From positions 36,896,696 to 36,960,695 of the forward strand of contig NC_069003.1 of the NCBI RefSeq assembly GCF_001194135.2: a DNA stretch of 64,000 nt, written 5' to 3'. The position numbers and the translations under genes were made by a program. Positions 1-64,000 of the stretch are shown here, piece by piece. How positions within the stretch are numbered: the stretch's first letter is position 1; every line of letters starts with the position of its first letter. This DNA comes from Octopus bimaculoides (lineage: Eukaryota). The notes under the pieces are model-generated. The model had not been told where the DNA came from. It saw nothing but the letters and a program-made list of their open reading frames with translations, and did no database searches.

Positions 1-15152: not shown

Positions 15153-15218
<66 letters not shown>
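15153..15218. repeat. (TATC)n directly followed by (GATA)n: 33-bp-arm palindrome
   Basis: Centre TATCT|AGATA at 15185/15186. Confidence 0.85.
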
Positions 15219-15648
15219 TGACATATAAAAGTAGGTTTCAAACTGTGCAAAGATCATCTGACAGAGAACTCGAAGCGTTCGGTAAAATGATGGACGGAAT
15301 AGCTGTTCCTTATATCAAATTTGAACGGTGTTTTTCAGTTTCACGCACACACACACACACACACACATACATACATACATACATACATACATATCATACA
15401 CACATACACACACACACCATTGTTGCCAGCTAGAGAGAGAGAGGCTAATCGACGAGCGATAAAAAGGCGGAAGTAAAGAAGAATAGAAAGAGAACACATT
15501 CTTTTGAACAATCCTTTAAGTTTTCAGGCTGTAGGTGGCGCTGTGTGTGCGTGTGTGCATGTGTGAGTGTATGTGTGTGTGTGTGTGTGTGTGTACATGA
15601 TTGAGTGTGTATGTGTATGTGTATGTGTGTATGTATGTATGCGGATAA

Positions 15649-15694
<46 letters not shown>

Positions 15695-16256
15695 ATATGT
15701 ATATGTGTGTATATACATACATACATAAACACATGCGTATATATGTATGTATGCATATGCGTGTGTGTATGCATGTATGTATTGATGTGGGTGCACATGT
15801 ATATAGAGCTTGAGTCTCTGCGTGAATCTGTTTTCACCTCTTTCTCTCTGTACACGTATATGGGTATTGTGCGCGCGCGCGCGTGTTTGTGTGTGTGCGT
15901 GTGCGTACATGTATGAAGAGCGCCTATGTCCCTCTGGTCAACGAGTCTGACGAATCGCCTGTGCAGCTAAGTGCTTTAGAGGTGAGAAACCAGTGGTCAC
16001 TCTCTCACTGACCATAACAAACATCCTTCTAAATATATATATTTAGAAGGAGGAGGAGGAGGCCGACGACGACGAGAAGAAGAAAAAGAAGAAAAAGAAA
16101 AAGAAAAAGAAGAAAAAAAGAAAAAGAAGAAGAAGAAGAAGAAAAAGAAGAAAAAAGAAGAAGAAAAAAGAAGAACAAGAACAAGAACAACAACAACAAC
16201 ATGAGAATATCACGGCTGCAGCGCCTTTGATGTCTGTTAAAACTGACCAGGGGCTG

Positions 16257-16291
<35 letters not shown>

Positions 16292-18535
16292 CTGCAACAA
16301 TTGTAGATATTTCAACAACACTAAGGCTCCAATGGTGGAATTAGAAAATTGAAGAAAACTGATTAAAAGATAAAAAGATCAAAGCTACACGGTTACCATA
16401 ATTATTATGTCTTTGAAGAATCGTCGAGAATTATGCTGCCTTCTCGCTCCTCATTTCCCGACCCATTCTTCTTTTTCTGCTTTCTTTTTTATGATAGTGT
16501 GGCATCATTTAGCGGAGTTTAGTGCTTCTTTTGATGTTGGCTGTTATGTCTAGCAGATAATGCGACCATGTGAAGGTTCCAAAAAGCAAGATATTATGCA
16601 AGGGGGACAACTCATATACACGCATTGCACTTGTAATGTACAAATCAGACGGTTAATTTCTCTTCCTGAAAATCCCAGTTTATCCAGAGTCTCCTTTACT
16701 AACAAAACCTAGAGCTCCAATTATTATTAGTATGATTATGAATTCATAGTCTGGATACAGAAGCTGGGGGTTTCAAAGCAGTTGTCCATAAATATCTTCG
16801 TTTTCTTTGATTTCCAAAGAGGCATTTATATCTGGAGGGCAGCTGACCTCTATGATGGTACATACCTTTGCCCCTCTGTCCCAAACAACAATATCCGGCC
16901 TGTTATGTATACATTTCACTGAAGTTTTGATGTGAATATTCCACCAATATTCCTTGAGTTGGATACGAAATTAATTTTCAAATGTTTTTAGCATATGCAG
17001 CGTTGCGCGCGCACGCACACCTCCGCCACCACCACTACCACACGCACGCACACATTTACATACGCTCACATATACAGACACACACATGCCACAAACGCAC
17101 ACATATACATATACATACCGCACACATACAAACTCGTATGCATGCATATATGCGTAGCAGTGACAAAAAGAAAGAAACAAACGAACAAACAAACAAACAA
17201 ACGAACGAACGAACGAACGAACGAACGAACGAAGGCAGGTAGGAAGCGTGCGTGCGTGTGTTTGTGTCGTGTAAGTTGTGTGAATATGTCTACATGTAGA
17301 TATGACTTACGTTTATTGGTAAAAAAAAGAAAGAAAAAAAGAACTGGTGCCGCATCAAAAGTTAACCTTGTCGTCCGATCAATAGAGATCAATAAATTAA
17401 ATAACAAACTAAAATATGGGATCGAATAAAGTCTGTGTGATTAAATGCCGTTAGCAGAAAAGGCAATGAAAGAGAATCCAGATTGAAATCTGTGCAGGGA
17501 TCGATAGTGATTGTTAAAATCCTTCAACGCCCCAGCATGGCCGCCGCCCGACGACTGAAACCAGAGAAAAAATACTTGTGTCTTGCTGTGAAAATAGAAT
17601 TTGTCGATAAACCCGGCGAGTTTTCACAATTCTAAGCAAGAATCGAACAGAATTGCATTTTTTTACAATGATTATCTCCCCTCCACTGTGTTAAGGGAGA
17701 CAACTCTACATCTGAATGGAAATTTGTTTTAAATGTAAATTTTTTGTACTTTGGTTGCCAAGGAAACTAAAACTAAAGCTTGAGTTGTTATTTACTTTAT
17801 TTCTGTCGTTCTGTGAGACAATAACATCTTTGACAACAACAGCAGCAGCAATAGCAACAACAACTACAACGAGAATAATCTTTTTTACTCAAGGCACAAA
17901 GCCCGACATTTTGGGGGAGGAGGAGGCCAGTCGATTAGATCGACCCCAGTACGCAACTGGTACTTGATTCATCGACCCCGAAAGGATGAAAGGCAAAGTC
18001 GACCTCCCCAACTCACCACCTTAAACTACAACAAGAATAATAATAATAATAATAGACTTGACAACATCTGACGCTGAAACCAAGATGAAGAACGTGAAGA
18101 GGTGGAGAAACGCAAGCATGCCGTCATCTCACGAAAAGGTAATAATGATAATATTATGTTGTGTCTGGGGAGGGTCATATTGTCTTAATGCCTCCTTATC
18201 TAACACACACACTGGTTCGATTTCCACTCAAAAAATATTTATATTTTTTTCTTTGCAAAAACAACGAAAATTTTGGAAGAAAAAATATAAATAATAAATG
18301 AGTGGAAATCGAACCAGTGCGTGTGTTAATAGAGCTTTAAGACAATATGACCCTCCCCAGGCACAACACAATTTGATTCAACACTTGAATTCACATAAAG
18401 AATCTTGCAAACCAAACACAAAAACGAAAAAGGATAATGTAATTTTGGTAAATATATCAGTTAAAACGAGATGTCAATGTTATTTTCATTTTTGTGTAAC
18501 TTAGACGATAATATATTCACCACACCCTGTATGTC

Positions 18536-18571
<36 letters not shown>

Positions 18572-18644
18572 AAATACATTATGCATATATGGACTCAAGT
18601 GAGAAAGAGAAAAACAGAAAAATGAAGAGAAAGATGAAAAACAT

Positions 18645-18683
<39 letters not shown>

Positions 18684-18926
18684 GTGTGTCAGAGTGTGTG
18701 TGAGTGTGTGTGTGCGCGTGTGTGTGTGTGTGTGTGTGTCAGAGTGTGTGTGAGTGTGTGTGTGTATGTGCACGCATATAGATGTATGTATACATATAAA
18801 AAGGAAAAAAAAACATTCCTCACAATAAACTTTATAAATCATTGAAGCAAAAATCAGACAAGGAAGTAGGAAAGATGTCGTTTTAATGTTTTAAAAATGT
18901 GTGTGGGCTTATGGTTATTGTGTTAG

Positions 18927-18992
<66 letters not shown>
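18927..18992. repeat. (CAT)n microsatellite
   Basis: Direct inspection. Confidence 0.9.
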
Positions 18993-20147
18993 ACATATAT
19001 GAACACACAAATGTATTCTTTTAAATTGTATCTCAAAATCTTCTCTGCTTCCTTGAAACGATTTGTAAAGGTTTATTGTGACACATTCTCTCTTCATTTT
19101 TTTATCTCGTGTATAACAACACTTGATCTTCACTATTAAATAGTCTCGTTGGTCCAATGAACAACACACTAAACCAGCAAAACACAAACTACAGGCAACG
19201 TTTTGAAACGACCAATATCTCAACAAAGAAAGAAGAGACCTGACCAGGAATATTAATAAAGAACTGCTCATAGGAACAGTCACATGTAAGGAAAGGCATG
19301 GAATACCTCTCCCCACCACCTCACAGGAATAATGCACAAAGGCCTTTCTCCTTTTCGTCTTTCTACCATACTTGTCCTTTTTCAGAATAGGTAAATGCAT
19401 GAGGCCTGGGGGGTCACCTTGGAAGCAAGGTTCCCTGCTCAACTACCTCAGGTCACTAAATATGGATGTGGTGACCAGGAGGGAGACCAGAGAACATTTG
19501 CATCTATTTTCACTGTATGGCTTCTTATGTTTTCAGTAACAGAATAAAATTCTAATTTTGCCCCCCATCCCTAACTCCTCGATTTTTTGTCGTTTTTTTT
19601 TTTAACTATTTTCTAAATTTATTTGGGATGAGGGGCACTCAACATTTAGAATTACCCTTCTAATTTTTTTTTTTTTTTTTTTTTTNNNNNNNNNNTTTTT
19701 TTTTTTTTTCTTTTTGAAAATTCAAAGCTGATTGATTCTGGACATCTTTCCCACATTCAATCTGTCATCAGAAACCAAGAATCTCCTGGCATCTTCAGTT
19801 TCCCTTAATTCTTGGGCTACGATCATTTCAGTTTTAAACCACGTCGTCAGTAAGTGGGACACATCTTCACACAATATGAAATAAATAAAATGATACAAGA
19901 TATAAAGTTACATAAATAGCGAAGCGAACTTTAACCTTCTAAGCACACACACACACACACACACACACACGTACACACACACACACACGTTCGCACGCTA
20001 CTTTATTGGTTACTCGTTGAAATAAAAGAAAAACGCGATTGCCGCCCATTAATCCATCCGTCACAGACACGATATGTTGCACACGAAAAGCCAAGTGTGA
20101 TATTAAGAAGCGTTTTGTACCAATGAAGGAAGTATAAAAAGTGTGAA

Positions 20148-20321
20148 ATGCATTGGACTCGCCCCACGACACGCTTTCTGGTCACAGTGTTACTGTTTCT
20201 AGTGACACCGGTCGTTACTGGCATTGATTGCAGTGGTCCTCCGTCGTCGTCTTTCTGGTCGAGCTCAGACAAGTCAGCAATGACCGACGAAGAATGCAAA
20301 CAAGAAAACAAAAGTCCCAAG
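20148..20321 (+). CDS. GPX4: GPx4/PHGPx-like selenoprotein, exon 1 of 6; join(20148..20321,28738..28805,29898..30045,30153..30298,30946..31030,32002..32034), 217 aa
   Basis: ATG at 20148; MHWTRPTTRFLVTVLLFLVTPVVTG...KSPK, then AAG|GTGAGT donor, phase 0, matching the exon 2 acceptor. Linking this exon to the GPx body across an 8.4-kb intron is inferred from phase and position. Confidence 0.7.
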
Positions 20322-21599
20322 GTGAGTGAACATAAAAATATTAAAAAAAACATGAAAATTCATCTTCTGTCGAATGGATTTGTAACTGAATTAATGCGGC
20401 AATATATGAGTGGTAACGGTGTTACAGGTAATTAGTCCCCTCCGAAACTTGTAGACTAACAAATAACAATTTCAGTTGGAAAACTATTAAATTATTAACA
20501 TTGTTACAATGTGAAGAAACTAGAATGACGAAAACAACTGTCACGTTGTAATTATTTCTTTACTCTTTTATTATTTAAGTTCTCAGTTCAAATGTGATCG
20601 AACTCATTGACTTCGACTTTCATTCTTCTGGGATTAAAGAAAACAAAATAATACGGATCAATTTAAATGACTGTTCTTTTCTTAAAATCTGGATTTGTCT
20701 ATGTTATAAATAATAATAATTATTATTATTATTATTGAGTGAGAGAGCCGTGCATGCCATCAAAGTGAGAGCAGTGCGTGCCATCATGACTACCCATCTG
20801 ATAAGGGTACACCAGGCACAAGCATATCAACCAGATGTATGCGACATGGTGATCTCATTATCAAGATAAACAGCGCATGATCTTGCAGGTGGGGCCCAGT
20901 TAGAATTTTCTTCAGCTCGAGTAGCCCATCCCGCTCCAAAGGTCCCTGAATAAGGATTCTTTGAGGATGTTCAACGAAACACCCATGTTTCCAGAGGTGA
21001 ATTATCCAAACCCCAAAGAATTCCTCTCAACACATGGTTATGATGCTCCCCCACTAGTTCTGCTCGTGACCAGAGATGCACATATTGTCAGCCACCAAGG
21101 GACATGCTCAATTGGTTAAGGTCAAGCATCTGACAAGCAAATCTGTAGTATTGCACTAAAATTGCTGGACTTGTACCAAATTTGAAATCATTATTATTAT
21201 AATCAATAATGACGGTCGCTCCTGTCAATTTTGATGTATGATTGCTTGAAGGAAAGGATTTAAAAAGAGAGAAAGAAGATAGCTTATGAAACTAGAAGAA
21301 CAAAAGAATCTGCATCTATTTGCGATGGATGCATGAATGTAATTTGAGTCCAGCGATGGAATTTGCTATGAAGGTGCAATGGGGATATTGGTGATTTTGA
21401 TTTTGTCTGGGATTAGGCTTAATGGGTCTGTTGATTGCAGGGTATAAGTCTTTTATTGTTCTTTTTCTTCAGTTCAAATTGTTTGGATGCATCATGACAC
21501 ATTTTATGCTATGCAGATCGATCTTGGCAATGACTTTCCCAAGATGTCAGGTTAAGCTTTAACAGATTTTAGGGATTGCTTCAACTTATCCTTTATACC

Positions 21600-21900
21600 T
21601 CAAGACAATTCTTCACTTGCCATGTTATCCCTCCACATGTTGGTCATACAAAAGAATTTTCAGAATGAGCTTATCTTTCCTTCGAACAACATGTCCTACC
21701 CATCTGCATTGAATTCTCAGCAGCATGCTTTTGATCCTGGAGATATCACATTTTGCTAAGATTTTGACGTTTGATATCTTATCTTGCCATTTCATGTTGA
21801 AGATATTGCACAGACAGCACATGTGAAAGGTCTTAAGTTTCTTTACATGTCTGTAGTAGGGAGTCCATGCTTCTGCCCCATACAAAAGTGTGCTCCAAGT
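21600..21900 (-). mobile_element. RTE-clade LINE ORF2 C-terminal remnant in GPx intron 1
   Basis: LLYGAEAWTPY...KLKTFHMCCLCNIFNMKWQDKISNVKIL...QCRWVGHVVR resembles the RTE LYGxExW and LRWxGHVxR motifs. Confidence 0.8.
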
Positions 21901-24900
21901 TTAAAAAGGATATATTATATAATGTAGTTTTACATCACCTTAAAATGACAACGTGGCCACGACTGGATTTCTTTTGCTGATTGTGTTTGCTTGATATCAC
22001 GGTTGACTGGAGATATTAAGTAACAATAACTCTAAAGAATGTTTGTATTCAGTCTTGGCTCAGCTCTGATTTATGATGTTCCGTTTTGGTGTAACTGGTG
22101 TAATCTAAGATTTGACTGCTATTTCTAGCGGGTCAGACAATCACGTAGAAGTTCCCTTCGTATACATTTCGATTATTTTCGCAAAGATTCATTAAGAATA
22201 TAAAGCTAACAATTTTTTTATCTTTTGAAATTAAACTCCTAATAAAAAGAGAAGTCGGGAAGAATATTATATTTTACTTTATGGTGTCTTAACAGAAACT
22301 ATTTGTTATGGGACAAACTCTTCATTCTTTTAACTCGGCCACTCTCTCCTTTCTATCTCTTCATCTCTTTTCCATCTCCATTCTTTCAATAAAACCATTG
22401 TTTCCACATCTTCCCCCCTCTTTCCCCGCTATTTTTATATTCCTTTATCTCCGTTCTTCTCTTCCATGCTTCTATTTTTCATGTCCACAACCACGACTTC
22501 TCTCGGTTTATTTCTTTTATTGTTCATAATTCTTCTGAACTCACTTCGTTGCCATAAATTGCTTCTCTCTCTCTTTCTTCCCTCCAACTCTCTTTATATC
22601 TTATCTCCCTCCCCCTCTCCATACTTTATTACACTCTATTAATGGTCTCCCCCCTCACTCCCCATACTCTCTTATAACATTCTTCTTTCTTCGTTTCATC
22701 TCTCTCTCGCTTTATTTTTAATCTTTTCTTTCTTTTCCATTGCTGCATCTTTTTTTCCTCTCTGTCTTTCTCCCATACCTCTCTCTTACATTTTCACTCT
22801 CCCTTCATATATTCTCTCTCCTCCTCTCTCTCTATTTATCTCCCCTTCTACGCACATAGCTATATAATTATTTGTGTACATATATATACACACACACACA
22901 CACACTTTATCCTTGTGTTCACATATCAAACACCCAGGAACACGTGTTAAAGAGCTGAGCGCGATGGTAAGTCTTCGTGTCCATCTGTCCGATTATTCCA
23001 TCTCTTTTGCTAAACTTTCTGGTTTTATATTTTTATTAATTCATATTAACATACTCAGTATATACATCAACCTATATATATATATATATATATATATATA
23101 CGTGAGGTGTTCCGTAATCTTTTTTCCTTCTTAAAGACTTCACACATTTACAAACAATGGAAAATAGATTAAATGACGTTCGCAATTATTTTAGAAATTG
23201 ATCTTGATGTTATAATGACCAAAGTGGCTTCTAAAGAAATTATAGAAGCCCCTCGGGTGGGTTGCATATCTTGAAGGGTCCATTCTTCTCAAATCGTATC
23301 ATTCTGCCGATTCTGATAGAAATTAATGTCTTTGTGGAAATATATAAACATTAAAAAAATGGAATCAAGTATAAGCAGTTTAAATGGAGATGATGTGGTA
23401 ATATTTTTTTTTTGTTAACACAATACTCTCGGTTATTTTACCCTTTGTAATCGAAAGGGGTGGATTAATTTGTTCATGCAGCAATGAGTGCATTTATTCA
23501 AAACCGGTGCGTGTTTTGTTCATGCGAATAAAGACTATAATCTCACACGCATGAATAAACGCAATTTCACTCATATACACGTCTGTGTGGGTGTGTGCAT
23601 ATACATATATATGTGTGTGTGTGTAGAGAGAGAGAGAGAGGGGGGAGACAGTTTAAGAATTCGTAGAATGTAAATATTTCAGCGTGTAAGACCCCCGGGA
23701 ATTTAATATTAAAAATGGAGAAAGCCATTTTATGGGATTACCTTAGGTTTCCCGCCCATAAGGGGCTTAGCTTTATGACCCATGACCTCTTCAATATATA
23801 TATATATATACCGGAGTAAGCACATGAAATGTGCAACAAGGTGGAAAAAAGAGTACTCAAATACCAGAGGTAGAGTAATATATATATATATATATATATA
23901 NNNNNNNNNNNNNNNNNNNNNNNNNNNNNNNNNNNNNNNNNNNNNNNNNNNNNNNNNNNNNNNNNNNNNNNNNNNNNNNNNNNNNNNNNNNNNATATAGG
24001 GAAATTATACTGAAGTCTTCGAATTTGCTGGGAGGTATTAATGTATTAATCAACCTTCCGTAAAATGGTATTCTATTGAGGTGATCTCACTCATAGTTTA
24101 ATATAGTCTTTTCTCTTCACCTCACCGGTAATTACAGTTAAAACATTCATAAACCAATTTGACTGAACATATTCTAGTCAAGCTTACAAATGTTCGTATC
24201 TTACCTGACAGTAAATATAAATTTTAATCCTACATTACTGTAGTCTTCCAGAGTGGATTTTTTTCTACAGGTATAACAGTGCCAGGAATAGGTAAATGGC
24301 ACTGGGCTATACTGTGCTTATTTTTTAAGAATCTTTACGAGATATTTTTTTAAAAAAGAATAAAGGTGAACCAACTATTATATGCATCTATAGCCGTAGA
24401 AAACTGGCCTTACTTCGGTGTTGGTCTACAGTGTCGGTGTCAGGAGACGATGCTATTCACCCTTTTTCAGCCTTGTCCCTTTTATTTATGTCACGAGGGA
24501 AAGTTGTGCGGGTGAATGACATCGTGTACCAATATCGAAGGATTACCAGAATATTTCGACCAATTTTCTAGGGTTTGCTCTAGACCCTCCCACTCACTCA
24601 GGCGATTTTAAGGTGGTTATTTTAATGAAGACCACCGCTTCACGTAAAGGGTACGGAATATAATCTTCATTTTGATTAAAATACCAGCTACTGCAGAGTA
24701 AAACCTCTCCCTACAGTTCACCAGCATTTAGCATCTCTGGCGGTCACTCCCTTGCTGTCCATTTGTTATTTTACTTTCTGTCTACCAATCTGAGTGGAGT
24801 GTGAAACCTATTACGTTTTATTATATGTAAGATTCAGTCTACTATGCTATACATTTAAACTTCCCTGATGTCAGAACTCTGTCAAAAAGTCCCATAAATA

Positions 24901-26153
24901 GAAGTTTGGCAAGTATTTAATTACGTTATACCTTTTGCCAGTTAAACTGATTTTGTTTTGCCCAGGTCACACTTGGCTGAGCAGGTTATGGACACCAACA
25001 TGTGGCATTTTTTATGTTTTTTGTTTGTTTGTTTTTTTACATTTTTGCCCCTACCCCTCCCTTTTCCTATCCTTTAAGTTTTGACAGCTATTCCAAAAGC
25101 TCCACCGATTGACATTCTATCCTCGACCATCACCTCTTTATGTATGTATACTAGTTTAATACCCGACAGCAAGATGGCAACATCTTCAGTGTAAAATTGC
25201 CTGCCCTTTTGAAATGCGACGTTTTTAATATAAAATATATTCATCTTGACAATGTTCTGCTTTGACTGCAATCTCCAAGCAAACAATATTATTATTAATA
25301 ATAAAAGTATTTATAATTTGTTAGTATTAATGTCTCCTCTAGAAAAAATTTGTAAAGACAACAATAGGTGACTAATAAGAGTCCACTTCTGCTTAAGAGG
25401 GATTTGTAATTCTATCCTCTGGCCTTAATCCTGTTGGTTTATTGATTTTTGTTTTGTTTTATATTCCAAGGTCTGTCACAAAGAAAACAATAAAGGGACA
25501 AGTGTGGTGGTGGTGGTGGGAGGGTTGCTATGGTGATGGTAGGTAGCAGTGGTAGCTATAGTGGTGTGGCAGTGACATCACTTTTGTGTGTGTGTGTGCG
25601 TGCGTACATGTGTATGTATATGTGTGTGTGTGTTACTTGGCATTGTGTAAATGTCACCATCGAGCAAGAAGTGTCCTTCATTTCCAATCTTCTGTGAAAA
25701 TATCTCTGGTCATCAGAGAATATTACTTTGCTTTGCATCCAGCCTTAGAAAATTACCCCAGCAAATTCCATAGGAACATAGAAAACTTGACTTTATTTTC
25801 TTGATGATGATGATGATGATGTCATTAATTGATGTCTTCATAAAATATATAAAGTGCACGGGTTTAGTCCTATTGCATGGCACCTTGGGCAAGTGTCTTC
25901 TGTAGCCCCAGGCCTTGTAAGTGGATTCGATTGACAAACTGAAAGGAGCCTGTTTGTAAATACAAACACCGTATGTGTGTATTACACTCATAAACATGTA
26001 GTAATAACACAATTGAAGCCAGTAAAGAATGCTCTATACAGCCATTCAACCTGCTAGAAACAGCAGCCTGAAAATAACAAAGAATAGTCTTTGTCTCTAT
26101 GCATACAATGGATTTTGTTCCTAACTATAAACACTTCACTCTGTCTACATGTG

Positions 26154-26196
<43 letters not shown>

Positions 26197-26307
26197 ATAA
26201 TAATAATATTAGGGACAAAATCCAAAATTACAGGTAAAAAACTCAATTAAAATCAATTTATAAAAAATTAAAATTAAATTGAGCCTTATAGATAAAGTAT
26301 ATATAAA

Positions 26308-26661
26308 ATATATAGTTTTAGGGGAAATAACCAATTTTCAAGAACTCATCGATGAAAATCCACTATCACATATAGAAAAATTAATAATTAAAAGCACAAT
26401 AAATGAGTATAATATAAAGTAAAGTAAATATCATAAGATAAATATAATAATAATATAATATAATAATAATAATAATATAATATTATATTTATATTATTAT
26501 TATTATTATATTATATTATTATTATATTTATCTTATGATATTTACTTTACTTTATATTATACTCATTTATTGTGCTTTTAATTATTAATTTTTCTATATG
26601 TGATAGTGGATTTTCATCGATGAGTTCTTGAAACTTGGTTCTTTTCCCTAAAACTATATAT
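26308..26661. repeat. Long inverted repeat (foldback), about 173-bp arms with an 8-nt spacer
   Basis: 26308-26480 pairs with 26489-26661; 3 mismatches in the outer 30 bp, inner arms complementary by eye. Confidence 0.92.
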
Positions 26662-27937
26662 ATATATATACATACATATGTGTGTATATGTAATACATAG
26701 AGGCTTGTAGTACATAAGTATCTGAATGAGTAAATTGACCTAATTAATGACCAGGATGCCATTGTAACTAGCGTCATTATCATCAATGAGTCGGTTATAT
26801 TTAGCTGGCTGAGGGTTCCTTTCTTTCAACTAAGAAATATTAAGGCTGGTTTGGGCAGATATCAGAACATCTTTTCTTGTGAACCGTTTATCTCCAGCAA
26901 ACTGGTTCAAAAGTTGAGAATCTGATTTTTCAGATTTGGAACAAGTCTTCAAAAAAAGACACTTGTTGTTGTTTAATCTCCAGGCCCTTCATTCCCACCA
27001 CCCTTCATTGAGTTGTCATGTGATCAAAGTGTTTTCAACTGTTGACACTAACCACCACCGCCCCCTCTTTTTTTTTCTTTTTCTTTTTTTTTGCCAATGT
27101 CAGATAAAAGTGTATCTAGAGCTGCTACATTATCCACATGTCCTGGTTTTCAGTTGGTAGTGCGATTGTGATGTTGATTTGAAGGAGATTTGGCTGCTAT
27201 TTTTTCAGACGTTGAACAACCACTTACAGACTGTCTCTCAATAATGTTGATATTTTATCAATGTTTATCAGTGAGGAGATCCTAGCCCCGCCACCACCAC
27301 CACCACCTCTGTTCTCATAAAAAAAAGAGGGCATCAGTGTTCATGCCTGTTTTGAAACCTGACCTAGATTTAGTGAGATTACTTGAGTTGATGATACCCG
27401 GTTGGAATATGTTCAGGGTTAATGCATAAAGGAAAAAAAGCAAAACTCTGATGTCTGTGGTGGTGGTCGTGGATGAGGGTAGGGGTTGGCCTGAATACTT
27501 AAAAACAGTGAGAGGAGAGACGCTGTGTTTTTGTGACAGCCATTCTTTACATATGGTAAAAACCTGATTACTACCAGTTCAACAGGATTTAATTACATTT
27601 ATTAGTCCCTGCAATTAAAAGCCCTCCAATTCATTGCACACACCACGTGTGTGCGTGTGTATATATGAGGTTTATGTATACATCATGTAAATGTATGTGT
27701 GTGTGTGTATACATTACAGATATTGTGCAAATGTATATATATTTGGGTGTTGCCAGAATTTTGGTCAACTGGAATCTTAATTAATGAAATGGAACCTCCA
27801 TTAGTTGTCCAATTTTCATTTGTTTGCGCATGTGTGTGTATAAATCATATACACAATGCGTAGGTGTACTTTATATACACACACTTAGCATGGAAATGGG
27901 TTTGTCGGAACTTGTTGAAAACGTGTTCTGTGTATAG

Positions 27938-28148
27938 TCTTTTACTTGTTTTAGTCATTTGACTCCGGCCATGATGGAGCACTGCCTTTAGTCGGACAAA
28001 TCGACCCCAGGGCTTCTTTGTAAACCTAGTACCAATTCTATCAGTCTCTTTGCTGAACTGCTAAGTTACGGGGACATAAACATACCAACATTGGTTGTCA
28101 AACGATAGTGGAGAGACATACACAAACATACATACATACATACATACA

Positions 28149-28183
<35 letters not shown>

Positions 28184-28270
28184 GCATATATGACAGGCGT
28201 CTTTCAGTTTCTATCTACCAAAGACATTTGCCCAAGGTGCCTTGCAGTGGGACTGAATCCAGAACCATGT
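27938..28270 (-). mobile_element. tRNA-derived SINE-like element, family A (representative copy)
   Basis: Shares TCTTTTACTTGTTT.AGTCA...GGCCATGCTGG.GCAC, GCTAAGTTAC.GGGAC and GACACTTGCCCAAGGTGCC..GCAGTGGGACTGAA with pieces at about 2094, 3176-3550, 25860, 30450, 31570, 33470, 39330, 47460, 48595, 52930, 60590 and 61600. Some copies show a B-box-like GGTTCAGTCCC/GGTTCAAATCC. Family name needs a Dfam/Repbase search. Confidence 0.75.
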
Positions 28271-28737
28271 TCTTGTGTTTCCATTTAACCCCAACCCTAC
28301 CAACTGCACCTCAGTCCCATCCAACCCTTCCACATTCAGTATACCTGACTGTTGCTCAATCTTTCTCTCTCCGTCCTCTCCCCTTGGCCCCACATTGTTG
28401 TTCTCAATCGGCACCGACCACTTTCAGTCCTGTTACCTCCCTTTGTTTTTAGCCAGCATTTGCTTCCCCTTTTTACCTTCACACATCTCTTTGTTGCGAT
28501 CCCATCTGGCTGCTTTCTATTCAATCTCCTGCCCAACAACTAACGTGACCCCCCCCCTCTCTCTCTCCTTTTACCCCCTCTCCCAGGGGGGTAAAAGGAG
28601 AGAAAGCCACTTGAAGCCAAGTAAAATTATCTGCAGGTGTATAAGTTTTTCAGGTAAGTCATAACTGAAAATTGATGGGATATACGTGTACACACACACA
28701 CACACACACATATATAATCATTGTTGTTATTTTGCAG

Positions 28738-28805
28738 GGATTCGACTTTTACAGCTACAAGGCCAACGACATTGATGGCAATGAGGTGTCAATGGAAAAG
28801 TACAG
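28738..28805 (+). CDS. GPX4: GPx4-like exon 2 (GFDFYSYKANDIDGNEVSMEKYR)
   Basis: ttttgcag acceptor, AG|GTTGGT donor; matches the N-terminal GPx pattern F-x-A-x-D-I-D-G-x-x-V-x-x-x-K-Y-R. Confidence 0.93.
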
Positions 28806-29897
28806 GTTGGTGATTGATTTATACGTGTATTAATCGTCTATCATTAGAAAAGGCATGAATGTTCCAACTTCCTATCTCAAGATGCAAAATGGAAGTTGGT
28901 GGAGGAAGAGAGAGTTCGGTCAGACAGGAAAATAAACATGTCTGTTTCTGTGCTTTACGTTTATCAAATTGCAATCACAGAGTATTGTTCCTCTGAAAGC
29001 TGGACACAGGGACAGGTGAAAACCCTTTGTCTTTATATAAAGACAAGGGGTTTTCCTATGTTTCCTCTATAAATCTACATTTGTCTCCACACTGTACTGA
29101 GTTATAAGATTGTGTAGCATAGGATAGCATTGAAACGAAACATTTTTAATTAACCAATAATTCTGTAATCAAACTAATTACCAAGAATGTGTTATGTATG
29201 CCAGCTGGCCATTCCATTTACTGTGATTGGGGTGAGAACAGCACAGAAATGAGGGTTGTGGATAGGTCATGTTGTGATGGGGGAGGCAGAGTTCTGTGTT
29301 GTTGTTTCACCAAAGTTCTTGCCATCTCAACAATGTAGGCCATAAGGTTTAAATTCTAACATATCAACCATCCCACTCACTCCAAATCTCTGTATCACAT
29401 CACCTATTCTCCCCACCACCACCACCACCAATGTCCCTAAGGGCATGTCCCAACATCTCTCCCTCTCTCATTCACTCCCCTTTCCAACTGGAGTTCTCAT
29501 CTATCCACTCTACAAAACACCTATGTCTCCTCTTTACCTTGAATCTTAAAACTGGCACAAAGCCCCCACACACACACACACACACCCAATATTACTGATC
29601 CCCCCCCCCNNNNNNNNNNCAATTGAGGGGGTTTTGACTTTTATATCTTGCAAAGGTGCTCGGTGACACAGTTGCTGCCAGTGCCACATAAAAAGCCCCC
29701 AGTTCACTCTTTAAAGTGGTTGGCATTAAGAAGGGAATCCAGCCTTAGAAACCTTGCCAAAACAAACAGTGCTGTCTGAGATGCTGTAAATTGTTTCGTG
29801 TAAAATCGATCTTGTATAAACCTATCCAACCCATATCATTGTGCCTGTCACTTTTGTTTTGATTGTTTTGTTTATTTTTATCTTTATTTCATTTCAG

Positions 29898-30045
29898 GGG
29901 CCACGTGTGTTTAGTTGTTAACGTGGCAAGTAAATGAGGTCTGACAGATTTGAATTATAGACAGCTACAGGAATTGTACGAGAAGTATGGGGAATCGAAA
30001 GGTCTCCGAATTCTTGCTTTTCCATCAAATCAATTTGGAAATCAG
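29898..30045 (+). CDS. GPX4: GPx4-like exon 3 with Sec codon ([49 protein letters not shown])
   Basis: tttcag acceptor, CAG|GTTTGT donor; in-frame TGA at 29935-29937 at the GPx active-site position VNVASxUG; LAFPxNQF signature follows in the same frame. Confidence 0.96.
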
Positions 30046-30152
30046 GTTTGTTAAATTTTCAGTATTTCGTTTTGTCTTTTAGAACCTGCTGCCTAAACAC
30101 ACACACAATCGCCTGTCTTTCTTTTTATCATTTTCCTCGTTGAACATTTCAG

Positions 30153-30298
30153 GAACCTGGCAGTAATGAAGACATAAAAAAGTTCGCCGAGGGATATAAT
30201 GTGACCTTTGACATGTTTAGTAAGGTCAATGTCAATGGTGCCGATGCCCATCCCCTTTGGCACGATCTTCAGCGTGTCCTGAAGGGATCGTTATGGAA
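30153..30298 (+). CDS. GPX4: GPx4-like exon 4 ([48 protein letters not shown])
   Basis: tttcag acceptor, AA|GTAAGT donor; QEPG and FSKVxVNGxxAHPLW motifs. Confidence 0.96.
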
Positions 30299-30449
30299 GT
30301 AAGTTTTTAATTTATGTCAAACAAAACTCCACTTTTATTCATTTTAATTTCCATTAGCTGTTGGGTTTTTCTTTTTTGCTCCAGCCTGGCCTATATTGAA
30401 GTGCTGTATGGCCAAAAGCATTACAGCTGTGGTCTTTCCTTCTATAGAG

Positions 30450-30815
30450 GCACAGGAATGGCTAAGAAATTTGCTTCCCAGCCACATGGTTCTTAGTTCA
30501 ATCCCACTGCATCGCACCTTTCACTAGTTCCTTCTACTATAGCTTCAGGTCAACCCAAATTCTTTGAGTGGATTTGGTAGATGAAAGGTGAAAGAAGCCC
30601 GTTGTGTATGTGTGTGTCTGTTTGTCCCTCCACCATTACTTGACAGCCAGTGTTGGTTTTGTTTAAGTCTCTGTAACTTAGCAGTTCAGCAAGAGTGACC
30701 AAAAGAATAAGTAGGAAAAAAAGAACTGGGATTGATTCAGTCAGCTAAAAATCCTTCAAGGTCGTACCCCAGGATGGCCCCAGTCTAATGCCTCAAACAA
30801 GTAAGAGATTAAAGA
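30450..30815 (+). mobile_element. SINE family A copy in GPx intron 4
   Basis: Head GCTTCCCAGCCACATGGTTCTTAGTTCAATCCCACTGC, central (TG)n, tail GTCTAATGCCTCAAACAAGTAAGAGA; reverse complement of the 27938-28270 copy. Confidence 0.7.
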
Positions 30816-30945
30816 TATCTGGGGCCATCAAAAATAGCAAGTTACTACAAATTTATTAAGAGTTCTATTGTTGAAAAATGAAGAATTTGCTGTGAAGACG
30901 GTTGCTCGTTATTCCTGTGTCATTGAACTCTGTTTATCATTTCAG

Positions 30946-31030
30946 TGCCATCAAGTGGAATTTCAGCAAATTCCTCATTGACAAAGACGGCAAACCTTTC
31001 AAGCGCTTTGCACCCAACCAGGAACCTAAG
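30946..31030 (+). CDS. GPX4: GPx4-like exon 5 (NAIKWNFSKFLIDKDGKPFKRFAPNQEPK)
   Basis: tttcag acceptor, AAG|GTAAGT donor; IKWNFxKFL motif carries the catalytic Trp and Asn. Confidence 0.96.
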
Positions 31031-32001
31031 GTAAGTTTAAACACATTTCAATCCGTCTTCTCCCTGAAAATAAAACAAAATTTTTATCATCATCATCATC
31101 ATCATCACCCCCATGGACCAAGAATTAGCATGATGTTTTAGTTGTTTAACCCCAGGTCCATCCTGACCAAGCAGATCTCCTATGATCAAAGGTGTTTCAG
31201 TAATCTGACTTTCCGAATGTGTTCTTTCTCTTTTTTTTAAAAAACATGTTAAATGTGGTTTTAAAGATTTGAGAAGCAAATAGCATTTCAGGGTTTGCAT
31301 TTCAAGTTCAAATCCCTCTGCTTTTTTATTTGGTTTTTTCTTTTGTGCTAAATTGAAATCCTCTCCTTTCACCACAACTTTCGTATATTTTTAATACTTG
31401 GCATCCATCTTTTAAACCAGTTCCTTTATTAACATTCATCCATTGTTTTGTTTCCAGTCTTCCTATTTGTTTCTGATTCTATCGAAAGCAACATCTGCTC
31501 CCTTCTTTTCTTCCTTCTCTCCCTCTTTCTAAATACTTGTTCTTTTCCCATATTTTGACTTCCTGTTGATAGGCTTGGCTGTGTGGTTGAGAAGCTTGCT
31601 TCCTAGCCATGTGATTTGGGGTTCAGTCCCACTGCATGTCGTGTGTGTGTGTGTGCACCCATGTCCTGATATCACATGATAGTTGTAAAGGAGCATCACT
31701 GTTAAACAAGTGAGGTTGTTGGTTTCCTTTTTCCATGGAAAAACATGTCTGGCCATCGGAAATATTAACCTGGCTTGGAAACAGTGGACGGTTGGCAACA
31801 GAAAGGACGTCTAAACCTGGAAATTCTGCCTCAGCAAATTCCATCTGATTCCTGTGGACATCAAATGATGTGATAATGTTGATGATGATGATAATGAACC
31901 AGACCAAAATGGTAACTTGTGGTTTCTTTTAATTGTCATTAGAATATAAATAAAATAATTATTTCAATGTAATCTTTCTGAATCTTTTTTTTCTCTTTCA
32001 G

Positions 32002-32034
32002 TCGATCGAGAAGGAGTTAGAGAAATTGTGGTAG
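32002..32034 (+). CDS. GPX4: GPx4-like exon 6 (SIEKELEKLW-stop)
   Basis: Long polypyrimidine tract plus cag, phase 0; fits the typical GPx C-terminal helix; TAG at 32032-32034, SECIS 75 nt downstream. Confidence 0.88.
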   Translation, partial: SIEKELEKLW

Positions 32035-32108
32035 CTGTCTGGAGACTGACCTGTAAGATTAACTTAATACCTGGAGAGGATAAAAACTTTGGGTTTTTAA
32101 TCAGCAAA

Positions 32109-32178
32109 AGATAGACTGGATGAAGACTATGGTTGAAAACTAGTTTTAGTTGACTGTAGTTGGATAAATTGTCTGTCT
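32109..32178 (+). promoter_or_regulatory. SECIS element in the GPx 3' UTR (probable type II)
   Basis: Helix I AGATAGAC(32109-16)/GTCTGTCT(32171-78); A-TGAA(32120-24)/GGAT(32162-65) non-Watson-Crick quartet; 11-bp helix II GACTATGGTTG(32125-35)/TGACTGTAGTT(32151-61), fully paired allowing G-U; unpaired AAA at 32136-38; small apical stem ACT/AGT. Confidence 0.9.
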
Positions 32179-33636
32179 TTGTTGGTCCCTACCTATGGTT
32201 TTTTTTCCTTTCTTTCTTTCAAATGGTTGTTTGAAAAATATATATTTATTCATTTACAAAAAAAGAAATCCCTTTCCTTTATCCCCCGCTTTCCCTCTCT
32301 TCTTATAAAAATGACAAAAGAAACGATCGGTTGGTTACTTTTGGTTGGACTGAATGAAGCTGATTTCAGAAAACCTTTTGAGAAAGACACAACAAAGCAG
32401 AGTTGGAGAGAGTAAAACAGTGTTTTGTTGATCCACCACCACAACAACAATCACCAGAAGATTAACCAACCAATGTAGTAGTGTTTGTCTTTTTTTAGGT
32501 GTAAATGTTTGGATTAATTAAATTTTTGTAATTCAACTGATTGGCTTTTTTATTTATTTATTATTTTAAAAAAAAAAAAATTTTTTTTTTTTTTGCTTAT
32601 CTACTTATTCCTTGCTGCAGGGACCCTCCTTTTCATTGTTCTGTTTCTTCTTCCCTTTCTTTGTCTTGCAGGTTATTTGCCAACCTCACTGGTGCCAGTG
32701 TCGGGAAAGTAAAGCACCCAGTCCACACTCTGTAAAGTGGTTGGCATTAGGAAGGGCATCCAGCCGTGGAAACCATGCCAAAGCTGACATTAGAACTGGG
32801 CTCTAAGGAATCCGAAAGTCAGGTGGGGTGGGTGACACTTTAGAGAGAATGCACAGTAGTCACACCAACAACATACAAGGGGACAAATGGGACTGAGAGA
32901 TGAATGTGGAATAGAAAGGAGACAGGGGTGAATGATGGAACATCTCTTCTTTTCTAAATTTATGTTTAAAATTATTCTGGAAGAAACCAGATGATTAATG
33001 GAAAGGAAATGATCGGAAACTCGAGGACAAGTGAGAGTTTTACAACACAACCTACCGAAAGCTGCAGATAAGTTCAGTTGTTGCAGCAAGGCAACAGGGT
33101 GACACAAAAGCAGTGTAGACAGAGCATTAACAGCTAAAAGAGAGAGAAGGAAATACTGGAAGAGAGCGGGAAGGAAAGAACTATATGATGTAGCTTGACG
33201 AGAAGCAGTGGATGCATCAACAAATAAGGACTTCCAGTACATGCATCTCTCACCAGGTCTTCCACTGTAAAGAGCTCTTTTCTGTAGGGAGGCATAAATG
33301 AATGAATATCACAAAATGCTCCCTGCTACCTTCTTTTACAAGTCTGACTATTTTAGAGACAATACATCTTGAATTTTCTTCTAGGGGAGAAAAGAAAGGG
33401 AGAGTAAAACAGGAGAAGAAGAAAGGAATAGAATTTCATAAGACATTAATGACAAGAGGCAAGATATCTTTAATTTTTATTTGTTTCGCTCATTGTAGTC
33501 ATACTGGAGCACTGTCTTTAAAAAAATGGTTGCTCTGAAGCAGAGATCAAGGTCCATATGTGATCAAACACTCTCTTGTGTCCTTGTCAGGGGGAGAATG
33601 GACTATCTGTTCTTTTTGCTTTTATTATTTAGTTTT

Positions 33637-33678
33637 TCAGTAGCCCTGTTTAGTTGGTCTCATCATAATTTCATTAAT
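33637..33678 (-). CDS. DHRS11: SDR copy B exon 7 (INEIMMRPTKQGY-stop)
   Basis: ttttctttcag acceptor; resembles the DHRS11-type C-terminal IxxIxMRPTxQ; TGA at 33637-33639. Confidence 0.87.
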   Translation of the reverse strand: MNEIMMRPTKQGY

Positions 33679-34436
33679 CTGAAAGAAAACAAATCTTGGT
33701 AATTATCTTTTCTAATAGAAATCAAATTGAAAGGGTTGTCAGAAGAATCGGCATTTAATGTCCACTTTTCTACATTTGCATGAGTCAGACAAACATTGAT
33801 AATGTCAGCAAACAAATGACCACTCAAAGTACTGAAGAAACAAGATGTCATTAATAATTATTTCTACTCAAGGCACAAAGCCCTGAAGATTTTGGAGGAG
33901 GAGGGGAGAGTCAATTACATCGACCCTGTAAGGATGAAAGTTGACTTTGGCGGAATTTGAACTCAGAACATAGTGGCAGACAAAATACCGCTAAGCATTT
34001 TGCCCGACTCTGCCACCTCACTGCCCTCAAGATGTCATTAATAATGTTGTCTTTCGTTCATTTTCTTTGACAGACATTAGCTATATATAGTTTGTTTATC
34101 TGCTAAAATGAGACTTGTGATACAGTTTAAGCCAGCAAACAGTAATAATCTACACATCACTGAGCACCTCAGCTAGGAACCAAGATGGTGACAGCCATCA
34201 CAGAACAACCAAGACCAATGGCTGCATGAACTTAGGTCACTCAACTTCAGTTACACAATTCAACAACTGCGACAGGTCCTACTGCTGTTGCACATCTCAC
34301 ACAAACTGCTTCACTTGCTGTAAACATTTTCCCTCTCATTCATTACAGCAACACTCTGGTCCTCCCATCAACCTACCAACAAATATATCTGTGTTGCAAT
34401 CTCAATTGTTATTAAAAGAGATCAAAGGACACCCAC

Positions 34437-34502
34437 CTCACAGTGTTTGGGTACCTGAAGTGCAAACAGGACTGCATCAGCGACATCACCAGATTCAAGA
34501 AT
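34437..34502 (-). CDS. DHRS11: SDR copy B exon 6 (ILESGDVADAVLFALQVPKHCE)
   Basis: ttttcag acceptor, GAG|GTGGGT donor; DVAxAV motif; 66 nt as in copy A. Confidence 0.9.
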
Positions 34503-34671
34503 CTGAAAAATAAATGAGAAATTCAAACCACAGATCAATCTGAAGACTTTTACGACGAAATATGTTTATAAGAGTTATTTGCAGAGGAGGGAAGGTTTTG
34601 GTAATTGAGATATTTACTTGGAGAGACTAAACTTGTCCACCCGGACAAGACATAAGTAAATATATACATAC

Positions 34672-34755
34672 CTTAAAATCTCTGTTTGGAACTTCTTTTC
34701 TGTCTGGAAAAAGACGAGGGACAAATTCTGTGTCCACTAAACCAGGACTGATGGA
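34672..34755 (-). CDS. DHRS11: SDR copy B exon 5 (SISPGLVDTEFVPRLFPDRKEVPNRDFK)
   Basis: Pyrimidine tract plus tag acceptor, AAG|GTATGT donor; ISPGxVxT motif. Confidence 0.9.
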
Positions 34756-34894
34756 CTAAGAAGAGAAGAAGAACTTGATCAAGAAAAACATTGAGTATTT
34801 ATTTCAAATGTTGAGTATTGTTCAACAGCAAAAGGGTATTGCTTTGATGACCCATGAAGACCATGAAGGGATAATACAAGGAAAACATATTTAA

Positions 34895-34925
<31 letters not shown>

Positions 34926-35150
34926 ATTGTCACTAGATGTGACTACAGTGTTAGAAACATCTACATGGCTAGAAATAAGAGCTAACATGTTCTAATGCTG
35001 TAGCAATACAAGTGTTTTTCAACACCCTAGTCAGATTTTGTGACAATTACAAGTCTCCTTTTTGGTAACACATTGCAAACTGCTGTTTATATTAATCTTA
35101 TATATATACATATAAGTGATGCTTAGTTAAAAAGTAGACTCAATACTTGC

Positions 35151-35280
35151 CGTGACTCTGATATCAGATTTGAGTCTTCGCAGCTCATTCCTGAGTCCTT
35201 TGGTCAGTGAAGTCACTGCAAATTTAGTTGCACTGTAGAAGTGAACATCTGGTGAGTCGACCACTCTGTGTCCAGACATA
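35151..35280 (-). CDS. DHRS11: SDR copy B exon 4 (MSGHRVVDSPDVHFYSATKFAVTSLTKGLRNELRRLKSDIRVT)
   Basis: Intact YSATK catalytic motif; 130 nt as in copy A; donor is non-canonical G|GCAAGT. Confidence 0.92.
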
Positions 35281-35935
35281 CTGCCGTCAGTTTGGTTTTT
35301 GTTTAATGTAAACAGAAAATAGAAATAAAATGAGATAAATTCAGACCAGCTGCTTGATTTAGAAACTGATTAGATGAGTCATTCAGGGGGCATTTTATAG
35401 AAGCTTAGGGTCCATAAGTCAGGGAAACACAATGTGAGTAGTTATGCAGCTCCTCCTGAACAGCAAGGAACCTGTTCTGCTCTGGCCCCTTCTCTCATCC
35501 CCCAACCATAAAGATACCCCGCCTCACAGTACAGGTTGTAAAGTGGTTGGCATTGGGAAGGGAATCCAACCATAGAAAAATGCCAAAGCAGACACTGGAG
35601 CAGGAAGCTGTCCTTGGGCCCATCGGAGCCATGTCAAACTGTTCAACCCATGGCAGCAAGGAACATGGATGTGAAATGATACACAATAGTATTTTTGAAG
35701 AGCTGTTTGTTGTGAGGTACTTTGCATCCATCTGGAGCAATGATACCATTGCTGGTCACTCACTTGGGACTGTGGCTCCTCAGGCTGGGCAAATGCTGTA
35801 ACTCAGCCAAATAAAGCAAAACATAAACCACCCAAAAACTGAAGGAGTGAAAGACCAGCACGGATTAGGATCCAATGTTTCATGTTACCCCACCACCACC
35901 CACTCTAAACCATATAAGAAACCAAAAGAGCTGAC

Positions 35936-36030
35936 CTATTTATGTGGATGAAATGACCGTCAGTCACATTTCGTTCCTCCATGGATTTAAAAGATTCTCT
36001 TGTACAGATGCTAAGAGCCAAGACATTCAC
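35936..36030 (-). CDS. DHRS11: SDR copy B exon 3 (VNVLALSICTRESFKSMEERNVTDGHFIHINS)
   Basis: tctgcag acceptor, AG|GTCAGC donor, 95 nt as in copy A; carries the catalytic Asn and the start of the catalytic Ser codon. Confidence 0.92.
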
Positions 36031-36416
36031 CTGCAGACAGAAAGGTTACAGATTAATTTTAGTTTCCAATGTGAAGAAAACGACACATCCAAATGTATGG
36101 TCCTAATTAATCTTGAGTAAATTAGTCTTTATCAATGCAGCCAACTTCCTTACATGTGATTCATGCCTTTTGTACCAAGGCACACTTTCAGATCACATGG
36201 ACCCTACATTTTCTAGCTAATATTTTTGCAACTTTTGAAGAACTTCCACATTCAAAATCCATGATTCAGTATCAATCAGCATAGCACACCTGGCATAGAT
36301 TCTTGCAGGGAACCAAGATTTCTGAAGGCAGGGAAACTTGGGAAAAAAAAAGAATTCTAACAATACTTTCTCTGCTGGCAGCTTCCATTACCGAACAAGG
36401 ACAAGAAACCACTCAC

Positions 36417-36620
36417 ACTGAACATCTCCCGCCATTTGTTAGTGTCCCCAGTAAGCAATGGCTCGGCGTGGGCCAGTCCTGCATTGTTGATGCACACATC
36501 CACTCCTCCATAATGGGCCTTGATGGTGCCAAACATAGACAGGATGTCCGACTCATTGTTGAGGTCACATTTCACAGCCAACAAGGAACCTGCTTCACCT
36601 TTCAGTTCATCAGAGATTTC
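36417..36620 (-). CDS. DHRS11: SDR copy B exon 2 (EISDELKGEAG...GVDVCINNAGLAHAEPLLTGDTNKWREMFS)
   Basis: cttag acceptor, GTGAGT donor, 204 nt, phase 0/0; NNAG motif. Confidence 0.95.
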
Positions 36621-36970
36621 CTAAGATAGATTAGCAACAGAAAACAGTTAACATTGGATAATAACAGATTAAAAGATATTTAAGAACAGATTAACTGGTT
36701 TAATCAGAAATTTAACAATCAGTAAATAAAGAGGGAAAGGTAAACCCAGAGATTTAACAATATATTACAATGCGTGAGATTAACTGTGGATTTAATGGTA
36801 GTTAATACATAAGAGATTAAATGCTCACTATCATTAATAGATTAACAATGGATAATACTTGAGAGCTAATATTTATTAGGCTGAGAGACAAATATGAGAG
36901 TGTCTATGAAGAAAGGAGAGACAAATAAACAGAGAAAATGATTAGAAAATCTCAAAGAAATAATAATTAC

Positions 36971-37102
36971 TTGGATGCGCTGCACATTTCTTGCACAACC
37001 AACAACATTCATGCCAGATTTCACCAACTTCCTGCATATAGTGGCACCAATGCCACACGAAGCCCCAGTAACCAAGGCTGTCCGTTTAACCCATTTGTCC
37101 AT
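36971..37102 (-). CDS. DHRS11: DHRS11-like SDR copy B, exon 1 of 7; complement(join(33637..33678,34437..34502,34672..34755,35151..35280,35936..36030,36417..36620,36971..37102)), 250 aa
   Basis: MDKWVKRTALVTGASCGIGATICRKLVKSGMNVVGCARNVQRIQ: Rossmann TGxxxGxG motif; CAR basic residue typical of NADP(H) SDRs; CAA|GTAATT donor. Confidence 0.93.
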
Positions 37103-37650
37103 TGTGAAAAGCTTGTGTTGTTGTTGTTGACTGCTACAAGAAAAGGAAAATCAAATTCTTACTTAATTAAATTTATTAACAGGTGAGAGTGAAAATGAGG
37201 TTGAAATTCAGTGATGGTTCTGGCAAGCAAAAAAAAAAAAAACATCAGAAACAAAATACCTGAATAGATAAAATATTGATAAAATAGATAAACTATTGAT
37301 CTACCAGGTCATGGGTCACAAGTAGTGTATGGCATGGCTGGGTAATGGAGTTTGCTACAATCAATATCGTGACTCGGTAACATTTCAGTACGAATTATTT
37401 GCAATTTCTATACAGACACAACACGAAAATAATTTGTGGCTTTGTATCAAAATTGAAATACATTTTGAAAGTTGAGATTTAGGGAAAAATAAAAACAAAC
37501 ATGAAATATCTTTATTTGCTATGCACAGACTCAAAATTATAGCTCAACTCCAATTGAAATCAACTTTTATTTTCCAATTAATGAGAAATGGATTTTAAAA
37601 CCTCGATTTTAGATAAAATAAATAAAATGCATCAAGTTTGACTTCAGAAG

Positions 37651-38425
37651 CATGAGAAGTGGTGTGCAAGAGAGACGAATGCACAGGGATGGTCATGTGT
37701 TGTGTATGGATGAGGAGAGCTGTGTGAAGAAGTGTCACACCCTAGCAGTAGAGGGAACCTGTGGAAGAGGTAGACCCAGGAAGACTTAGGATGAAGTGGT
37801 GAAGCACGACCTTCGAACGTTGGGCCTCACGGAGGCAATGACAAGTGACCAAGACCTTTTGAGATATGCTGTACTTGAGAAGACCCAGCAAGCCAAGTGA
37901 GACTGTAACCATGGTCTATGCCAGTGATGCATTAACTGACTCATTTAAGAGTGCTCTTCAATCATTGGACAATAAATTGCACTTGCAAAGATCTGTTGAG
38001 GCAAGTGAAATCGTTGTTGTGGATGATGCCAGTGCTGCCTGACTGATCTCATGCTGGTAGCACATTTAAAACACCATTCAAGCATGATCGCTGCCAGTTC
38101 CGCCTGACTGGCTCCCATACTGGTGGCAGGTAAAAAGTACCATTCAACCGTGGTTGATGCCTGTACCACCTGACTGGGTCTGTGACGGTGGCACGTAAAA
38201 ACCACCATTCGAGCGTGGTCGTTGCCAGTGCCGATTGACTGGCCCTCGTGCCAATGGCATGTAAAAAGCACCCACTACACTCTCAGTATGGTTGGCGTTA
38301 GGAAGGGCATCCAGCTGTAGTAACTCTGCTAGATCGGACTGGACCCTGGTGCAGCCTTCTGACTAGCCAGCCCGAATTCAAACCGTCCAACCCTTGCCAG
38401 CATGGAATGCGGACGTTAAACGACG
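37651..38425 (+). mobile_element. RTE-clade LINE 3' end plus 3' tail sequence
   Basis: GHVLCMDEESCVKKCHTLAVEGTCGRGRPRKT*DEVVKHDL (GRPRKTW-like motif, in-frame stop). It ends in GGAAGGGCATCCAGC...AACCGTCCAACCC..GCCAGCATGGA..CGGACGTTAAACGACGACGATGATGATG; related tail pieces occur at about 29690, 32740, 35545, 49815 and 57960. Confidence 0.8.
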
Positions 38426-41400
38426 ACGATGATGATGACGATACTAAAATCTTCAATATTGGAGGATATTAGCATGTCATTACGTCCTTTATCTTTCATA
38501 AACCCTATGGTAGACGTAAAACGAAAATAATGCGAGGAAAACAATATTTTCCAGATATTTAGCTGTTATTTCTAGCATATCGAGTTTTCTGGTGAGGGTT
38601 TCATATTTTGTTGTCTGCTGCTTGAGGAGCAATCTACGCATGCGCAAACGAACATGCAACCGGAGTTTTGTCCCTTTGAAAAAGTGGTCGGGGGGAGGTT
38701 CTCGAAGAAAATTTGAAACTTAAAGAAAAAATATTCTTCAGATTCTCCGTAGTTTTCCACGTGGATTAAAAAAAAAAAGTTAGAAGAAAGTGAAAAATAA
38801 AAAACAAAATTACGATGGGGATAGGCTAAATTAAAAGTTTGAAAGCGTGTTTCTTTCTGGCAAAATCGTGAGAAAAAAATGAAAAAAAAAAAAAAAANNN
38901 NNNNNNNNNNNNNNNNNNNNNNNNNNNNNNNNNNNNNNNNNNNNNNNNNNNNNNNNNNNNNNNNNNNNNNNNNNNNNNNNNNNNNNNNNNNNNNNNNNNN
39001 NNNNNNNNNNNNNNNNNNNNNNNNNNNNNNNNNNNNNNNNNNNNNNNNNNNNNNNNNNNNNNNNNNNNNNNNNNNNNNNNNNNNNNNNNNNNNNNNNNNN
39101 NNNNNNNNNNNNNNNNNNNNNNNNNNNNNNNNNNNNNNNNNNNNNNNNNNNNNNNNNNNNNNNNNNNNNNNNNNNNNNNNNNNNNNNNNNNNNNNNNNNN
39201 NNNNNNNNNNNNNNNNNNNNNNNNNNNNNNNNNNNNNNNNNNNNNNNNNAAAATCCTGCGAGGAAGAAAATCCGAGACAAAAAAAGGATCAACGCAATCA
39301 TAATTTCCATCCTCAAAAATAAAGATTTTTTACTTGTTTCAGTCACTGGATCGCGGTCATGCTGGATGAGCACCATGGACGAGTTGGGATCAAACAGATT
39401 CCGTTACGTTTTTTTTTTTTTTTAAGTCTGGCAATTATCGAGGTCGGGGTGTAAATACTCGGCCTCTGCCGTGTTACCTTCAAAACTTTTTTGACCGTTT
39501 CCATTGCCAAACTGCCCAAGGGTGACCCAAGTTCTATTATACAAGTTTGCGGTGCAGGTAAAGAATACGCACACCACCCATTTTCAACGTAACCCTGACT
39601 CTAAACACCGGTAAGATATATCTTGTTAGTATATAACGGAGGTAAGTTTTACATCATCTGAAAAAGTCATTAGTTGAACTATTTAGTCCTCTTGCATTCT
39701 GGTGGGTATCAGACCTTTTGAGTGACATTCGACCCCCAGCTGACGCCCTTAAATTAAATCTATTTGGGCCACGGTCGTGGCCTGCGCTTTTCGTGTTAAA
39801 CAACTGTGAAGATCGCTCTGTGACTTTATACACAACCAAATGAATAAGCAACGAAACACTACAACAATAGATTTGTAAATAATAAAGAAGGAGAAGAAAG
39901 AGAAATATTGGGAAAACATTTGCTTGAAACTTAATGAAGTAATTAATTTGTCTAGTTCATTAAGAGAGTTCGATAGTAATTTCTGTGTAAAATAACAAAC
40001 TTACCGCCAAGTGTAGAATCAAGTTTTGTGGTTGACAGAAATGTAATAAAGCGTGGTTGTGAATCAAAGCAGCCGGTTTAATGAGCAACCGATAAACTTT
40101 AGGGCTTTATGTAAATTTCTTATCTCGAGTCACGTCGAGACAGTGGGGGCAAGGAGGTAAGTAACAGCTGATTACATTCGCTGACCTGGTTTCGATTCCC
40201 GGGTGTGACAAATTTCTTTCACATTCGAAAGCTGATTTTCTGCAGCTTGTTGTCTGAGACTATGATTTTCATTTAGATTTACGAGCTTTTTACATATTAA
40301 ATAAGTTACGAGAATCAGTACATTCTGTGAGGCCCACCTCTGTATATTTGTATTATCAACAAACACCACAAAACAGAACAACGTTGTACAACAGACAGCA
40401 GCAGTGATTTATTCATCAGCATGAATTGGATGTGGAGAAATTGCTGGCCAGAGGAGAAACAAATCTGGCCGAACCGAATATATTTTCGTTAATCTTACGA
40501 CTCTTTTTGTTACATCACTTCTATTACAAAATAGTCATTAAAAATTGGGTTGTCTCCCCACTAAAAAAATGTGGCGACAAGAGACTGGATTGAAAGAGAT
40601 CTTTCTGATTCAATAATTCAACACATTGTTGATGTTTGGCCTCCTCAATAGGAATGGTATGGTGTTTTTGTTTGGCAAAATAATTGACAATTAATTGCAA
40701 TAATTGATTGGCCTATACCCCGATTAAAATTAAATGATTGGAAAGGTTCCAATCAATTATTTACACCGGTGGCGGTGGAGGTGCGTCTGTGTTAGTTTGG
40801 ATTATTTTGGATGTAAAAAGAGTTGACTTGCAATGCTATTATCTTACCACATTTATCTGTTTTATATGAAAACCAGAAACTAATGAACGGATTGAAGCCC
40901 CACCCCACCCCCACCCTTATTCATGATATTTACCAGACAGATAAAATGTTGTAGATGAGGTATGGACTGGACCGTTCAACAGGATCCAGTGAGTCAAATG
41001 ACTGTGTCAAGCTTTAATATCTTTCTTTGGCATAATTTCTATGACAAGATCCTTTCTTAACACCAATGGCTGTTCAGAATGTATTCAGTGCTTTTTACCA
41101 ACACTAATGAGGTTACTATGGAACTCCCAAGACTAAAAAGCTGCCTGGAAGTCTCGTAGAGAGAGGGGCACCAGCTTTATGCTAGGTGCTGAGGGTGACA
41201 AAAGCATGTAAATGTATAAAAGAGTGCAGCAAGCCTTGTCCTGGATGAAGAATTTGGAGTTTAAGTTTAAATCCTTGAGCATTACAAGCTTTTCTATACT
41301 GAACTTATCCAGCTCTCACCTGCTGTCTGTATCGTCGCCCTTCATAATGCCGACCACCTTACAGGGTGTACTGGGGGCTTTTTATGTGGCACCAGCATTA

Positions 41401-42212
41401 GAGCTTTTTATGTGACACCATATGCATGTATATATCTATGTACATATGTACATACGTATGTATGTATGTAACACTTCTCCCTGGACCAACTTCAGCAGGA
41501 TGATCAAAAGTTGAACCTTTTTCATGGAACAACTTCAACAGCAAAACATTGCAGAATATAAAATGGCAGAAGAAGTAAAAACAACCAAAATCATTTCAAT
41601 TTTAAGTTTTATTTATTTTCACTTTTATTTCTTGACTGTCAAGGTTTTTGATTCAGCAAAGAATGGTGTAATTCTTTAACTCTTCACCTCTTTATTTAGT
41701 TATTGCTATTTTCACTCTGAAATACGATGTTAAGCTCTCAGCTCAGCTCAGCTGTTCTGTGCTATTTACACATCTTTCTCTGAGACAAGCAGAGATTTTC
41801 ATATAAGTCACTTCAAACAGGATGATCAGGAGATTTTACCTCTCCTTGGGGTTGATTGTGGTGCCATGCCCATATTAGGAACATATATCCTTTTGCCATG
41901 GTCGTTGTGGTTATGAAGTGAAAAGCAAAATCATTTGAGTATCGGATAAAATGACAAGTGGTGTTTCTTCTGAATTATTACATTTTGTGTTCAAATTCCA
42001 CTGGAGCTAACTTTGCCTCTCATCCTTCTGGGGTTGATATAATAAAGTACCAGTCAAGAAATAGGGGTCAATGTAAATGTCTTGCCTTTCCCTAAAATTG
42101 CCGGCTTTGTGCCAAAATTAGAAAGAATTATTATGAAGTGAAATACATAAATGCCATAACTTCTCATTTAGCCTTAGTTTTCTGAGACCCTTGTAGCTGA
42201 TACAAGAAAGTC

Positions 42213-42278
42213 TTATGCTGTTAAATCACAGGAAATTTTGGGCCGTTGTTCAGTTGACTTCAATAAGATATCATTGAC
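42213..42278 (-). CDS. DHRS11: SDR copy A exon 7 (VNDILLKSTEQRPKISCDLTA-stop)
   Basis: attatag acceptor; aligns to copy B INEIMMRPTKQ; TAA at 42213-42215. Confidence 0.82.
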   Translation of the reverse strand, partial: VNDILLKSTEQRPKISCDLTA

Positions 42279-42479
42279 CTATAATGGAGGCAAAGAGACA
42301 AGATAACAATTTAACAGGTCATAAAAAAACATTAGAAAAGAGATACGAGATATATATATATGTTCTTGTATATAATATAATGCAAACATAAAAGTATCAT
42401 TACAGGTGACAATAATGCAATCACTGTGTTGCAGGAAATTGACCTGTTTATGGACATATTTGAAGTATCAACAACATAC

Positions 42480-42545
42480 CTCACAATGCTTGGGTGTCTG
42501 TAGGGTGAAGACAACAGCATCTGCGATATCCTGCGGTTCAAGAAC
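42480..42545 (-). CDS. DHRS11: SDR copy A exon 6 (VLEPQDIADAVVFTLQTPKHCE)
   Basis: catag acceptor, GAG|GTATGT donor, 66 nt. Confidence 0.9.
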
Positions 42546-43142
42546 CTATGAATATTGAAAAAAGAATGGATTATACTGTATCGTTACAATTTTGTTTCAA
42601 TAAAAGATTTTATTGCATTGAACCATCATAGAGGCAAATATATATGACAAACAGCATGAATAAGATTTTGCCAAAACACATCAGGGAACCTTTCAGTTCT
42701 TTAGGCTGTAACATGTTGCATGAGAGCAACTGCTGACGTGCTGCTGGATACTCTTGGAGTTTGGAGTAGCAAACACAAGTGAACTTCTTGTGTTGATTAT
42801 CTGCCGATTTGTGTTTAACCATTTAGCCAATTATATTGTTTTTATTGTAAGTAGGACTTTACATTTGTATAATCTTGATTTGTATTGATATATTTATATA
42901 TTTTTAATGTAATTATGAATTTATATATTTTTATTGTACAATTTTGTGCGCATAATATCTTTATAACGGAATATATTTTATGAAATGCGTATTTGTAACC
43001 TGTCTTCTGTTTCTCATCATTATTTTTCCTATTTCTCCAATGGCTCAAATGTCTTGGGTGCTTCAGTGCGTCTTCTATATATAGAGAGAATTTATCTCTA
43101 AAAAATAAATTACACACACACACAAATATAATGTGTATAAAA

Positions 43143-43173
<31 letters not shown>

Positions 43174-43204
43174 CATGTATATAAGGAAAAAACATTGCTC
43201 AAAC

Positions 43205-43297
43205 CTTGATTTTCTTAAACATGTATGTGACCAAATCATGTTTATCAGGATAGAGGCGGTATTGAAACTCTGACTCCACAATACCAGGGGATATGGC
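43205..43297 (-). CDS. DHRS11: SDR copy A exon 5 (AISPGIVESEFQYRLYPDKHDLVTYMFKKIK)
   Basis: ttctacag acceptor, AAG|GTTTGA donor; ISPG motif. Confidence 0.9.
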
Positions 43298-43754
43298 CTG
43301 TAGAAGACAATAATGTACAAGCAGAGTGAGTGTATATCCAACAGGTCCAATGTGGTGTATATGTCACTAATATGTTCTTCCATACAACTCATATCTATAT
43401 TCTGAATGATGTATAAACATCCTATATACTGTCATTTGAACATGAACAGAGTTAGTGTAAGGTGTGTATACTCCATAACTTGTTGTCATGAGTAGACTCA
43501 TGACTTAAGACATTCCAGCCAGGCCCATCATCTCTTTGATTTTCTTAAAACTTCATGCTTTGTTCATCTTTCACATCCTACAACTTGCCGTTATAACAAC
43601 AAATTTTAATCGTTACAACTGCTGACTCCGACATTTCATATTATTGTTTACTAATTAACATCTCCCATTACAAATGGTGACCCTCAACTTCAATTAAAAT
43701 CTTAACCGTTACACATATAAATATCAACAGAAAAATACAATTCTCAGAACTTAC

Positions 43755-43884
43755 TGTAACTTTGATATCAGACTTGAGACGGCGCAGTTCATTCCTAAGC
43801 CCCGTTACTAGTGAAGTGATGGCAAATTTGGTTGCAGAAAAGAAGTGCACTTCTGGTAAGTCAATCACTCTATGGCCTGATAAG
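43755..43884 (-). CDS. DHRS11: SDR copy A exon 4 (LSGHRVIDLPEVHFFSATKFAITSLVTGLRNELRRLKSDIKVT)
   Basis: ttgcag acceptor, ACA|GTAAGT donor, 130 nt; FSATK replaces YSATK. Confidence 0.93.
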
Positions 43885-44339
43885 CTGCAATACCAAATCA
43901 ACATAAAGAAATGTTTGTGTGCATGCAATGGAAATTTTGACACCATATAACAAACAATAAATGTTTAAGTGAAGTTAACAGTCTTTGTGTGTTACTGAAT
44001 GGTTAACTTTTGTCTTCCACACTAAAATTGGTTTATATATATTTATATCTAAATATCATGTAACCGATCGAATTATCGGATGTTGTTACACATCGCTGGT
44101 CAGAAAATTACAGACAATTAATAAATTACAGAAGCATTTAATGCGTGCGTGCATGCATGCATGTTGCAGAGAGAACGTCTTCACCTGAGGCAAAGCTGTG
44201 TATAATTTATAAAGAATGCTCGTTTACAGTCAGGAATGTCTCTTTACAGTGCATATAGTGTTCGTTTGCAGGGTGTATAGTATTTGTCTAGAGGGAGTTT
44301 TTTGTCCTTATTGTGTAGATAGTGATTGTCTCTACTGAC

Positions 44340-44434
44340 CTGTTAATGTAGATCACATGACCATCGTTGATCTCATGTTCCTGCATTGACTTAACGGCTT
44401 CTCTTGTGCAGATGCTGGGAGCCAATACATTCAC
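44340..44434 (-). CDS. DHRS11: SDR copy A exon 3 (VNVLAPSICTREAVKSMQEHEINDGHVIYINS)
   Basis: caacag acceptor, AG|GTCAGT donor, 95 nt. Confidence 0.93.
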
Positions 44435-45175
44435 CTGTTGAAAACACATATTAACCAAGATATTAAAGATGGAGAGAACTTGTGTGTATGTGTGTGCACA
44501 CAAACGCGTGTAGCTTATATACATACATACATACACACATATATATACGTGGGTGGTCTAAAAATCCATAAGTCAGGAAAAAGATGCGCTCATATATCTG
44601 TGGGTATATTATCCGAAGTGTACAATGTTATATATCCATCATCTCCAATCTTACGAATCGGTTTCACACTAGGGGTTCAATCGAGTGTTAGGTAACAATC
44701 TGATTATATAACCCTACGCTCATCAGAGGTAGCCGACATGGAATGAAATATGGTTTATTCCAGACTTGTGGTTTCAATGCATTTTGCTTTTGTATATCAA
44801 CTTTTGTTAGTTCCTTGTAAATTTTTCTTTGAGATAAGGGTGGTTCATTGGTAGAGTTTGTGTTGTTGGTTCTTATCACTAGAGTATCTTTAAGGAGAAT
44901 CTCTTGTATGTGGATATCATCACTGCTTTATCTAAAGTGGTCAAAACTGTGTTCAGTTTTGAGATAAATAAATTGAACTGACAAAATATTTCTGTGAGAA
45001 GTTTCTCCGTGTTTCTGATATCTCTCGATTGTTATTTCATTCGTTCTGACATTTTGTACATCCGAATAGATATGAATGGATTATCTGAAGTGTTGCACAG
45101 ATTTCATATATTAAGAAACAGTTGAGGAGAAAGAATGGAGGAAAGAGGGAGGGAGGAAGTGGAGAAACCACTTAC

Positions 45176-45379
45176 ATTGAACATCTCCCGCCATTTGTTA
45201 GTGTCCCCAGTAAGCAATGGCTCGGCGTGGGCCAGTCCTGCATTGTTGATGCACACATCCACTCCTCCATAATGGGATTTGATGGTCCCAAACATGGACA
45301 GGATGTCAGACTCATTGTTGAGGTCACATTTCACAGCCAACAAGGAACCTGCTTCACCTTTCAGTTCATCAGAGATTTC
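45176..45379 (-). CDS. DHRS11: SDR copy A exon 2 (EISDELKGEAG...INNAGLAHAEPLLTGDTNKWREMFN)
   Basis: cgcag acceptor, AAT|GTAAGT donor, 204 nt. Confidence 0.95.
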
Positions 45380-45534
45380 CTGCGATAGATTAGCAACAGA
45401 AAACACTTAATTAACATTGGATAACAGATTTTGATTAAGCAAAAATGGAAAGCAATAACCCAGTTTTTTAATGGGGGTGAGGTAACCAAAAAGTACCAAA
45501 ATTTTTTTCCTTTTTAAAAAAGTTAAAACCAAAC

Positions 45535-45666
45535 CTCAATATGCTGCACATTTCTTGCACATCCAACAACATTCATACCACTCTTCACCAAATTCCTACA
45601 GATGGCTGCACCAATGCCAGTGGAAGCACCAGTAACTAGAGCTGTTCGTTTAATCCATCGTTCCAT
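45535..45666 (-). CDS. DHRS11: DHRS11-like SDR copy A, exon 1 of 7; complement(join(42213..42278,42480..42545,43205..43297,43755..43884,44340..44434,45176..45379,45535..45666)), 261 aa, catalytic Tyr replaced by Phe
   Basis: MERWIKRTALVTGASTGIGAAICRNLVKSGMNVVGCARNVQHIE; TGxxxGxG motif; GAG|GTTTGG donor. Confidence 0.93.
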
Positions 45667-47458
45667 GGTTGAGCTGAGAGTTTGGTGAGGCACAAGAATA
45701 AGAAAATTAAATCATTTTGATGTAGGATTTGATGACGGACTATTTAGGAAAAAAACAAGAGAATTAGTGGGGAGGGGTACATATTTGAATGGGTGAGGAG
45801 GAAAGAGAGAGAGAGAGGATGAGAAGGAAGAAGTGAGATATTAGAAGGTAAATGTGTCGATCTTCCTTTACCATTTTTGCTCTAAATAACAACAACAATA
45901 AATTCTTCAAATTATTGGTACAAGACCAGCATGCCGATGATTCTGCCAGCTCACTGCCTTATTTATAATAATAATAATAATAATAATCCTTTCTACTCTA
46001 GGCACAAAGTCTGAAATTTGAGGGGAGGGGACTAGTCAATTAAATCAACCTCAGTATTCAACTGGTACTCATTTCATTGACCCCAAAAGGATGAAAGGCA
46101 AAGTCAACCTCAGCAGAAATTGAACTCAGAATGTAGCAACGGGCGAAATACTACTAAGAATTTTATTGGGTAGTCACAAGTGAGTTTGGATTTGTGAGAT
46201 GGGATATGAGGGAAGATTTGGCAGCTATTTCTAGCAGGTGAAGAATGATCATGTAGCAGATATTTTCTATGGGACCGCTATGCATGATTAACGGGAAATT
46301 CTTGAAAAATTTGAGAAAGTTTAATGCATTTTGCTGATGCAGTGCATGTGACAAAGTGTGTGTGTGTGTGTGTATGTAGTGAATGCACATGGTTTTGTGG
46401 TTGGGGGAATCAGCTCTCAACGGTAAGGTCGTTAGTTTGACTTCTGGAGGCATGTAATGTCCTTGAGCACAACATTCCATGTCGCTCCACTCGTTTGACA
46501 AAAAATGAGTTGTACCTGAGATAAAAAGGTAAAAAATGATAATAATAATAATAGAGTTTTGCTTCTTGGTTTGTGAGAACAACATAGCATGACAGCTGAG
46601 AATGGCTAGAAGAGGAACATATATTTGAATAGCAAAGTAAATTTTATGATTAGAAAATTGTTATTTTTAAATCTCACAACGAGAGATATTCAGTGACAAT
46701 ACTTTGGAGTAAAGATTGTTTGCCAATATAACATGGCAGTCCTGGAAATACATAGATATGGTTTTGAGCAGGGTGGTGGGTGCTAGATTCGCTTGTTCGA
46801 AAATATAAGGACACAGATTGTGTCGTATAGCCAGCTGGAGACGGTGTCTCCTGGGGCTAAATTACAGCAACATCAGTTCAAAACCAGGACTGCCATGTTA
46901 TGTTGGCAAACAATCTTTACTCTAAATTTTATGATGTTTGAAACTACATTTTCTTTTTAAAAAATATATATATTCTACTTACAAGGGAAAAATACAGAAG
47001 TATACTTTGTGTGTACAAAATATTTCGTGTGTCAGCTGCAGAAATCTCAATAAAAGAAAGACAGTTTTTGTTTTCCTGTGTTTATGACCTGAAATTACCA
47101 GACCAAGTAAGAAAGAAAACAAGTCTTTCTCTTTCACACAATTCAATTTTGTCAATGCATTTAGCATGCCAATTAATTACGCACACACACATCTGTGTGT
47201 GTGTGTGTGTATGGTCTGTATGTATTCAAAACCTGTTTTAGAGAGTTATGTAATCAACATCAAGCAAAGACATACCCTATGTATGTATGTATATACATGT
47301 ATATATATACATATTTCTAGTTGTTGCTTTTTTCGTAAATTCACCCATATATATATATACATTTACACATGCGTATATGTGTGTGTGTATATATATATAT
47401 ATACACACATGCATAAACATGTATATATACATGCACACACGTGTGTGTGTATCTTTTA

Positions 47459-47830
47459 CCTTTTGCTTGTTTCTGTCATTGGACTGTGGCCATGCTGGGG
47501 CACTGCTTTTAAGAGCTTTAACTCAAACAGTACTTATACTTTGTTTTTAAGTCAGATATGTATTCTATCAGTCTCTTTAGCCAGTCTGCTCAGTTACAAG
47601 GTCACAAATAAATGAATACCAGGGCATCAAGTGGTGATGGGTGGTAACAACCACACATGCATAGATTTGTGCATGCGTGTATTTATATGATGGGCTTCGA
47701 TACAGTTTCCATGTACCAGATTTATTCACAAGGCATTAATTGATCTGGGCTTATAATTGAAAACCCATGTCCAAGTCGCCAAGCAGTGGGTCTGAACTCA
47801 AAACCAGAGAGTTGCAAAGCAGCGTTCGTT
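47459..47830 (-). mobile_element. SINE family A copy
   Basis: CTTTTGCTTGTTTCTGTCATTGGACTGTGGCCATGCTGGGGCAC...CCAAG...GCAGTGGGTCTGAACTC, colinear with 27938-28270. Confidence 0.7.
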
Positions 47831-49087
47831 TCCTGGATAATCTCATCCTTAAACGATGTGGGATATCCATGTACCTTCTCTGTAGCAAGATATCTCCATC
47901 TCTGTCGGTCTTTGACCTAAAGCTACCTCTCCACCATTTCAAATACCTCACCACCACTTAATCGATCAGGTCATCCCATTAAGTTCTGTTCAAATTTTGA
48001 ATAAAGAAAACAAGTGATCAAATGTTATATTTAATTGAAATTTAATCATCAATGACTTCCTTCCATCTATTTACAAGCTTTTTAATCCCATCAATGTAAA
48101 ACTCTTTCAAAGCAAAGAACTCTGAAATGTCAGTTTTGACCTCCTCCTGGCTTGCGAAAGTTATGTCCCCCAAATGATTCTGTAAACTACGAAACAAATG
48201 GTGGTCTGAAGGAGCAAGGTCGGGAGAATAAGGTGGATGAGCAATTTTTTCCCAACAAAAGCTCTTTGATCTTCTGTGATGTGATCAATCCCACCAGATA
48301 GAGAGAAGAACCTTTTTCCCATGAAGTTCCCTTCTCGGATGTGGTTGAGCTTTTTCCCTTTTACCAAACCAGTTTACGTTTAACATTTCGATAGAAGATC
48401 CATTTTTCGTCACAAGTCTATCCAAAAAGGGTGAAATGAGTTCGGGAGAATGGAGAGAAGATCAGATGCCAACTCAGGATTTGTGGTTGCTTTCGGACAA
48501 TTCATGAGGCTCCCATTTTCCAAGTTGTTGAAGATGATGTATTATGTAGCTGCTATACAGTTTCATACTATAGTTACTGTTATCTTGCTAGTCTCACTAA
48601 TTGAACTGTGGCCATACTGGGGCACTGCATTCTATGATCTAGTCAACTCAATTCTAGTTCTTTTGATTCGTTTTCATTTTGTCGACTTTGTAAGGGCAAA
48701 GAACAAAATATCACGTGTGTGTACACAGGATGTTGCTGCCACATCTATTGAAGGGAGGCTAATATTAAAAGAAGCAATGAGGAAATAACCATTTCCATTT
48801 CTTTCTCTGACTATTTAAACTCTTCAAAATGGATCGATAGTTTCTGGTTATCATAATCCGAGCAAATATAATTTCTCATTGGAAAAAAAAAGACAACGAA
48901 GGTACCTCTATGCTATCATTTAAAATAGCAGCCAAATTGCCTTCATATCATATCGTTAAATAGAAACACTGGATTAAGGAAACCGAGATACTGAAAACGT
49001 TGTTCGCAGTGATGAATAGAACGTTTTTGGGTGTTAAATCAGTGGAGGCGATTATTGTTCATTCTCAAGACCAATAAAATGTAACGC

Positions 49088-49277
49088 TTTCTACTCTAGA
49101 CACAAGGCCAGCAATTTCGAGGGAGGGGGTAAGTTGATTACATCGATCCTCAGTGCACAACTGATAATTATTTTATCGACTCTGAAAAGATGAAAAGTAA
49201 AATCGATCCCAGCAAAATTTGAACTTGGGAACCTAAAGACGTACGAAATGCCGGTTAGCATTTTGCCAACTCGTCGC
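49088..49277 (+). mobile_element. SINE-like family B copy
   Basis: TTTCTACTCTAGACACAAGGCC...GAAAAGATGAAAAGTAAAATCGA...AATTTGAAC, colinear with 45988-46160 and 13845-14012. Confidence 0.7.
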
Positions 49278-49771
49278 CTTAAGACCAATAAAAAATATAC
49301 TAAATATTATTTTCCAGTTGTTTTCTTTAGTAAATCTAGAGTTGTCGCCCTTGCCTTGTGTTCCAAGAGTTTCGTCCTTAAAACACAGTAAATTGACATT
49401 AAATATTGCCTTTGATGGCATATAAAATGCAGACCCTCTATGCAAAGTCAGATCCATAATACATGCTTTAATGCATTAAATACCTTCTCCTTTTTTGCCT
49501 CAATATGCGTTGTTGAAATTGGGTTCCATCTAATCTACTCGTGCGTCTTTTATGCCATCAATTATAGTAACTTTATTATATTCACGCCTCTTAAGTATGC
49601 CAGTACTTACTTCAGTGAAATATTTTCACCATACACAGCCAAACTGTTTTGTTTCTTCGGAGATTGGAGAGAGAAAGCCAAGACACTGAGTCTTATGAAA
49701 GAGATGATGAAGAACTGAGACATCTGGTGCCTTACTGTATTCAAGACCACCACAGCAGGATTAATACTGGT

Positions 49772-49950
49772 GCTCATGCCACATAAAAAGCATCCAGTAC
49801 ACTTCGTGGAGTGGTTGGCATTAGGAAGGGCGTCCGGCTGTAGAAACCAGGCCAAAACAGCCAATGGAACCTGGTGCAGCTCTCCAGCCCTGCCAGCTCC
49901 TGTCAAAGCATCCAACTCACATCACCATGGAAACCGGATATTAAATGATG
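49772..49950 (+). mobile_element. Dispersed copy of the RTE-associated 3' tail family
   Basis: GTGGTTGGCATTAGGAAGGGCGTCCGGCTGTAGAAACC...GATATTAAATGATGACGAAGATGAT; colinear with 38270-38440. Confidence 0.7.
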
Positions 49951-50547
49951 ACGAAGATGATCATTATGTTAATGTGTATAAAAACACACAAACACAGAAA
50001 AAAAAAAAAGAAAAAAGAAAAACAAAACAAGACAAAACTCAGTATGGAAAGTGTTCATATCTTTTTTTTTATTATTCTGTTGATTTATGTACATTTACAG
50101 TCTCAGAAAACAAAGTGGAAGGGGCCAAGGGTTTGAGGCTTTCGCCTTTCTTAAAAAAAAAAAAATTATAGAATTAAGGACAGGGTAAAAAAAAAAAATA
50201 AATAAAAATACCTTTGTTGAAAGTCGAGAAAAAGAAAACAAATGGGGGAGACAGGAAAAAAAGTTTTCTTGAAATTTTAAATTCCGCATTCTTATAGTAA
50301 ATGTGAGAAAAATCCAACAGTCTCTCCAACTAATGTCTCCCAAACCTACAAGGAGTTTGTTTGGGTGGGGAGTGAGGTCGCCAGGTGCCAGTAGAGACTG
50401 GGCAGTCGACGGACATAGAAGAGGCTGGACATGCCAATATGAAATGCAGAAAACTCATTTTGCTTAGGGATTGCAGTAGTAAATGCAGAGACGTGATAGA
50501 CAGAGTGAAGAGAAGAGAGATAGAAAAATGGTGGTGGAAAGTAGTTC

Positions 50548-50594
50548 TCAAACACCTTCTCCTCTGGAGGGTTCATCGAAGTTTTCCACAAGAT
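50548..50594 (-). CDS. BTF3: BTF3 exon 6 (DLVENFDEPSRGEGV-stop)
   Basis: T-rich tract plus tttcag acceptor; conserved DLVENFDE motif; TGA at 50548-50550. Confidence 0.94.
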
Positions 50595-51270
50595 CTGAAA
50601 CAAAAAAAAAAACAAGCATTTATTATCTCACAGATTATCACAAAGCTTTGGAAAACAGTCACCTATTTTATTTAGTCAATCCCATGCTACTCGGCTGGTC
50701 TCACTAAAAATAAGCCAACGTACGAGGAGTATATTATTTTAAAATGATTCTCTCTCAGAATCAGGTTAAGACTTGCAGAGGGTCGTAGGAGGCCATTCAG
50801 AGTCCCTTCTTCAAAAAAGAAAAAAAGTGTTATGTCACTGAAACCATTCAAAGAGGGTCCAATGTATCGGCTGATTATGGGTTCTAGCTTTTGACTAGGC
50901 CTGCCCCATCGAAATTGTTGGCCAAAATTTAAAAACAATTATTATTATTATAAGGCAGTGGAGCTGGTAAAATCGTTTGTTCAGTGGCTTTTATGATCCT
51001 TACCGTTGATGTAAAACTGACATCGACATTTTGATATCGACTGTCAGAACATTACAAGCTAAAACCTTTGTTCTACCCACAAAGACTCCTTCTTGTTCCA
51101 CTGATTTGATTGAGGCCTTGAAATCCCTTTGAGTTACAAACTAGAAACTGAGAAGCCTGGTAGCTTATGTTGAGTGATAAGGGATGGGGAATGATGGTTA
51201 ATGCTTAAGGAAACATGCAAAAGCCTACAAGATGTGTGTGGGAATGGTGGAAGCAAAAAGTCTACTGTAC

Positions 51271-51333
51271 CAGGAACTTCATCATCATCAGCATCAATGT
51301 CTTCTGTAGAAGGTTTGCTGGTGTCTCCCTCTG
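51271..51333 (-). CDS. BTF3: BTF3 exon 5 (AEGDTSKPSTEDIDADDDEVP)
   Basis: Acidic linker ending DDDEVP; tandem cagcag acceptor; G|GTACAG donor; phase 1/1. Confidence 0.9.
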
Positions 51334-51714
51334 CTGCAAAAAACAATCAAACAGAGTTAGCCTAATCAACTATAATTATAATAATGACAACAACAACAAA
51401 GTGGACCATCATAAAAATATAAAAAGTGGATTAAACTATTTTTTAATAAATATTTCATGCCAGATGCAACACACCTGAAATATCTGAAGAAGTGTCCAGA
51501 ATGATGTCTGCTGTCAGTCGTTAACGATCTCGCTCCTATCAGTTGATGATCGACACACTTGACGTTTACCAATTAATATAATTTCCAAGAAATGTCTTCA
51601 AATTATTTTATAATTTCTATATTGGTTGCTATAGTAACATTATTATCAGATCAACCAGTGACAACAAAAACAACAACAGATTAAAGCAACAAAGGTCCAG
51701 ACAAGAAGACTTAC

Positions 51715-51804
51715 CTCCGGCCACGCTATTAGCCAACTTCTTTAAATTACTCAAACTCTCGGCACCAAGCTGGTTCAAGATTCCAGGTAACATTTCAGCA
51801 ATTT
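51715..51804 (-). CDS. BTF3: BTF3 exon 4 ([30 protein letters not shown])
   Basis: [11 protein letters not shown] motif; ttgtag acceptor, G|GTAAGT donor. Confidence 0.96.
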
Positions 51805-52364
51805 CTACAAAGATACATTCAAAATAACCAACACAATTGAACCAAATCAAAGACACTACATTATCAAGTTTATATGTTCACACCTATTTCTATTAGGGTT
51901 TATAGATTTGCCAGAGAAAATATGTTGAAGCAATTAACAGTTAAACAAATTGACAAAATCTTTGAAATTCCAGTTGCATAAAGCACCAGTGAAGTACAGT
52001 TTTTGCTCCTGAAAAGCTCCAGAAATTCTATTTTCAGTTTTGAAATTGAACAAAAACTCTGACAAGTTAATGGCACTAAAGTCCAAAAACATCAACAGTT
52101 GAATCATCTGATCAAGCTGATTGAAGACAAAAGAATAAAGCAATTTCCAGTTTTAAAGACTTTTGCTGACAAAAGTTCAAATTGAATGACTTTCAAACTG
52201 AATTTGCGAAAAAGTTCTTCCAACATTTGTGTGACAGGCCTAGTTGACATAAAACAAGACAAACCTAATTTACAAGGAACACCTTATGAAACCTATCACA
52301 TGTGTATACATATTCAAAGAGAGAGAGAGAGAGAGAGAGAGCAGAATACCAAGTGTAAACTTAC

Positions 52365-52473
52365 GCCTTGTCTCTGCATGGCCGGTAATGGCAAAGGTGT
52401 TAGCTGTCAAGGACGCCTGTACTTTGGGGTTGTTGAAATGAATTACTTGACCATCTTCTTTGATCATGTTCAC
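52365..52473 (-). CDS. BTF3: BTF3 exon 3 ([36 protein letters not shown])
   Basis: NAC domain core; tgtag acceptor, C|GTAAGT donor. Confidence 0.97.
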
Positions 52474-53167
52474 CTACACAAAAAACAAAAATGCAAACAA
52501 TAAAATCCTTTCATTTATTGAAAGCAGGAGGCATCCCAAACCACAATGCCCAATTCACATCTATCAATCAAGTCAACTGTTTCATAACGAGTAAGTTATT
52601 AGTGGGAGTCTACTGACAATGAGTGATGGGGTCTGGAGATGTGTTGGAGTCATTCGATGAAGGGACAGGGGTAGCTGAGAGAGAGAGAGAGAGAAGTAAA
52701 ATGACGAGGCTGATACACACACGTCATCATTTAATGCCTGCTTGACCACGTTTACAAGGGCCAGAGGGAGCCCTCCCAGTCACTAACCCTTACCTGTTTC
52801 CAATCAATGTAATATTTCTCCCTGGCCAGACATGTTCTCACAGAATGACACAGCTTGTATGACAATCATTTTACAACTATCATGTAATATGAAGACAAGG
52901 GGACACTAACACAAACGTATACCTGGTGGTATTCTCCCATTCACCAAATCCACTTAGGGACAATAGTAGAAGACACTTGGGCCATACATGCTATGCAATA
53001 GGACCAAACCCCAAACCATATAAATATAGGCGTGTGTTGAAGGATCACTTTTATTCTTCCCCAACCATTTGCAACACAAATACACCAGCAAGCAAGGGAC
53101 ACGGGAGTTCNNNNNNNNNNTCAAATGCGACAATATAACCATCTTCAACCCCCCCCTACACACTCAC

Positions 53168-53281
53168 CTCTTCAATGCCAGAAATGTTGCTGACTGTCAA
53201 CTTCTTCAGCGAAACCTGCAACTTTTTGTCGTCGGTGGTGGCAGTGCGATGGACGACCTTCTTTTTCCTTCTGGCTGTTCC
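53168..53281 (-). CDS. BTF3: BTF3 exon 2 ([38 protein letters not shown])
   Basis: gacag acceptor, GAG|GTGAGT donor; RRKKK ribosome-binding motif of NAC-beta. Confidence 0.97.
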
Positions 53282-53996
53282 CTGTCAACAGAAATTACAA
53301 ACTGAATAACAGCAATTTAGAAACAAAGTGCTAATTGATAAATAACAACAGTAATGATTGCTACGAGAGACGGCACAGATCTACAGAATTTCTAAAAGGA
53401 GTCAGAAATCTGATGTTTTATGCTTTTCACTGACACGACCTCTACAACCAGATATTTGAATGTCAGAAGGTTATTTCTTGTTTCTTCTTCTATAACAAAC
53501 TGCCCCTCCCCTATAACTCATCATTCTAATGCCAGCCAAGTTCCACTGTAACCAATTCTCTAAAAAGCCATTTACACTGCATTTCCCAGACCTACTGCAA
53601 AGAAGATTTCAGCTCCAGAGCTGGTGACGAAGCATCCCATTAAATACAGTATGCTTTTGGTTTCTGCAACAAGGTCCAACTCGTGTTGGACCTTGTTACA
53701 AAGTTACAATGAAAACTAAGAGAAGCAGAATATAGAGCCCAGAGGGAAGCATATTGGAGAATATTGTCAACAGCCCATGCTTCAAAGGGATCAAATGTCT
53801 GAATGGCATTTAGTGTGAAGTTGTGGCATTGAAGAATTTTTCAAGAGCATCAGTGATGTGTATGGAACAAGTGTAGTGGTAGACTGAAGTGTAAATTAGG
53901 CGTTAGTCTTATCTTGATTCTAAAAAAGAAAGTACTAGCAAACACAGATCAGTGATTTTATTAAGAGCTAAATCTATAGAAGTTCAGTGTGCTTAC

Positions 53997-54059
53997 CTTA
54001 CCACCAATACGGATATCTTTCACCTGATTCTGAAGCTGTCGTAACTTTTCAGCATTCAT
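53997..54059 (-). CDS. BTF3: BTF3 / NAC beta subunit, coding exon 1 of 6; complement(join(50548..50594,51271..51333,51715..51804,52365..52473,53168..53281,53997..54059)), 161 aa
   Basis: MNAEKLRQLQNQVKDIRIGGK, AAG|GTAAGC donor; typical NAC-beta N-terminus. Confidence 0.93.
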
Positions 54060-54148
54060 GTTTTGTCTGAATTAATTTAAATGTATAAATACAAAACCTG
54101 AAAATACAGAACAAAATCTCAGACATAATAATAATATAAACGTAATGC

Positions 54149-54182
<34 letters not shown>

Positions 54183-57100
54183 GAACAGTCGAAATAGGAC
54201 TTCCAGACAGACGTCAACTCTGAAGAAGACAAATTCTAACCGTTGTACTCTCAATGAACTTATATTGCAATTCTATTCAATGAATTACATAAAACCTGGA
54301 AAAATGAGCTCATGTGAAAAAAAGAAACGAAAAAAGCCTCTCAGGCAAAACCAAGATACAGGAGAGAACTATTTTGTCAGAAGCCTAGCAACAGAGGCAT
54401 TTTGGATTTGTGAAGTGTGTAAATGTAAATCCACTTCTCTGAGCAGATAATGCCCAGGTGAAGCAACAGCTAAATGAACTGAAGGTAATAAGGCACTCGG
54501 ATCCAGAAATACCAACAGTGAGATTTGAACCAATGATCAAGGGGTATAATCTTTTCCTTACTTTTCCCCTAAACATGTGGGAAGGAAGCAAGCGGAAACC
54601 CACTACAAACAGGGTCATTGCAATTGCGGTGGGGTTGTTCTGACAGCAGGAAAAGGAAGCTAAATGCAGGGTAATTCTCTCAACTGGAGCAAAAGCTGTG
54701 TTTGGCTGAGGAAATAACAGCAACACACCAAAGGGAGGAGCCAAGCCTCGTTCATCACATTTCCACAAAAAGCTTCAGGTGTAAAAAAAAAAAAATTCTG
54801 TCTATTAAACATTACACAATAGACAGAGAGTGGGGTCAGTTGACGGCATCATATGTTGGCTGATGCAGGAGTTTCCAAGACTTAAGTCTGCACAAGAAAC
54901 CAGTTTCAAAGTCACCCTTCCCGACCAGTCTACTGCTTCTGTCTGGCAAGAAGGTGTGAAGATCAACAATCCAGGACCTAATCCATTCCTAAACAAAATA
55001 AGCAACTAACTCTTGCCTCCACAACATTCCACAAGCTTTCTGAATATTGAGAAGCCAACTGTATAACACACACACGCACACAAGGATAGAAGGAATTGAA
55101 AGAAAATATTTTAATTATAAATGCTATTTACTTAATTGCTAATCAAGATGTGCAATATAGTAAATAATTTTCTTTTTTTTAATTAACATCACCAAGTAGA
55201 GGCTGGCAGGGACAAGGTCTTTATCATATAAATGTAGAAGTGAAGTGGCCTGCTTGAATATATATATTCATAAATTATCAGGTCAAGAGTTCAACTGTTT
55301 CATGACAATTTCTTTGTGATGTGTTTTGGTGACTGTAACAGGCTGGCACCATATCCAAGAAATGTTACCAAATCTGGCTGCTCAATAGTTTTAAACATTA
55401 CCAAATGCTATTGCACAGCTGCAGTTTTATCCTATGAAGTGGATGACAATTTACAATGGGATAGGAAGCCAATCTACTACACAGGACATTCTCACATCTT
55501 GGAAATGCAGGAAAAAACCATCCTCTACCACCATATTTGAAAAGATCCCCTGGAAGAGGGAGGTCAATGCAGCAATCACAAGATAATCCCTATCTCCGTG
55601 ACACATTAGCTTAATACTCATAAATAACGACTCCATCTTTCTCTTCTCCCTTCCTCCACACAACCCCCCCCCNNNNNNNNNNCCCCATGCACATATTAAT
55701 TAACAGCTGTTAACTTAATTAAGACAGCCGGATTCATTAACCAAATGTATAAGCTTCAAGCATCGATTTACCCTCCTCATTAATTATTTTTCTCTCTGGA
55801 CAGAAAATAAGCCCAAGTTGAATTCGTTACTCAAGTTAGTTCTTACCAGACAGGAGGGCCACCAATTCAATAGTTTGGAACGCCTTATACACACACACAA
55901 AGCTTTTAGCAATGATCCAACGGCTTAACTCAGCAGTTCTTAAATCTTTACATAATACTCTACTGCAAACATTTCTTATTCAACTCACTTTACAAACGAC
56001 AATGTATTTTCTTCCTCCAGTTCAAAGCAGCTTAACTAAAATAATAGTTAATTATAAGGAAAACGCACCAGATCAGGCCTACAGATGTGGTTAATAGTTG
56101 AGAGAGAGTCGGGAAAATACGATATAATCAAGAACAATCTCATTAGAGAAATGCTTTAATTGCCAGAGTTGTTCTTGAATAGAATCAACTCAGCAGGCAC
56201 TGGTATCCCACCACAAGTGTTACCAATGAAATACGTTGACCATTTATACGAATCACCTGAACTTTTAATGTTCGTGACGGAGGGACTCGGCAGGAAACGT
56301 GGACAAGGAATACGCCACTTTCTTTACAGGTACAAGATTATACACACTTTAACCTGCACTATTTAACAAAGCCAAAACAATCATCATCATCATCATCATC
56401 ATCATAAAAATAAATACGTTAAGGAGGAAAGTACTCGTGGGTAACACATCCGGTAGAACGAGAGTACAGTGATTTAAATAGAGAGAGAGGAGGAGGAGGT
56501 GAGAGTGTGTATGAGATGTGGGGTGTCTGCCAAACAAGGTATCGACATTGAAACACAGCAGAACCAGGGTGGCGGGAGGAGGAAAGAAACTCCCCAACAG
56601 ACACACGTGGGTAAAATGTAGTCTTGGACAAGTTCGCCATACAATTATTTAATAGGAAGAAAGGAATAAATAATAGATACGTAAAAACTATTAAATTTAT
56701 TAAAACACAATGTGATATCATATGGTAGGTCATCAGACTACACACGGTTTCGAGAACGAAGCCGCCTCGTCCACTATTTTTAGTCTTTAATAAGAATCGG
56801 TTAATTAATTATTGGAACGAAGCGAACGTTCCAACACAGAATTTCGCCGCCGGAAGATCCGTCCCTCGTTCGTCTCTCCACATCCACCTTCTTCTAACTA
56901 TTGGATGGGAGCAGAGATGAAAAAGTGCTAGAAAACCAACATCTTAAACATTTCTTAAAACCGTACAGCATGAAATAAACGTTACATAACTGTTCTAATA
57001 TTTATTTAGCTGTTTGGGGGAGGCCGACTGACATAGCAACCCATAGGACAACGAGGCTCTATAGCACAACATGCTAGAAATAGTAGCCAAATTTTCTAGT

Positions 57101-58080
57101 CTTACAGTCCCATTGCTAAAGATTGAAATCACTAAATCCTGTTCTGAAAGTCGAGTGACTAACATAAATTTTACACTGGTTACAAGACCCAAAAAATATT
57201 TCTACCGATGACCACCACTGTCGGCTCTACTTCAGTGGAACCGTCCCCTGTATAACGAACACCAACACTGAACCAAAGTTCCAAACTATGGCTATTTGGC
57301 ATCACACTGTCGAAGGATCCCAAAGCTACCACATGCTGCTGCTAAGTTGTTTTTTTTTTTTTGTAAAAACTCGAGACATAATGATGACAGCGAATGGAGA
57401 CGTTTTCACCTAACTACACCTGTCCACAAAGAACAACCGCCTACTACACTGGCTCAACAAAAGTGAGAACGTAATGCTAAACAAAGAAAGCGAAATAAAT
57501 AAATAAATAAATGATCAAAGAGAGAAAAAAAATTCTTTTGTAGCCTGTTAGTAAGTGAAATGGCTGAAAACACGATTAATACGCGACTAACAAAGTAACG
57601 CTGCCGAGAGTCTAAATATAGACTTACCTTTTTACCTTACACACTTAAGTAGCTTCACTTTCTTACTACTACTACTACCCCCCCCCCACACACACCAAGT
57701 TATCAACCTGGGAGTTATTCATAAAACTTTATAATTAAACTTCTAACGACCAACAACATCCACCGACCTGTGAAGCAACTCTATAAACGCGAGATGAAGA
57801 GATGGGTGTTGTGATGTTCATCACCTTCCGGGCATGCAGATCTAATCAAAATGACAATGTTTACATACATACTCTCCATTCCTATTAACATTATACAGTA
57901 TATATATATATATATATATATATATGATAGATAGATAGATAACGCACCCATTACACTCGGAGGGGTTGCGTTATGAAGGGCATCCAGCCATAGAAACCGT
58001 ACCAAATCAGACTGGAATCTGGTGCAGCACCTCAGCTTACCAGCCCTGGTCAAACCACCTAACCCATGCCAGCATGAACA

Positions 58081-58113
<33 letters not shown>

Positions 58114-58139
58114 TGAAGCTGTTCCAACGAAGAATAGTA

Positions 58140-58870
58140 ACTGGAAAACTGCAGAATCAGGTCATCAAGAACATTGGTGCACCTCTCAAAGAAAAGTTAA
58201 TTGGCTGACCACGAAATCTTGCAAGCATTAGTTTCAACTCTTAATGATGCTGCAGTTTTATCAACAGTGCAAAATTGGGCAGTTGAATTTAGGAGGGGAA
58301 GGGAGAGTCTTGGAGATGAGAAAAAGGGACTGGATGTCCTGCAACTGCCACCACAAAGGAAAATATTGGTTGCATTCACCATATGCTGATGGATGACAGG
58401 AGATTGACTCTAAATCAAATAGCCAATGCTGCTAGCATAGCCTGTGAGAGAGTTGAGAATATTCTGCATGATGAACTGGACAAAGGTTTCTGTTCACTGG
58501 ATGCCACATCTGACATCTCATCAGAAGTGCACCAAGCTGATCACATCACTGGTAAATTTGACATTGTTTGGGGCAGATCCAGCTCGTTTCCTTACCCAGG
58601 ATTTATACTGGCTTCATCACTTTGAGCCAGAAAAAATGGGACAATCCATGCAGTGGAAGCACCCCTCCTCACCTGCCCCAAACAAAGCCACGGTTGTTTC
58701 ATCTGCAGGGAAGGTGATGGCCTCAGCATTTCGGGGATGCAAAAGGCATTGTGTTTATTGACTATCTTGAAAAAAAAAACCCCAGACCATCAATGGAAAG
58801 TACTATGTCAAACACCCAGGAAAACTGACAAAAGGGGTCTTGTTTCATCAGGACAATGCATTCCTTGAGA
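58140..58870 (+). mobile_element. Degenerate mariner (Tc1/mariner) transposase remnant
   Basis: Frameshifted pieces: VQNWAVEFRRGRESLGDE (HTH region), LMDDRRLT, KVSVHWMPHL (WVPHEL-like), WLHHFEPE...QSMQWKHPSSPAPNKA, SAGKVMAS; several frameshifts; no intact ORF or TIRs seen. Confidence 0.85.
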
Positions 58871-58999
58871 GTATCTTGGTCAGACTATGAACCTTTCGGC
58901 CAACCCACATACTCTGACAATCTCATTTGAGGTACCATAGTCCAAGAGGCTATGAAATACGACTTTTCCGTTGACACAATCAAAGGTTTTGAAATAACC

Positions 59000-60360
59000 C
59001 ATAAATAAAACCGATTCTTGTCCCTTCGACAATTCTGTGGTTAATGTTGATCTGCCATCATGGAAGCCATTTTGGTTCTACCTGAAGAAGAGACCAATAT
59101 GAAAGGAAATTATATCAAGAAGCCAAGAGGTGTAGATTTTTGAGGCAAGAAGTGAGGATATGATTCCTCTGAAATGAATGGAGATCATGTTTCTTTGAAG
59201 ACTTTGAGAAGGCTGTCAGTTTGTTTTCTTTAGAGATCTGGTTACCAAAATCCAAAGATGTTTGTGGAAGAGAAGATGCTTCCAAATGATGGCTGGGTGC
59301 TATCTGCTACTTTGTGGTTGAAGAAATGATCATCATTAAGTTAGGTGCTGCACAGTTCTCCTTTAGTCAGTTTTTTTCCCCTCTCTTGCTTTGCAAATCA
59401 TTAAAGACACCCTCTTCTTGATAAGTTACAGCAGAGCTGGCCCCAACACAGCGATATGCTTGCTTTTATTATGGAAGGTGTTAAACCTATATTTTAGTCT
59501 CCCCAGTGGACTCAGATTGCTGGTTTCTTCGGTTCTTCTCGAGCCTGTTGTTACCTGCTTATTGGAAGCAAAGGCTAGGGTCTGCATTCTCTTCTTTGAA
59601 GCATTTCCAGTGTTGTGTGTCTCAGTTTGGGGTGTCTATATATATGCAGCACTGTTATTATCCTCAAGTCTGTCACAGAGAACGATGGTTTTGTTGTCTA
59701 CAGCAGCTGTAAACTCCTTGCATAGGTTAGCATTACCTGCTATTTTTTTCCCCACTTGAGTAGTTTCATAGAATTTCTGATTAGTATTTGGTTCTTGTGG
59801 CATTTGCATAAAATAATTCTGGTCATATTTAACATCCTCCCCCCTTTTAATGCTAATAATTCATTTCTTTGTAGTTGGAATATAACTCAAGGCTGAGTGC
59901 TGGAGTTGTGTTAATTGTAGCTGTTTGTTCCTGATAGAACTGGGAGTTCATTCTATGGGCTTCAGCAGCAGGGAACCATGTTTACTGTGTTTCATGACAT
60001 ACTCAACACATTTCTTCATGCTGATAACAACATTAAGGGACTTTTGGAGAAAATACTTTTCCAGTGGCAGCATTCCTCTTATTCTTTCTCTTGCATGTGT
60101 AACTCTGCCATGGGTCATAACAGAACTGGAAGTAAAGTGAGTTAATTCCATTCTTAATATCTGGGGTTTCCCAACGTTAGACCTTGGCGCACACACACAC
60201 ACACAAGCACGAGTATGTTTAAGAGTCTCACCTCCTAACATTGTTTTGGAGTTTACAGTGAAGTGTAACCCGAGGCAAAGTGGATCAGGGAGATGGAAAC
60301 CAAAAGCTTGTTTGGATACATGTTTGCACTTCTCCATCATTTCCCCCTGGCTTTGTATCC
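59000..60360 (-). mobile_element. Probable highly degraded LINE fragments
   Basis: Non-repetitive, coding-like composition with many stops; no clear motif recovered, so the assignment is tentative. Confidence 0.3.
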
Positions 60361-63300
60361 TTGATGTATGGAACAAGATATCCTTTATTTTGTAAATCAG
60401 ATAATGATTAGTGACAGGAAGAGAATCCAGCTGTAAAACAATGCATCAATAATACATTCATCTAACCCATGCCGGCATTGAAAAACGGATGTAATAACAA
60501 ATGAACTAGTCTATGCAAAAATGGATTTTAATCAGAATTTCTGACCACAAATTGATCAAGCGGATTGGCGGCTGGGTAATCTTGGATTACAGGCTTCTAC
60601 ATAGTTTCCGTCTACACAATTTTACTCACAACGTATGTGCTAGCCCCAGGCTACAGAAAATGAATTTTATCCAACATGCCATGCAGCAGGATTGAAACCA
60701 AGAAAACTTCTTAACCATCCAGCCCCACTGCACCTAAAAAGAGGATTTGGTAGACACACCAAAAGTCCATTTTCAGTGTGTGCGTGTGTGTATATGCTTG
60801 TCCAGACACGATGGTTGTAAACGAGCATCACCACCATACAGGTGAGGTGGTTTGTCTCCAGACTTCCATAAGAAAACATAGGAAAATGTTACCTTGCTTA
60901 GGAACTGGTGAGGGTTGGCGACAGGAAGGGCATAAGGCCACAGAAAACCTGCTTCAACACTCGGACTATCTTTTCCTGAATGGCATATCAATTGCAGTGA
61001 ATTCTTGAGATCATTTCCCTTTCTCATTCGGATTTGGAACCAATTGCTAACAAGCGATTAGTTTATCCTCTCAAAAAGCAATAATTTATCTTGTAGGTTA
61101 TTTAATATACCTTTATTATAGACACGCACACACACAAATGTATACCCCCCTTCCACCATCGACTCGGTTTCTTTTATAACGACAGAAAAACACTTTTTTT
61201 TAGTAGAAATTTTGCAGTGATATTCGAGAATATAGAATACAATTAGATTGATAAAATTTAGTAAAACATTACCCCCCCCCCCCAAAAAAAAACTTGTTTA
61301 GAACATCAACATTACGTGATCCACACTCTCTAAAAACGTATTTGCGCAAAACGTCATTAAAAAAAATGCAATTTAAAAAGAATTATGAGGAAACAAAAGA
61401 GGGGAAGAAATGATCCGAAACGCCTCCAAAAAACAACAAAAAATATATATTTTAATGTTATCAAATTAATGGCAATTCTCACCCTCGGAAACGTATCTAA
61501 AATTTCATAAAAATACACAGCACTTTTGAAGAGACTATGTGGAATGGAGGTGTTATAGAAGTAGTTTGATTTTTTTATATAGATGTAGTTTATAGGATCG
61601 CCTCGTAACCACGTGGTTTTAGGTTCAAATCCTAATGCGCGGCTCCATTAATAGCACCGGAGAGACCAAGCCTTTGTAAATAGACGGAAATTGTAAGAAG
61701 CCTGTTGTGCGTGTCTTTGAATGTCTCAAACCGCTAGACAACCGGTGTTGGTTGGTTTGTTTTCGTAACTTGGCGACTTGATTAAAACAAGTACCGGGGG
61801 GTCAATATGATCGACTAAATCCTTCAAAGAGGCGCTCCAGTATGGCCTCTGGCATGAAGTATAGAAAAAAAATACATAAGAACAGTATACATGTATGTAT
61901 AAATAAATACACACACACACATAGCTGTCATACGATTCTGGCGTTACTAAGAATCCGCAAGCAATAAGTTTTCACTTCAACATCTTGAGGTGCCCAGCCT
62001 AAAGATTTCTTCGATGCAAAAATTGTTTTTTAATTAATTTCCTTTAGCAAATCACAATTAAAGTTTACAATAATAAATCAATATATTCCTATAATTTTTG
62101 AAAGAGTAAAATTTCTCCTCATAGGGTTTTTAAAAATTTATTTTTAGAAACATATTCTGTGTTCTTTTCACAAGGAGGAACTTATTCCGTTTATCATTTT
62201 GTCCACGTTTTTTTTTTTGCTACGTCCTGTACCCAGATATGCATCTATATATACATGCAGATGTAGGTATGTACATACATATACTCATATATTATTTGTG
62301 TGTATATATATATATACATATTATTATATAGTCGTTGGTATGTACGTATCTTATTACACACACGGCACTCACATTTAGCTCGAGATACAATTATAGCTTA
62401 TTCCAGAATCCCTAATACACATTATAGACAATAAATGCACGTTTAATGATCAATATATATTTAGATTCACACACATATTTATCTTCCTACACCTCTGCCC
62501 CACATGTGACCGAACGGCATTGACACTTTTCCCCAAAACCTGAATCCACGATCATCTTTTTTTTTTTTTTTTCTTTTTTTGTAATTTTTATCTCGACTCA
62601 GAAAATAATTCTGGTATCTTTTTTTGCCCTTTCTGAAAACAAAAACATACTGTAAATATCAAATAGACGACGGGCTGTACGTTAATCGATGGCTATCTGT
62701 AATTTCTAGGCCCGTGTTAAGGGTGTCAGGGTACTTACCCGAAGTTGGTGAAACGAACAAGAAATTCCACGAGGGGCGAACGAAGAGAGACGAAGCCAAG
62801 ACTGGTGACGTCACAACTAATGGACTGATAACCCCGAAACTAAAGTACACACTGCAAATAAAGATTCGTTTTTGGAAAGTTATTGGTGTTTTAATTTATA
62901 TTTTAATATTTAATAGAGTATCTATGGGCATTCAAATGCGTTACATAAGGGTGTAGGTTTGTTGCAGTTCGAGAAAACAGTAATATATTTGACTTTCATT
63001 GTAACTCTCCTCTCTATCCCTCTCTATATGTATTATTTATAATCATGCAAATTTTAAAATATCAATAAATGCATAGAATATAGTAATTAAAGACTGCTTA
63101 AGGGTAAAAAGGAGATGTTTTAATTGTTTTGTCTATTTATCCAGCCTTTTTATTGATTAATTTTATCGTTTTCAACTTAGCGCCATATGAATAGTGGTAG
63201 GAAGAGGAGATATATGAGTAGTAGAAGTAGAGATTAGAGGTTATATGTGTTGGATGTCATCAACGTCACTATATATTGGCGGGAAAGTGTGTTGAATAGA

Positions 63301-63473
63301 GAAAAGGGAACCGGACGGGATTGTGCTGAGTTTCAGATAAACAACGGGGAATAAAGGAAGAGAGAGAGAGAGAGACGTAGAAAAGAAACCAAACCTCCTA
63401 CTGAGAATTAGGAAAAGAATAACAAAAGCCGAGTCGAAGTCGGAAGTTGTTTGTGTCTCAAAATCCAGCAGCT

Positions 63474-63532
63474 ATGTCTTCTGTCGCAGAACCATCCAGT
63501 TCCGCTGCCAGTGGCTCTCCCAGTAAAGAAAG
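63474..63532 (+). CDS. Candidate first coding exon of an unidentified gene (MSSVAEPSSSAASGSPSKE)
   Basis: gcagctATG start, AG|GTAAGA donor, CGGAAGT (ETS-like) at 63441 just upstream; no homology recognised and no downstream exon found in the window. Confidence 0.35.
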
Positions 63533-63811
63533 GTAAGAGCTACAACTATCAAAGTCATTGCTAAAGTAATAAGGCAGACTTTTGGTGAATTATGAATTAT
63601 TTTCGCAGAATTTAATGTAAATAGTATTAAGTCTTTGGACAACTTCTTCAACGGACCCATCGCCGAAAGTGGACCCAGGAATCCGGTTTTGCCGGCATTT
63701 CTGCTTCCACTTCCTTCACTTTGTTTCTTAACGCCTTTCTTTCTGTCGTCGACGTATGATCTCTCACTCTTTCTCTCTCTGTATGTATGTATGTATATAT
63801 ATATATGATAT

Positions 63812-63842
<31 letters not shown>

Positions 63843-64000
63843 AACCTTTTATACACAACACAAATATTACAGTCATTGCATAACGACCCTCTTAGATGGC
63901 GATAGTGACAATTTCTCACTGTTCCTTTTCCGTTTATTCAATTCTCTCGCATGTTGTTTCGTGAAGCGGTATAAATGGTGGTCGGTTTGTTTATAGTTCC

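Follow-up and report, generated by a model that had tools for sequence, protein, structure and literature searches.

Comparison with described GPx4-type peroxidases

Mammalian GPX4, for which several solved structures are available (PDB 2obi, 7l8m, 6hn3 and others), shares with the octopus gene described here the monomeric type, the position of selenocysteine (Sec), the Gln, Trp and Asn residues and a SECIS element in the 3' UTR. In human GPX4, in-frame starts yield alternative N-terminal forms, and the positions of the introns appear to be the same as in the octopus gene. The N-terminal extension of the octopus protein differs from mammalian GPX4 in being hydrophobic and signal-like rather than an obvious mitochondrial presequence, and in the octopus protein the motif LAFPCNQF reads LAFPSNQF. 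The GPx of Schistosoma mansoni (PDB 2v1m, 2wgr) is an invertebrate enzyme of the same GPx4 type, which aligns with the octopus protein at E = 1.8e-54 (residues 4-157), although it comes from another phylum and is more distant in sequence. A paralogue from Octopus bimaculoides itself, ObimGPx04A (XM_014922939.1), likewise contains VNVASKUGLT and is listed with SeCys 'Yes' (PMC8614756). Its locus, however, is a separate one, outside the window (by which we mean the whole 64-kb stretch of DNA that was analysed), its N-terminus is different and it retains FPCNQF.

The gene in the window is also on record. The UniRef entry A0A0L8HRV8_OCTBM equals the exons of the window wherever the two overlap, and the exact match identifies the window as O. 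bimaculoides DNA. Table S1 of PMC8614756 (Biology 2021) contains ObimGPx04B (XM_014914499.1, LOC106869007) with SeCys 'Yes', and the translation of the six exons is the 217-aa ObimGPx04B protein of that table, with U at residue 94. According to the same study, the UGA of the NVAxxU motif occurs in GPx04 from sponges to vertebrates. The Sec-GPx4 gene is thus already known, being catalogued in PMC8614756 and also represented by a RefSeq mRNA model, and since Table S1 gives ObimGPx04B as a Sec protein, the finding is not new. The preliminary description of this DNA had spoken of a 'hidden selenoprotein'; the selenoprotein reading is well supported, whereas 'hidden' was overstated in view of the RefSeq model and the 2021 paper. 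To PMC8614756 we add the SECIS element, which is undescribed there, the evidence from transcripts and a list of errors found in other public models. An exact look-up among 15 billion proteins recovered neither the 217-aa nor the 173-aa form, in which Sec was written as X, nor the truncated form of 93 aa.

Gene structure at the locus

The window contains a GPx4-type gene with six coding exons on the + strand, its coding sequence extending from 20148 to 32034 (Table 1). Direct reading of the boundaries of all six exons shows that every intron is of the GT...AG type, and tblastn finds a single set of GPx exons in the window. The first ATG, at 20148, opens a stretch of 58 codons (MHWTRPTTRFLVTVLLFLVTPVVTG) whose N-terminal part is hydrophobic and resembles a signal; an in-frame stop lies 8 codons 5' of this ATG. 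A second in-frame ATG of exon 1, at 20280 (MTDEECKQENKSPK, MTDEECKQ...), would give a short form of 173 aa. This region of exon 1 is also covered by the transcript L002, which aligns to 20217-20322. Around the TGA of exon 3 the translation is VNVASK-U-GLT, the frame being open on both sides, and the 123 codons downstream of the TGA remain open.

Table 1. Features of the ObimGPx04B locus, in window coordinates
Feature	Position	Strand	Evidence
Exon 1, coding part	20148..20321	+	tblastn against the window, direct reading; donor GTGAGT
Exon 2, GFDFYSYKANDIDGNEVSMEKYR	28738..28805	+	AG/GT boundaries; junctions matched by spliced contig L001, 100% identity
Exon 3, active-site segment through FPSNQFGNQ	29898..30045	+	AG/GT-bounded; L001
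In-frame TGA, read as the selenocysteine codon at the peroxidatic position	29935..29937	+	Direct reading; also in L001, L002 and other octopods
Exon 4, ending with the first two bases of an Asn codon	30153..30298	+	Reading, L001
Exon 5, opening with the Asn codon's third base and encoding AIKWNFSKFLIDKDGKPFKRFAPNQEPK; catalytic Trp-Asn	30946..31030	+	Reading, alignment, L001
Exon 6, coding part, SIEKELEKLW; TAG stop at 32032-32034	32002..32034	+	Reading, L001
3' UTR, at least to the end of the contig	32035..32466	+	L001 447-913 colinear with 32000-32466, 100% identity
SECIS element, type 2 (form 2)	32107..32180	+	Rfam SECIS_1, MFE fold, four-octopod alignment

The window as a whole is genomic DNA of a eukaryote, in which AG/GT-bounded exons occur along with microsatellites and N gaps; one N gap is situated at 29610-29619, 316 nt upstream of the TGA. 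A Pfam search with seven further ORFs of the window gave zero matches, and no tRNA was found in the 64 kb.

Protein family and catalytic residues

The protein family was examined with the 159 residues encoded by exons 2-6, the TGA being taken as a sense codon. Pfam GSHPx (PF00255), for which the cut-off is 27 bits, is matched over positions 1-107 of its 108 with a score of 145.6 bits (E = 4.9e-43). The best relatives of solved structure are GPX4 chains, which align end to end at about 1e-60 with a single one-residue gap, the alignment with mammalian GPX4 spanning residues 5-156. GPx7/8 chains are weaker (1e-36 to 1e-31), and for GPx1-3 chains the matches are mainly partial and no better than 1e-24. 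The protein is thereby nearer to GPX4 than to GPx1-3/5/6 or GPx7/8 and, being without the oligomer-interface insertion, is of the monomeric GPx4 type. When the protein is aligned with the GPX4 chains, its TGA coincides with their Sec/Cys position, its GNQEP is matched to GKQEP, and IKWNF is the same in both, implying that the catalytic tetrad Sec/Gln/Trp/Asn is complete. The aligned GPX4 partners are, in human numbering, Gln81 and Trp136/Asn137.

PMC8614756 defines three signatures, namely, G[KRS]x[LVCS][IL]I[VET]NVA[STA][EQLY][CU]G[LT]T, LAFPCNQF and WNF[ST]KF. The last is matched exactly as WNFSKF, the second is present as LAFPSNQF, with Ser for Cys, and the active-site signature shows three departures from the strict pattern (H, V and K). 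The same study permits 'some differences' from the signatures only in non-animal GPx, yet it classes ObimGPx04B as GPx04.

The SECIS element

Downstream of the TAG, the 3' UTR can be folded into a hairpin with the layout of a SECIS element. Positions 32107-32116 pair with 32171-32180 to form helix 1, and helix 2 comprises 10 bp (32125-32134 with 32152-32161). Between the helices lies the core, in which AUGA (32120-32123, within AUGAA at 32120-32124) stands opposite GA (32163-32164, inside GGAU at 32162-32165). The unpaired A run is part of GAAAA at 32135-32139, and an apical mini-stem with a GUUU loop indicates a SECIS of form 2 (type 2). For the 78-nt hairpin the minimum free energy is -24 kcal/mol, compared with -11.6 ± 2.5 for shuffled sequences (z = -5.0); 200 shuffles were made, and not one folded equally well.

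Rfam SECIS_1 (RF00031) matches 32110-32177 over the entire model (1-64 of 64) with 24.9 bits, the match starting 75 nt after the TAG. It is the best family for this stretch, with an E-value of 0.043 when 1.5 kb is searched against all 4227 families; for the whole window and all 4227 families the E-value is 1.8, equivalent to about 4e-4 for one family. Of the 150 Rfam matches listed for the whole 64 kb, this is the only one to SECIS_1, and together with the fold it exceeds what is expected by chance. At the Rfam gathering level the whole window gives zero matches, the SECIS_1 score of 24.9 bits being below the gathering score of 35, and the match emerges only at E-value thresholds, when the gathering cut-off is not applied. 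To calibrate this score, SECIS_1 was compared with other transcripts of GPx4 type from the protein search. Three that bear TGA reach 41.3, 26.5 and 21.5 bits, and sub-threshold SECIS_1 scores are thus common in these invertebrate elements. The SECIS_1 search gave no match in the TGA-bearing homologue L005 or in the Cys-bearing homologue L006. Of a further 207 sub-threshold Rfam matches, most are to miRNA families; these miRNA matches were attributed to CA/TA microsatellites and disregarded.

Transcript evidence

A protein search and the cluster of the sequence that it reached led to L001 (Logan, SRR32601320_3512), a public spliced contig of 913 nt that matches the window with 100% identity. 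Its junctions between exons 2-6 are exactly those predicted, and it extends to 32466. Nucleotides 107-109 of the contig are the TGA and 557-624 the SECIS, so that both are present on one contig. Because it is without introns, L001 presumably derives from RNA.

The sequence details given in the preliminary description are all confirmed. It placed a TGA (29935-29937) in an exon 3 with an open frame and with Gln and Trp-Asn intact, which is borne out both by direct reading and by the GPX4 alignment; the hairpin that it saw 75 nt past the stop, with helices, quartet and unpaired A's, is recovered by SECIS_1 (24.9 bits) and by folding (z = -5.0). The junctions, as well as the location of TGA and SECIS on a single transcript, are confirmed by L001. 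It had also named in advance the transcript features that would speak against a selenoprotein, and none of these is seen in L001, which passes 32109, reads TGA and includes exon 3.

Conservation in other cephalopods

On chromosome OX597836.1 of Octopus vulgaris (L003), the five downstream exons recur, AG/GT-bounded as in the window, and are accompanied by the TGA and the SECIS. Both elements are also kept in the third Octopus sequence, the transcript L002 (SRR16213285). The same exons are found in the genome of Argonauta hians (L008), where the active-site segment reads VNVATK-TGA-GLADKNY. In this species SECIS_1 is matched with 21.9 bits at 30646-30713; the probable stop lies about 1.06 kb upstream of the element, and the flanks are common with Octopus. 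Exon 1 of O. vulgaris was not found in the 10 kb upstream that were examined, and it is consequently A. hians that provides the evidence for conservation of the long N-terminus. More distant homologues have TGA at the equivalent position (L004, L005 and L007) or Cys (L006).

Comparison of the three Octopus sequences revealed 3-6 synonymous vs 1-3 non-synonymous changes upstream of the TGA and 6-14 synonymous vs 3-7 non-synonymous changes downstream of it. As judged from these counts, the mostly synonymous change on either side of the TGA is the pattern of a translated region.

In the alignment of the four octopod SECIS sequences, standard pairing is found in 94% of pair cells, compared with 30-52% in slid controls, and AUGAA, GAAAA and GGAU are invariant. 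Three pairs are changed on both sides: one in helix 1, where A-U is exchanged for U-A, and two in helix 2, where G-C replaces A-U and U-A replaces G·U. Covariation among these four close sequences gives weak support, 40 of 500 shuffles being as high, and for the three Octopus sequences alone it is uninformative (346 of 500). The A. hians element, when folded by itself, is no more stable than its shuffles (z = 0.16).

Recoding of the UGA and its alternatives

Collectively, we are highly confident that ObimGPx04B (LOC106869007) is a gene for a monomeric GPx4-type Sec peroxidase in which the UGA is recoded via the SECIS of the 3' UTR. That a UGA and a 3'-UTR SECIS would together specify selenocysteine in this GPx4-type peroxidase had been the central proposal of the preliminary description, and it is supported by the domain, the match to GPX4, the transcript and the conservation. 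The simplest alternative is standard decoding, whereby the TGA would be a genuine stop and the locus either a decaying pseudogene or the source of a 93-aa N-terminal fragment with untranslated downstream exons. The public annotation of the A. hians protein (P0124, 97 aa) takes this view, and the SECIS score is under the Rfam gathering level. Yet four octopods, as well as more distant homologues, retain the TGA at the catalytic position, the frame stays open for 123 codons beyond it with mostly synonymous change, the splice sites are intact, the gene is expressed and the SECIS-shaped element of the 3' UTR is conserved, all of which makes a genuine stop very improbable.

The same low probability is assigned to read-through of the UGA by a near-cognate tRNA, with Cys, Trp or Arg inserted in place of Sec. 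Against this, the AUGA/AAAA/GA core of the SECIS is invariant across octopods, the Cys-bearing control homologue L006 is without a SECIS match, and characterised GPx4 enzymes have Sec at this position (PMC8614756). Least probable of all, to the point of being negligible, is an assembly or sequencing error that turned TGC or TGT into TGA. Although this is a draft assembly in which N gaps are numerous, one of them 316 nt upstream of the TGA, the independent transcript L001 reads TGA and is 100% identical over 913 nt, and TGA is also present in the genomes of two further species and in one more transcript.

Predicted mechanism and N-terminal forms

Decoding of Sec through SBP2, eEFSec and Sec-tRNA(Sec) is an established mechanism in eukaryotes. 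For ObimGPx04B, the insertion of Sec, the activity and substrate of the enzyme and its place in the cell are all predictions. The UGA of exon 3 would not act as a stop; instead, the SECIS in the 3' UTR would be expected to bind SBP2 (SECIS-binding protein 2), SBP2 would recruit eEFSec carrying Sec-tRNA(Sec), and the ribosome would insert Sec at the peroxidatic position. The selenol of Sec, activated by Gln, Trp and Asn, would reduce hydroperoxides at the expense of thiols.

The two starts in exon 1 may yield a long product of 217 aa, which begins with the hydrophobic, signal-like stretch, and a short one of 173 aa, which is without it and has the size typical of cytosolic GPx4. The N-terminus of the long form, with two Arg, a hydrophobic run of 14 residues and VTG|ID, has the look of a cleavable signal peptide, unlike a mitochondrial presequence, and A. 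hians retains the hydrophobic extension as well as the internal Met. On the basis of its N-terminal sequence, the long isoform (start 20148) might, as a rather tentative proposal, be an octopod-specific Sec-GPx4 that is secreted or routed to the ER. If true, targeting in octopods would parallel, but differ from, the mitochondrial/cytosolic pair of mammalian GPX4.

Faulty public protein models

Misannotation of selenoproteins is widespread outside the dedicated RefSeq pipeline (PMC12822975), and three faulty models of this gene agree with that pattern. It had been anticipated that automated annotation would mishandle the gene, and this is what A0A0L8HRV8, CAI9739801.1 and the A. hians model show. 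Without the catalytic residue, these models would mislead comparative and expression work, and the practical value of the present results lies in curation. Their biological weight is small, Sec-GPx4 being found from sponges to vertebrates (PMC8614756) and ObimGPx04B having already been tabulated. The A. hians model (P0124, 97 aa) terminates at VNVATK, i.e. at the UGA. The O. vulgaris protein CAI9739801.1 starts with MKCQWKSTGA, which is a wrong frame of exon 2, joins the correct sequence at QLQELY and is without the active site. In A0A0L8HRV8 of O. bimaculoides, the sequence jumps from EKYR to QLQELY, dropping 20 residues around Sec, and the last exon is swapped for 32669-32803, a segment inside an interspersed repeat that has five other copies in the window.

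Orthologous and neighbouring genes

In Argonauta hians, the orthologous GPx gene has an intron 1 of ~15 kb, and its annotation, 'glutathione peroxidase-like isoform X1', covers just 97 aa, ending at the UGA. The last exon of the gene, at 29555 of the locus, reads SMVNDIQKLL* and holds the probable stop, and a SECIS-like element lies ~1.06 kb past this stop, whereas the corresponding distance in Octopus is only 75 nt. The two genera also differ in the GPx signature LAFPCNQF: in the window (30016-30039) it reads LAFPSNQF, a Cys-to-Ser replacement common to all three Octopus sequences, whereas the Cys is retained in A. hians and in more distant homologues. The window holds an adh_short exon, and in O. 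vulgaris an adh_short gene is likewise found directly downstream of the GPx gene and on the opposite strand (OX597836.1 locus, 20305-27454); the GPx neighbourhood is thus syntenic between the two species.

5' end of the second transcript

The first 115 nt of L002, the second Octopus transcript contig (SRR16213285), do not match window exon 1 upstream of 20217 (compared with 20148-20216) and contain no in-frame ATG ahead of MTDEEC, the start of the short form. By eye, this segment resembles an antisense fragment of a mariner-type transposase. The mismatch could mean that the contig is chimeric, that a transposon has inserted or that the transcript uses an alternative 5' exon.

Repeats, Rfam matches and assembly gaps

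The false C-terminal exon of the UniProt model A0A0L8HRV8 lies within an interspersed repeat, of which the window contains at least five more copies (77-86% identity). Two further stretches, in introns 4 and 5, are related to each other and look like pieces of a tRNA-derived SINE; ARAGORN detected no tRNA in the entire 64-kb window. The Rfam scan of the whole window gave 207 sub-threshold matches, and miRNA families (mir-297, mir-3149, mir-466 and others) make up the majority of the 150 listed. Wherever the sequence at these places was read, it consisted of CA/TA microsatellites, and the miRNA-family matches were therefore set aside as low-complexity artefacts. Poly-C and CA-repeat sequence lies beside the short gap in intron 2, which leaves all GPx exons untouched.

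Positions of features in the window and in the A. hians locus
Feature	Sequence	Position	Strand	Remark
Orthologous GPx gene	A. hians L008 (BAAFZT010000137.1)	10001-30713
Short-chain dehydrogenase/reductase exon	window	45104-45406	-	Pfam adh_short, 4.1e-12
False exon of A0A0L8HRV8, inside repeat	window	32669-32803	+
Further copies of this repeat	window	29692-29761, 35537-35594, 38245-38324, 49787-49870, 57940-58012
Mutually related stretches	window	30459-30512 (intron 4), 31584-31637 (intron 5)		76% identity
Sub-threshold miRNA-family matches	window	6150-18800, 26140-28190, 47350-47450, elsewhere
Larger N runs (assembly gaps)	window	2805-3175, 4351-4987, 9079-10039, 38898-39249
10-N assembly gap, GPx intron 2	window	29610-29619

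What the first reader, a model, noticed from the sequence alone, without database searches (positions are those of the whole stretch)
43755..43884. SDR paralog A keeps an intact 261-aa frame but has lost the catalytic tyrosine (HFFSATK vs HFYSATK)
Seen: copy A has TTT (Phe) where copy B has TAC (Tyr), with no nearby Tyr to substitute. The Asn, Ser and Lys of the tetrad, the TGxxxGxG and NNAG motifs and all 7 exons with canonical splice sites are retained. Established: the YxxxK Tyr is the SDR catalytic acid/base and Tyr-to-Phe normally abolishes activity; A-to-I editing cannot turn UUU into a Tyr codon. Inference: a maintained pseudoenzyme beside an active paralog. It could be an NADP(H)-binding sensor, a regulatory partner in mixed oligomers with copy B, or a structural recruit (cephalopods use enzyme-derived lens crystallins).
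Basis: partly seen in the sequence, partly recalled or inferred. Interest (0 to 1): 0.75.

Follow-up and report, generated by a model that had tools for sequence, protein, structure and literature searches.

The report
Tyrosine-less DHRS11 paralogue kept in octopus
One of two neighbouring octopus DHRS11-type dehydrogenase genes has swapped its essential catalytic tyrosine for phenylalanine, yet three Octopus species keep it intact under purifying selection, so it is most likely a retained "dead-enzyme" paralogue of a kind already known in this superfamily.

Summary
Window 43755-43884 (minus strand) is exon 4 of a 7-exon, 261-aa DHRS11-like SDR gene (copy A) of Octopus bimaculoides. It reads HFFSATK, with TTT at 43839-43841. 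Tandem copy B (250 aa, about 8.6 kb downstream) reads HFYSATK (TAC).

The Phe is not an assembly error. Independent assemblies of O. sinensis and O. vulgaris carry the same TTT in the orthologous gene. It aligns without gaps to the catalytic Tyr of human DHRS11 (PDB 1XG5).

Phe is unique to this clade. All 121 other close family members have Tyr, and none of 149 diverse cluster representatives has Phe.

Copy A is under purifying selection: dN/dS is 0.09-0.17, with p about 1e-9 overall and 1e-5 without exon 2. That is at least as strong as on copy B. Introns are about 83% identical between species, against 96% for the coding sequence.

Copy A changed fast after the duplication. B and the single Argonauta gene share a unique 3-residue deletion, so the duplication probably predates the Octopus/Argonauta split.

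Exon 2 is being homogenised with B by gene conversion. The converted tract stops short of exon 4.

Loss of activity, expression and the actual role were not tested. I file it as a new member of a known kind, of moderate interest.

The parts
45535..45666 (-). Copy A exon 1 (ATG; TGASTGIG cofactor motif; Arg38 of 'CAR')
   Evidence: Gene model with a GT donor. 98.5% identical to the O. vulgaris and O. sinensis orthologues.
45176..45379 (-). Copy A exon 2 (Asp63, NNAG). It lies inside a gene-conversion tract shared with B.
   Evidence: Exon 2 of A and B differs at 6 nt in O. bimaculoides and at 1 nt in O. vulgaris and O. sinensis.
44340..44434 (-). Copy A exon 3 (Asn114 of the tetrad, A-specific Pro118, Tyr141, and the first two bases of the Ser144 codon)
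43755..43884 (-). Copy A exon 4, the reported interval (completes the Ser144 codon; HFFSATK; Lys163)
43839..43841 (-). Codon 159, TTT = Phe, in the place of the SDR catalytic Tyr
   Evidence: It aligns to Tyr of human DHRS11 (1XG5) without gaps. TTT is also found in O. vulgaris and O. sinensis.
43205..43297 (-). Copy A exon 5 (PGIVES: the otherwise invariant Thr of PGxxxT is Ser196; substrate-loop region of ancestral length)
42480..42545 (-). Copy A exon 6
42213..42278 (-). Copy A exon 7, with an 8-residue C-terminal extension and the stop codon
   Evidence: The extension is predicted to be disordered.
36971..37102 (-). Copy B exon 1
36417..36620 (-). Copy B exon 2 (the partner in the gene-conversion tract)
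35936..36030 (-). Copy B exon 3
35151..35280 (-). Copy B exon 4 (HFYSATK, Tyr159 = TAC at 35235-35237). The donor is GC (gcaagt) in this assembly.
   Evidence: The donor is GT in O. sinensis and O. vulgaris.
34672..34755 (-). Copy B exon 5 (PGLVDT; carries the 3-codon deletion shared with Argonauta)
34437..34502 (-). Copy B exon 6
33637..33678 (-). Copy B exon 7 and stop codon
45163..45430 (-). Gene-conversion tract, A side (exon 2 plus about 50 nt of intron 1 and 13 nt of intron 2)
   Evidence: 93.7% identity over 271 nt by blastn and 96% over 248 nt ungapped. The other exons are 74-81% identical and the introns cannot be aligned.
36404..36670 (-). Gene-conversion tract, B side

Best explanation
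Copy A is a tandem paralogue of the octopus DHRS11-type NADP(H)-dependent short-chain dehydrogenase/reductase (copy B). It is real and selectively maintained.

Its catalytic acid/base Tyr has been replaced by Phe (F159). The Rossmann fold, the cofactor-binding motifs and the other three tetrad residues (N114, S144, K163) are kept.

The most likely working model has two parts. First, A still folds like DHRS11 and probably still binds NADP(H), and perhaps a ligand. Second, it cannot carry out the normal Tyr-mediated proton transfer, so it acts as a pseudo-dehydrogenase.

The most plausible non-catalytic role is as a subunit of oligomers, homomeric or mixed with the adjacent active copy B. This would resemble other SDR complexes that combine an active and an inactive subunit.

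Shown here: the substitution, its conservation in Octopus, purifying selection, the intact motifs and fold, and the fast divergence followed by constraint. Inferred: loss of activity, retained cofactor binding, and the role as a partner.
For: Sequence and gene model.

Identity as DHRS11-like: Pfam adh_short E=3e-45. Human DHRS11 1XG5 scores E=7e-89 with F159 aligned on the Tyr. An AlphaFold model has core pLDDT above 90 and matches 1XG5 with target-normalised TM 0.96 and rmsd 0.9 A.

Not an error: TTT is present in three assemblies.

Rarity: Tyr in 121 of 124 close family members, with Phe only in the three Octopus A proteins. No Phe among 149 representatives of 50%-identity clusters after realignment.

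Selection: dN/dS of A between O. bimaculoides and O. vulgaris/sinensis is 0.09-0.17. Binomial p is 1.8e-9, or 2e-5 without exon 2. Introns are about 83% identical against 96.3% for the coding sequence.

Divergence then constraint: 31 A-specific against 5 B-specific residue changes relative to Argonauta. A alone departs from family consensus at 8 positions (at least 85% conserved) where B and Argonauta keep it, including the two fully invariant ones, Y159F and T196S of PGxxxT.

Precedents for conserved inactive SDR subunits: petunia benzaldehyde synthase beta subunit (PMC13418739), and BbsCD and HSD17B8/CBR4 cited there. HSDL1 is 'inactive but conserved' (Meier et al. 2009, cited in PMC9859523, and discussed in PMC11209984).
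Against: No activity, cofactor-binding or interaction data exist.

Expression was not verified. No transcript-derived copy could be found in the collections reachable here, though the same is true of copy B.

In some SDRs, Tyr-to-Phe mutants keep measurable activity (my own recollection, not checked here). Retention of S144, K163 and N114 under selection is also what a still-working active site would look like.

Conservation rests on only two effectively independent lineages, separated by dS of about 0.13.

The mixed-oligomer idea has no direct support beyond adjacency, similar alphaE/alphaF helices and precedent.
Confidence: 0.65

Rival explanations
1. Copy A is still an active oxidoreductase, or catalyses an altered reaction. 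It would use another proton donor, such as water relayed through Lys163 and Ser144, His157, or the A-specific Tyr141. Alternatively it acts on substrates that need little acid catalysis.
For: S144, K163, N114 and all cofactor motifs are retained under strong purifying selection. Tyr141 occurs only in the A clade; the other members have N, H or L there. Other lineages of the same family replaced the Tyr with His, a possible acid/base, and kept those genes: Lingula, five Schistocerca species and Hetaerina. So Tyr is not absolutely required for gene retention in this family.
Against: Phe cannot donate a proton. The Tyr is invariant in all 121 other close homologues. Residue 141 sits three residues before Ser144 on strand beta5, where side chains alternate between the two faces of the sheet, so it is inferred (not measured) to point away from the catalytic centre. 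A second invariant residue near the nicotinamide, Thr196, is also changed.
Confidence: 0.22
2. Copy A is a non-functional duplicate on its way to decay, or the Phe is an assembly or annotation artefact.
For: No direct expression evidence was obtained. The O. vulgaris GenBank model of A is truncated (P0002, 234 aa). The current RefSeq model in O. bimaculoides fuses A to B (P0122).
Against: The 261-codon frame and all GT-AG splice sites are intact in three species. The same TTT is present in three independent assemblies. dN/dS is 0.09-0.17 and significantly below 1, also outside the gene-converted exon. Exons are 96% identical between species and introns about 83%.
Confidence: 0.03
3. A and B are two halves of one tandem-domain protein, a pseudo-SDR fused to an active SDR, as in RefSeq XP_014769982.2 (557 aa).
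For: The RefSeq model joins A to B in three steps: a GC donor 3 nt before A's stop codon, an exon at window 40175-40285, and B's 5'UTR. All are in frame.
Against: In O. sinensis and O. vulgaris the linker exon carries a 1-nt deletion that creates an in-frame stop (CTC GTA ATC TAA). It is only about 86% identical, which is intron-like. O. sinensis RefSeq annotates A and B as separate genes. An open 47-codon linker is expected by chance about 10% of the time (my estimate).
Confidence: 0.05

Closest known systems
Human DHRS11 (SDR24C1; PDB 1XG5, with NADP) and arthropod NADP-dependent farnesol dehydrogenases (PDB 7W61)
   Same: Same family and fold. A is 53-54% identical to 1XG5 with E=7e-89, and the model matches with TM 0.96. 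It has the same TGxxxGxG, 'CAR' arginine, NNAG, Asn, Ser and Lys, and about the same length and loop lengths.
   Different: The catalytic Tyr is Phe and the PGxxxT Thr is Ser. A also has Pro118 in helix alphaE and an 8-residue C-terminal extension.
HSDL1 (hydroxysteroid dehydrogenase-like 1), the vertebrate 'inactive but conserved' SDR
   Same: It is an SDR that is conserved across species yet annotated as inactive (Meier et al. 2009, as cited in PMC9859523 and discussed in PMC11209984). From memory, not verified here: its YxxxK motif also reads FxxxK, and Phe-to-Tyr restores activity.
   Different: It belongs to a different SDR family and is not orthologous, since A's nearest relatives are all DHRS11. 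HSDL1 is ancient and vertebrate-wide. A is an octopod-lineage tandem duplicate sitting next to its active parent.
Hetero-oligomeric SDRs with a catalytically inactive subunit: petunia benzaldehyde synthase alpha2beta2, BbsCD, human HSD17B8/CBR4
   Same: Two paralogous SDR subunits, one lacking a tetrad residue. The inactive one is conserved because it stabilises the complex or completes the substrate site (PMC13418739).
   Different: Heteromer formation by A and B is untested. PhBS-beta lost the Lys and a cofactor-binding Arg, whereas A keeps Lys and all cofactor motifs and lost only the Tyr. A and B are 75% identical; the petunia subunits are about 30% identical.
Tyr-less DHRS11/farnesol-dehydrogenase-like paralogues in other invertebrates (Lingula anatina, Schistocerca spp., Hetaerina americana)
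   Same: Independent replacement of the catalytic Tyr within the same family. In the locusts it is retained across several species.
   Different: Those carry His (one unnamed sequence has Asn, another Trp), which could still act as an acid/base. Only the Octopus clade has Phe. None is functionally characterised, as far as I could find.

Membership tests
Classical short-chain dehydrogenase/reductase (Pfam adh_short, PF00106) | Profile match above the curated cut-off, and a Rossmann-type SDR fold | tested here: met
   154 bits against a cut-off of 26.6. The AlphaFold model matches 1XG5 with TM 0.96.
Classical short-chain dehydrogenase/reductase (Pfam adh_short, PF00106) | Cofactor motifs TGxxxGxG and NNAG | tested here: met
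   TGASTGIG and INNAG are present.
Classical short-chain dehydrogenase/reductase (Pfam adh_short, PF00106) | Complete Asn-Ser-Tyr-Lys catalytic tetrad (YxxxK) | tested here: not met
   N114, S144 and K163 are present, but position 159 is Phe.
DHRS11 (SDR24C1) family | Closest relatives and closest solved structure are DHRS11 | tested here: met
   The top database hits are all named DHRS11 or DHRS11-like. The best PDB hit is 1XG5.
DHRS11 (SDR24C1) family | NADP(H)-dependent 17beta/3beta-hydroxysteroid or carbonyl reductase activity | not testable with these tools
   Needs an enzyme assay. The Tyr needed for the canonical mechanism is missing.
Pseudoenzyme (conserved catalytically dead paralogue) | Homologue of an active enzyme that lacks an essential catalytic residue | tested here: met
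   Y159F at a position that is Tyr in all 121 other close homologues.
Pseudoenzyme (conserved catalytically dead paralogue) | Maintained by purifying selection across species | tested here: met
   dN/dS 0.09-0.17, p=2e-9, or 2e-5 without exon 2. Only two effectively independent lineages were available.
Pseudoenzyme (conserved catalytically dead paralogue) | Demonstrated lack of catalytic activity | not testable with these tools
   Inference from the general SDR mechanism only.
Pseudoenzyme (conserved catalytically dead paralogue) | Expressed as RNA and protein | tested here: inconclusive
   RefSeq models exist in two species, but no transcript-derived sequences could be retrieved for A or for B.
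Hetero-oligomeric SDR with an inactive subunit (PhBS, BbsCD, HSD17B8/CBR4 type) | Two distinct SDR paralogues, one lacking a tetrad residue, encoded together | tested here: met
   A and B lie in tandem about 8.6 kb apart on the same strand.
Hetero-oligomeric SDR with an inactive subunit (PhBS, BbsCD, HSD17B8/CBR4 type) | Physical A-B complex required for, or modulating, activity | not testable with these tools
   No multimer prediction or interaction data are available here.
Unprocessed pseudogene | Frame disruptions, lost splice sites or neutral evolution | tested here: not met
   Intact frame and GT-AG sites in three species. dN/dS is well below 1.
Enzyme-derived lens crystallin | Very high lens-specific expression | not testable with these tools
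   No expression data. No paper linking octopus DHRS11 to the lens was found.

The most novel reading that the evidence does not exclude
Copy A is an octopod-specific, NADP(H)-binding, non-catalytic SDR with a new job. One option is an obligate regulatory or scaffolding subunit that tunes the steroid or isoprenoid (farnesol-type) reductase activity of copy B in mixed tetramers. The other is a ligand or redox-state sensor or carrier, in the way NmrA-like proteins and NADPH-binding fluorescent SDRs work. It would have arisen before the Octopus/Argonauta split, and its Phe would be protected from the gene conversion that still homogenises exon 2.
Probability: 0.2. Interest if true: 0.6.

Novelty: new member of a known kind. 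Interest (0 to 1): 0.4.

Why it matters
If A really is a conserved dead dehydrogenase, it is a clean natural experiment. It is a young-to-middle-aged tandem pair in which one copy lost only the proton-donating hydroxyl and kept everything else, then went through a burst of change and settled under strong constraint.

That makes it a tractable system for asking how SDR pseudoenzymes acquire non-catalytic roles: cofactor sensing, ligand holding, or heteromer regulation. An F159Y back-mutation is an obvious control.

It also flags an annotation problem, because all databases name it 'DHRS11-like' with no warning that the catalytic Tyr is absent. DHRS11-type enzymes act on steroids and, in arthropods, on farnesol. 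A regulator of such an enzyme could therefore matter for cephalopod hormone or isoprenoid metabolism, but that is speculation.

Tried and rejected
- A 118-aa A-specific query found nothing. A 149-aa query found only the O. vulgaris orthologue. The word index is too sparse for fragments, so no transcript-derived copies and no A-type genes from other octopods could be recovered. No decapodiform DHRS11 was seen either.
- Literature searches for DHRS11 in octopus returned nothing relevant. Direct full-text confirmation of the HSDL1 Phe-for-Tyr detail was not found.
- I looked for relics of an A copy in the 10-kb flanks of the single Argonauta gene and found none.
- The RefSeq A-B fusion ORF was tested for conservation and rejected, because there is a frameshift and stop in the congeners.
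- A pairwise-BLAST survey flagged P0178 and P0245 as Phe-bearing. Realignment showed both have Tyr.
- Synonymous distances between A, B and Argonauta are saturated (dS above 1), so they cannot date the duplication.
- The difference in dN/dS between A and B is not significant (Fisher p=0.13).

Full report
**What is there.** The window is from Octopus bimaculoides; the best database hit is the species' own protein at 100% identity. The reported interval 43755-43884 is, on the minus strand, exon 4 of a seven-exon gene. Its acceptor is ttgcag and its donor gtaagt. In frame it encodes LSGHRVIDLPEVHFFSATKFAITSLVTGLRNELRRLKSDIKVT.

I assembled the whole gene, copy A. Its exons are 45535-45666, 45176-45379, 44340-44434, 43755-43884, 43205-43297, 42480-42545 and 42213-42278. 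All introns are GT-AG, and the product is 261 aa.

A second gene lies about 8.6 kb downstream on the same strand, copy B. Its exons are 36971-37102, 36417-36620, 35936-36030, 35151-35280, 34672-34755, 34437-34502 and 33637-33678, giving 250 aa. The two proteins are 75% identical.

The motif in A is H157-F158-F159-S160-A161-T162-K163, with codons CAC TTC TTT TCT GCA ACC AAA. The TTT is at window 43839-43841. In B it is CAC TTC TAC AGT GCA ACT AAA. No assembly gap lies inside gene A.

**What family it is.** Both proteins match Pfam adh_short far above the cut-off. The best solved structure by sequence is human DHRS11, PDB 1XG5, at E=7e-89. The alignment has no gap around the motif and places F159 on the catalytic Tyr of HFYSATK. 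An AlphaFold model of the annotated protein P0001 has a core pLDDT above 90. It superposes on 1XG5 with target-normalised TM 0.96 and rmsd 0.9 A. A keeps TGASTGIG, the 'CAR' arginine that accompanies NADP(H) preference (established SDR knowledge), NNAG, Asn114, Ser144 and Lys163.

**Is the Phe real and unusual?** Gene models built from independent assemblies of O. sinensis (L002) and O. vulgaris (L001) give the same 261-aa protein, with the same exon lengths, GT-AG sites and TTT codon. O. sinensis RefSeq annotates it as XP_029650093.1. The O. vulgaris GenBank model (P0002) skips part of exon 2, but the exon is intact in the DNA.

Among 124 close family members, the aligned position is Tyr in 121 and Phe only in the three Octopus A proteins. 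Asn and Lys are invariant, and Ser is present in 123 of 124.

I also surveyed 149 representatives of 50%-identity clusters drawn from 1.84 billion proteins. After realignment a handful have lost the Tyr: His in Lingula, Schistocerca spp. and Hetaerina, Asn in one sequence and Trp in another. None has Phe. So losing the Tyr recurs at low frequency in this family, but the Phe replacement was seen only in this clade in the samples examined.

The neighbouring Ser160 codon also differs between the copies, TCT in A against AGT in B and Argonauta. Four consecutive nucleotides therefore differ (TACAG against TTTTC), which looks like a single multinucleotide event.

**Is it maintained?**
- Between O. 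bimaculoides and O. vulgaris/sinensis, A has 29-32 nucleotide differences but only 6-8 amino-acid differences.
- dN/dS is 0.09-0.17 depending on the method.
- A binomial test against neutrality gives p=1.8e-9 for the whole gene. It gives p=2e-5 when exon 2 is left out.
- Copy B gives 0.20-0.24 for the whole gene. The A/B difference is not significant (Fisher p=0.13).
- A's introns are about 83% identical between the species, against 96.3% for its coding sequence.

O. vulgaris and O. sinensis differ by 3 nt in this gene, so this amounts to one interspecific comparison.

**History.** Argonauta hians has a single gene with Tyr, lying between a BTF3/NAC gene and a DEK_C gene (L003). Its flanks hold no recognisable remnant of a second copy. 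In Octopus the order is BTF3/NAC, A, B, then a glutathione peroxidase gene.

Outside exon 2, A carries 31 lineage-specific residue changes against 5 for B, relative to Argonauta. A alone departs from the family consensus (at least 85% conserved) at eight positions where B and Argonauta keep it: L118P, R132H, Y159F, V166I, R185K, T196S, R247K and P248S. Two of these positions are otherwise fully invariant: the catalytic Tyr and the Thr of PGxxxT.

B and the Argonauta gene share a 3-residue deletion after PGxxxT that is found in none of the other 119 sequences. A keeps the ancestral length and pattern. Three substitutions also group B with Argonauta, against one that groups A with B. The duplication therefore probably predates the Octopus/Argonauta split, and Argonauta lost A or lacks it at this locus. 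This is moderate evidence, since gene conversion can blur such signals. When Y159F arose on the A lineage cannot be dated with the data I could reach.

**Gene conversion.** Exon 2 and a few tens of bases of flanking intron are 94-96% identical between A and B, at 45163-45430 and 36404-36670. The other exons are 74-81% identical and the introns do not align. Within each species the two exon-2 copies are more alike than the orthologues are across species: 1-6 differences against 8-11. This indicates repeated conversion after speciation. The tract ends well before exon 4, so the Phe and Tyr codons stay distinct.

**The fusion model.** The current RefSeq protein XP_014769982.2 (557 aa) joins A to B in three steps: a GC donor 3 nt before A's stop, an exon at 40175-40285, and B's 5'UTR. 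In O. sinensis and O. vulgaris that exon has a 1-nt deletion producing an early stop, and it is only about 86% identical. I therefore treat the fusion as a read-through or annotation product, not a conserved protein.

**Mechanism.** By established SDR enzymology, the Tyr of YxxxK is the acid/base. Its pKa is lowered by the Lys, while the Ser orients the substrate and the Asn supports a proton relay. Phe cannot do this.

The best-supported reading is a pseudo-dehydrogenase that still folds and probably still binds NADP(H). It is kept for a non-catalytic role, most plausibly as an oligomer subunit, possibly together with B. Conserved inactive SDR subunits are documented for petunia benzaldehyde synthase (PMC13418739), and that paper also cites BbsCD and HSD17B8/CBR4. 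HSDL1 is a conserved 'inactive' SDR.

The main rival is that A remains active through another proton donor or on an easy substrate. The retained Ser, Lys and Asn, and the A-specific Tyr141, leave this open. I give the rival about 0.2. Pseudogene and artefact readings are essentially excluded.

**Verdict.** It is a new member of a known kind (SDR pseudoenzymes and Tyr-less SDR paralogues), of moderate interest. Expression, cofactor binding, activity and partners remain to be measured.

Noticed in passing
window 45163-45430 and 36404-36670 (minus strand): Exon 2 plus short intron flanks of A and B are 94-96% identical, while the other exons are 74-81% identical. Within each Octopus species the two exon-2 copies are closer to each other than to their orthologues. 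This indicates recurrent gene conversion that stops before exon 4.
   Followed up: yes
window 35149-35150 (minus strand), donor of copy B exon 4: The donor is GC (ACG|gcaagt) in this O. bimaculoides assembly but GT in O. sinensis and O. vulgaris. It is either a functional GC-AG intron or a base error. If it were not spliced, B would be truncated.
   Followed up: partly
window 40175-40285 (minus strand), with 42219-42221 and 37103-37132: RefSeq XP_014769982.2 (557 aa) fuses A and B through a GC donor 3 nt before A's stop codon, this linker exon and B's 5'UTR. The linker's frame is broken by a 1-nt deletion in O. sinensis and O. vulgaris, so the fusion ORF is not conserved.
   Followed up: yes
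window 43836-43841 (minus strand): The Tyr-to-Phe change is accompanied by a serine codon-family switch in the next codon (TAC AGT against TTT TCT). Four consecutive bases differ, which suggests one multinucleotide mutation.
   Followed up: partly
window 44358-44360 (minus strand; copy A exon 3, residue 141) and 43271-43273 (minus strand; copy A exon 5, residue 196): Tyr141 (others have N, H or L) and Ser196 (an otherwise invariant Thr of PGxxxT) are specific to the A clade. Both lie near the active-site or nicotinamide region by homology. Their structural meaning is untested.
   Followed up: partly
L004 and L006 (O. sinensis CM016881.1, 18.33-18.41 Mb): O. sinensis carries two B copies about 44 kb apart that differ by 2 nt (1 aa). 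O. vulgaris shows one. This is either a very recent duplication or an assembly duplication.
   Followed up: no
L001 14484-14546 (O. vulgaris): A partial extra copy of A's exon 3 (62 nt, 97% identical) lies in intron 2 of the O. vulgaris A gene.
   Followed up: no
proteins P0229/P0276 (Lingula anatina), P0251 cluster (five Schistocerca species), P0225 (Hetaerina americana): Independent DHRS11/farnesol-dehydrogenase-like paralogues have His in place of the catalytic Tyr, and the locust ones are conserved across species. One Lingula cluster member (P0277) still has Tyr.
   Followed up: partly
window ~50544-52473 (minus strand) and ~29900-31100 (plus strand): The flanking genes are a BTF3/NAC-domain gene upstream of A and a glutathione peroxidase gene convergent with B. 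The order matches O. vulgaris. Argonauta has DEK_C downstream instead.
   Followed up: partly
window 29673-29771, 32694-32792, 49768-49866; also 33937-34001 and 46100-46164: Dispersed SINE-like repeat families, one with a tRNA-like 'GAATTTGAACTCAGAAC' core, lie around the two genes and in B's last intron. Twelve N-runs totalling 2497 nt occur in the window, one of them (38898-39249) between A and B.
   Followed up: no
PDB 3P19: An NADPH-dependent blue fluorescent protein, an SDR that binds NADPH, is among the nearest solved structures. It is only a reminder that NADPH-binding SDRs can have non-redox uses.
   Followed up: no
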